A DNA stretch of 63,845 nucleotides from Chlorokybus atmophyticus (lineage: Eukaryota; Plantae; Mesostigma and Chlorokybus algae), in the NCBI GenBank assembly GCA_009103225.1, contig RHPI01000818.1, forward strand, positions 248,001-311,845. Direction: 5' to 3'. The notes beneath the pieces were generated by a model, which did no database searches, was not told the DNA's origin, and saw nothing but the letters and a program-made list of their open reading frames with translations. The position numbers and the translations under genes were made by a program. This document shows, piece after piece, positions 1 through 63,845 of the stretch (position 1 is the stretch's first letter; each line of letters begins with the position of its first letter).

Positions 1-25
1 GCATAATTTTCCATAGACCTGCACC

Positions 26-3000
26 ATGGCGGCGGCGGCGGTGGGCGCGTTGGTGGTGGGCGCCGGGGTGAGAGGGATTGCAGCGGAGGGGCTTTCAGCT
101 TCCGGGAGGCGGCAGGGTGTTCAGAGAGTGGCTGCGCAGGAGAGAGGGGCGTTCTGGGGTTGCCAGCAGGTGGTGCTAGGGTTGCATGCGTGCGGCGGTA
201 GCAAAAGCAGGAGGCGGCGGCGGCGGGCTGGGCCGGCTGCGGTGAGCGCTGTGCTGCTGGAGAATGACGTGGACGCTAGCACCTCCTCGTCTGGCAACGG
301 TGCCACAAGCAATGGCAACGGTTCCGACGTCGTCACGCCGCCCTCCCGAACCTCAGGACGCAAGGCTGCAGGCACCAAGGGTGCTTCGTCTGTCAGCTCA
401 GGAATCAAGCTGGAGAAGGTTTGTGCTTGTGCTACTTAGCTATACAGTGTGTTTGTAACCAATTCAGCTCAAGTTCCGCGCTGGTGAAGAATTCAAGCTC
501 CAGACTAATTTGTTTTAATCATGCGTGTACCAGCGTGCAATCATTCATAATGCGATTTGCTTGCTGGGCAAATGCTGCAAGCTCTGCATACGTAGAGAAT
601 ATCGTACGAATGCTTGCGCGCGCATACGCCGATTGCCTGGTTGTACATGGTCGCATAGAGATTGCATGTACACTGTTCCCTATGGCTGCGTACGACTTCA
701 ACGTGTGCCTTGGGAGTAGGATGCCGTGGTTCAGGCTTTATGTCGTGTATGTAGATTGTGTCATGCACATGTGGTGAACTATGTGCGCAACAAGTCTGTC
801 TATTGGTGCATGTGCATGCATGCCATGAGAATTGGTAGTTGCAACTGCCGCAGCATGTACGAGTGCATCTGCGAAACTCCCCAAGCCAAGTACTGATTGA
901 TGAGTGTGCAGTGCGGTGCTTCGTATTCGTAGATACTCGTGTGGTTGTACATCCGGTAGTCTCAATTGCTTGGCCGATGTCTGTTGCATGTCTTGCTGCA
1001 TAAACAGCGTCAGGCTGCCGTGATGACTACACTTGATCAATAGTCGCCATCTGTTGTGTCACTCTCATCAACTCCCCCCCNNNNNNNNNNNNNNNNNNNN
1101 NNNNNNNNNNNNNNNNNNNNNNNNNNNNNNNNNNNNNNNNNNNNNNNNNNNNNNNNNNNNNNNNNNNNNNNNNNNNNNNNNNNNNCCCCCCCCCCCCCCC
1201 CCCCCCCCCCTACCCCACCAGGACAGTCTCTTTGATCCAGCATGACATTTGTCGTAGATTGAACTTGATTGGCACGCAGGTCAGCAAAACCTTCAAGAAC
1301 GCACAGGTTCTTAAGGATGTTTCCTGGGAGGTGAAAAAAGGTGAGCGTGTTGGCTTGGTTGGAGTCAATGGCGCTGGCAAGACAACACAACTCAAGATCA
1401 TTGCTGGTCTTATGGAACCCGATGATGGCGAGGTGCGGTAGAAGCTAGGCCTTGCATGGAGACACTCAACAGGCTGGTACTAAGATCATGTGCTTGTCCT
1501 TGACAGGTTATCAGAGCCAATAACCGCATGCAAATCGCATACCTGACGCAAGAGTTTGACGTGGTACCCACGCGCACTGTGCGAGAAGAGTTCATGAGTG
1601 CGTTTGCAGAGCAACTCGCTGTCCAGAAGGAGATTGAAGAAGTGCAAGTGGGCATTGAGAATGCTACCGAAGACATGGATCTGCTGACACAGCTGTTGGA
1701 TAGGCTGGACGTGTTGCAGCGAAAGGCAGAGTCGGTTGACTTGTACAGCATGGACAAATTCATAGACAAGATGATGCCCAGTTTAGGTTTCACCTCTGAA
1801 GACAATGATCGGTTAGTGGCGTCCTTCAGTGGGGGTTGGCAGATGCGGATGTCCTTAGGAAAGGTATGCAGCGTGCACTGATCGTTATGTGTTGCTGTGG
1901 TTGTCTGGCCTATTCAATAGCATGCATTGGTGCTGCCAGATATTGCTACAAGAGCCAGACCTTTTGCTACTTGATGAGCCTACGAACCATCTGGACCTGG
2001 ATGCGATTGAGTGGCTCGAAGGTTACCTTAAGGGACTGGAAGTACCAATGGTCATAGTATCCCATGATCGAGAATTTCTGGATCAGCTATGTACGAAGAT
2101 TGTGGAGACAGAGCTGGGAGTGTCCACCACGTACTCTGGCAACTACAGCGAGTTTGTTCGCCAGAAACAGGTGGGTCAAGGCGTGTTGTCTGCATCATTC
2201 TTTGTTCCACATCACTCTACAGCAGTTGCATCGCACATACTCGTCGCAGTGTGATTGATGGTGCTGGGCGCTTGTGTGCAGGTGAACTTTGAGATGCAGA
2301 TGGCAGCATACGAAAGGCAGCAGAAGGAAATAGCACGACAGGAGGAGATGATAGCGCGGCTTGGAGCCGGTGCCAACGCAGGGCGCGCCACCACAGCAGA
2401 GAAGACGCTCGAGAAGCTGGCTGCTGAGGGCCAGCTGGTGGAAAAGCCGTTCGTTCCCAAACAGAACCGGTTCAGGTTCCCGCAGACAGAGCGATCAGGA
2501 AGAGACGTGCTCAGGATAGAAGGCCTTACGCAGCTTTACGCCGACAAGGTTTTGTTTCAAGATGCTGAGCTCTTGGTTGAGCGAGGGGAGCGCATTGCTA
2601 TTATTGGGCCAAATGGTTGCGGTAAGCAAATGGTTTTGCAGTCACTGCTTGCTGCAGTCCCATGCATGGCAACTGACAAGTTCTCTCTTCATTTGTTAGG
2701 GAAGTCAACACTGCTTCGATTCATCATGGGTTTTGAGAAGCCGCAAGATGGCAAGGTGGAGTTGGGGATGCATCAGGTATGGTCACATGTCAGCTAGTTT
2801 CTGCTTTTGGGCTTGCTTTATGTCTACGCTCTTCTGGACTGCCCACTTTTGCTGCCGTGCAACAACTCATCATTGCTTATCATAACACATCACTGACTCA
2901 GATGGTCATGGCTGACAGATGAAGGCGAACTATTTTGAACAAAACCAAGCAGAGGCACTCGATTTGTCAAAGAGTGTGATTGGAACCATTGAAGATGTGG

Positions 3001-3748
3001 CATTTGACTGGTCGCAGCGGGACATCAAGGGCCTGCTGGGCAGGTTTCTCTTCAAGGGAGATGCATCTCACAAGAAAGTTGAGTGGCTGAGTGGAGGCGA
3101 GAAGGCGCGGCTCGCACTAGCAAAGTTTATGGTCACCCCTGCGAACGTGATGGTGCTCGATGAGCCCACCAACCATCTTGACATTCCATCCAAGGAGATG
3201 CTTGAAGATGCCCTTAGGAACTTTGATGGCACTGTCATTGCAGTGTCCCATGATCGGTATTTCCTGAAGCAGGTTAGTGCACTCACAGTTCAGTCGACAC
3301 GGGCACACATACACGAGCCCGCATGCATTAACACAGCAATACACCTGCATGAACCCAACCAATCTGTTGCACGCAGATTGTGACTCGCGTTGTTGAGGTC
3401 AAGGAGGGTAAGTTGGTCGACTATGAGGGCGACTACGGGTATTACCTTGAGAAGAATGAGGACGCTGCTGAGCGCGAGGAAGTCCGTGAAGCCGCAAAGG
3501 TTGAGGTTGAAGCCAAGCCGAAGGCCAAGTCAAAGATGTCCAAGGCAAGTGACCATTTGGAATGTAACTGTTGCGGCTAAAAGTTCCAAGACAAAGTTTG
3601 TCGAGGTAGGTCACTCATGTCTGCGTCATTGCTGCTCGCTTCCTTTCAGGCTGAAAAGTCGCTTGACAAGAAGGAAAAGGCAAAGCAGTTTGGGTCTGGG
3701 GGCGCAGCAAAGGGTAAGATTGCCAAGAACGCCAAGCGCTGGAACTGA
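26..3748 (+). CDS. ABCF5: Plastid-targeted ABC-F family ATPase (ABCF5/EttA-like translation factor), 9 exons
   Basis: Exons 26-418, 1280-1432, 1507-1863, 1940-2170, 2282-2621, 2700-2776, 2919-3272, 3377-3544, 3650-3748 splice in frame. Two ABC domains: GVNGAGKT / FSGGWQMR / [12 protein letters not shown] and GPNGCGKST / LSGGEKAR / [10 protein letters not shown]. No TM helices. Ala/Ser/Arg-rich transit-peptide-like N-terminus. C-terminus KSKMSKAEK...KNAKRWN is typical of plant ABCF5. Confidence 0.93.
1075..1210. other. Assembly gap (105 N) inside a poly-C tract in ABCF5 intron 1
   Basis: N run 1081-1185 flanked by C homopolymers on both sides. Confidence 0.98.
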
Positions 3749-4299
3749 CCTGCTGGTCTCAATTTGTACATTAGCTTATCTCTATTGATGGTACTGAGTA
3801 GCACTCGCTCAATGTGGCGCATTGTAGTCGGTTGTGTTCTAGTTGCTAGTAGTAGCTTGTAAGGTTGCAATAAGCATTCAATCGTAATCAGTTTGTGAGC
3901 CGTGTTTGGGCCAACGTTTGCAGCATGCCATACAGCGCAGTGTTTGTTGACGTAGTCATGGTTGAATGTGTCATGTTGATGCTGACAGGCTTCCACATGA
4001 CACAAGTTGCTGGTGCATGGAGCAAGGACTCGTGCGTTGCACCACAGTTGCATACCAGTTCGATGGTCTGTTGTTGTTCGCTCACCGGGCGATAGCAAGG
4101 ATAGCAGTGAGTGTGCAGTGCTCCAGCAGTGCTGTACAAATCGCAAGTACCACAGGATCCAAATAATGTGCCAGGGGCACAAATACCTCTCGCACAAACC
4201 ATGTACGGCAAATATGGCACAATCGATCAATATAGCGTAGGGAATACGCCTAGCCCATTGCAGTTTAACTGCAAGTTGTGCTGATCAACAGCACAGTAT

Positions 4300-7200
4300 T
4301 TGGTCGGGACAGCCTACGACGCCTATGTGCACATACACCCGTAGTTGTGGTACTGACTCGATTGGCACCTTGATACCTGTCATGACATGTCTTGACCAAC
4401 ATATGCGTGTCCTGCATTTTGTGTACAGCAGGCCTTCCTGGCCGTACCTGTACGATATCAAGAAGATGGTGATGTGTAGGATAACCGTCAGGCTGTTATC
4501 AGCATGCATATCAACACCATGCATCACATGCAGCAAACCATACGCACCTCCTTGCTGCATATACGATCAGTGTTACAAGGCTCCGATCAGCACCTGAGTG
4601 TACAACTCCTGACCCCAACACCCACTCCTGCACAACATATAGCATACGACACCACTCAGTGCGAGTAATGGACTCTACATCAGCCAGTCCGACTGGCTGA
4701 TATGCACCCTTGCAGCTCGCAACGCCGATGCTACCAGCCAAAATGGCTGAAGCTATTGCAGCTTGCATGGCCACCAACATGCGCTGATCATATCATGTCA
4801 CGAAGCGTGGCATGAAGCATGGCTCCAGCCCTGCGTGGACATCAATTGTTGCACAGCTGGTTTGTATGTATTGGTAGTCTTGAGAGCACCTTACCCTAGG
4901 AGCAACACCACACTGGTATGCCACAGCACGGGCACGGGCATGACGTGCACACCCGCACGTGCGCGCTCATGCATCTGCGCACACCAAACAGGCCCTGCGT
5001 CAACTTGCAATCACACCTCACCACAGCCACGCACTTGTGCTGGCCAGAGTCAAGGGCACTGCCAACTTGTCGTCCGTACCAAACCTGCATGTAGATGAAA
5101 CTGATGCTTGCCTGGTAAATGTCACATGTGTTGCGATGTATGCAAACGCGCACGCAGTGGACGTGCAGCAGCAACAACTGTGCTTTGCAACGCAGTACCA
5201 ACACTACACGCATGTTTCTGTAGCAACGTTGGCGATGTGGCTGAGTCCGTGCACACGTAGGTGCGTGCAGCTGGGCAATGCGGGCAATGCAACCCCTCGC
5301 AAAAAGGAACACAAGCGACTGCAGAGTTCGTGTGGGTGTGGGCAGTCCCAAAAGAACGCACGCATGCACAGACACATGCAAGCGCACACACGCACACACC
5401 CACACCCACACGCGAATGTCATCAACACCTCCCAACCATAGTCGCGCGCGCGCACGCACGCACGCACACATGCATGCATGCTTGCACCCACGCACGCAGC
5501 AACAGCAACTTGGATGGCACCAACCCGCGAATGCCGATAGCTAGCGGCGAGCCACTTTCGATCAACTGCGCTACCAGGTTGTCCCTGTCTTATGATCTGA
5601 TGGATGACCCTGATCCCTGAACTGGATACAAATGTTTGTAGCTGAACCACAAACCTGACTTGTGGTGCACAACTGCGTGTTACTTGACTTGCAAGACGAA
5701 GTAGATGGCAAGGGTACATCTGGACTGAGTACGAATCTAACAATTGAAACGTTGGGCATGCTTTGTTGTGCTCTGAAAGCACACAGCAAGAGTGTTTGTG
5801 CCATATACACACAACCACTCGTCGCTGCATAAGTTGTGGCGTGCGAGCGTAAGTAATGCTCTGAGCCTACAGATGACATGCATAAACAACTTGTGCACAC
5901 ACACGTGTTAAGCGGGTGATCAGGTAGGTGAACATGAAGTGATGACGGATTTTATATTATATTGGTGATGGTGATGACGCTGCTAAGTTTGACTGACGAC
6001 AATGCCAGATCAGTTAACGTATCACCTGCAGTTGCCTGTTGGCTGCTCAGAAGGTGAAGAGGTGTGCCCCATCGCGCACATCACGCCAGTTGATGTGATC
6101 AAGATGACACAAATTGTGTAGTGTTGACTGCAGCCTAAAGCAAAGAACAAATGTTTCAGGCGTTGTCACACTCCATGCGCACGCATGCATGCTTACATAT
6201 GCAGACGCCCACGCATGTGCACACACACACACACACGTGCGCGTGCTTGCGCACATAGGGGTGGTGCTGAGTGTTGAACATGGCAAACATGTGCAATGCA
6301 CGGACTTGAAGGCTTGCATTTCTCTGGAGACGTTTCCCTCCACTCACTCTCCACACCCAACCATCCACTCGAAGTGCGAGTGCGCGGAGTGTGGCGCACA
6401 TACACACATACACACGCACACCCATGCACACACGCACAAGCGCCCACACAGAGAGAGAGAGAGAGAGAGATGTGTCAAACTGCTGACTGTACCCACCTGC
6501 CTTTGGACCCCGTTTTCACGAGTTGAGACGCTGAACGCTGGTAAAACGGCTGGGCCAGCTAGAGATGAGCTCATCACCAACTCACGCTCTTCCCTGTGGT
6601 GTTGTTGTTGTTGTGCTTGCAGCAATCAGCACCGCCAATCTGCTGAGAGAGGTTGGCGGTGCTGACCTTTCGTCGGGGCGATAGGCTTGGCTGCTGCTGC
6701 TGCTGCTGCTGCTGCTTCTTCTTTTCTATCCGTTTCATCGAGGCCTTGTGCGAGGTACGGACACTGCGAGAGCTCAAGCTCGACAACCGTGCGTGCGATA
6801 CGCGACGCCTGTCGTGTGCCAGCGCTTGGCCGTACTGAGCGCACCCTACGCTTCCGTACTGAGCGCACTCATCGCTTTGCAGGGGGAAAGCAGCGGCGGC
6901 GGCGGCGGCGGCGGCGGCGGCAGGGTGGCAGTAGCTGTCGTTGTCATTGTCGTGGTACTTCTGGTTGTGGTTGTTTGTCCACGTTGGGCTATCGGTATCG
7001 TGCACTTTGAGGTGGGCAACTCAACACCCTGCGTTTTGTTTTCTCTTCTCCTGGGGGCGGAAGTGAGTTGACACTTGCCTGCAGCTTGGTTGTCAGTCTG
7101 AGATTGCAGCAAAGACATGTGCATGCAGCTGGACTGTTGTAGCGAGATCCGTAACTTGCATATCCTCACTTACGCAGTAGGCTTGTGTGCAATCCCCAGC

Positions 7201-10200
7201 CACCATACAAGCTGAACAGAGTCCAATGGTAGTCTAGTGAAAAGGAAGACAAGGACCAGGGACATGCTCGTTTTTGGCGTGTGGTGCTTGCTGCACTGAG
7301 GTTCAAAAGTTTACAAACAGGGAGTGTACTGTGCTGCTGATTCCTGTTGGCGGACAAGTTTCAGGTGGCAGCACACATGCACCTCTCCCTGATCATCACG
7401 CTGTGACTGACGCCAGCGGACCCACAAGTGAGTGAGCCAAGTGCCACAACATTGAAACCCACTGCTCTTGCACACACATGCAAACGCACGAAGACGCACG
7501 CACATGCACGCGCATGCCTAGAATCACGTCATGCGCAGTGCGTGTGCACGTGGAGAGCGTGCACACGCGCACACCAACGCACACAAAAGTGCATGGTTAG
7601 CGTAAGGTATTACACTATCAATCAGCAGTCTTCGTGGCCTGCCTGCTCGTGTGCACCCAAGCCAAGTTGAGTTGGAAAGTTGCGAGCACAGTGTCGAGGA
7701 AATCCATCGAATTACTCAATTCACCAGACATGATCACTGCACTGTGGTCATGCGTGCATCAACCTCATTCAAGCTGCCCAGCTGGCGCGTGACTCAACGT
7801 CACACACTAGGACCTCCAAGTTGCAAAATGTTGAGTGCATGTTAACAGGGCGATCATAAAAGGTTGCGCAGGTTGTCGTGTTGTGTCACGGCCGTCATTA
7901 TCAGTCACGATGACAAAGAGTAGTAGTAGCAGGAGGACGCTATTCTGCTTCTTGGTGGTCTGTGTACTTTGGTTGTGGTTGTGTACTGTTGTTGGAGAAA
8001 GGACACTGCTGTGGAGTTGGAGGCGTGCCTGTCAAGGTTCTGCTCAGGCCGGTAAGGCACACAACCACAACCACAACAACGGTTTCCAGAATACAGAACG
8101 TTTGCCTATATGCATGTAAGTTCAGCCTTGACGCCAAGTAGTGCTGCTTGCCCACTCGATTGGTAGCAGGCCAGTATCATATTGCCAGCATGTCCGTCTG
8201 CATACGTACCTACACACATGCTCATGCGCACGTTCACACGCACGTGCGTGCAAACATACGTACACACACACGCGCGCGGGCGCGTGCACCCACCCACCCA
8301 TGTACGGGCGCCCGCACGTGCACGCGCACACGCACACATACACAGAGGACAATGGCGTTTGTTTCAGGTCGTACCCAACACTCTGTTGCTTGCATATATG
8401 CTGGTATAACCCACACATGCATGGCCAGGGGATGCGTTGAATGTAGCAGTTGTAGGAGAAATGTTGTTGTGCCGCAGAGCAATGTACGAAGAGAAGGAGA
8501 ACCACACGTGTGACGCAGTTCTCTACAACCTTGCAGAAGCGTTTGCAGCATCCCACCACACACCGGCACGCACTGCACGTGGCACATGCGTGTGCCACGC
8601 ATGCACACGCACACGCATGCAGGTCTTGTGCTGCCTCTCTTCGCGCAGCCTTGCGAGCACAGGACACAGGTGAGTGTAACACACACTATGGCTGCACGTC
8701 GTGCATGCATCAGGGGAAGTGCACACTTGTCATGATGACGGTGGTGGTGGTGGTGGTGGTGATGGAGATGGTGATGGTGATGGTCGCAGAGTAGTAGTGT
8801 CATCAGGTGGCATGCCCCAAAACACAAGTGCGTCCCTGTGCAGCAACATGGACTTGAACTTTTCTCTCATACGCACATAATCGTGCACGCACAGATGCGT
8901 GCAGCGTAACAGACACTGCAGACAAGTTGTGACGTCGCACATGTTGCTACCTTAACGTTAGTTCATACGTGTGTTGGTTGAACTTCAAAGCAGGAAACGC
9001 AATCATGTTGGTATGTGTTACCCGGTTTGCTTGCGTTCGTCAATGAAACAGGGCATTACCTGGCAGACGCAGAAGTTTGTCACTCAAGGGTCTTTCCCAA
9101 GCTGGCAGGTTAGTAACACATCATTGCATATTGCATTGCAGCGCTGCTGACAGTGGCCACTCCCACGTAGTGCCCAGATGTTCGCCTGTACACGTTGCAC
9201 ACACTTATAGACGCATACGCACACGCACATGCACGCGTGCATGACTACTAGTATATGGTGAACATAAGCAACAAGCCTAGGTAGGTGCAAGCCTCGCACC
9301 TACCTTAGCAAGTTTGTTGCTTGCCATTTCCCTACTAGAGTAGTCACGCTAAGCCCCATGCAAATGCGCACACGTGCACACGCACACAAGCGCGCATACA
9401 TGCACGCACACATGCATACACACACGCATGCACATACGTATGACTGCATTGACTTGAACCAGTCGTGGCGGTCTACCGGCACGGATGCACTTAGTCTAAG
9501 TCACGTTGGAATGGTTGATGGACATCGAGTGAAGTTGCTTAGATCACCAGATATCACTGCATCTTAGTCACGCGTACATCAACATCAAGCTGCTCAGCTT
9601 GTGGTCGTGTGACTCAACAATGTTACGAGTTGGGGTCATGCAATATGACCCCCAACTCGTAACTTTGTTAACTTTGCGCACCTGTCCTTGCGTGCGTGCG
9701 TGCGTGCGTGCGCGTGTGCGTGTCGGCAGGGGAGCAACAAACATTACCCATGTTGTAGTTGATATCACATACGTTGTCACCCATCATGGTGACAGAGAGA
9801 AGGAGGAGGACTCATTCGTGTTGAACTGATTCAGATTTCGGTTGTGCTTGCTGTTGGCCATAGGCATCCAACCCTGGCCAGGGAAGGTGGAAGTGTGTCT
9901 GTCAAGGACCTGCTCCGGCTGAAGGTAAGCTACACACCTTGTACACATACACACGCGCACATACACACGCGCGCACTAACCAACGCACGCGCACATGCCC
10001 ATGCGCACGCACAAGCATGTGTGCATACACAACCACATATAGTGTAATATAATATTGTATCAATATAACACTATAGTTGTATAGTGTACAAAACGATGAC
10101 AACGGATGGGTTCGTGCCGTGCACCTGAACACTCCGTTGCTTGTGCATACCTCACAGGCGCAACACCATCCGCGGCAAGTGAGGAGTGGCAGCATCAGTC

Positions 10201-13200
10201 AGGTTGGGTACTGACTTGCATCTCACAGCAGGGGCTAAACTCAACTTGGCAAGCCAGCATGGTGGAGCCTTGCTTCAACAGTCAGTGGTAAAGCGATGCG
10301 CATGGGGGCTTGGGGTGGATGGCTTGTACAGATGGCCATGCACGCACGTGTGAGACTTGTTGTTGCCATAATTATCTGCAAGAGGAGTTGGAAGGGACAC
10401 AGCCCCTCTACATCAATCGTGCAGAACCGTTGTTGAGCGGGCAGCAAAAGATAGCACAGGGCTCCCCGGCTCGACGCAAAGGAGGAGACAGAGGGTTTCC
10501 TGATGTGAGGCTTTGGACACACGCGCACCCACGCACCCACTCGCACTCACAAGCACGCATGCACGCACGCAGGGCTTGTGCTGCCTCTCTTCTCCAGGTT
10601 GCCGCATGGAAGCTCTCTCTGCACCTGAGGAGCACAGGTGAGTAAGACAACGGCTGTGCGTGCATTATGCGCGCTTCCAGGGCATATGGACACCAGTCCT
10701 GATGTGATGGTGGTGATGATGGCAGGGTAGTGGTGTCATCAGGCGGCATGTGATAACGACCCAAGTGTGAGTCCCTTGTGCAGCGTGACATTTGGCACCG
10801 TATTGTTACTAGGGAGGCAAGGCAGGCTCATTCATAACTGCAGGCGCTGCAGATTGCCGAGAAGAGCCCTTCTGTCTGATGCCAGCGTGCCCAACTGTGC
10901 GCAACTGCCCGACACTGCCACTCACACATCGCTTGCCACAGGTTGCGCGTGCGTGCTTGCAAGCGCGTGTGTGCGCGGGTGCGGGTGCGGATGTGTGCGT
11001 GTGCTCGCGCGCGCGCGTATGTGTGTGGGTCGGTGGGTGGGTGGGTGGTAAGCGCTTGGGTGGGGGTAGGGGTGGGCGTGGGGGTGCCACCCACACGGTG
11101 TGCGCGTGTGTCCACGGGGTCTCAATGAGGGCAGTGCCTTCGTTGTAGGGTATTTTCAAACATAAGCTTAGGCTCAAGCTTCCCCGTGTAATCAGGCGCA
11201 TGGCTCATGCATACACGGTGATACACATGCAAGTACGTCTGAATCAGATCTGATGGCGCATACGGAGCAACTGCCTGTGTATTGTTGTTGCCACAAAGTT
11301 ATGCAAGACAGGAGCAGCTACCAACATTTACACTCCGCCAATGGCGACTAAGGTAGGGAAATTTTCTATGGATACATACTTTAGCTGCACGTGTGCACAC
11401 GCGCACGCACACACACTGGTCTTATGCAGGAGATTACCTTAGCCGGCGAGGATGCTTTTGAGTTTTGACGTAGAGCCTCTCCTCCGAGATCACCAAGACT
11501 TTCTCCACCACCTCTGGCGATCTTGGCGATGAGCCGCATGCGCATGCATCATTGCATCTTGTATGGGAGGACGCAAGCATCTCGTACACACATGCACACA
11601 TACGCGGAGCAAAAACACTCGCATGCACGTGTCGCATGCGCACGTCCCCGCCACTCGAGCACGTCTTGTGCTACCTATCTTCTCCACACTGCGTGCGGGG
11701 AGTCTCCGCGCCTTGTGACCATAGCACAGGTGAGGCATTCAAGCACGAGGCTCTACTCATTTCAAAGGGGTGCATCAGGGTCAATGAATGCAACCGCAAC
11801 AACGGGGATGTATAATGGCAGACATTATTCTTGTCAGCCCAAATGCAAATTGACTTGAACATTAATGCAGGAAGGCTTCGCCATCAGCCAACGGCTGCAT
11901 GGACTGCAGCAAGGCGCATGCTTTGGTTTGGAGATTTGCATTGCATTGGACACATGCGTATTCTCTGCGCAGAGTCTCTGTCTGTGTGCACAGCAAGTAC
12001 GGGAAACTGCTTTCACGCGCTTATAACCCCACTCCAACGCATGCATTCAGTGTGTCTGTGCTTGTTACAGATTCATTGAAACAGCGTGGCGGGCACCGTG
12101 TCTTTCGCAGCACGCTCAACACGCTTGAAGATGGGGCGGGGGCATAGAGCCATGATAGAGGGGAAGTCACTGCTCAAAGCAGATATGGCACATGAGGACA
12201 CTGCGAACTGTACTGTTGATGTTCAACACTCGCAAGGGGGGGTACCTACCTTACTTGCATGCTCCCCTTCCAATAGGCGCATTTTACATCAGAACATCAT
12301 GCGCTGGCAACTTGTGCAAGTATGGTCTTAACGGGACTGCATGTTCACTGTCAGATGGCGCATGCACCAACACGCATCCGTGTATGCACTGTGTGAGCGC
12401 ACATTGCAGGCAGGTTGATGTATACCATCTATAATAGTCATAGGTTGAGCTTCATCATACATGCAGTACGACTAGTCAGCTCTGTCATGGCTGCAGCATG
12501 CAGCCCACCTTTAGTGCATGCACGATGCAGACTGACACATTTGCGCCTCCAAGCATAAATGCAGGTGGCCTCAACTCGACATTATACTTTCTGCTAGTAC
12601 AGACGTTACAGATTCGCATTGTCGTGGTCCTCGTGTTTGCTACGCAATGCACGCAACACGTCATTTGAAGCAAGTTATGAGTGGCAGCGTCATCGTTGGA
12701 TGGGCACTGGTTTGTTTGCATGTGATAGGAGGGGCTCACCTTGGTAGAACAGAATGTGGACCCTTTCTACAGCGCGGTGAAGCGATGCGCCAGTGGGCCC
12801 GATGTGGGTTGCTCGTGCATATGGCTACACATGCGTGCATGTGAGACCATCTCATATGCACGCAACAGGTTGGTGTTGTTGCCACACACAAGGTTGGAAT
12901 GCAGGAGCAAGCAGTCATCCGCAGCAACCTTCTCCCTACAGAAGCGTTTATATCATCCCATCAAACACCCGTCAGCGGGAGCATTAGCCCGCGCAAAGCG
13001 CTCCCTGGCTCAATGCAAAGGAGACTGAGGGGGGGAATTTCGAACAAAGGTTCAACACACACGCACTGCGTGCGTGCGTGGCACGCACGCACACGTGCAC
13101 GCGGGTTTTGTGCTCCCTTTCTATCGTGTGTCGCACGCGGAAGCTCTCTCTGCGCCTTGCGCGAGCACATACAGGTAAGTGTACGATGGCCACGTCTACA

Positions 13201-15460
13201 CCAGAGTCAGTCAGTGGATAGTCAGTTATGGTGGAAGTACTGGCAGGTAATAAGCAACCCACAAGTGAGTGAGTCCCTGTGCAGCAACATTGACATGCTC
13301 CTTGACACATACACGCGCATGCCCAAGCACAAGGGTGAGGGCGAAACAACTGTGTCGACACTGTGTCAACACACTGCGCAACCATGTGCGCCTCGACACA
13401 CTACCAAATCTTGTCCGGGTTGTGTGACTGAAATGTCATGTAACGACAGACATCAAGTTGTATTGTGTTGCATGTTGACTGCACTACCTCAACCACGTTG
13501 GCACACAGTGTACCAACGTGGAGGTAGCAACTTGAACGTGAGTGTGAGGAGACAGGATGCTCTTGAATCTTGGTTGTTTTTTGTGTTTGTATTGGGGCAT
13601 TGCTTGGCAGGGGAGGTGAGAGTTTGTCTGCCAAGGGTCCTTCTCAGCCTGCAGGTCAGCAACACAATGAATGTTGCATGTGGCACGCATAAAACGGTGC
13701 ACCATAATGCCTGAGGTAGATATCCCATGCACATGATTACAGACGCACGGTTGCCTGTGCAATTGTCGTTGCCACAAAGATATGCAAGACAGGAGCACTT
13801 ATAGATGTGTGTGTGTACCCCGCCGTCAGACACCTTTTCATCATTCCACATAGTACGTTGATAGGAGTGCGACTGAGGTGGGGAGAAACCTTTTCTATGG
13901 CTTTCTATAGCTGCACGCGCACGCACTCGTTGTCGTAATGCAGGCGTCTATAACCTGGCGGGCGAGGATGCTCTTCAATTGTTATGCAGTGCGTCTTCTT
14001 TTTCTGGGGTAAGGTCCTTCGTGTATGTTGTTGCCGCACACGCATCTCGTACGCACATGCATGCCAACGCAATCGCGCACACGCGCTGATGCAAGTACAG
14101 ACGCAGGCGTTCATGCCCACCCCACCCACCCACCCACCGACACACACCCCAACACCCTAACACACATTGTCACCCACAGACACAGAGTTCTGACTCATGC
14201 ATGCGGTTATATACATGCACAGCTTCGTCTGCTAAAACACATCTCATGGTGTATATGTGTAACAAGTGGGAACCTGCCCGTGCTTTTGCCAACATGAATG
14301 CGCACAAATGCGAACGCGAATACAGATGCAGGTGCGCACTTACACATGCATGCGCACGCGCACAACAGACACACACAACGCACACGCACGCGCAAGCGCA
14401 CGCACTCACACTCACACTCACACTCACACAGTCTGCGCAGGAGTACAACTTGCCGAGCTCATATGCGTATACTCGCAGACAACATGCGCGAGCGCAGTCT
14501 TCAACTGGGATGCGCATGCAACCGGCAGATATGTACCAGGGTGACTGCACTCGCATTGTCTATGTTGCAAACATGTTGTGCGTATGTGCGTGGTCAAGGT
14601 GTCAGCAGCAAGTGGCTGAAGCTTTCAGGTTGGATGACACTGGGGTATTCGTATAGAGGTACACATAGTGTACACAGTATGTGTGCACATGCCATTGAGG
14701 ACTCGGCAGTTTCTTTGGCCCCCCTTTTCAACAGATGCCTTGATAAGTTGGTGATGTGCGCAATAACATATGCATTGCTTGCGGGCGTGCAGGAGAGTTG
14801 ACCTATCGTGTCCGCGTTGGTTTCTCTCAGCGTTTCTTTCTTTGTTGCAGGGATGGCGACGATGTGGCAGCAACGGCAGTTGGTCGGTGCAAGTGAGTGG
14901 GCCGCTATACCCTGCGCGCATGTCTGTACCCAGTGTTTTGCACAGCACTGCATGTGTCGCAATGACTCCGCCGCATCCGGCAATTGTGTGTGAATGTGGG
15001 TGGGTGGGTGGGGGGTGGGGGGAGTGCATCGGCCGACACGTCCGTTGTGATAGTGTGGTGAGGTAGTGCGGTGTGAGGGTGGATAGTACGGGTGGAGTGC
15101 AATGTGTCACTCTGCTGTGCTAGAGAGCAGGACAGGACATGCTGTATATGTAGGGTGCACCCGTGTATACATGTCTTGGTCAGGCACGGACACATTTTAC
15201 GTTCGCTGCTGTTTTCTGATAATGTGAGTAGTGTTTGCCCATACATGTGTATATGTAGGGTGTTGTGTTTGTGTTTTGAGCTGCCCAGGTGGCCCCGCCA
15301 CGAGGTGAGTGCGCGTAGGCCACACTCGATACTTTGCATGCGCTTGGCAGGCTTGGTCGTCAAGTAGGAGGCAGACGGCTTATCCCTCTGTCTTGTTGGC
15401 GGATACACACACATAGACACACACGCGCACACGCACACGCACACGCCCGCACGCGTGCNN
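4300..15460. repeat. Low-complexity alternating purine/pyrimidine (CA/TG/GC)n tracts interspersed with decayed duplicated modules
   Basis: Many cacacg/gcgcac/gtgtgc tracts (e.g. 5380-5490, 6200-6470, 8230-8345, 14300-14430). ORFs here are His/Thr- or Cys/Val-rich by-products with no domain signature. Shared degenerate blocks occur at ~8625, 10570, 11665 and 13105. Confidence 0.8.
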
Positions 15461-15776
15461 NNNNNNNNNNNNNNNNNNNNNNNNNNNNNNNNNNNNNNNN
15501 NNNNNNNNNNNNNNNNNNNNNNNNNNNNNNNNNNNNNNNNNNNNNNNNNNNNNNNNNNNNNNNNNNNNNNNNNNNNNNNNNNNNNNNNNNNNNNNNNNNN
15601 NNNNNNNNNNNNNNNNNNNNNNNNNNNNNNNNNNNNNNNNNNNNNNNNNNNNNNNNNNNNNNNNNNNNNNNNNNNNNNNNNNNNNNNNNNNNNNNNNNNN
15701 NNNNNNNNNNNNNNNNNNNNNNNNNNNNNNNNNNNNNNNNNNNNNNNNNNNNNNNNNNNNNNNNNNNNNNNNNNNN
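15459..15776. other. Assembly gap (318 N)
   Basis: N run directly after a (CA/CG)n tract. Confidence 0.98.
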
Positions 15777-16734
15777 GGCCCCATGCGGGCTTTTGCTGTA
15801 ATGCAGAATATGCCGTAGTAAGCTTCATGTTCTTCACCGGATGCAGTGAGCGCAAGCCCTGCTGGTCATAGAGCCAGGAGCAGTAGCCGTGACGGCCGTA
15901 CCACGCCGGTGGCATCAAGCCCGCCCACCACGGAAGCAGACGCATCAATGTGAGTGTGTGTGCTGGTGCTAAGCGAGGCAATGAGGCGGGCGGGCGGGCA
16001 CGCGGCAGTGACGCGGTGGCAGGCGATGCTGGAGTGATGGGGACGGTGACGTGTTAGGTGCGAGTGGTGATGGGGGTGGGGTGAGTTGTGAGGCGTGGTA
16101 GTGAGCAGCGCATTCCTAGAGGCACCCGGAACAGAGCCTTGTGGTCCGCACCGTGGCACATGCAAGTGTTGGGATGTCATGTACCCATACACAACAACCA
16201 AGGCACACGCAGCTGAGCAAATCAAGGATTCATTTCCAGCAGCTGACAGCCACTTGATGGATGTCAGCTACTTGCAACTGTTGTACGACTGTTATTGAAC
16301 TGAGTAGCCAATTGTCTACTGGACAATGTCTAGCTGCTGTACAACGCTAGAATTGTTATTGGCAAGCGGCACTACTCGCCTTGAGGAAAAAGCGTCTTTT
16401 CCTGTCTAAGTGGCAGTCTGATATGTACATAAAGGAGGGGCAGCAAAGAGGAGGCAGCCACACCTGTGCAACAGCACTTGTAAGATCAACGCATGCAAAC
16501 TGCCACTCTCCAGCCATGCAACCTTATAACAGCCACATAGTCTCACCTTGGGGTGGAGGAAGTCAGCAACACATGCGGTTGTGGTTGGCAACACAATGCT
16601 TGCCGGCACACACGCGAAAGGTGCAACGATGCAAGCGCTCAGGACAAGCTGAGTTGCGTGTTGGCTGCACGTATAAATAACGATTGTTAGTGTTGTCATG
16701 TGCGTTCTGTAGGAAAGTAGGGCCTAGACAATCA

Positions 16735-19700
16735 TCACTCACAATCTCGGCCATCGGCTTTCATAGAGTTCTCTGGCGGCAACAGGTGTATCCTTTGAGC
16801 AGAAGACAAAAACATGCTGCACAAGAAAGGGCCTTTCAGCACATTGACGCACAATTTTGAAGCGTATTCAGGGCCAGCACGCACGCGTATGCAAACACAC
16901 ACACACACATAAAGCACGCACCTCCATGGCGCAGGTCCGCCCTCAATCAACATCGTGTCCCCGTCTCTGTCCTCATACACCATATGCAAGCGGCCCTCCG
17001 AGTCCCGGTACTCGTTCTTGCCAAGCTTGAACAGCTGAGCCACTTCATCCTCCAGTTGAGTGTAAGATGTAATCCTCTTAAGATCCACCAACCTGCCCAC
17101 GCCTGAGCCATTTTTGAACACCTGCAGCAAAGTTGCCACCCATTAACAACCATGTGTACACGTACTACATGCTCGAGTGTTGGAGGGAGAATAAATGACT
17201 TGCCTTGCAGAAGCCTTGTTCGTGCATCGTTGGAGCTGCTGTTGGTGTGCTGGGTGATGGCGCACGTGTGGGGTGCGGTACAGCATTGACCCCAACATTG
17301 TACGGCGAGTGCGGGTCCGCGAAGGCCACGCGCGTGGGCCAGACAGCTGAGCGCGGGTGCCCGATGCCCACGCCCATGCGCGCCAACTCGGGCCGCCACA
17401 TACTTGAGGGCTGCTGCTGCTGCTGTGGCAAAGCTGGCGGCTCCAACTGCGCAGAAGCCAAGTCTGCACACAATACAACAACCCAACTATCAGCGCCACT
17501 ACCTCACTTCACAACTCTTACAGAAGGAGAAAACTCTTGCAGCTCAACAACAAGTACCTGCTGCTGCAAGGAGTGCGGAGCCCGCCGTTGTGATGCGGCT
17601 CGCGTGCGAGTTGTTGGCATGTGGTTCATCGTTCACAGGAGCTCCCACTGCTTCACCGGCGGGCTTAAGCACAACACCAAACAGCTTAGATGGCGCGGGT
17701 GAGGGCGCAAACGCGGCGGGTCGCTTTGAGGGTGGTTGAGGAGGGGGTGGAGGTGCTTCGAAGGGTGAGGGGAGGAGTGGGAGCGTCCTTGGTGGAGCCT
17801 GCTTGTAGTCGTGGTAGCGAGGTGGGCTCGTGCTCGCGCTCGCGCGCGGCCCGTGGTGGTGGTGAGAGTGGGCCAAGTGAGGCTTGCCGTATTGGATGGC
17901 GGGGGTGTCGGCGGAGCCGACAAAGTCCATCGCCTCCCAATGGCGCTTGCGCGTCATTAAAGGCGCGCTGTCGGCAATGAACGTCGAGTCCACCTGCTCG
18001 ATGTCCCAAGGACTCACGCGAGGAAGCTGACCGGAGTGCTCGTAGTCACGCATGTCTGGATCATCCCAACGCACCTGCAATCAACATGTCAATGCCCACT
18101 CAATGCCCGGTCACATGTGGTTTCACACGTACGCGCGTGCACAAATCCATATGCACGCAAGCAAACAAAGCACACACTGTACCAACTCACCTGCAGACAC
18201 CTCCAGAGTGAGTTGGCCCATCGTGTTGGCCATGCGTCCGACACGCCCGCGATGGTGCCGGTGCACCAGTAGACTCCAAAGTCCTCACTCTTGCAAGCGA
18301 TCTTGAACCTCTGTCCGACGCTCCACTGCTGTTGGGCTGCGCCCGCCACACGGCTTCGCAGGAGGATGGGTCCCGCGCTTCCACCCGCCGTCGGGTGGTA
18401 TTCTACCGTGAAGGTCTGACCTGACGCCGCAGCCCTGGCGGCAGCCAACACGATCTCTAGAGGCTGACGGCTGCTGCTGGGGATGCCTGGACCACGTCTG
18501 GAGTTGGGACCCTTGCCGCCGCTGACGCTGTTGTTGGTGGTGGCGCTGTTGCCGTTGGCGGCAGGGGGCTTGGCGTCGTTGCCGTTGTTGTTGGCACGCA
18601 TGTTGCGAAGCTCGTTTGCTGCTGTCTGTAACAAGAGACGAGTGCGGGTGAGCAACAGTGTGAGGTGTGCGCGCACCCACTTACCCACCCACCACACACA
18701 CACACACACATACACATACACACACACAGAGAGACTGACCTCTGTCTCTGAAAGTGCGGGGTCTTTTGATTGGGTGCTGAGGCGTGCATGAGCCACGTGG
18801 CGGACATCCACCGTGCCCGGGGGCGAATGCGCGGTCTGGGAGTTTCTGTGTGAGCGCCGGATGCCTAGCCGGAGGCTACCATCACGCATGCGTACGAAGA
18901 TAATGGCATCTCCCGCGACGAGCTTCTTTGCTGTGGCGAACGCTCCCCACCCTGTCGTGAAGAGGTGTCGCTTGGGTGTGCCTCGGTAAATGTGTCGGAA
19001 GGGCCACTCCTCGTTGTGGACGTCCCGCGCGGTGATTGCCTGCGCGGGCGGGTGCTCTGAGTAGTCCAGAGGCGGGAGACACGTGTCCGCGATGGTCCTC
19101 GGCACGCTGAACCCACCGCAGGTGCTCACGTCGCTCGGCGTGAGCACCTTTGCTATCGACACCAACGGAGGGTGGCCGCGTGCGTCCTCAATATCGTGAG
19201 ACGGGTCAGCCCGTCCCGGTGAAGTGGTGGCATGCTCGCATGGCACCAATGTGATGCGCGCAAACACCTCGTCTGTTGCCGGATCAGCCTGTACGAACAT
19301 CCACATCCACGTGAGCTCCCATACGTTGTATGATTGGGAAAACAATATGACCAAGCATGGTTTGGCTACTTACATACAAGCCCCTTGATTTCACTCTGCA
19401 AGGTATTGCGGATGGCAGAGGAGGCTCCTCGCTTCGGTCCTCAATGCAATATGGGTATCCGATGGCCTGCAACCGGCAGTCACAGGCTAAGACAGATAGG
19501 TGGAGCGCACCCTCAGAACAGCAAGGTGTGATAACGGTGTGGTCACTGTTGTCGCTGTCACTGTCCATCAAAACGTGTAGCACGTTGACCACAGCAACAG
19601 TCAAAGGCAATAGCACATCAGAAACATTTGAAACATGACTCGCCATCAAGGGACTGTGTGTCTGTGCCCACAGCAGACAGTGGTTTAAGCAATGCTGTCG

Positions 19701-20185
19701 CGCACAATGCAAGTCGCGATGGGTGTGGGACACACCTTACAAGCTTGCCGAAGCAAGCGTGCAAGGTGTGCACCGCACCCATCATCACCCATTAAAAAGC
19801 TCCGCAGCTTCCGATGAGTGCCAGACATTGACACGTGGCACCAAGTGCTACATGTCAGCTGCTGCTGGCAAGCACGCCATAGCTTGAAGTGAAATCAAAA
19901 AACTCTTTATGTGCCAAGAGGCTGCTCTACTTGTTAGTAAAATCAGCCGCCAACCTGTTCCTCGTGCGCCTGCGGAAAGTAGAAGACATCCGCTCCGACG
20001 TCCGGGACATGGACGAGGGGTCCGGCGAGTGCATGCCACACGTCCGCCTCCATGGAAACCTCCTTCACGGGGGAGGCTTCCTCGCCACCACTGCGCCCAT
20101 TGCCCCCGCCGCCGCCGCCGCCCCCGCCCGCCCGCCCGCCGCTTCCCGCAGCAGCCTCGTCCTCAGTCGTCACCTTGGCCGCCAT
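16735..20185 (-). CDS. ARF: Auxin response factor (DD1-B3-DD2-ancillary domain, middle region, PB1), 8 exons
   Basis: Exons 20185-19955, 19466-19374, 19288-18740, 18625-18191, 18074-17558, 17463-17204, 17121-16922, 16816-16735. Motifs: VWHALAGPLVHVP..VFYFPQAHEEQ; LPSAIPCRV; ADPATDEVFARITLVP; B3 KVLTPSDVSTCGGFSVPR...FRHIYRGTPKRHLFTTGW...KKLVAGDAIIF; WSVGQRFK...WRCLQVRWD...RVSPWDIE; PB1 FCKVFK.GSGVGRLVDL...VYEDRDGDTML. The last exon contains a possible extra GTGAGT donor, so the exact C-terminus is uncertain. Confidence 0.95.
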
Positions 20186-21694
20186 GGCGGCCGGACCCAC
20201 TGCCTCCAATACGGCGGCGGGCGGGCACAGCTTCGCCGCTCCCAAACTCTAGCCCGACCAGGGCACACCAAATCCTCTCCTTGCCAGCCACCTCGCCCCG
20301 CCCCGCCACGCCAACCCCGCCGCCAACGCCGCCGCCGCCGCCTCAGCCCTGAGCTCAACAAGCCAGGATTATTCAATGTTCCGGACAGCCCAAGAACCGA
20401 CAGCAGCAACCCCAAACCGAGACAGGCGCCGTCAACGCGCGGGGTAATTCGCCGGACTAGCCGGAACTATGTTCGCCTCTAACCGGGGTTTAAGCCGATC
20501 CGTACGGTACCGGCGCTTGTTTCCGTGGGCGAAGGGACCCGTGTTATGATGCCAGCGGTTTGGCTAACCGCGGTCGGGGGGGGGGCAACCCGACCGGGGT
20601 TTTTTGACAACATATCACCCCGACGGCGTTGCAGGAGGCGACAGGCGCTTGGCCGGTTGCATTCTCCCGGAAGCTTCGCCGATTCAGTGAAGATGACCCT
20701 GCGTGCGCCTGGACCGAGCCTTCTTGTGTCGGCGGGCCGGGGCATAAGTAGTTGTTCCACTCACCGACCAGTTCCCTGCGGGCCGGTAACGGCTGCTAGG
20801 TCTTCGAGACTCCCCATGTAATGATACCAACCATTGTAGGTGCATGACGCCATAATAATAGGCCGGCCACGTCCGGTACAACCCCTCCCTTCCGCAATGG
20901 CCTGGTACGACGGCGCTCAGTCAGTTGCGCAACCATGAAATGCCAAATGATGAAAGTTACCTCCCACTGCTCCAATGGCAAGCCGTTGCAACCACGGTTG
21001 CCCGTTTGTCTGATGTACAACTTTGGCTCGTATGACTCGGTCAGCAGGATGAACTATTTGCCCTCCGTTGCGGCGGGCAAGTTGTCAACTTCCTGCTGGG
21101 AAATTATTAGTGGTAACCCTTGGTGGAGGCGAGGGGATAGCAGCCTGACCGAGTTGCGGCTTGACCGAGCAGCTCCCTCATTGGACGGCAGTGACGTCGC
21201 AACAAGGCAAGGACTGACGTGTTGTCATCATTATGGTCGTTGACAAGACCCGCTAGTCTGGGAAAATGCACTATCGAAATCATGACCAGTGGCCTTGATT
21301 TGGCGCCGCAGAGTGAGCTGCGCGAAGGTGCTGCGAAGTCTGATGGCCACACAGCGAATCAGGTTGCTGTATGACGCAGTGATAGGCCTCGTCATCGACA
21401 GGAAGTCCCCGGCATCACGTTTTGTGTCGGCACACCCGTCATGTCCCGCCTGCGCCCTAGCTGGCAGCGAGACTGCCAACAAGCACAATGTGATTGCAAC
21501 TGGCACGACTCCCCGTACCGCATGCGACACATGCATCCGCATTGCGGCACGTTACTGTTGTTTACTGCGCCGACATCGGTGTATGTGGCACCCCTGGTCG
21601 GGACATAAGCATATATCGACGTCGGTGCATGTTAACATGTGCACATGCACTGTGTTGGAAGGCGGTGACGTGGCTAGTCTGGGCGACTAGGAGC

Positions 21695-22645
21695 ATGGCG
21701 GCGGCGGCGGCGGTGTTGTCGTTGCCGTCATGCGCTTTGCTACCAGTGGCAATAGGGAGGAAGCCCGTCGGAGCTAAGCGGCGAGGGACGTCTGATCTTC
21801 TGGCTAGGTTGCCTGTGGCGTCCCGGTCTGGCGTGGCCTGGCGGGCGGCACCAGGCCGGACCAACAACAGGAGGGTGTCGACTGTGTGCGGATTGCCCGT
21901 GCCGATCATAGGACCCTTTTTCAACCCTTTTACTGCATTCTTGCTGTACTCAGTTGGAGGTGCGCTAGCCCCAAAATTGAGTTCAGCAGTTGCAGCACGC
22001 ATGCAGGGTCATGAATGCTAGGGTTAACCGTCTCATTGACTATGAGTCATGGTCTGTGAGAGCTTTTCAAGCAAGCAGTTCATGCTGCGCATATGTAGCA
22101 TTGCTTCGCAACGACTATAAGTTTCTGTCATATCATGGCTGATGCATCATGAATTATAATCATTGTGGGTGATTACCGAAGCGGACAGTGCATCATGTTG
22201 GCATCGGCAGTCCCATTGCTTCAACCCCAGTCAGTGGTGTTTGCTGCGTCAGTTAAACAAAGCGACCTCAGTATCACCCTGTAGTAGTACACAACACGCA
22301 TTGTTCATTGCAGAGTTGCCTTTGAACTTGCAATGTTCCCCTCCAGTATTGAGGGCGGGCAAATTGTATTTTGGAATCCTTGTTTGCAAAGCTGACACCA
22401 GCAGTGTTCGGTCAATTGTGCAGTTGTCCGCTTCTTGGGTGGTTTTGAGAAGACGTCCTTCTCCGGCTCAACGCAAAACAAGTTGGGTCTCGCTGCTGCC
22501 TGGCCAGGTATTAGTTTGCACAATAAGGTGCTCTCCATCAATGCATCTCAGCGTGCCTGCTTATGTGGTGTGCGTTCTTGCAGTTCTGTTTGCAGTGTCA
22601 CCATCGTTTCGTGCAAATTTCAAGAAGGCCATATTAAGGACATAG
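21695..22645 (+). CDS. Small plastid-targeted membrane protein resembling a conserved cyanobacterial/algal hypothetical protein, 3 exons (~136 aa)
   Basis: Exons 21695-21959, 22424-22507, 22584-22645 join in frame with canonical GT-AG sites and matching phase 1. Product: transit-peptide-like MAAAAAVLSLPSC...RRVSTVC, then GLPVPIIGPFFNPFTAFLLYSVGVVRFLGGFEKTSFSGSTQNKLGLAAAWPVLFAVSPSFRANFKKAILRT*. Confidence 0.8.
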
Positions 22646-23232
22646 TCCCAATGGGCTTGGGATGCAATGACTTTTCCTGTGCATAACGATAGGTGTACAG
22701 CTATTGGGTTGCCCATCCGCTGTAGTTAACAGCTGTACCATGTTGTAACTTTGTGTACAGGCGTAGTGCATTGGTATGCTCCGTGTGTTGTACCAATTGC
22801 TGTGTGGTATGATAACTCCTGAGGATTGCTTGCACGGACAACTCCCTCATGCTGTCATGCATCACATGTGCGCCAACAGGCTTGAGAGGCGGCTGCGCAA
22901 AATGACAGTAGGTTCGTCATGGTCAATCATGGCATCAATGGTGCACTGCTCTGACCTTGAGGCTTACTGAAGCGTGAGTTGGCAGGCCTTGAGACTGCAC
23001 TCTGACAACTATGTCCACATGCAAGCTCAGAGCCTGAATATGCCAGCATACACGATAGTACTGAGCACCTGTGTACTTTACAAGCACCTGTTGATGCAAC
23101 TGGATACCAGTTGCATCAACAGGTGCAACTTGACACCTGTTCATGCAACTAGACATTGTAAGAACAAGCAGAGTTGTTCTTACAATGTGAGCGAACAAAC
23201 TAAGAACAGAAGGATAACATATTAATCTAAAC

Positions 23233-25602
23233 TTATGCCATTGTTTGGACCACACTCCCACCATCCAGCATGCTGGCACTGGTATGTGTTCCCACGCAAG
23301 GAAAGTAGTATCGGCGCACTCTGTTGCGCGCGCCGTCATCTATCATGGCCAAACCATCCTGCTTGACACAGTGATTGGTACCTTATTTGTCAGCTTGTAT
23401 GCTCCAATTAGACGATGCCAAACCGCAACAAGTAGTAACTCACCTTCATCAGGTAGCTCAGGGCATCCTTGATACGCCCACTACTCCACCCGAGGGCTTG
23501 CTGCAACTCCGCCTCCGTGACATAACCAACTCCCTGCACAGGTGCAGATAAAAATCACCCAAGCAGTCAATACCTGCCAGGGCAGGTTGCAGTAGCACAC
23601 ACAACAGGGCAATGTCTACGGTACCTGCGCGCGCTCTATGACAGTGTTGTGGTCTTTGTTCAGCTCTGTGGGCACTGATCGCACCAACTTGCGCTGCCCA
23701 ACCGTCAACAACTCAAAGCCACCTCCCAATGCCTGCCGCAGAGGTAAACGTCACACATAAACACAAGACATAATAAAGGCTGATTACGCGTGTGTGTGCC
23801 AAACTACATGCTGCGAGGCGCGTTTCTAGATGCATTTGTAGCTATGAACAAAATGCTTGTCTCTGTGTGTGCGATATGGCAGTCAAGTACACCACGACTC
23901 CCAAGCAAAGAAAACAGCCAAGTATGCACATGTAGCACGAGTCGTACATCCATACAGCATGACTTTGGTTCTGCAACATGCAAGTATGCGAATAACAGCA
24001 ATGCAGACTGCCACGCTGCTGGCCAGATGTTTCCTGATAATCATGCAATCATGTTGCAGCTGCTTGCTGACAACAACGGACCTTCAACTTGCCAATGGCT
24101 CGTACAACATCGTCTTCCGACACTTCCCCTCCCCTGGCTCCCCTCTTTGTTACCACCGCCGTGTGCAGATCGCGCAGGTCCATCAGGCCGCCATTAATGG
24201 AACGTGATGCAAGACAGGCTTCCAGTATCTGCACACCTACGCCATCGCCATATCAATCTCGTACTTGATAAGCCAAAAGATAAGAGCATTGCCAATCAAC
24301 AAAAAGTGGGTAAGGACGGGGTTGTCCAGTCTCTCACTTGGTTACAACAGATCACATTCTCTCAAGTGCAACAGCATTGCATGTGCTTTGCACCATAACA
24401 TGTGCTGGCAGAACAGCAACAGAACCATGCTACGTGCATGACAAGCAAGACATCTGCAATTTCCAAGCAACAACTGCAATACAGTATGGGTGTGCGTACA
24501 TGAAGACGAAGCGTGCACAGCAACATTGATCGGCACGGGTTCACCAACGGTAAGTGAGTTCACCAACAGTATTTGGCTTCACCAACGAGTTGAGTTTAAT
24601 GTTGAGGGGACAATCCACGCTTACCGAGTTCATAGTAGAAGTCGCCTATGGAAAGCAGCTGAGCCCAGACACCCTTGTTTGAGGCCAGCGGATCAACACC
24701 CACTCGCGCGCACATCTCATGAAACTGCGCCCTGAATGCTGGCTGACGCCTGATCTCAGCCTGCATCATTGCAGATATCACGCCATGGTGATCAGTTGCA
24801 TAACTCAACATTGATTCAACACATTCATGCAAGCACGTAATACTCCTAAGAAATGATAAGATTCAGTGCATGAAGGGGACTTGCTCTCAAGTACCTTGTA
24901 TTTGTGCGCAAAGTTCTCCAGTGACGTCTTGAAGGTGGCCAACTGCTCGGCCAGCTCCGCCAAGCGCACGCGCGCAACATTCTCCCCTAGAGTGCGGTAT
25001 TGCTCCTGCCGTTAGCAACACAACACTCTTTGACTGTGCCAACAGGAAGCTGGCACTTGACTGCAGCAGCGTTGCACCTTTTACTAATTTTGATACTGGT
25101 TAAACTGTTTCATTACCGAACGCGACGTTGTTGACAAAGGCTCACCATGCCCTGAGTAACCGTGCGCGTAGCTGTGTGAATTGGTCAAACAAGCATTGTG
25201 CAAGTGTTTGCTAGCACGTGAAGGCACTGACACCACATGCATGCAGCTGGTGTGGCAGCCGCGGCACATGTGTGAGTCATTTCAGCCACTTCAAATAACG
25301 GATAAGAACGGATTGGCTCAGCGTACAAAGTAACCAAACAATCACGAACACAAACAGATAGCATATGACCATGCATGCTTGTCACTGGCAACTTGACAGG
25401 ACATGGTTTCAAGTAATTAAGTACTCAGTTTTTTTGCGTTGCCCAAAGCGCTTGCTCAAAGCACATGACTAAGAGCGCAGAATGGTCAATGACACGAATG
25501 TTGTCTTCACCGCTGAGCCTATGCCTTACACAGGGAGGCAGAGTGCCTTACCTTGGCCGCATTCGCGTGCTGCAGGCCGGCCACACCAGGCCGGCGCCGC
25601 AT
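23233..25602 (-). CDS. SNF8: ESCRT-II subunit SNF8/VPS22, 7 exons
   Basis: [11 protein letters not shown] start at 25602. Then [11 protein letters not shown]...[13 protein letters not shown]; [53 protein letters not shown]; [23 protein letters not shown]...[14 protein letters not shown]; DGLAMIDDG...RYYFP. Stop TAA at 23235-23233. Confidence 0.95.
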
Positions 25603-26694
25603 GTCTGGTCGACTTAGCTCGCAACCTCCTTCCCAATCTTTCAGGTGTTACACGGTTTCAAACAAACTCCAGCATGCATCAAAGCGCTTGCCACTCCAAG
25701 CCCAGGCCCTGCTTGTCGCAAACAAAGCTGAACAAGCATGGCCCAGGCCGAGCTTGACTTCAGCCTCGACAAGAACTCAACAGCGGTTACCCGACAGGAG
25801 CGTCACCAACTCGATGCTCGCCACAGACAGACCGATTGGGCACAGCGCCGCTGAACCCGCCGTAGCCTGGTCCGGCCCAGCCTGTTCGCTTGTGGCAATT
25901 AGCCGGGGTTCTGGCTTCTGACTAACAAATGGCTTTTGCACGTAGTGTTTAGCCAAACAGTTACAACAAGCATCGGCATTTGACACTACGCTAACTTCGG
26001 CTTCCTCTTAGACCGACGCTTTGGCTTCTACCAGTGCAATGCACTCCTGGTCTGGCCTGGCCTGGCGGCGGATGCTTTCCGGCGCCAAGTGACAGTTGAG
26101 CAGCTAATAGCTGCATTGCTCGATAATTACCAATTTCTAAGGACGGTCAGCTGCGGGAGCGGCTTGTGGCGAGCCGCTGCATGAGCAGCAGTGCGCAGCA
26201 GTAACAACCACAAGTGGGCAGCATGTAAGCTGCATGGAACTCAGTTGCTGATGTGCAAATGTCGCAGCATCGGATGTGTTCAATATGTGATCGAGCAGCT
26301 GCATGAGGCGAAGTAGAATGTGCTGCTGTTGATGCACGTTTGTATGGCGAAACATGTAGTCAGGCAGGTACAGGTTTAAGCCTTAATTTTGCTTGATGGT
26401 CAGCACTGTGGCTATGGTCAGCACTGTGGCTAAAACTGTGTAAATGTACTCTTGCGCCAAGGTTGTTTGAGCTCAAGACGCCACATTGCAGCAGACGTAT
26501 TCAGGACGAGAAGCAAACAAATCAGCTTGCTGGTGACATCGTCAACTTGCTGAAAGCCATGATGCTTACACAAGGCAATCAAGTGCTACACCGGGCAACA
26601 ACCGATGCTCCTGCCAGTGATTAGTAGCTTCAGTGCTATGGCCATGTGCTAATCCTTGGCCTTGAGTCTCCTCTGCCCTGGGTTCATCTGTCCC

Positions 26695-29600
26695 ATGTTG
26701 GGTATACCTCCCTATGCGGGTGGGCCGCTGGTCTCTGCGCCTGGGCCTGCAGTGAGCGTTGTGCCGGAGGACAGAAGGGCGCCAGCAGACGACAAGGCAT
26801 GCCAGACTGCTCCTGTGCAGAAAGGCGGCCAGAAGGCGTGCCAGACTGGGGAAGGACGTCAGGAGGGGGAGGTGAGTTGGTCCTTGCCGCGTAGCGTGTG
26901 TACGTGGGCTTGGGTGTGTGGTGTAATGAAAGCGCAAATGCCCGCTGCACACTCAACCTTGCTGCATGTGCGCGTTCGCGTAGGTGTGTTGAATAGTGTG
27001 CGTCGGCATCCACGCATGTACACGCCTGCGCGTGTGCGTGATTGATTGTGCGTGTTTATGAATGGTCGTGTGAGTGTAGTGTAGTTTGCGCAGGTACGTG
27101 TGTAGTGTGGTGGGCAAGGGCTCCTGCATGTGTGTTTTGCAGCAGCATCATACACAAGCGCGCATGCATTCATCTCATGCACGCGCACACCTGTGTGCGT
27201 GAGCAAATGCTTGAGATGGTGCACATGTTTATGTACATGCACGTTAGTGTGGTTTGCGCATACGTGTGTGTAGTGCGAAGCGTAAGCGCTCATGCGTACA
27301 TGTATTGCAATATGATCATAGATAAGTATGCACTTGTGCATGTGCGTTGACACCTATGTGTATTGTGGAGGTACTACTGTGTGCGCGTGCAGTGTGATGC
27401 GTTTGCAGTGCTGTATGTATGGGAAGCAGCATTGGGTCAATACACTTCTTCTCACTCTCGAGCACTGTTACAGGCTCAAACAGATGTGGCGCTGTCGTTG
27501 ACACGTTCCCTGCTGTCAAACGAAAGACAAACAAACAGCAATGATGAACTATCGTTGGCAAGATTCCTCCTGCGTGTTGAGCATGTAGTATCGGAAGCGC
27601 TCCAAGAAAACGACTCAGCTTGGAGCGAAGAACAAGGTGGGGAAAAGTTGCTGTGAACTCATTGCAGACGCTTGTGCATTGAGCGGACCAATATTCTGTC
27701 GAGAGTTGGGTCACACACTTCAAGTATAAACTGCATTGCGTGCATGCTGGTTGCTCATGGCAATTGGTGATTGCAGAGTTGTCCAGGCTGCGCAACGATA
27801 CAGCTGGCCCGGCTGTTGCCTCATTGGCGCACGCACTTGACCCCTTTGCTGCTGCTGTCGACAATGAGGGCAGAAATGGCGCCCATGAGCACACTGGTCT
27901 TGAAGTTACTGGACTCAGCTGGAATGCCTCAGGATACGTCATCGCTGCTGCGTACGTGTAGTTTTACACCATGATACTGACAGTGGCAGAGTGTCAGACG
28001 CACAGTAGACAGAATTACATGTGTGGGTGTAATGGGAAGCATGCGCAGGTATGGAAGCCATGAAGAGAGGGGCTGGGGTTCGCACTCAGGCGCCCTGTGT
28101 ACTTGGAACCTTGGGCGCAAAAACATGCAAGCCAACCAACCTGACCGCATCATCCATACCAGTGTATGACTCTGAGTTCCTTTGATGTTCGCAAGCAGAT
28201 GGCTTGTTGCCAAGCTGATCAGGTCTTGTCCAGGCAACTAAACGCTTGCATTGCCGCAGAACTCGTTGACGTGCTGCGCTTTCCACCCGACCCATCCCGC
28301 CCTCATAGCCGGTGGCACATTTTTGGGTTAGAGGCAACTTTCGTAGTTGGGGTAAAGCCCAACACACCACTCACCGCATGTTACTCAGGTGAAGTTTATG
28401 TATGGGATTTGAGCAGAGGAAGTGACGAGGACCCGCAGCGAGGGGCTTCGCGTGCGGGACTGCTATCCCATACGGCTCCCATCACACAGGTAGCAGCTGC
28501 AATGTTTCATACGCAAGAGTTTGCTAAAAGAGCTGACACTACTACTGTACTCCCGTTCAGATTGTTTGGAGGTATGATGGTGTTGCAGCAACTGCGCATA
28601 TTGAATCTGAGCTGGGTTACCGGGTAAGTAACAGTGCAATGCCTTGGCGGTTGTTTTATATAATGTCTTTGCTGCACTGCATGCAAGGCTGTTCCGCTAA
28701 TCATGCCTGTGAAGGTGTTGACGCTGAGCACTGATGGCCGCCTGCTTGTTTGGGACTGGACTAAGCTTGATGCCCCAATATACGGGTAGGTTAAAATGTT
28801 ATCAGAAGCAATGCAGCGTGTTGAGTTCATTCCTCATCTCCGTCACGTGCACAACATACTGCATGATTTTGCAGGTATGAGCTGTCATATCCTAGGCCTG
28901 ACTCTGAATTGCCCATATCTTGGGGAGGTGAGTAGCACGATCACCCTTTTCTGTGGCGTGGGTGTGTGATACATGTGTACTGAATGCAACTTCACAACTA
29001 TGATGGCGCATGATCCCAACAGGCACGTGTATGTCATTCGCTAGCGAGGCGGAAGGTGCCTGCGCAGTCGGCACCGCTGCTGGCATGGTGCTGAACTGTC
29101 TGCTTCCATCTACATCATACACACAAGCACATGAAGGTACTGGACTCCTTTCCCTTGCCCCTGTCTCCCTCCCCATCCCGCACATCACGGAAGAAGTTAC
29201 CGCAAGCTATTGCTGCTGAACCACTTGGTGTTCTCATGAAGGGCCTCACAAGTACCCTAGTGCGGTGCGTTCGCGGCGCGCACTCTCCTCCTCTCCAATA
29301 ACTTCGGTGTCTTACTCCCCACACGTCCGGAACGCGCTCCTTTCAACAGCTCTCGACGGGCTTGCAACGCTCTCATGTCAAGTGAGAATTCAAGTGTTCT
29401 ATCGACAGCCACAAGCATATAGTACCTCGCGCATGAGTCCTGACGGTTGTGTGAACCGATGTGCAGGGTGAAGAGGTGTTGGCTCTGAGCCCGTGCGAAG
29501 GCGAGAGCGAGTTGTTTGCTGTTGAATGGAGCCCCGCACGCCCGTTGGTTTTTGCTGCTGCTGGGGGTGATGGGCGACTGTACTTTTATGATTTGCAGGT

Positions 29601-29983
29601 AGTGTGTCTCAATGGAGTGCACCACCATGCACAACACCGTGGTGCCTTAGTAAGGGAACCAACATGAGATCGTCTTGCTCAGGAGAGCACCATGCATCCG
29701 TGTGAAAGCGTCATGGTTGGTACTCAGCAATCAGCTAGAGGTGTCTCGCTGCCTGTACGCTATCTTGCATTCAATCCTCATGTGAGACAGTACCTTGCAA
29801 CAGCGGCAGGATCCTCAATCAAGGTGAGCTTGCGCTTCACAAGCGTGATGCACGTGTACATGAACGTGCATTGAGTGGGGTTGTGTTGTACAGGTATTGG
29901 AGTTGAGCCCACGATTGACGGAAGTGAGGCGCGGGGAGCGTCGGCTCTTAGATCGATTGATTCAGGATGCTATAGCAAGTTAA
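26695..29983 (+). CDS. WDR34: Dynein-2 (retrograde IFT dynein) intermediate chain WDR34/FAP133-like WD40 protein, ~13 exons
   Basis: Spliced segments match WDR34 in order: KACQT repeats; [12 protein letters not shown]; [21 protein letters not shown]; GALCTWNL; [30 protein letters not shown]; [13 protein letters not shown]; [22 protein letters not shown]; [28 protein letters not shown]; [15 protein letters not shown]. Stop at 29981-29983. The junction near 29137-29295 is ambiguous. Confidence 0.88.
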
Positions 29984-30730
29984 TCTCTCAAGTGCTTTTG
30001 CACTGCACTGCATGTGTGATCAGTGTGATGGGTCAACTCTTTGTTTGGTGCTACCTGTTGCGTGGTCCAAAACGGGGGAGGTATGTTGGCCTTCGCGTTG
30101 ATGTACAGGTAGTGAATTGCTTGTGCGTTGTGATTGGCTGAGGGTCGCGGTATTGAAGAGAGCGACGACAGTGGCGCTGGGCTTGCCACAACCTGCCCTT
30201 TCAACTACCTTTTCGGATGTTGCAATGCTCTTGGCGAAGGCTGCATGCCAGCGTGTTCGGTTTGTTGATTGCGAGGTGTATTTGCATTGGTGATGTAAGT
30301 GGCTGCACCAGGTTGCTATGTGTTTAGCACTACTGGCTTGCATATTGCGACCATGCATCGTATTGAACATGACATAAAAGCCATGTGCTGTGTGGTGGTT
30401 GCAAACCCAGTTCTGATCCTCTTTGGTCATGGACATGGTCAGATATGTAACAGGAATGTAGCGCGTGACTTGTCCTGATGAGGGGTGTTGAAACTATGCA
30501 TAGCAAGGCAACAACTGGCCCGCAGGGGGGGGTAGGGGAGGAGAATCGGTGTTGACTGTGACATTGAACTACAACAGGGCATGCAAAGCACTCATGCGCT
30601 AACCGTGACTCCTGTGGCTCAGCCAGCAAACTAGTTCTGGACACAGGCTGCGTTACACAGCGCGCAACAATGCCATTACAATCATCTGAGCAAACCATGG
30701 TGCGCACCCTACTACCCTCCCCGTGCTACT

Positions 30731-32544
<1,814 letters not shown>

Positions 32545-33650
32545 GACAACAACACCCGTGCGGCGGCCACGCAAAGGCAATCCCCTTACGACAACAGCAG
32601 GGAGTGTCCTTCTGAGGTGGTGTCTTGCATGCAATGGAAAATTGCGCAGCACCTGGGAAAGGGGACAGACACTTGTTATGCATGTGGGTGTGTAAATGCA
32701 TGCGCACACGCGAGGGCTCAGCGAGTAAGAATCGTACCTACATACAGTACACAAAAGCAACAGATTTGAGTGCAAGCCTTGCACTCAAACTTGTTGCTTG
32801 TGTTCACCGTGTACTAGTAGTCAGACGTGCGTGTGAGTGTATGTCTATGTATGTGTACAATGTGTACAGGTGGACATGTGGGCACCACAGTCCCAATGCT
32901 ACAGTACATTCTTAACTACAAGCTTGCATGTCGAGGTGCTTGTTGTAACAGGGATTATGCAGGTGCACATGCACGTGTCCATCACGCACAGGCATTGTAT
33001 GTGTATGAGTTGCAATCTGAAATAGGCTTGTGTGATGACACCTAACTGATGGCATGCCACAGAACTGCCATCCAGCACAACTTGACTGTCGCATGAGTAT
33101 GTAAGCAACATCTTACTAAACTCGCAACAAACCTGGCATAAAGACAGTTATGGTAATAACGACGGCCGTGACGAAAGAAACGCAGTAAATTACAAGACAA
33201 ACGTGCGGTGCGTAACATGCCAGCGGAGCAACCCTGGTAGCATATCAGCTGACAAATTTGTGAGTGAGTGAGTGGGTTGGTAAGTCCTTGTCAACGGTTG
33301 ACATGCACATTCCACCAGTGGCAATCTCAAGCACTGTACTGTAGTTGCATCCATTGCATGCGTAAGTATACAAGTTCTCACGCTGAAGGCAGGAGCTGCA
33401 ATCAGGCTGCGAAGAAGAAGCATGCGCGCACTAACACCAGGCGCCACGCCCTAACATCACGCAGGGTCGCTCGCTCAGTCTCGCTTGGCAGCCCAAAGCC
33501 ACTCACCCAGAGCCTCCTTCTCCTCAATCACCACGTCCACCTTGTCCTCCTCCCCCTCCTCGTTCTCCTCCTCCGCCGCCGCCCGACAAACAGACGCTGA
33601 TCTTGGTTAGAGCAGACTGCAGCCTGGCGAGATTTTGCCCTCCGAAAATC

Positions 33651-33870
33651 GGTCCGGTTCGGTCGAAGATCCACGCTTCGAACCGGACCTATTTTGGAGG
33701 GGGACCGGGCTTGTCAACTGGATCGGTCCGTCACATTGATATCGAGGCTGTCTCCTCCGATAGATATCAGCGTTGATCCGCCACGTCGACCATTCCCGCC
33801 ACGTGTGCTGAGGTCGATATCGACGCCATGGTAACTCTATACAGCCTTGCAGATATCAATCAATCACGTG
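33651..33870. promoter_or_regulatory. Putative shared promoter between the divergent SDR and RNF32 genes, with an inverted repeat, 4x GATATC and 2x CACGTG
   Basis: 11-bp inverted repeat 33651-33661/33679-33689. GATATC at 33738, 33763, 33816 and 33852. CACGTG at 33800 and 33865. Function is inferred from position only. Confidence 0.4.
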
Positions 33871-34649
33871 ACCGGCCCAGCGGCGGCGGCGGCGGCTGTG
33901 GTGGTGGTGGTAGTGGTGGTGTTGGCCTGGCTGCCGTTGTGGCGCTGACTGGACGCCGCCGGGTGTAGGCCCTAAGGGTTGGACACGGGAAGGGGCCGAG
34001 TGGAAAGCGAGCGAGTTTCTCTTCTTCAGCGTAGTGAGATAAGCGGATGGCTTGTTGCTGTTGGCGCTGCGTGCTAAGGCGTGGTGACGGACAAGGTGGG
34101 TGATGATGATGAGGTCAGGTAGAGGAGGAGGAGGAGGAGGGAGGAAGCGCTGCCTTTCTACAACTCCAGATGTAAGTGTGCAGTTGCAGATCATGGTCTT
34201 CATCTTTGTGAGATTATTTATCTTGTTGTGGTGTGCAATGCAGACAATGTGATATTTTCCAGCAACGGGGGTTTTGCCAACCCCACACTAATGTAACGAA
34301 GACACGAAATTGGTTGAACATTGATGTATGCGTTGAGATGCGCACATTCGTACACACAAACTGTGCATGTGGGCAATATAAAAACGCACAAACGCACGCA
34401 AGCAGGCGCGCACGCACAGCCCTCATGGTGTGATTAGACAGGTGTAGAAGAAATAGTGTGCGAGTGTCAAGTCAGTTTCAGTTTGGGTGCCGGCCACAGC
34501 GGTCGTGTACATAAGGGCAACTGAAAACCATGAGGACACATACGCGCATTCAAGCACGAGCACGCGCATGCGCACAAACACGCAGCGACAGCGTGCATGT
34601 GAGTGAGTCTTACATAAATTTCTCAACATGTCGGCAATGTGGATTTCAG

Positions 34650-36533
34650 GCTCAGCTGCTCCACGCAGCGGCTTTCCAGGATCACTTCGCGCGCTCGCTC
34701 AAGCTCAACGCCATCAACAACGTCAAGCACCAGACCAAGCAGAAGAAGAAGCAGGCCGCCGCCGTTGGGCCCGGTGACAAGGATGCGGACAGCACCGGAG
34801 ATCGCACCTCCACCAACACGACAGACACTGACAACATCGACGATCAACAACACCGCCAGCGTCTAACACTTGGTAGTTACCCACATGTCTGTTATCTATC
34901 GCATCTAAACGATAAAGTGTCAACATGAAATCATATCGCAAACGGCACGCATGCTGCACTAGCAAACATCAATGGGCCCGAGTGTTATGCTGTGTGTATG
35001 TGTGCACGCCCGCGCGCGTACACGTGCGTGAGAGTGTTCAGGATGAGCCTACTCCTTCCTCCTCCTAGTTGTTCGTGCTAGCTGCCTTGCACGTGTCTAC
35101 GCATACATGTGTCTACGGCTGCTCCATGTAGGTAGTTACACCCTTCTAACTGTAACTCTGGTTACCAGCTCAGCGGCTCGGGCTAGTTGCCGCTCCCCCT
35201 CCCCGCCAGTCTCTTCGCTCAGCCCGCGCAGCCGCCCGCCAGCGAGGCGACCGCGCCTGCCCCGTCTGCCGCGAGCCCTTCCTCCAAGCTGTTGACACAC
35301 ACAACCACAACTACAACCACAACCATAATGGGCGCCAGCTGCTTCTCAGCTGCTCCCACACCTTCCATCATGTGAGGAGAGGGGGGGAGGAGGTGTCGCT
35401 CACTATTTTGTATATGAGTGGTGAGTGAAGAGAACCTGTGCATGTGCAGGCGTGTTTGAGGAGTTGGGAGAGGCATGTTGGAGGGAGGGTTTGTCCCGTG
35501 TGCAGAGGGGAAGATTATGTTACCACGGTTATAAGCGACGGGGCCAACTATGCCCGCGCACATGCTGCTACCGTGTAAGTGGCTATGGTAAAAACTAAGT
35601 ACCTGCTTAAGGAGCATATTGCTGTAATGGTTGTCGCTGTGCAGCATGCAGGCCGCATGGAGGGGTTTTCTTGCGCGGGTTCGGTTTCAGCGTCTCTTAG
35701 CGAGCATCCCGCCAAAGAGCCCCTCTGCGCGGCGCGTCTTCTTTGCAAATAAGGTGTGTTGTGTTCTTATTGTTGTGTGCTACCGTAAGCGTTGGTTGGT
35801 TGTGTCACAAGTTGTCCTTGAAACTGCAGTTGGAGGGGTTGAACAACGCTCTGCTGCACGACATCCAGAGCGAGCGCAGCGAATACGACGCGCTCGTAGC
35901 AGAGATGGACGCCGCTATCGCACACAGCCACTGCATATACAGGTGCAGAAGTGAACACTTGAGAAACAACATCAGGCTCACGTGCAATGTCAACCTTATC
36001 TGTGTGCTCACCACATACACACGCACGCACACACAGGCTTGCTACTGGTCATGCTGACTCCCCACCTTGCTCGCCTGATGCCCTGCCACCTGTATCTCCG
36101 ACACCGCCTTCACCTCAGAGGGTGCCTCAGGATACCATATGGACAGAGGCAGCCATCAAGGTGACAGACCACAAGACCACCTCACAACCACACGCTAGCA
36201 TAATGCAACACACTGATTCATTTGCCTGTTCAGGCTGTTGAGCGCGGTGCAGAAGACTGTCCCATATGTCTGATACCTTTGGACACCCCAGCATCAGGCC
36301 ACGTTTATGCCGCCAATACCGATGATAGCAACCTTCCCCAGCACCGATCCATTGCTTTGCTGACCTGCAGCCACGTTTTCCACTCGCAGTGCATTGCGAA
36401 CTTCGAGGCATTCACTAAAAGAAACAAAGGAGACAGAAATGTTGTTGGCAGCCAGGGCAGTAACAGTAGTATCAGCAGTCATCTAGCGTGCCCTGTTTGC
36501 CGCGCAGCCTACCAGCGCAGCACCTTTGTATAG
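34650..36533 (+). CDS. RNF32: RING-IQ-RING protein RNF32-like; start codon exon not identified
   Basis: AAAFQDHF; RLTLAQRLGL; RING1 CPVCREPF...LLLSCSHTFHHACLRSWE...CPVCR; IQ motif ATVMQAAWRGFLAR; RING2 CPICL...LLTCSHVFHSQCIANFEAF...CPVCRAAYQ. Stop TAG at 36531-36533. Confidence 0.88.
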
Positions 36534-36959
36534 ACATCTGCTGCAACGATTACCTGGCGCTATTCGGATCTAGCTGTTTGTCCTTCCAGATGCAGTAACA
36601 TATCGTTTGCCCAACGGTGACGGTGCCGTGCTCAGATCGGTACGAACTGCAGGCTTGGTACAAGTTGATGACATGAGAACCTCAGCAACGCAGCAGTACT
36701 GCCAATAGTGGCTACAAGGCCTCAAGGTCCTGCTCTGCGGCAGTCGTGCTAAGATGCGCAGCAAGGCTGTGAGTGTTGAGTGCACTATGTGAGCAGAACC
36801 CCACCACTAACTCAGGTACTAACTCAGGTACTTCTTCCCTCACACAGCCACTCGTGCTTGAATGAACAGGTCCGAAATGGTTCGTGCACAGATGTGTGCA
36901 TGAATCATTGACCCGTGGCCAGGGTACTAGCCATGGGTCAATGACTAGTTCCACAACAA

Positions 36960-37172
36960 CTATTGCGACAAATCATCATCAGAGCCCTTGGCAACCTTCA
37001 TATCTTGGACGTCAGCATCGCTGTCATCGTAGTCATCATAGTCAGAGTTAGAGTCGTTCTGGTAGTTGTCCTCATCGCAGTCAGAGTGGCTGTCATGGTT
37101 GCACACCCTGCAACTGCACTGTACTGCCAAACAGTGGCCAAAACCTACAGATGGGCTTGCACTGCAGAGCAC
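36960..37172 (-). pseudogene. 3' remnant of the F-box/LRR-like gene (paralogue of 49779-51372)
   Basis: VQCSCRVCNHDSHSDCDEDN...KVAKGS matches VQCSCRLCNHDSDSDYDEDN...EVAKGS at 49717-49850. Flanking non-coding DNA (36820-36920 vs 49600-49700) also aligns. No upstream LRR exons are present. Confidence 0.75.
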
Positions 37173-37652
37173 AATTTAGATGCTAATGCTGTAGCAAACC
37201 ACACGTACGCTGATGGGCGACACTGTGCAAATCCATAGCGGTGCGGTGGCAAGCAAGTATTCAACGAGGCACACAGCCAGCTTTCTTAGGTACCCAAAAG
37301 CACAACACACAGGCACGCACGCATGCTTGTGCTAATGTACACAAGTATACACATCACAAACAACCCTTCGGGGTGAAAGCGCACGCCTTGACCACCGCCC
37401 TCACGCCGTCAGGAATCGCAAAGTGAGGCAACTGATGTTTAGCTGTAATTGAATAGCGCTTACCAGGCAATGCGCCACCACCTTGCGCAATGCTTGCCGC
37501 TACTGCTTTTGCGCTGGCACTGCCGTTGCTGCAGGGGAGGTCTGCCCTAGGCTTGGGAGTGCCCCTGACAGGCACACCCTGACCCCAACCCTCCCTCCTC
37601 GGAGCAGATTGCAGCACTGCTGCGTTGCAGCAGGCCAAGGCCAACGCCTGCT

Positions 37653-38633
37653 TGTCACGCCCACAGGGCAAGCAAAAGTCATTCTCTGTCCCTTACTTGT
37701 GTGGTAAGTAAGATGAGACCAAGTGGGGACCCACACTACGCAAGCGTGTGTAGTGCTTGTGGGTGTGCTCTCATGTAGGTCTGCTCTAGAGCCTGTGCGG
37801 CCTTGAGCATGATGAACTACACAAGGCATGATTGCAAGCACAGGGCTGATCATAGCCGATGAGACATCATGTGATGTACAGAGACATGTGTGTGCATATG
37901 TCCGCATGTGTATGCATGTGTTTGCATATGTGTGCACATGTACGCATATGAGTGCATATGCGTGCATGAGAGGTATGTACTAGATGTATGCATGTATATG
38001 CATGCATGCGCATATGTGTGCATATGCGCGCATATGTATGCATAAGGATGCATATGTATGCATGAGTATGATGTCCTAGGCTGATGTGACCAGCCAAGGA
38101 CGTTCACAACGTCCAAGGATGATGTGTGTGATGTCCTAGGCTGATGTGACCAGCCTAGGGACGTTTACAATGTCCGAGGCTGATGTGGATCAGCCCTAGA
38201 CATGAGTTGTGGTCAACGCAGCCATGACAAGGCATGTAGCCTTGGACTTGAATGGATGTTCTAGGTCGGAGAGCAGCAAAGAGAGGGTATATGAACGGCC
38301 TCAACATGTGTTGAGGCAGCTCAGCATGTGCATACTCGACTCTTGTGTGTGGGGTGCCTAGTTTAGTTGTTCAAGGGGCTCTCCCTCTCATCCCATGTGG
38401 GGTGTGATGTCCGTGGCAGCTTTGCACATGTGTGTGAGGTGTGCTTGAGTGTGTGAGTGTGTGGGAGCTGAGTAGAGAGGTTGGTGTCATCCTCTCCTTC
38501 CTTGGTGCGGTGCTGTGACTTCCTCTGCAAGGTACTGCACCAGTGACGCTGGTAGGGCTTCCAGTAGTAAGTCCTTGTGCTTGTGCATAAGTTTGCCAAG
38601 CCGCCCAGCAAGTAAGTGAGTGGTATCGTTACA
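37653..38633 (+). repeat. 5' LTR (981 bp) with an internal (ATGC/ATAT)-rich tract and a ~60-bp tandem duplication
   Basis: Near-identical to 43918-44899 (about seven differences seen). gatgtcctaggctgatgtgaccagcc occurs at 38070 and 38130, with a degenerate third copy near 38172. Confidence 0.95.
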
Positions 38634-38635
38634 TN

Positions 38636-38976
38636 GCCTCAACATGTGTTGAGGCAGCTCAGCATGTGCATACAATCATCAACTCTTGTGTGTGGGGTGC
38701 CTAGTTTAGTTGTTCAAGGGGCTCTCCCTCTCATCCCATGTCGGGTGTGATGTCCGTGGCAGCATTACGCATGTGTGTGAGGTGTGCTTGAGTGTGTGAG
38801 TGTGTGGGAGCTGAGTAGAGAGGTTGGTGTCATCCTCTCCTTCCTTGGTGCGGTGCTGTGACTTCCTCTGCAAGGTACTGCACCAGTGACGCTGGTAGGG
38901 CTTCCAGTAGTAAGTCCTTGTGCTTGTGCATAAGTTTGCCAAGCCGCCCAGCAAGTAAGTGAGTGGTATCGTTACA
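38636..38976 (+). repeat. Extra partial LTR (3' third) following a single-N junction
   Basis: Repeats the last ~340 bp of the LTR. It differs from both full LTRs by a 5-nt insertion (aatca) and about four substitutions. Confidence 0.9.
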
Positions 38977-39412
38977 TTGGACTCGGAGCTTGCATTCCAA
39001 GCCTTGCATGCTTGCCCATCAGCTCATGCACTTGCTGCACCGTGCGTGCGTTGCATTCTTTGCTTGCACGCACTACATGGCAGGGTTTTGAGCTGATTGT
39101 GCATGCTAGTTGGTGCGTCCAGCTGCGTGCACACTTGCATGCACGATGTGGGTCGTTCTACACGCTGATTTGAGCATTAGTTGTGTGTTCTTGCTGCACA
39201 TACACAGCATTACACACGCATTGGCTTGTTGCTGCACCAGCTGCACGTGTGCGCGTGTGTGCGCGCGTGTGCGCGTGAGTGCATCTGTTACAGGGACCTC
39301 ACCTTGTGGTGTTGGCCCTAACCTTTGTGGCAATGGCTGAGCAAGAGCATACAGCAAGAGAGGAGGTATCTTGGGGCAATGATGTTGCTAAGACCACCCG
39401 ACAGCTTACACT

Positions 39413-42400
39413 TTGGGTGCCACGTTGTGTGAGCAGGTAACAGAGTTACAGCAACAATACGAGGCCAACATAGCTCAATGGCAACGGTCAAGTGACATCG
39501 TTGACTGTGCAATCCTAAGTAAGGGACATGTTGGTGCATCTGTTGATGCAAGTGTACATAACCACCGAGAGCGTAAGCGTAGCCGTGAAGCACAGCTCTG
39601 TGAAGCTGAAGCTGATGCTGCTCGGAGCCATGCTCTCATGTATAAGGGACATGAAGAGAGCAAGCCATGTATACAACAGGGATTGCCAATGGCTAGCTGC
39701 TCTGTGGACGTTGATACGCAATGTGCTTTCAGTGATTTGATGTCACGCCTTCCCCAACCATGCAATGTCGCTGTGTGGGACAACGAGTTGGGTGTACAGG
39801 TAGATAATCAATTCATGCAGCACGACTGTGCGGGCAAGTGTGTCTTGCTCAATGCACCTGTTGACGAGTTGTCAAACATGCTCAAGCACTATGTGGATTG
39901 CAAGAGCAAGAGTGCGCACAACACAAGTGCATGCGTGGTTGTACCCAAGCGTCCTGGGTTGTGGACCCGCTTTGTTAAGGGCATGCAGGTCCTGGGAGAG
40001 GTCAAGCTAGGTAAGGGGCAGATGCGTGTGTTGTATGACCCCCTTGCCATCCATGAGGTAAGTACTCTGGACTTGACTTGGTTGTTCAAGGCTTCTGTTG
40101 CGCATGTGCCGTGGATCTTGATGATAGACACGGGCACACCTGAGAACTTCGTGAGTGAATCTCTTGTGCGACGCTTAGGCATTCGTGTCAACAAGTGTGA
40201 TGACACGGTTGTTGCCTTGAACAAGCTTGAGATCCCCGTGCGGGGAGTTGTACGCTTGTCTGTGCGTGTGCAAGGCTATCATGCTCAGCTCAAGTTCTTG
40301 GTCATCCCAGTAGAGGTGCCAGGCGTGGATGTCATTGTTGGCAGCCACTGGGAGCAAGCATGTGGCTTGCGCACAGACGCGGACACAAAACTTTGCAGTG
40401 TACGCAAAGGTCGAGGTCGTGTGACCTTGCATGCAGATGGGCACAATGTTGCGCCCACTGTTAGCTCTGTTTATGATGCATCAAGTACGGATGTCTTTTG
40501 TTTTTTGTTGAGTGCCATGCAGGTGAAGAGGGCTGTTCGCCATGGAGCTCAACCTCTTCTAGTGCTTGTCTGGCCAGTCGGCAACGACGACACTTCTACC
40601 TCAGTTGGTGAGACCGGTGGCAAGCCACCAGACACGGCCCTTGAAGGTCTGTCGTCTAAATTTTCTGATGTGTTGCAAGCTGCATTGCCTGCATTGCCAC
40701 CTGAGAGGGACGTCTGGCATTCAATCCCTCCAGAGTCTGATGCGCAGCCTCCGTTCAGACCTGTGTATAGGCTGAGTCCAGCTGAGTATGCGGACATGGA
40801 GGGGCAGATCAAGGCCTTGCTTAGGAAGGGATTGATTGAGCCAAGTAGCTCTCCTTTCGGAGCACCCATTCTTTTCGTACCTAAGAAGGACGGCAGGCTA
40901 CGCATGTGCGTAGACTATAGGGCCTTGAACAAGCTGACCATCAAGAACAGGTATCCGCTGCCAAGGATAGATGATTTGCTTGATCAACTGAGTGGTGCCT
41001 CAGTGTTCAGCTCCTTGGATCTCATCAGTGGGTACCGTCAGATCCGGATCACACCGGAAGATGTGCCAAAGACAGCGTTCAGAACGCCTGTGGGACACTT
41101 TCAATACAAAGTGCTGCCTTTTGGTCTGACAAATGCGCCAGCCACCTTTCAAGCTATGATGAACCGTGTGTTTCACAAGCTGATCGGGAAGACAGTGCTT
41201 GTATATCTTGATGATATATTTGTGTTCAGCAAGGATGCTAACATGCACGTGACGCAAGTGCGCGAGGTGTTGGAAACGCTGCGTGCGCACCGACTCTATG
41301 CTTACATGCCCAAGTGCGAGTTTGGCAAGAAGAAACTAGAGTTCCTCGGGCACATTGTGAGCAAGGAGGGCGTGCGCCCTGACCCAAGGAAGGTTGCCAA
41401 GGTCAAGGATTGGCCTAGTCCCAAGAATGTGCACAAGCTGCGCGCATCTTTAGGCTTGAGCAACTATTTCCGCAAGTACATTCTGGGTTACTCATCGCGT
41501 GTTGCCCCTCTCACTAATCAGTTGCGTGACAAGGTCGTGTGGAGGTGGTCACAGAGGCAGCAAGAAGCCTTTACGTCCATCAAAGAGGCTTAAGTGACAG
41601 CGCCTGTGTTGCAGCTGCCGGACTTCACCAAGCCCTTTGAGGTAAACTGTGATGCCTATGTTGAAGGCACTGGTGCTGTGTTGCTCCAGAGTGGGCACCC
41701 TCTTGCTTATGCTAGCAAGGAGTTCTCTCCTGCTGAGAGGAACCATACAACAACCGAGCAAGAGTTGTTGGGGGTAGTCCATGCGCTACAAGAGTGGCGT
41801 TGCTATCTAGAGGGGGTGGAAGGCGGGTTTAGTGTGTTTACGGACCACAACCCCCTTGTTTTCTTTCAGACCCAACCAACCTTGTCGAGAAGACAAGCGA
41901 GGTGGGCTGAGTACTTGTGTAGATTCAACTTTACCTGGGTTTACAGACTAGGGAGAGTGAATGTGGCAGACCCTTTCAGCTGTTCGCCATTGCTGTTGGC
42001 AGTGACAACAAGTGCACGTGCACGAAGCCAAGGGTGGGCACAAGCAAGTGTTGCTAGTGCCAGTACTTTCGAGTTGCCATCTGTGCATGAGCAAGTTGTC
42101 AATGAGACACCAGTGGCAACAGAGACCAGCGAGATGCCAACTGAGCTCGAGAGAGCAGACAGTGAAGCACCGTTGGTAGTGCACGAGCCAAGTGGGGAGG
42201 ACCCAATGGCCGTTGATGTGGAAGACATCATACAGCGTTTGCCTAGTGCTTATGCACTTGACACACCTGGTTTGTTGAGTTGCTGAAGCAGGCAGACGAC
42301 AAGATCACTTGTCACAAGGGCCTCTGGTACCGTAAGGGCAAGTTGATAGTGCCAAATGCACTCGGCTTGAGGCAAGAGTGTCTGTTTGAGGCACACAATT

Positions 42401-43665
42401 CCGTGTACAGTGGGCACATGGGAATGGCAAAGACCATCAAGCAGCTGCAGAGACAGTATTGGTGGCCGAGCTTGGGTGCTGATGCATCTAAATATGTCGC
42501 GTGTTGTGACACTTGTAAAAGAAACAAGGCCTCGCACAGGAAGCCAGCAGGGTTGCTGAAGCCCTTGGCTATTTCCAACCATCAATGGGAGAGTGTGAGC
42601 ATGGATCTGATCACAGATCTACCTGTGACAAAGAAGGGACACAGTGCTGTCATTGTCTTTGTTGATCGCTTGACCAAGATGGTCAGATTTGAGCCCTGTC
42701 GCACAGACATTGATGCGCAAGAGTTTGCGTTTGTCTTTGTGAACTCGGTGTTCAGATCACACGGTGTACCCAAAGAGTTGGTGTCTGACCGTGACCCCAC
42801 GTTTGTGAGCCAGTTCTGGCAGGCTGTGTGCCGGTACTTGGGGACTAAGCAGAGCTTGAGCACTGCTTACCATCCACAGAGTGACGGACAGACGGAGCGC
42901 GTCAATCAGGTGTTGGAAGATGTGCTACGCCACTACACGTCACCCAGGTTTGATGATTGGGATGTGTACCTGCCACTTGCTGAGTTCGCTGTGAACAATG
43001 CATGGCATGAGTCGCTAAGAAGCACTCCTTTCTATCTGAACTACGGTCGTCATGTGTTGACACCCATGTCTCTGAATGTCGAGCCATTCAACAAAGTGCC
43101 GATGTCTAGAGACTTCACAGAGAGCATGTATGCCTCGTTGGCACATGCAAAGAACTGCTTGAGAGCAGCACAAGACAGGCAAAAGATGTATGTCAACAGG
43201 CAACGTAGGCCTGGAGATGAGCTCCAAGTTGGAGATCAAGTGTTGTTGAGCTCGAAGAACATTCGACTCAAAACAAGCGGGGTACACAAGTTGCTACCAA
43301 GATGGCTGGGTCCATTCCGCATCGCCGACAGTGTTGGTGACCGTGCCTTTCGGCTTGACTTGCCGAAGAGCATGCGAGTACATGATGTGTTTCATGTAGC
43401 ACTGCTGAAACAGTACAAGAGTGACGGTCGAGTGCAACCCCCTCCCCCTCCAGCTGAGGTTGAGGGCGATCTCGAGTATGAGGTCGAGGCCATTGTTGGC
43501 AAACGGTTAAGAAAATACAAGAAGAACTTTCGGATCCAATTCTTGGTGAAGTGGCTTGGTTATGGTGAAGAGCATAACACCTGGGAGCTGAAAACCAACT
43601 TGGCAAACTGTGCTGCCTTGTTGGAGGAGTTTGAGAATGAGGTCAAATCCACAGGTGCCACTTGA
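39413..43665 (+). pseudogene. pol: Retrotransposon polyprotein: Dam-like MTase remnant, aspartic protease, RT, RNase H, integrase, chromodomain; one in-frame stop and one frameshift
   Basis: Protease LMIDTG at 40127. RT LRMCVDYRALN...YPLPRIDDLLD...YLDD (41204). TAA at 41591-41593 is read through in frame to RNase H TAPVLQLPDF...CDA. Frameshift near 42265-42280. Integrase HHCC region, SMDLITDLP, SDRD, HPQSDGQTERVN, GPF/Y motif (RWLGPF). Chromodomain YEVEAI...FLVKWLGYGEEHNTWE. Confidence 0.95.
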
Positions 43666-43917
43666 GAGCGTGTGCTCAGAGCTACTAGTGCTCAGCCTGT
43701 AGGAGCATGTGCACATGCCCACAGCATCTTTATGTGACATACCAACACCGCATGCACTGGTACACAGTATCAGAGTTGGTTGTCACTCCCACGACTTGCA
43801 CTACTTTCACGTGAAGCACTGCCACTCAGTTAGGCCTGGCCAGCCAAGCTGCGGTTTGTGCGGGACTAGTGTCCCACCCTTTTGCAAAGCGGTCGTTGCA
43901 ATGCAAGTGGGGAGGAA

Positions 43918-44899
43918 TGTCACGCCAACAGGGCAGGCAAAAGTCATTCTCTGTCCCTTACTTGTGTGGTAAGTAAGATGAGACTAAGTGGGGACCCACA
44001 CTACGCAAGCGTGTGTAGTGCTTGTGGGTGTGCTCTCATGTAGGTCTGCTCTAGAGCCTGTGCGGCCTTGAGCATGATGAACTACACAAGGCATGATTGC
44101 AAGCACAGGGCTGATCATAGCCGATGAGACATCATGTGATGTACAGAGACATGTGTGTGCATATGTCCGCATGTGTATGCATGTGTTTGCATATGTGTGC
44201 ACATGTACGCATATGAGTGCATATGCGTGCATGAGAGGTATGTACTAGATGTATGCATGTATATGCATGCATGCGCATATGTGTGCATATGCGCGCATAT
44301 GTATGCATAAGGATGCATATGTATGCATGAGTATGATGTCCTAGGCTGATGTGACCAGCCAAGGACGTTCACAACGTCCAAGGATGATGTGTGTGATGTC
44401 CTAGGCTGATGTGACCAGCCTAGGGACGTTTACAATGTCCGAGGCTGATGTGTGATCAGCCCTAGACATGAGTTGTGGTCAACGCAGCCATGACAAGGCA
44501 TGTAGCCTTGGACTTGAATGGATGTTCTAGGTCGGAGAGCAGCAAAGAGAGGGTATATGAACGGCCTCAACATGTGTTGAGGCAGCTCAGCATGTGCATA
44601 CTCAACTCTTGTGTGTGGGGTGCCTAGTTTAGTTGTTCAAGGGGCTCTCCCTCTCATCCCATGTGGGGTGTGATGTCCGTGGCAGCTTTGCACATGTGTG
44701 TGAGGTGTGCTTGAGTGTGTGAGTGTGTGGGAGCTGAGTAGAGAGGTTGGTGTCATCCTCTCCTTCCTTGGTGCGGTGCTGTGACTTCCTCTGCAAGGTA
44801 CTGCATCAGTGACGCTGGTAGGGCTTCCAGTAGTAAGTCCTTGTGCTTGTGCATAAGTTTGCCAAGCCGCCCAGCAAGTAAGTGAGCGGTATCGTTACA
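43918..44899 (+). repeat. 3' LTR (982 bp)
   Basis: TG...CA termini, preceded by the PPT and followed by TSD CTGCT. Confidence 0.96.
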
Positions 44900-45374
44900 C
44901 TGCTGCACAACAAGGGCACCGCTGGGTCGGGCGACAGTAGAGATTGAATCGCTGGTGGTGGCTGAATGAGAGATTCCATCTAAGCTGAGATAGTCGTCTC
45001 CCATAACCACCAGCCCATTAACCAACCACTACGCCGCCGCCGCCGCCACCACCACCAAACCGCTTGCCTACCCCAGGTAACTTATTACAGCATGACTTGT
45101 GGTGATAACTTAAGGCAGATGACACGAAGGGATCCGAGCGGTACTATCCGTTGCTGGATCACACTGTCGCCCCCCACAACCACAAGCCCACCAACCGCCG
45201 CCGCCACCACCAAAGCACTTGATCACCAGATAAGATAGTGCCTCAATGTTTTTGAGCTGACGGCTCAAAGCCGCCAGGTCAGTAATGCGCGGCGCGGCTT
45301 CTCTCTGAGTGGCACGGCCGGTCATTGCTTAATCATCATGTTCAGCAAGAGTGGGTGTTGTGGTGTAGTCTACC

Positions 45375-45870
45375 ACGTTAGGCAAGTGGTTTGGTTGTGG
45401 CGGCGGCGCTGGTTTATTGGCTGGTGGTCGTAGGGGGGCGACAATCTCAGCTGGGAATTACTGCTTGCGTACGTCATTCAGCCACGGCAATAGCCTGCTG
45501 CCCGCCGCCAGGCCTGCAACCTGCCCCGGAGAGGGAGACGGCGAGGGTGTGCGGGAGTATGGTTGTTGAGGCAGTCTGTCAAACCAGCTGGAAACTCATC
45601 CAGCCGGCACTATCGCCGCAGCGACCCCTCGTTGTGCAGCATGCTTTAGCTTTGGCCTGCTGCAGCAGGCCAAAGCTTACACCTGCAGCAGTAACTGCCT
45701 CATGGAGCGAGAGAGGGGCAGGAGGAGAGATGGAGGGGAAAGGGTTGGGATAGGGTGTTTGCCCTGTCAGAGGCACCTTCCTAGGGCAGGTGTCCTTTGC
45801 AGCAAAGGCAATACCAGCGCAAAAGCAGTAGCTGCAAGATGGTGCATGGCGCAGGGTAGTGGCGCGGTGC
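45375..45870 (+). repeat. Inverted duplicate of the sequence interrupted by the LTR element
   Basis: The reverse complement aligns with 37475-37652 joined to 44905-45075 (e.g. gctactgcttttgcgctgg, cattcagccac, atctcagct). Both arms translate to LVVQ(Q/H)ALALACC and SAKAVAA. Confidence 0.85.
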
Positions 45871-46076
45871 TTGTGGAGAGCTGTTCCACAGCTAATCACT
45901 AATTGCCTCTTCCACTTTGCAAATCGTCGCAATATGTTTCCCTTGCCGGCCGACTAAATATTGGCAACGGCCGTGCACCTGAGGATACTAATTTAGACTG
46001 TCATGGCTCAGTCCACCTGTAATCTCGATACAGGGACCGGATAGTGACTTCCGTTACAATTTAGGGTTTAACGGTT

Positions 46077-46434
46077 GACTATGCCTAATTAACAGGCGCC
46101 TGTTAATTACCTATCAGGCCTTAACAGGTCACTATGCCTTATTAACAGCCACCTGTTGGTTACTTATCAAGCCTTAATAGGTGACTACAGTTAATTAACA
46201 GGCACCTGTTAATTGCTTATCAGGCCTTATTAGGTGACTACAACTAATTAATGGGCACCTGTGAGTTACACATCAGGCCTTAACAGGTGACTACACCTAA
46301 TTAGCAGGCACTTGCAAGTTACTCATCAATCTTACTTAGATGACTCAGCTTATGTGACAGGCACCTGCAGGTTACACACCGGTCCAGCGCAGGCAACTAA
46401 GCCTAATTTACAAGCACCAACTAGGTAATCATCG
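46077..46434. repeat. Tandem array of ~7 x 53-bp units, each with a 24-bp palindrome core
   Basis: Unit starts at 46077, 46130, 46183, 46236, 46289, 46342 and 46395 (exact 53-bp spacing). Unit 1 contains the perfect palindrome TAATTAACAGGCGCCTGTTAATTA (46086-46109). Confidence 0.95.
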
Positions 46435-46773
46435 ATAAAATAAGGCATTCTTTGAGCAACCGAAGGTGACTGATGCCTAACTGTCGTTATCTGTATTTGC
46501 ATAGCATGACTACACGCGACTGTCACTGACTGCCTGCATCGTGATGTGCCTGTGCTGAGTACCTGAAATGTGTACAGTGTCTCTCAGTTACTTGCCAAGG
46601 CTTGTAGTTCGATTATGTGACTCGAATGCCTGCAGTTCTGTTGTATATCATACGGATGCAAGTATTGGCATGAGTATAATGACGATTGACTGAGCTGGTT
46701 TAAGATGCACAACACTCAGTTACAAGAGCCTTGCAGCTATGTACACTACCAGCTAAACTCACTACCAACTGCA

Positions 46774-47154
46774 CTACAGCTCCTCTCCATCATTGCTTTG
46801 CTCGTCATCATGGAACAAAGCACCACGCGCTGGGGCTTGTGGAGGAGACGCCGGAGCTTGCTCTTCCTCCTCAAACGGTTGTGCCAGCCAATCAAATGCC
46901 GCTTCTGCCTCAGCGAGCGGGTCACGAGCTGCTGTCTCTTGCGGCCGGCGCCGATTGGGATCTTTCAAGTATTCGACACGAGATGCAATGCGGCGTTTTT
47001 CAAGGGTGAATGGCTGGGAGGCTGCGTACCGTTGCCTCATCTCCCGCTTCATTAACATGATCATGGTGTTGATTTCGCTAAGGTACTCTTCATGTGTGTC
47101 GGTGCTGGCAGCTAGGAGAGGGTCTCCATCCTTACCCTTTAAGATGCGCTCCAC
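46774..47154 (-). other. Orphan terminal exon of an unidentified spliced gene, possibly transposon-derived
   Basis: A cgcag acceptor precedes GTG GAG CGC. The 126-codon frame has ordinary composition (ERILKGKDGDPLL...acidic tail). A phase-compatible upstream exon ends LLT|gtgagc near 47285. No recognisable domain. Confidence 0.45.
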
Positions 47155-47512
47155 CTGCGTAGTTTACAGGCATGTCTTAGTGGCATCGAAAGCCACTATT
47201 CACTGCAGCGCGTCTGCAAGCCTGTAGTTTGGGGCTACAGCATTCCAGAATTGCTAATGATGGAGTTCAGAGTGCTCACCGTAAGCAACATGTATGCGAG
47301 GTGGTTGACTGTCAGCTGCCGGCGACCAGGTGTAGTGTCGGCGTAACACCAGCATTGCACGATCATTTGCCAGATTATGGGATTGCCCCATTCATTGTGT
47401 GACATCCTACCTTCTGCATGTGTCCGTGCTGATTGTCTTCACCTGTGTATGTATACACATCGAGATGGATGCCCCACACGTTGTAACACCTTTCTCTCTG
47501 CCTCTCCATCAG

Positions 47513-49399
47513 CCAGGAGGCTTATTGGCTGCTCCCCCTCCCCGTCTCTGCAATCACCAGAGCGGCGACCACGCCTGGCCCGTCTGCCGCAAACCCATCC
47601 TCCAAGCTGTTAACACACACCACGACCGGCGCTGATTTGCAGCTGCTCCAACACCTTGTGGTGAGAGAGAGATGGTACTGTAGTTATAATAGCATGGCAC
47701 TTGGGCTATCATAGCCCACACACGCTTGAGCAAGCGTGCGTGTAGGTGCGAGACTGTACTATAGCAATAACGTTTGGCGAGACAACTGCGCACAGGCGAG
47801 CTTAAGGAGCTGGGAGAGGCATGTTGGAAGGGAAGATCTGTCTTGCGTGCTGAGACTACTACCACAGTCACAAGCAACGGGGCCAACCACGCCGCGCACT
47901 CTGCCATCATAAGGATGGCTGTGCTGTCCAAAAAACCTGCTTATGCAGGCAATGTTGCTTACGTTGGTGGTTGTCGCTGTGCAGCGTACAGGCAGCGTAG
48001 AGGGGTTTTCTTGCAATTGTTCAGCGTCTTCTAGCTAACACACTGCCAAGGAGCCCATCTGTGTGGCGCGACCTCTTGGCGATGAAGTTGTGTTGTGTTG
48101 TTGTTGATGATGTGTGAAAGTTACTGCTAGTTGTGTCACATGGGTGTTAAGGTTGCACTTGCTCTGATTATGGTGCAGCAACATGTTCAACCCTACCAGC
48201 TGCAGCACATTACTGCGGTCACAGAGATGGACATCACATACAGCGACTGTGCAAACAGATGCAGAATTAAATGATCAAAACAGCCAATATCAAGTGCTCG
48301 CATGCCACCAAGACTTGTATGCTGAACACACAAGCACGTACGCGCGTGCACGCTCACAGAGGCCGAGAGGCCAACCCCACTATCTAACCCCACTGGCAGC
48401 GCCTAACCGGCACATACAACAGCTGCTAGTACGACAGCACCGCTGCCGACAGGGCAGGGCTCAAGGGCAGGGCGCAGGGGCGGGGCAGAGGGGCGGGGCT
48501 GAGGGGCCCTCAGCCAGGGTTACAACATGCAGAACTGCGTGGGAATGGCGGGAGTGAGGCTGTGGGTGAAGGAGAACGGGAGAGGGGGAGTGGGGCCGTC
48601 TGCTGCTCATGCTCCTGGCTGCTGCGAAGAACTGCGAAACTAACTGACTGCACACGCGTGCAGGTAATGAGCAAACGCATGCATGTATGTCTGATGGGGG
48701 TTGAAGGCAGTAGGTACAATAGTTACGTGTGGCTAGTGTAGGTAGACCCCGTTGGTAAATAATCATTGCATGATGATGAGCTGGGTGAACAATGCATGTG
48801 TCATGCATGTTGCTTTTATCATGATCACTGCATTTTCTGTACACACATGCACACGGATACAGACCCACACAGGCTGTCTACTGGGCACGCCGTATCCCCA
48901 CCCTGTTCACCCTGATCCCTTGCCACCTTCTCCAACATCGCCTCCACAGCAACGGGCACCTCAGGAAACCATGGATACAAGCAGCCATCAAGATGAGAGA
49001 CCACGACACACCACCTCATCACCGCACGCTATTGCACTCAACTGAAACCAACTCGTTGCCTGTCTGTTCAGGCTGTTGAGCGCGGTGCTAAACACTGTCC
49101 CATATGTCTGGTACCTTTGGATATGCCGGCAGCAGGCCACAACAACTCCAGCAATTTTGACGACGGCCATCTTCCGCAAAGCCCTTTCAGCAAGGAGATG
49201 GATCGGATCCATCTGACCTGCAGCCACCTGTTCCACTCGCAGTGCCGCGCCAACTTTGAGGCGTTCACCAGGAGCCACAAGAGACAACAGTTTTGTTGAC
49301 AGCGGGAAAAGTAGTAGCAGTGATAGTACCCAATGTAGAACACTTGCGTGCCCTGTGTTTGCCGTGCAACGTACCAGCGCAGCCCCTTTGTATATATAG
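47513..49399 (+). pseudogene. RNF32: RNF32 pseudogene (tandem paralogue of 34650-36533)
   Basis: Exon-by-exon similarity to the intact copy. First RING Cys TGC>TGG. IQ Trp TGG>TAG at 47998-48000. Indels are present, the first exon is missing, there is an unrelated insertion at ~48330-48620, and RING2 is cut by TGA at 49297-49299. Confidence 0.9.
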
Positions 49400-49778
49400 A
49401 GGGCATTTGCTATGATGATAACTTGGCGCGAGGTTGAGATTATCATTTCACATGCAATGACTAAACCTTTTGTCCCACAAAGACGGTCCGGTGCTTTGAT
49501 GGCAAAGAGCTGCAGGCTGTTACAAGATGATGACACAAGAGAAACTTAGCATAGCAGCAGTACTACTTTGAGTGCACTATGTGAACAGAGCCCAACCACT
49601 CATTCAAGTACTGGTACAAAGTAAATAATCGTGCTCAACTGAACGGGTCCGGAATGACTCGTGCACAAAATCGTGCATGTGCTAATGACAAATGGCCTAA
49701 GCTACAGCAGCAAGAGCCCTTGGCAACCTCTAATTCTTGATCTTCATCATTGTTGCCATCGGAATCAAAGTCGTGGTG

Positions 49779-51372
49779 TTAGTTGTCTTCATCATAGTCA
49801 GAGTCGCTGTCATGGTTGCACAGCCTGCAGCTGCACTGCACAGGATAAGTGGCTGTTGTGCCTCCCGGCTCCCGCGTGCAATAGACGTCACCGCTGGCAG
49901 CCTCCTGAAGCAGCTTTTCGCGATTGTCCCACAAGTCCGTTATGCGGCACAGTGCAATGGCTGCATTGGGAAAGATGGACGCCAGGCGTTCTGTCAACTC
50001 CACAGGTGTAAACCCGGATAACTGGGGGTGTACACCAGCGCACAGCACGATGCGAACTGTCTTTACTTGCGGCATGACGATCGGGCCAGGACCTTCTATA
50101 TCCTCAGCCTCTTCATAGTCAGGCTGGCAAACGTCCTTGCAGAAGTTGAAGTAGGTGTCGTTCCATCCAGAGTCCACAATGCAGATGAGGGTCTCCAAAT
50201 GTTGCAAGCGAGCAACACTGTGCAGCACGTCTCTGCGAAAGTGGCCTTTGGTGGGAGTCATTGCCAACACGCGCAGGTTGGGCATGTTGTGTGCTAATTG
50301 CGCGAGTTCAGAGGCACCAGCTGTTGCCGTGCATGTGAACACCTCCACACTCGTGCATCCTGCGCAGAGGTTGTCTCCGGTGGCGCAGCTGGTCAAGATG
50401 TTGCCGTACAGGTGAAGTTCTCTCAACTTGGGCAGCGTTGTGTGCGACAGCACTTTGTTGACATATTGCCATACCACAAAGTACGGAAACTCTGCAAACA
50501 CCGGCCAAGACGATTCAGCCAGCTTAACGGCAAGAGTTGTCAGAGATTGTTGGCTCAGCTTCATAACCAGCGACGCCACCAAGGTGCAGCATTCTCTCTC
50601 CTGCTTTTCATTTGCATCTTCATCCTTGTGTCCCTGTTACACAAGGCTGTGCTCAGTGCCGTACGCAACAAGTCCAGCTTAGCAGTCACGAAGCTTGCAG
50701 CACCTACTGCGCTTACTAAATCAGTAACCATGAGCTTCAGTTTCGTTACATATGCAATTGCCCACAGCTGCTTGCTATAGCAACACAACTGATTCATACA
50801 AGCTCGACTCGGTTCAATCCTCATTCAGCAAGCGCAGGGGTCCAGCTTCTTCCGGGCTCTAGTGTTGTGAGTAGTACTTTGGTGACAGCTGGTGATTGTC
50901 ACACACACCGAGCAGTTGTAGATGCACTGTGCAAACACATTCCAGTGTGTGCACTCACCCCTTCGAAGGCAAGCACGAGAGTTTCAAGCTGTGTGATGTG
51001 CCGACTCATGGAGGCTGTATGTTTCATGAGTCTGGTAGCAAAAGCCTCGGTGACATCCAGCTGCTTCCAGGCATGGTAGCGTGCGCACAGGTCTCTGAAC
51101 AGCTTGCAGACAGAAGCCATCCTTGTGATGAACGCCCAATGCTCGAGGTCCTTGACCTCAGCAGCATGCACTAGGCCGTCTATGATCAACTCCCACACGG
51201 CTAACCCTGATTGGTTGGCTGGTCTCCTCGCCAACCAAGCTGCTGCCATGCTTCTGAACCTCTCCCAAATGTACTCCGTAGCCTCCTCGTCCTCCTCTTC
51301 TTTGGACACCACCTTTGGTGGCGCCTCCGCCTTGCGTTGAAGACGCTGACCACTCCAGTAACTGCCCGGCAC
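49779..51372 (-). CDS. F-box-like / leucine-rich-repeat protein, probably 3 or more exons; start uncertain
   Basis: F-box-like LAVWELIIDGL...RMASVCKLFRDLCARYHAWKQLDV. LRR-like LPKLRELHLYGN, MPNLRVLAM and LQHLETLIC. Plausible GT-AG introns restore the frame (GGG|gtgagt, TTA|gtaagc, taacag|GGA). Acidic C-terminus. Confidence 0.65.
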
Positions 51373-52290
51373 AGTGCGTCACAGCCAGGCACTGAGACAA
51401 GCTTGAAACAAGCGAAGTCATTCTCAGCATGCACGGCCATGCATAAAGAGACTTCGCTTCTGCTTTTGGCTATGCTGAGCTAGAGGCTGCTACGTACAGC
51501 TCAGAGGGCATGCCGACCCTAGCTGCCATGACAGGACCAGCAAGCGGCGCTACTGCCTAGCATGTCTGCTTGACCACCACTACGCCTAAGGAAACGTCAC
51601 TTCCCGTGCTTGGCATCGACAGCGTTGTTCGCCAGCGGCGGTCAGCATCAACAAGCTGCTGAATGCTTTTCGCAATAACAAAACCACGCGAGCATGGACA
51701 AGCGAGACCCTAGAGAGGCTGGCACACCAAGATTGATTTCAGCAAGGTGCTTAAACAGCTATGACCCCAGCTTCAGCAATGGCCACCACATAGCAAAGCA
51801 GGCACAGCAGTAGCGGTAAGCAACACGCACGCATGCAGTTACTTGTAGGCGGGCGCACCTGCTCCGCTTTCAGCTGCTTGACACCGCCTGCTGCTGCACC
51901 CAGCTCAGTCCGAGCTCATGCTTACCGCGACTGACACGGACCTCACTCGCATTGCTCGCCCGCATGCAGCAGAAGTAAACCAGCCCTGCTTTAACGCAAG
52001 CAGGTCTGTTTTACGTCCGCTGCGCCAGTGCTTCCAGTGACTCACAAACTTATGAACGATCAGCTAACAGTGGAGGGGTTCAACTCTGTCATGTTAGCTA
52101 ACTCTTACCAGTATGCACAGCTTCCCTTCCGTGCTTGTGGCGGGAGTTTGGCGCAGTGTGGCGTTGCCGTTGCGGCCGGCGGCGTAGGCGGCGGCGGCGG
52201 AGGTAGTGGTGGCCTTGAAGCAGGAGGGCGATGGTGTCGTGAGGTGGCTGCCGTGCCTTGTGAGGCAAGGGTAGGGCAAGCGGGAGCGGG

Positions 52291-53383
52291 ATGGAAGGAG
52301 GGGCTGACGGCAGAGGGCGGGCGCTGACGGTGCAGCAGGCTCGGGAGACACTGGACAGTGAGTTTATAGCGGTGGTGCTTGGGGTTTGTTGAACGAAGTG
52401 TGTGCTTGTGTGTTTTGTTTAAATCCACTGAACGCGGCAAGTTGTTAGTAATGTTTGAAAAAGTAAGCAATATTTATACATTGTGGCTGCACAGTTCTGG
52501 CTTTGCCAGACCGTGATTCATAATTGTTTGTCCAGTGCATTGTTGTCGGCCAGTCTGTACCAAGCACATATCACATGCAGTTCCTAAATGGCTGCGTTGT
52601 TGAGCGATTCACAGTATGCGTGTTGCACCGGCAGTTTTGCATCCGCCCAGTGAAATCTTCCGCCTCGTGTTGCACATCATGGAGTGACGATCATGCTTGC
52701 AGCAGAAGTAATCACCGCATGGTGCATACGCGTCTTATTGAGAAATTATCTCCATGCCGATAAGTGATACTGCATCAAAGCGCGCATGGCATTAGCAATG
52801 ATCCAGTCACACTCCACTACTATACTTAAAGAACATACAAAAGTTTGTTCACGGCACTAGTGTCCGGGTACCTGCTGCCTAATGTAATGTTGAAACACTC
52901 CACGGTACAAACACTCCATCCTGTCAATTCATGGTTAACCTTGATGGAGGTTGCACAACAGCCATAGGGTGTTTAGTCATACTGCAGTGGCCACACACCT
53001 TGTACAGTCTCACACTGGCAATGCTACCAACTGCGCTATTGCAATTGAGACTGCGTGGCACATTGTGTGACGCTTGCGTCATGTGTTGGCAGTTGCATAC
53101 GAGATCTCCAGGCTGCTAAACACCGGCCTCGACCGCGAGACGCTGTCCATCCTCATCGGGCTCTGCGAGAACGGCATCAACCCCGAAGCCCTGGCCGCTG
53201 TCGTCAAGGAGCTGCGCAGGGAGGCCAGAGCCTTGCAGGTAGGGAATTGGTGCCGATAGCCACTGCACAATTGCTTCATGATGTTGGCCTGTTGTTGCAA
53301 TGCAGTTGTAGTTATGTGAATGTAGTTGTGATATGTAAATGTGGTTTCAGCAGGCAGCACAAAAAGCCGCACGCGCGACATGA
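52291..53383 (+). CDS. MZT1: Mitotic-spindle organizing protein 1 (MZT1/GIP1), 3 exons
   Basis: Exons 52291-52357, 53093-53238, 53351-53383 give ...[50 protein letters not shown]...*, the MOZART1 signature. Confidence 0.95.
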
Positions 53384-53562
53384 GCAACGAGCACAGCACA
53401 AGCGTGGTATAGTAGAGACTGAGGTGGCCGCAAACATCTATGTCAAGGTAGACATACCTTCTTTAGAGCTCTTGAAAGCTGTACAGGCTTGCAGCATGTA
53501 AGCGACGCCGGCTGTATACTTTACAATATTCATATCCCTCTGCTTACATCAAAGGCACTTGG

Positions 53563-55127
53563 TTACATGCTAGTGCCTGAGGCAACTCGCGCTACTCTGG
53601 ACAGCTTGCGCGCATCATCCCTGTTAAAGAACTTGCCCTTCTCCTCCATGTAACCTTTCCTAATCTCCTCATGATAGAAGGTGAAGTAGAAGAGCAAGTC
53701 ATCGTAGCAGTGACACACGTCGTGGTGCGTGCTCTGATGTAGCTGCTTGCAAAAGAAGTAGATAGCTTCGACCTGCCAATGCAGCAGATTATTACACAAC
53801 TGGCAGTTGATAACATTCCTTGCCAATCGTTCAACAGATTTGCACAACCATGCCATGCAAGCACTCCGATCGTTGCCACTTGTGTAACATTCGCATCACT
53901 GTTGTGTTCACTGCTTCTGATGAGACATAACCGCATACCGTGGACACGCCTTCCTCAGTTACGCCACGTGTGTGAGGCCGCCAGAACGCAGTTCGTATGG
54001 GACCGCAGAGGCGCATTCGGGGGAACTTTCCTAGTCTGGGATCATCGCTTACGAGAGATCCTGCCTGCAAGTGCACATCAAGGGGGAGTGGCTCCATGTC
54101 TTGAACAAGTGTTGCAACTGACCTTCTTCCACTTTGAGTCCATTGCAATGATGTGCTTGCAAGTGCCTTGCGGCAGCTCAGCCACGGTGATAGAGTCGCT
54201 GGACGGGAACAGCAGGTACGTATCCTTCGGGTCATAATTGTCCACAGGGAAGCTGTCATAGTCCCAAACTTCAACCTGCTTGACATTGTGCTTAATAGGT
54301 AGCCTCCCATGTACTGTTAGAACCGCAACAACTGCGTTACCTGATGAGGGGCAAGAAGGCGAGCATGTACACCAGTGCTCATCGCGCGCACCTCGCGTGA
54401 GATCAGCACGTGGACTTGGCACGGCAGCTGCACGCATGGTATGGCACCCCCTGGCGTCATTGGGATGAGGCAGTCGTAGCAAAAGAAACGCCTGGACTTC
54501 TTGCATTGAGGGCAAGGCATCCGCTGCAAGTAGCATACTAAGTGTGGTTGTTGCGAGACAAGACGTAAAAACAGACTACGCACACGCATGCGCACACGTG
54601 TGCATGCTTGCGCATGTAAGACAATGGCTCACTGTGTGGGAGGACAACACCACAGACCACGTCGATAGAGGTGTTAAAGAACAAAACACTCACCTCTTTG
54701 CACGCCTGAAGAGGAGTGTGGGGGGAGATCTGAAGGCCCTGTGCATGCACTGGTACCTGGTGAGACACAAAGCGCGTGCAAGCAGACAGACATAACGCAT
54801 GCGTGTGAAGCTTACACGCATGCGTTATCACACGCTTGGACTCAAAATGTAGCTCAAGTTGATTGACCGTGTGCAGTCCACATTGCGCAGCAACTCAAAA
54901 GCAACAGAATGATTACGAGCTCGTGCAGGCAAGCAAAGTCAATTGGGCCACACCTCATGCAGCGGAGGCATCCGCCACTCAGGGTGGCGCAGGTTGATAT
55001 TCGGGCCACCCTCAGCGCCACCACCGCCGCCGCCGCCGCCTTCCCCCTGCTCCCCCCTGCCTCCCGCGCCTCCCCCAAGCCTGCGCTTGCGCTGCTGAGG
55101 CTGAGGGTGAGGCTGGACCTCCTCCAT
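53563..55127 (-). CDS. DTWD1: DTW-domain tRNA-uridine aminocarboxypropyltransferase, DTWD1-like, ~6 exons
   Basis: RMPCPQCKKSRRFFCYDC; STGVHARLLAP; TYLLFPS; IIAMDSKWKK (DTW-like motif); TAFWR; STVEAIYFF; YDDLLFYF. Confidence 0.9.
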
Positions 55128-55412
55128 AGCTGCCCCCTCGCGCGGCCCCTTCTCCACCAGCACCTGCACAACCATTGTTTCCTGGATCTCCTACTGCTCC
55201 TCCTTGTCCGCCGCCGCCGCCGCCACTGCCGCCGCAACAGTCTAAGCAAATTTCACCGGGAGGAAGCTAGTGCACCTCGCAGGCGGCGGCGGCGGCGGGG
55301 GACGAGGAGGAGCAGGAGGAGAAGGTGGTGGTGGTGGCAGTGGTGGTGAAGAACAGGCAGAAGGCCGAGCAGGAGCAGGGCCAGGAGGAGAAGGAGGAGG
55401 AGGTTTGTGCGG

Positions 55413-58400
55413 ATGCCTGCGCCTGGCAGGCGGAAGGGCAGGCGAGGTGGAGGCGGAGGAGTGGGTGCAGGCAGCACGTGGAACAAGGGGCCTGTGCTGC
55501 CGGCGGCGCTGCGTAAAGCGCTTGTGGAAGGGGAAGAGGCAGGGGAAGGCACTGCAGGGAGCAACAAGACATCAGGTACTTAGTTTAATCGTTGATAGAC
55601 AAGGACATGGAATATTGTGCGGGGATATGGTTTCAACCAATGCTGATCGCTGGTGTTGCTTACTTGAATTGGGTAATAATAACACATGCAGTTTGCACTT
55701 ATCACGTTTCAGTACAAGGTGCTAGCTCTATTCAACAATAAATGTTCCTAATGCTGTGCCTGCCCGCATTATCTCTGCATGTCACGCTATGCTGCTTCAC
55801 TTCACGATTGCAAGCACACTTACACAATGTAGTCAGTTGAACGTGGCTTGCCTCTGTTAGCATTTGCATGTACATCGGCTGTAAGCTGCTGCCATTGATT
55901 GTCACACTGTTGCAACCGCTTAGTCCCGAAGCTTAATGAGCAGCTCAAGTTAGGTTGGTCTGTTACACTGCTCATGCCTGATTGCTTGCGGTTATTTAAC
56001 TGCCCGTTGGGTGTTCTTACATTGGCAAAAAATGCCTGACGGAACAGTTCTTGTCACCTTTTTTAGAACAACCTTCTCCAACTCATGCGTGTTTGCAGCT
56101 TCAAGTGGGCAGCACTCCCGCAAACAGAAGCGGCTGCTTGCCAAACAGCTCAAGGTCGGTCTTGCGCAGTTGTTGTTTCAGTTAATGGAGAGTAAGACTT
56201 GGTCAGAAAAGACTCGTACCTATGCAGTCATTAACAGCATCTTTTTGTGCTCCTGTAATGCACTGCAGGTCCAAAAGCGACAGCAGCATCAAACAGCTTT
56301 GCGCGCTCGCAGCAATAAGCCACAGCCTTTGCAGGCAACACAACCGCAGGGTGCAAAGGCAAAACCCAAGCAGCAAAAGCAGTTGACACATCCATCATCA
56401 ACCAATGGCACCGCAAAGGCAAAACCGGCGGCACAGAAGAACAGCAAGCTATCAACAAAAAGGCCAAGGCCTAACCCGAAGCATCTCAGCGCTGAGGATG
56501 CAGAGCTCAAGCGGCTGGCGAAGAAGCTCAAGATCAAGAGCGGCAAGTTGACTGGACCGGATGACGGGCTTCAGGCCTTGCTCGGCGGCCTTGCGGGACC
56601 GGATTTGTCCGCTGAGGAGCTCAGCGGCCGTGAAGGTGGCTTGAGTGATGATGATGAAGAAAGTGGAGAGGACGGAGATCTTGACTCTGAGGCTGGTCTT
56701 TTTGATGACCGAGATGAGCTGCATGGAGATGAGGACGACGATGTTGGTCATGAAGTTGATGAAGATGAAGACGATGGCAATGAAGAGGAGGAGGAGACGG
56801 AGGCCAATGCAAAAGGCTCTCCTCCTAAGGGTGCTAAGGGCGCGTACGTCCCGCCTCATCTGCGGCAGTCACAAGTGGACACGAGCGAGGCAGCGTTGCG
56901 GCTTCAGCGTCGCGTGCGTGGGCTGCTCAACAGGTTGACAGAGGCCAACATCGAGTCGATCATGAAGGAGTCGGTGAGCTTGTACATGACAATGACGAGG
57001 CACAACGTGACGTTGGCCGTCACGTCCGAGATCATCTCGACCTGTGCCAGCGGCAATCGCGGCAATGATCAGCATGCGGCCACCTTCGCGGCCTTCATGG
57101 GCGCGGTCTCGGCAGTTTCCGGCTCCGACGTCGGCGCACAATTCGCTGCAGCACTCGCGGTGAGGCTGGAAGAAGCGGTTGCTGATGATGATAGCCTTGC
57201 CAGCCGCAACCTTGCAATTGCCGCCGCCCACCTTTACGTGTTCGGGGTGCTGGAAGCGGTGGCCATATTCAGCCTGTTGCAGGTGTGTGCGTGTGTGCTT
57301 GCGTGTGTACATGCGTGCGCTTGTGCAATCACACTTCAGTGGTTTCTGCCTGCTGTTCAGTTGATTCTGTTTGCAACTATGTATGCAGATGCTTTGCCAA
57401 CGATTTACCGAGCAAGATGTCTCCACGATAGTGGTCTTGCTTCAGTCTTGTGGCATGCAGCTGCGCGCCGAAGACCCTGCGGCCATGAAGGAGTTCATTG
57501 TGGCTGTGCATGCACGCGCTGCTGACCGGTAGGAAGGGGGGGGGGGGGGTGCATTGGCTACTGTTACTATTGATTGTGACAATGCCTCTAGCTTACCTGC
57601 ACGTTTGCATAGGCCGCAGGGGGAAGGTGCAATCAGCAAGCGCGTGCAGTTTATGCTGGATATGATTGTGGACATCAAGAACAACAAGGGCGTGGCTGCG
57701 CGCAAGAAGGAAGCTGCCGCTGTGGGCGCTGGCGCCCAGCAAGCGAAGCTTAAGAAGTGGGTGAAGGGCCTCGGGGTGTCTGAAGTGACGCTTCGGTCCG
57801 TCACATGGCAGAAGCTGCTGGAACCCAACAAGAAGGGCCGCTGGTGGCTGCCAGCAGCAGCTGGGGAGGAATTAGGTACATTAACCGCTTTGGTTGACTT
57901 GTGCTTCTGTGTGTTTGGTTCTGTGCGCGTGTGTGCGCGCCCCAGTGCTCTTGTGCTTAAGGCATGCGCACGTGTGTGTTAATGCAAGTCCTGCAAGTGC
58001 AGGCGCGTGCAGGAGAATATTCTCATGCATGCGCGCGTGCATGCATGCGTTTATGTGCGTGTTACCTTGCCAAACAATTCAAAGCCCAGGGTATGCTCTA
58101 TTCAGGTTACTCAACACTTGTTTGCCCGCACAGATAATTTTGCCGGCAGACCCCTTGTTGAAGACAACCAAGAAGGCGCTGAGCTCCTGCAGTTGGCGGC
58201 CCAGCAGCGCATGAGCACATCAGCAAGGAGGGCAGTGTTCTGCGCCATCATGGCTGCCGAAGACTACCTCGACGCGCACGCAAGGATACAGGGCCTTTCT
58301 CTCCCTGGCGCGCAGGCACGGGAGGTCCCGCGCGTGCTTGTGGAATGCTGCTTGCAAGAAGCCGCGTTCAACCCTTATTATGCTGCCCTCGCCACACATT

Positions 58401-59151
58401 TATGTCAACTTGACCACAATCACAAGGTGAGGTTACTCGTACCTCTTGTGCTGTTGTGTATGCAACTGCTTCAACCAAACATGGTATTGCCTTGTTGTGC
58501 AGGTCACTTTCCAGTACTGCTTTTGGGACCATTTCAAGCAGCTGTCGGGTATGGAACTGAGGCGTGCGGCGAACTTGGGCCGTCTCATTGCACACATGGT
58601 TGGGTCCTTTGCAATCTCATTAGCCGTGTTGAAAACTCAGGTGAGACTTGTGTGTGCTTGTCCAATGTGCCCCATGCAACCACTGCATGATGTTTGCTGC
58701 AATGTACGCAAGTGTATTGCATGCACCGTGCACGTGTTCATGTTTGGTGCAACGTGCGCATTTCTAACATGAGGGCGTTGCATGTGCACTATGTGCATAT
58801 GCAATGTGTGCAACTTGTTGAGTGCACTCATGCTGATTCCAACATGTGCATGCGTCACAGGACCTGGTTGACACTGTGTCCATGTCCCCGCGGGGCGTGC
58901 TGTGCTTCCGTGTGGTGTTTGAACATCTCCTCACCGACTACGACGATGAGACTGTGCGCGGCGTGTTCGGCCGAGTGGCCGGCCAGCCCACGCTGGCCCC
59001 GCTTCGCGACGGCGTGAGCGTGTTCATCATCCAGCACGTGCTCATCCCGCGCGTACTGCAGGGGCTGTCAAGCGAACAGGCTGCTGAGATGAAGCGCAGG
59101 TGGAAGCTTGGCAAAAAGGCCATGACGGATATCACGAGCTTCGGCCTGTGA
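55413..59151 (+). CDS. NOM1: Nucleolar MIF4G/MA3 domain protein NOM1/Sgd1-like, ~7-8 exons
   Basis: Basic/acidic N-terminus; KGAYVPPHLR; RRVRGLLNRLTEANIESI (MIF4G); SKRVQFMLDMIVDIKNNK; VTWQKLL..KKGRWWL; LAAQQRMSTSARRAVFCAIMAAEDYLDA; CCLQEAAFNPYYAAL; TFQYCFWD (MA3). Stop at 59149-59151. Confidence 0.93.
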
Positions 59152-60180
59152 TAAGATTGCGCTGTGCTGGTATGTGGCGAGAATGTCTCAGTTTTGTAGA
59201 GTTAGCATTCCTAGGGAAATGTCCCACCAGAGTACAAGTTCAAAGTGATTAGGGGTGGTGGCGTTAGACCCATTTAGTTGGAGGTTCAGCATGATTAACA
59301 TAAAATGCATATGAGTTGTACAGGCAGCAGTGACGTGGAGTAGTAGTATGCAGGTTCTGGGCGAGTTTGCCCAAAAAAAACAAAATTGCACAGTAATGTC
59401 CTCACCTTTGCAATCAATTTTGGGTGCAAATGCCAGTACACAGCGGCGACACATGTAGTGTGGGTGATATCGATAGCTACATTCATTCACCAGGTAACTT
59501 GTTATGGCATGAATTAGCATTATTGCCATGTTCTGGGGTCAGTATACAGGAACTCAGGTATTACGCTGTGTATGCATGTGCATGGAGCTAAGGTTGCTGT
59601 GAGCAAATGTGATGCATACAACTTTTGCATGAGATGGCTACTGTTTACATCGTTGCAGGCATAGTGTCAAGCAGAATGAGTTGAGAAAGTAACAGATTTG
59701 TTAATACATTTGTCATTTGCCAAACACTTCCATTCGACCAAGTTATTACACAATGTACTGGGTACTACAGTGACACTGAAGGGCAAGATTAGTTTTGTAC
59801 GTGCACTTACAATAAGTGACTGCATGGCCATATGTACATTACCACACGCATAGTATCATGTATTCTTGAATATGTCATACAATATTAACCTGCTGTATGC
59901 ATGTTCGTACAAAGTATACTAAACAGTTCCAGGCATTGTATGTGATTGGGTCGAGGCACAGTAGCCACCTAACTGCTTAAGAGATTCAAGGAGACTGATG
60001 TTGGTTTGTTTTGCAACAGACAGAGATAGACAGTTTTTCTTTACTTTCTTTACTCAACGGCAAAATTGTAAAACCACACTCGTTCTACTCTACAATAAAA
60101 ACTGACACTAAGCTACTAGATAGTACGTATATAGTACAGAGCTCGCTGTAGCCAGCAGCCACAGCACTGAGGGAAGTGGC

Positions 60181-61664
60181 TTAAAAACCAGACTGGGGGC
60201 CCAGCACGTTCACGAATTTGAGGTAGCTGATGACCTGGCCAATAATCCCATTGCCGGTAGCAGCCTCAGCGATGATGGCGCCAAGGAAACCAAGCATGGC
60301 CCACCGCCCATTGGTTAGCTCAATCTGCTTGGCATACTGGAAGAGGACACATGCATATCAGCACATACGCAAAAACCTTGACATACATGTAGACTGCTTT
60401 ACTGACATGCAAATACTGTTTACTTAGCACACAATCTCACCTTAAACGTGATCTGGGCGTCACGCTCAGCATACGAAGTGTACGCCTCCTGTTCCCTGAG
60501 TGAGCTCTCGCTTGTGCGGGGCCACACGCTCTTGTCACTACCATCAGGCGCCACGTTGAAGTCACCCGCCGCCTTCATGCGCTGAGCTGTGTCCTTAATC
60601 TACAAGACATTAAACTTTTTTAATTCACAACCCACCATGCACGAGGGAAATGCAGGGAAGAGCAATAATGCGGCAATAGTTCAATAATTCCCTACCTGGT
60701 TTTGGTTGTCTGGGGCGGTGAAGTCACCCTTCTGCTTGATTTCAGCGGCGGTCTTGTCTGCGGCATTAACATCAGTGGGCGAGAGGACGGCGTCGGCGGG
60801 TGCGTTGAGTCGTGCGTCAGCGATGGCCTTGAAGTCGTCCGGGGAGGTAAAGTCGCCCAGCTTTTTCAAACGCTCCTCCTCCTCAGCCAGGTTCTTCTCC
60901 TCGTTCTCCAAACCGAGGAGACGCTTGTACCTGGCTGCCTCAAGAGGCTCCATCTGACCACCGGCGGCACGAGTCACGGTCCAGTAGGACGCCAACAATG
61001 TGCTGCCACCAGACAACAACACCTGCACAGAGGAGGAAATTTATGTTAGTCTTGTGCTGAGATATTAAGCTACGACAGTTTCAGACATTGCTTATGGACC
61101 GACTTTTTTACCAGTGTAATGAGGAGGTAAAAGTTGGGAGTCACGAGACCAATCTGTTGGAGGATGGGCTTGCCAGTGAGGTACTCCTGGGTGAGACCTG
61201 TGAGGAAGCCCATCATGGCCAGGCGGCCGACCCACAGCTCAGCGAAAGGCTTGAAGCCGAAGATGCCCTCCCCTGTCGGCAAGCCAATGTTCTCCGCCGC
61301 CTACACGCAGATACTTTTGAGACGATGGCATTTGCAACACCAACAACAATGCTTGACTCTCTTCAACCCAAGTGCCTGCAAGCACGTGTGCTATGGCTAT
61401 GGCACAATGTACTATTTCAATTACCAGCTCTGTGGGTGTGAGTGGCTTGTCGCTCTGTGAGGTCTCATTGGGCTTGGTCTGCATGGCGGAAACCAAGAGA
61501 GGAGAGCGTGCCTTCCCAGCAGCACGCCATTGCGAGCTCCTGCGGCTGCCTGCCACAGCTGGCACAACAGCCCTCATCAACCCCAAACCGGCAGGCACAG
61601 CCGCCGCCGCCCTCAAGCTGGCAGACACCCTCACTGATGACGCCGAAGTCACCGCCGCCGCCAT
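60181..61664 (-). CDS. LHL4: LHC-like light-stress protein LHL4-like, 5 exons
   Basis: Transit peptide MAAAVTSASSVRVSASLRAA. Two LHC motifs: FGFKPFAELWVGRLAMMGF...EYLTGKPILQQIGL and YAKQIELTNGRWAMLGF...EAATGNGIIGQ. Long hydrophilic linker with repeated KxxGDFT. Ends LGPQSGF*, as I recall for algal LHL4. Confidence 0.8.
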
Positions 61665-61879
61665 TGTGATAAGCTCACAACTGAGAGTATGCACTCGATG
61701 CTCTGTAGCAGTAACGAAGATGCACGCCAAGAATGCTCTTAAGGATGCCGCAAGCCACACAACCGCCAGTGACAAGGAGATGACTGCCACTCATGCACAG
61801 CTAGATAGTGTAATGCGTATATATACCTGTTTGCCAGCATGGCAGCTTGGGAGTGTTCGATCCAGGTCGAAAGGTGTGC

Positions 61880-61929
61880 GACGTGGCCGATTGTGAGCAG
61901 GCTATGGTGCAAGTTTAGGCGGCCACGTT
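61880..61929. promoter_or_regulatory. Pair of ACGTGGC (bZIP/HY5-type) elements upstream of LHL4
   Basis: GACGTGGC at 61880-61887 and GCCACGTT at 61922-61929, inverted, 216-265 bp upstream of the ATG. Confidence 0.35.
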
Positions 61930-63845
61930 GATCCGTGTGCATAGGGCGTGCGAATGATGAGTACGAGCGCGCGCTGTGGGTATCCCCTGCTGATCCAGAT
62001 CCGACGCTTCCCACTCGCTGTGCGGCCACATCTGTTGGATGCCCTGCTCTGTCCATTGGCGGCAAAGGAGAGTGTGCGGCCCTGTTGAGTGCTCACAGGC
62101 GACCACGTCATGCACCAAGTGCACGACCGGAACGACGACTGACGCATAGAGCGACCCCAGCCATAAGTTACAGCCCGTACTATATCGTGACACAAAGAAT
62201 GCACATGAAATGAATTGTGTGCATGAACCCGAAGTCAAACAAGCAATACAAAAAGATATGTGGAGGCTTGTAAACGGTTGGGGGGGCTTTGCACCATTTT
62301 TTGTCAAGGGGAGTTGTAATTGGGGGGCTTCTATGCGGAGTGGATATAATAGCTGACATGAGTTGCCAATGTATGCCAACTTGCATGAACAGTGTACAAT
62401 ATGTTGGTTTATATATTCTCCACACACGCACCACAAAAGAGAGAGAGAAGCTTAAGCATCCCATTTCATGTTGTGGGTTGTATTGTATGCATGTTCAATC
62501 TCCTCACCTGTCATCAATTTCGTGGCGTTTTATATCGTATGGTGGCACCAATACGTCGTAGTCATATTTGCAGCAATTGTATTACATATTGCAAATAGTT
62601 GTGCAATATTAAATATAAAACCGTAAGGCATAAATCAAGATACCATATTAGCAATATGATATCTTATAACATTACGTGCTGCTGTACACAATAACGTCAT
62701 CGTGTGGTTTTGCTACGATAATGAACTTAAGGCTTACGTCCGTAAGCCTTCAGCATACCAGATGCTCTGTCAGCACGCTACCCCCACACTAGGAATGGCA
62801 GGTTTCATTGAGTCTAATCATGGCATGGCAGCATGCTATAGCTACGGTAATTAGACTAGGTAGCTTACTTTTATTGGCCAAGAACTATAATTGACAGACT
62901 CATTAAACATATTATGCCAGATACAACTGGATGACAGATTATAACGCGCCAACCATTCAGTATGTTGAACGCTACTTCTACTAGAGGTAGTATCTGATCT
63001 TGGTAAACTCAGATAGTGTAACTTTCGGACCCTGTTTAGCCATGGTAGATGCATGCAATGTGCTGGACGGTGTTTCTCTTCAATGTGGTGTGACCCGAGG
63101 AAGAGAGGTCCCTCCCCCCTGACTACGCGCTCACCTATAGGATGGACCTTCCCGACCGGTGTGTTTTGAGGACGGGGTGGTTAATACTTGAAAGCGCGTG
63201 GAGGACTTGTAGAGCTCGGCTGATAAAAAGACAATATAAGATGGTCACACCCGAAGCGCTGTGATTGATAGTGGCTGCCAATATACTCCAAGCAGTGCCT
63301 GTGTGGTATGGGCTTATTTGTAGCCCAGATGCATTTCTACAGCAAACAAGTAACTAACGCATAAAGGCAAAGCACAAGCATAAGAACAAGCACAAGCTCA
63401 AGCATGGCGGAAGCTTAATTATAGCAGGGGCAATGCAAGACTATAGCTATGTACATGTGCACTACCTAAGTGCGTGCAAGTGCGGTTGAGGGGCGTATAT
63501 CAGCAATTAGTAGGAACAACCAACCAACCAACCAACATGTGGCTAGCAGCGCCCCTGGTATTGTGCCAATCGTATACATTGCCAAGAGAGTAATGTTACG
63601 CATGAGCACCCACCGGCAACGTAAGGAATGTGTATGTCGCCGTCACGGCCAATGGCATAGCACAACTCACCCATCGCGACGCATCCAGCATCACGTTGCA
63701 GCTGAGGCACATGACTGTATGGTCCACACCCTGTGTGGCTTTGCATCGACATTAATGAGCTACACACCTCATGCCACGTACACCCTTGCACGCATGTGCA
63801 CTCTCGCATGCCCCCCCCCCCCCCCCCCCGCACGCGGACGCACAT

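What the first reader, a model, noticed from the sequence alone, without database searches (positions are those of the whole stretch)
39707..40042. Ty3/gypsy chromovirus carrying a degenerate Dam-like N6-adenine methyltransferase domain in front of its protease
Seen, in frame with PR-RT: AFSDLMSRLPQPCNVAVWDNELG...FMQHDCAGKCVLLNAPVDELSNMLKHYVDCKSKSAHNTSACVVVPKRPGLWTRFVKGMQVL...MRVLYDP. By eye this follows the phage Dam-type (PF05869-like) pattern I recall from algal retroelements: FLxxDxAGxxVWLNPPF...HYLxCKxxAPxxTSAxxxVPxW...W...GM...YDP. The catalytic NPPF is changed to NAPV (39851-39862) and the SAM-binding acidic residue is eroded. Established: Dam-like domains occur in DIRS1-type retrotransposons, and 6mA at ApT marks active genes in green algae. 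Inference: an LTR lineage with an MTase-derived module that may once have marked its own cDNA or now acts as a dead reader or decoy. Together with the chromodomain it gives two chromatin-facing modules. I know of no description of this architecture in streptophyte Ty3 elements, but I cannot search the literature.
Basis: partly seen in the sequence, partly recalled or inferred. Interest (0 to 1): 0.8.

Follow-up and report, generated by a model that had tools for sequence, protein, structure and literature searches.

The report
Decayed Dam domain in streptophyte retrotransposon
A recently inserted but defective Ty3/gypsy chromovirus in a streptophyte genome carries, just ahead of its protease, a worn-down relative of the phage Dam adenine methyltransferase; elements of this kind were first described in a 2026 preprint, which reported them absent from streptophytes.

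Summary
The quoted residues lie at 39707-40042 in the same reading frame as protease and reverse transcriptase, inside an LTR retrotransposon at 37653-44899. The element has LTRs 99.3% alike, a 5-bp target duplication, the order PR-RT-RNaseH-integrase, and a chromodomain.

The segment itself hits no family library. It does have 101 relatives (best E 2e-14), and 39 of 100 of them match Pfam Dam (PF05869); the closest scores above Pfam's own cut-off. A window-anchored profile aligns to phage Dam proteins at 97.5% probability, with the catalytic tetrad in register. Relatives show the same Dam-PR-RT-RH-INT(-chromo) layout, with a separate gag gene upstream.

This copy is decayed. Its tetrad fits the canonical pattern at two of four columns, and the domain has one insertion and one deletion. 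No gag is detectable, and pol has one stop and one frameshift.

The architecture is already published as "DAM-LTRs" (bioRxiv 10.64898/2026.05.21.726589). What is new is the host: an ARF gene 18 kb away marks a streptophyte, the group that preprint calls DAM-LTR-free. Its HMM screen would have missed a copy this diverged.

Verdict: new member of a known kind, of moderate interest.

The parts
37648..37652 (.). left copy of the 5-bp target-site duplication (CTGCT)
   Evidence: read directly; same 5 bases follow the 3' LTR
37653..38976 (+). 5' LTR (TG...CA); holds a 343-bp tandem duplication of its own 3' part with one N at the joint
   Evidence: blastn of the two ends 99.3% over 982 bp
38978..38990 (+). 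putative primer-binding site (starts TGG one base after the LTR)
   Evidence: position and sequence only; no tRNA match was tested
39413..43665 (+). pol gene, given as one part because it is broken: Dam-like domain, PR, RT, RNase H, integrase, SH3, chromodomain. It has one in-frame stop and one frameshift. The first upstream ATG is in another frame, so the true start is unclear.
   Evidence: relatives' polyproteins align in two pieces spanning 39806-43632
39707..40042 (+). Dam-like (PF05869-related) N6-adenine methyltransferase-derived domain. It is decayed: canonical at 2 of 4 catalytic-tetrad columns, with one insertion (about 10 aa) and one deletion (about 25 aa) relative to relatives.
40091..40357 (+). 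retropepsin-type aspartyl protease
   Evidence: Pfam Asp_protease_2 / gag-asp_proteas / RVP_2
40877..41359 (+). reverse transcriptase
   Evidence: Pfam RVT_1 E 7.1e-36, full profile
41621..41926 (+). RNase H
   Evidence: Pfam RT_RNaseH E 3.8e-30
42367..42876 (+). integrase zinc-binding domain and catalytic core
   Evidence: Pfam Integrase_H2C2 E 5.2e-19, rve E 3.6e-12
43231..43416 (+). integrase C-terminal SH3 (Tf2-1-like)
   Evidence: Pfam E 1.3e-17
43477..43638 (+). chromodomain
   Evidence: Pfam Chromo E 1.5e-16
43905..43917 (+). polypurine tract abutting the 3' LTR
   Evidence: read directly
43918..44899 (+). 3' LTR
44900..44904 (.). right copy of the target-site duplication (CTGCT)

Best explanation
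The segment is the remnant of a Dam-family (Pfam PF05869, phage T1-like) N6-adenine methyltransferase domain at the N-terminus of Pol. The element is a chromovirus of the recently described DAM-LTR kind, with the layout Dam-PR-RT-RNaseH-integrase-chromodomain. In intact relatives the module is proposed to put 6mA on the element's reverse-transcribed DNA, or otherwise to engage host 6mA chromatin, so that new insertions look transcriptionally permissive. That is the preprint's model, and activity has not been shown. In this copy the module is most likely catalytically dead, and the copy as a whole is non-autonomous, so today it does nothing. Shown: homology, architecture, the decayed state, the recent insertion, and the streptophyte host. 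Inferred: loss of catalysis; that the decay predates insertion; and that the module is dispensable or under relaxed constraint in this lineage, possibly because the host lacks abundant 6mA.
For: Homology:
- 101 relatives, best E 2e-14.
- PF05869 is found in 18 of 38 long and 21 of 62 short relatives.
- The best relative, P0001, scores 39.5 bits against the curated cut-off of 28.1. It matches 567 phage records at genes annotated Dam or DNA N-6-adenine-methyltransferase.
- hhalign of the window-anchored alignment against four phage Dam proteins gives 97.5% probability, E 8e-12, over 88 columns. It still gives 91%, E 1.1e-6, when only relatives with a non-canonical tetrad are used.
- The AF2 model built with the alignment has pLDDT 78, above 86 in the core. 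Its highest-probability fold matches are an N6-adenosine methyltransferase (PCIF1, rmsd 3.3 A over 89 columns) and a phage DNA N6-adenine methyltransferase (rmsd 3.4 A over 113 columns).

Architecture:
- P0009 has Dam-PR-RT-RH-INT in one 1324-aa ORF, with a PF03732 gag ORF upstream.
- The closest PR-RT relatives (44-47% identity) also carry the domain.

Decay:
- The copy itself has no direct Pfam, PHROG, NCBIfam, PDB or phage hit.
- At the four tetrad columns, the window's residue is shared by 71, 30, 98 and 10 of 112 relatives.
- There is one insertion and one deletion inside the domain.

Defective copy:
- No gag similarity was found, and there is too little room for one.
- pol has one stop and one frameshift.

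Timing: the LTRs differ at 6 sites and one gap in 982 bp. Only about one change is therefore expected in the 336-bp segment since insertion, so its decay was inherited from the source copy.
Against: - The window copy never reaches a family threshold by itself; the link to Dam is transitive or profile-based.
- Fold searches gave no match at E<=1e-3.
- Only about 40% of a phage Dam (columns 52-140 of 228) is covered.
- No TE-borne Dam has been shown to methylate DNA; the preprint's E. coli assay was negative. 'Catalytically dead' is therefore judged against a reference whose own activity is unproven.
- 30 of 112 relatives share the window's residue at the second tetrad column, including open polyproteins of about 1270-1490 aa. 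That change alone may be tolerated.
Confidence: 0.85

Rival explanations
1. The lineage keeps the Dam fold as a non-catalytic module, for example for binding SAM, DNA or 6mA, or for a structural role in Pol processing. Catalysis has been given up, so the domain is a pseudo-enzyme and not junk.
For: - In 112 relatives, the helix and strand after the tetrad are nearly invariant: the window's residue is shared by 98-109 of 112 at eight core columns. The tetrad columns are much freer, at 71, 30, 98 and 10 of 112.
- Only 7 of 21 uninterrupted polyproteins of 900 aa or more have the canonical tetrad, yet all 21 keep most or all of the eight core residues.
- The window copy keeps all eight core residues.
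Against: - There is ascertainment bias: relatives were found by likeness to a query that has the core but not the tetrad.
- Among the closest PR-RT relatives, several have 130-250 residues before the protease with no detectable Dam likeness even to a profile (P0249, P0252, P0254, P0255). That looks like continuing loss, not retention.
- This particular copy is defective anyway.
- No binding function is known for any TE-borne Dam.
Confidence: 0.2
2. The domain in this copy's lineage is still an active adenine methyltransferase that uses a variant catalytic tetrad.
For: The window's second-column residue is common in relatives (30 of 112), including open polyproteins of about 1270-1490 aa. The aligned acidic SAM-site residue is kept.
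Against: - The aromatic fourth column is not kept; only 10 of 112 relatives share the window's residue there.
- The tryptophan before the tetrad, present in 46 of 62 relatives, is also lost.
- There is one insertion and one deletion inside the fold.
- The copy has no direct hit to any family model.
Confidence: 0.05
3. The segment is the C-terminal or nucleocapsid part of Gag.
For: It lies where a Gag C-terminus would lie in a gag-pol fusion, and no separate gag is detectable in this copy.
Against: In relatives a separate gag ORF (PF03732 in L001; 360-380 aa ORFs in L002-L004) lies upstream of a pol that begins with this domain. The domain's relatives hit PF05869 and never a gag family. There is no zinc knuckle.
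Confidence: 0.02
4. The element does not belong to the streptophyte genome: the contig is a chimera, or the element comes from a contaminating chlorophyte.
For: The 5' LTR contains an N and a 343-bp duplication, so the local assembly is imperfect. The named RT relatives are chlorophyte (Haematococcus).
Against: - A perfect 5-bp target duplication flanks the element.
- Diverged paralogous RING-gene segments lie on both sides of it.
- Base composition is even across the junctions.
- The ARF gene is on the same contig, 18 kb away.
Confidence: 0.05

Closest known systems
[quoted passage not shown]
   Same: A Ty3/gypsy-like LTR element with a Dam-type domain in the pol polyprotein and a chromodomain on the integrase. 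The Dam part corresponds only to the central part of prokaryotic Dam.
   Different: The host is a streptophyte, a group the preprint reports as lacking DAM-LTRs. The domain here is too diverged to pass the preprint's hmmsearch criterion of E<=1e-5. The catalytic triplet that the preprint calls almost universal is not intact. This copy lacks gag. Placement in the preprint's tree was not tested.
Methyltransferase domain of DIRS1-type retrotransposons
   Same: It is the same Dam-derived domain family. The preprint infers that LTR elements captured it from DIRS-like elements.
   Different: DIRS elements use a tyrosine recombinase and have split or inverted repeats. This element has an rve integrase, direct LTRs and a target duplication.
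Phage T1-like Dam, Pfam PF05869 (for example the Dam of Escherichia phage vB_EcoS_W011D, MK778457.1)
   Same: Profile-profile match at 97.5% probability. The SAM-site aspartate motif, the catalytic tetrad and the following strand are in register.
   Different: Only columns 52-140 of 228 are matched. The phage N- and C-terminal parts are not matched, and 2 of the 4 tetrad columns differ in the window copy.
Gypsy-DNMT3 elements of streptophytes (mentioned in the preprint)
   Same: A streptophyte Ty3/gypsy element that carries a DNA methyltransferase module.
   Different: There the module is a cytosine-5 methyltransferase of eukaryotic origin. Here it is an adenine-N6 type of prokaryotic or phage origin.

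Membership tests
Ty3/gypsy chromovirus | direct LTRs with TG...CA ends and a short target-site duplication | tested here: met
   LTRs 99.3% identical, TG..CA ends, CTGCT on both sides
Ty3/gypsy chromovirus | pol order PR-RT-RNaseH-INT | tested here: met
   Pfam hits in that order
Ty3/gypsy chromovirus | chromodomain at the integrase C-terminus | tested here: met
   PF00385 E 1.5e-16
Ty3/gypsy chromovirus | gag gene upstream of pol | tested here: not met
   No gag family hit. No similarity to the relatives' gag ORFs. Too little room between the LTR and the domain. The copy is therefore non-autonomous; membership by descent is not affected.
Dam family, Pfam PF05869 | match to the family model at the curated cut-off | tested here: not met
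   The window copy has no hit even at E<=1. Its closest relative passes: 39.5 bits against 28.1.
Dam family, Pfam PF05869 | profile-level homology to bona fide phage Dam | tested here: met
   hhalign 97.5% probability, E 8e-12; 91% with non-canonical relatives only
Dam family, Pfam PF05869 | catalytic Asn-Pro-Pro plus aromatic tetrad (invariant N-P-P in phage Dam) | tested here: not met
   The window fits at 2 of 4 columns.
Dam family, Pfam PF05869 | acidic residue of the N-terminal SAM-site motif | tested here: inconclusive
   An aspartate is aligned to the invariant phage aspartate, but the alignment there is weak.
Dam family, Pfam PF05869 | methyltransferase alpha/beta fold | tested here: inconclusive
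   AF2 pLDDT 78. The best-probability matches are N6-adenine/adenosine methyltransferases, but all have E>0.01.
Dam family, Pfam PF05869 | adenine-N6 methylation activity | not testable with these tools
   No assay is available here; the preprint's assay of intact TE Dams was negative.
DAM-LTR (2026 preprint) | Dam domain in the same polyprotein as a Ty3/gypsy-type RT | tested here: met
   same open frame as PR-RT
DAM-LTR (2026 preprint) | operational criterion: hmmsearch hit to Dam at E<=1e-5 | tested here: not met
DAM-LTR (2026 preprint) | placement inside one of the five named DAM-LTR lineages | not tested
   The preprint's sequences are not on hand, and the relatives found here carry no organism names.
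DAM-LTR (2026 preprint) | host encodes AMT1 and has 6mA chromatin (an association, not a definition) | not testable with these tools
   Only 64 kb of the host genome is available. The preprint states that streptophytes lack abundant 6mA.
DIRS1-type retrotransposon | tyrosine recombinase in place of an rve integrase | tested here: not met
   rve integrase and direct LTRs are present.

The most novel reading that the evidence does not exclude
Streptophyte algae harbour their own lineage of DAM-chromoviruses, overlooked by HMM-threshold screens. This lineage went on transposing after the catalytic tetrad was lost, while the core of the fold stayed nearly invariant. That would make it a retrotransposon-borne pseudo-methyltransferase with a non-catalytic role toward chromatin or nucleic acid. 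It would also weaken the proposed link between DAM-LTRs and hosts with AMT1-type 6mA.
Probability: 0.15. Interest if true: 0.65.

Novelty: new member of a known kind. Interest (0 to 1): 0.4.

Why it matters
The only paper on DAM-LTRs uses their absence from Streptophyta and Metazoa as support for a functional tie to host AMT1/6mA chromatin. A DAM-chromovirus integrated next to an ARF gene shows that at least one streptophyte genome received or kept such elements recently. It also shows that screens based on the Pfam Dam model at E<=1e-5 miss diverged copies. The decayed catalytic motif fits two readings: relaxed constraint in a host poor in 6mA, which would support the preprint's idea, or a non-catalytic role, which would add to it. 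This one copy is a defective relic and has no function of its own.

Tried and rejected
- Direct family scans of the segment (Pfam, PHROGs, NCBIfam) found nothing. Nor did PDB sequence search or tblastn against 50,697 phage genomes.
- The word-indexed protein search restricted to residues 40-226 found nothing among proteins of 400-1270 aa. The exhaustive search was needed.
- Single-sequence AF2 was useless, with pLDDT 42.
- The PDB profile search with A2 gave only DDI1-type protease hits, from the protease residues included in the alignment, and PCIF1 at E 0.27.
- Foldseek gave no match at E<=1e-3. Fold evidence is therefore supportive only.
- Gag was sought with the relatives' gag ORFs against the element and the whole window, without result.
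- Sister copies were sought and not found. There is no other copy in the window, no exact product on record, nothing in IMG/VR or JGI metagenome contigs, and no protein above 47% identity in the collections over most of the ORF (58% at most, over shorter RT-only stretches).
- The organisms of the relatives could not be named, because the sources give none.
- The Gag-C-terminus reading and the DIRS reading were considered and rejected (see the rival explanations and the membership test).

Full report
**1. The observation.** They lie in a long open frame that continues into an aspartyl protease and a full-length reverse transcriptase.

**2. The element.**
- The two ends, 37653-38633 and 43918-44899, are 99.3% identical over 982 bp.
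- The LTRs start with TG and end with CA, and the same five bases (CTGCT) flank the element on both sides.
- A TGG-initiated primer-binding-like site follows the 5' LTR, and a purine tract precedes the 3' LTR.
- The 5' LTR runs to 38976 because it carries a 343-bp tandem duplication of its own end, with one N at the joint. This may be an assembly artefact.
- Pfam finds PR, RT, RNase H, integrase zinc-binding domain and core, a Tf2-type SH3 and a chromodomain, in that order. This is a Ty3/gypsy chromovirus at 37653-44899.
- Pol is broken by one in-frame stop and one frameshift. Relatives' polyproteins align to it in two pieces.
- No gag is detectable. There is no gag family hit and no similarity to the gag ORFs of relatives. 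Between the LTR and the domain there is too little open sequence for the 360-520 aa gag that relatives have. The copy is non-autonomous.

**3. What the segment is.**
- By itself it matches nothing in Pfam, PHROGs, NCBIfam, PDB sequences or phage genomes. The word-indexed search was also blank.
- The exhaustive search of 1.84 billion representatives found 101 relatives at E<=1e-3, the best at 2e-14. All but one (a low-complexity hit) align over query residues about 130-215.
- PF05869 (Dam) is found in 18 of 38 long relatives and 21 of 62 short ones. Protease, RT, RNase H, integrase and chromodomain families appear downstream in the long ones.
- The closest relative, P0001, scores 39.5 bits against Pfam's cut-off of 28.1. 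It matches 567 phage genomes at genes annotated as Dam or DNA N-6-adenine-methyltransferase.
- I fetched four such phage genes, aligned them and compared profiles. The window-anchored alignment A2 matches them at 97.5% probability, E 8e-12, over 88 columns. An alignment holding only the window copy and relatives with non-canonical tetrads still gives 91%, E 1.1e-6.
- The phage SAM-site aspartate motif, the catalytic tetrad and the following strand are all in register. Only the central part of the phage protein (columns 52-140 of 228) is covered, which agrees with the preprint's description of eukaryotic Dam domains.
- An AF2 model made with the alignment is confident in the core (pLDDT 78 overall, above 86 for residues 50-135). 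Its highest-probability structural matches are the PCIF1 N6-adenosine methyltransferase and a phage DNA N6-adenine methyltransferase. No match reaches E<=1e-3, so the fold evidence is only supportive.

**4. State of the domain in this copy.**
- In an alignment with 14 relatives, the copy keeps the aligned aspartate of the N-terminal motif.
- It keeps all eight residues of the nearly invariant core after the tetrad.
- It fits the Asn-Pro-Pro-aromatic pattern at only two of four columns.
- It has lost the tryptophan that 46 of 62 relatives have before the tetrad.
- It has one insertion of about 10 residues and one deletion of about 25 residues.
- The LTRs differ at only 6 sites and one gap. About one change is therefore expected in this 336-bp segment since insertion, so the decay was inherited from the source copy. 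This step is inference.

**5. The family.**
- Across 112 relatives, the window's residue at the four tetrad columns is shared by 71, 30, 98 and 10. Eight core columns are shared by 98-109.
- The canonical tetrad is present in about 30 of 100 relatives, and in 7 of 21 uninterrupted polyproteins of 900 aa or more.
- Among the closest PR-RT relatives (44-47% identity), the state of the pre-protease region varies. One relative is canonical and several are non-canonical. Four have 130-250 residues before the protease with no detectable Dam likeness even to a profile.
- This pattern fits repeated decay and loss of the module. The uneven conservation also leaves room for a non-catalytic role. The sample is biased by how it was found, so I do not decide between the two.

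**6. The host.** An uninterrupted ORF at 18089-19351 (-) has a B3 domain and the ARF ancillary domain. Its best matches are land-plant class-C-type ARFs at 50-55% identity. Mutte et al. 2018 report that this multidomain protein appears only in charophytes and land plants (PMC5873896). The host is therefore a streptophyte, not closely represented in the protein collections. The element's target duplication, the paralogous RING-gene segments on both sides and the even base composition argue against a chimeric contig.

**7. Comparison with what is known.**
- Dam-like domains were long known in DIRS elements.
- A preprint of May 2026 (10.64898/2026.05.21.726589) describes DAM-LTRs, including a green-algal DAM-chromovirus clade. 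It proposes that they exploit 6mA-marked permissive chromatin. Its heterologous assay found no activity, and it states that DAM-LTRs are absent from Streptophyta.
- Its screen used hmmsearch at E<=1e-5, which this copy would fail.
- The architecture is thus known. The streptophyte host and the degree of decay are new.

**8. Limits.** Sister copies could not be surveyed. The relatives carry no organism names.

**9. Conduct.**
- The pieces of the broken pol were searched separately.
- A search profile (HMM) of 15 aligned natural domain sequences was built in /scratch, only to detect the domain in other proteins.
- One slip: my first notebook entry copies open-reading-frame bounds from the ORF listing inside the broken pol, and these coincide with the places of the breaks. 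I had also worked through these bounds in my own reasoning.

Noticed in passing
window 18089-19351 (-): Uninterrupted 420-aa ORF with a B3 domain and the ARF ancillary domain. It is 50-55% identical to land-plant class-C-type ARFs (ARF10/16/18-like) over about a third of its length. It marks the host as a streptophyte. There is a long spacer between the two domains.
   Followed up: partly
window 35239-37124 and 47557-49841: About 2 kb on each side of the element is a diverged direct duplication (77-86% identity, spacing 12.3-12.9 kb). The ORF at 36222-36533 (+) holds part of a RING finger. The element sits between two tandem paralogues.
   Followed up: partly
window 38298-38977: The 5' LTR carries a 343-bp tandem duplication of its own 3' part, 97% alike, with a single N at the joint. 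The 3' LTR has one copy. This is either an assembly artefact or a real LTR length variant.
   Followed up: partly
window 37885-38199 and 44150-44465: Inside both LTRs there is a 10-bp-period array (about 17 units of a CATATGTATG-like unit), followed by a 60-bp repeat of 2.2 copies.
   Followed up: no
window 56011-57525 (+) and 58007-58690 (+): ORFs with MIF4G and MA3 domains, probably exons of one eIF4G-like host gene.
   Followed up: no
window 46068-46378: Tandem array of a 53-bp unit (about 5.5 copies, 77-79% matches) about 1.2 kb downstream of the element.
   Followed up: no
window 20001-22000: Local GC peak of 0.61 against a window average of about 0.52, next to the ARF gene.
   Followed up: no
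relatives P0249, P0252, P0254, P0255: Close PR-RT relatives of the element have 130-250 residues before the protease with no detectable Dam likeness. The pre-protease module appears to be lost or replaced repeatedly within one RT clade.
   Followed up: partly
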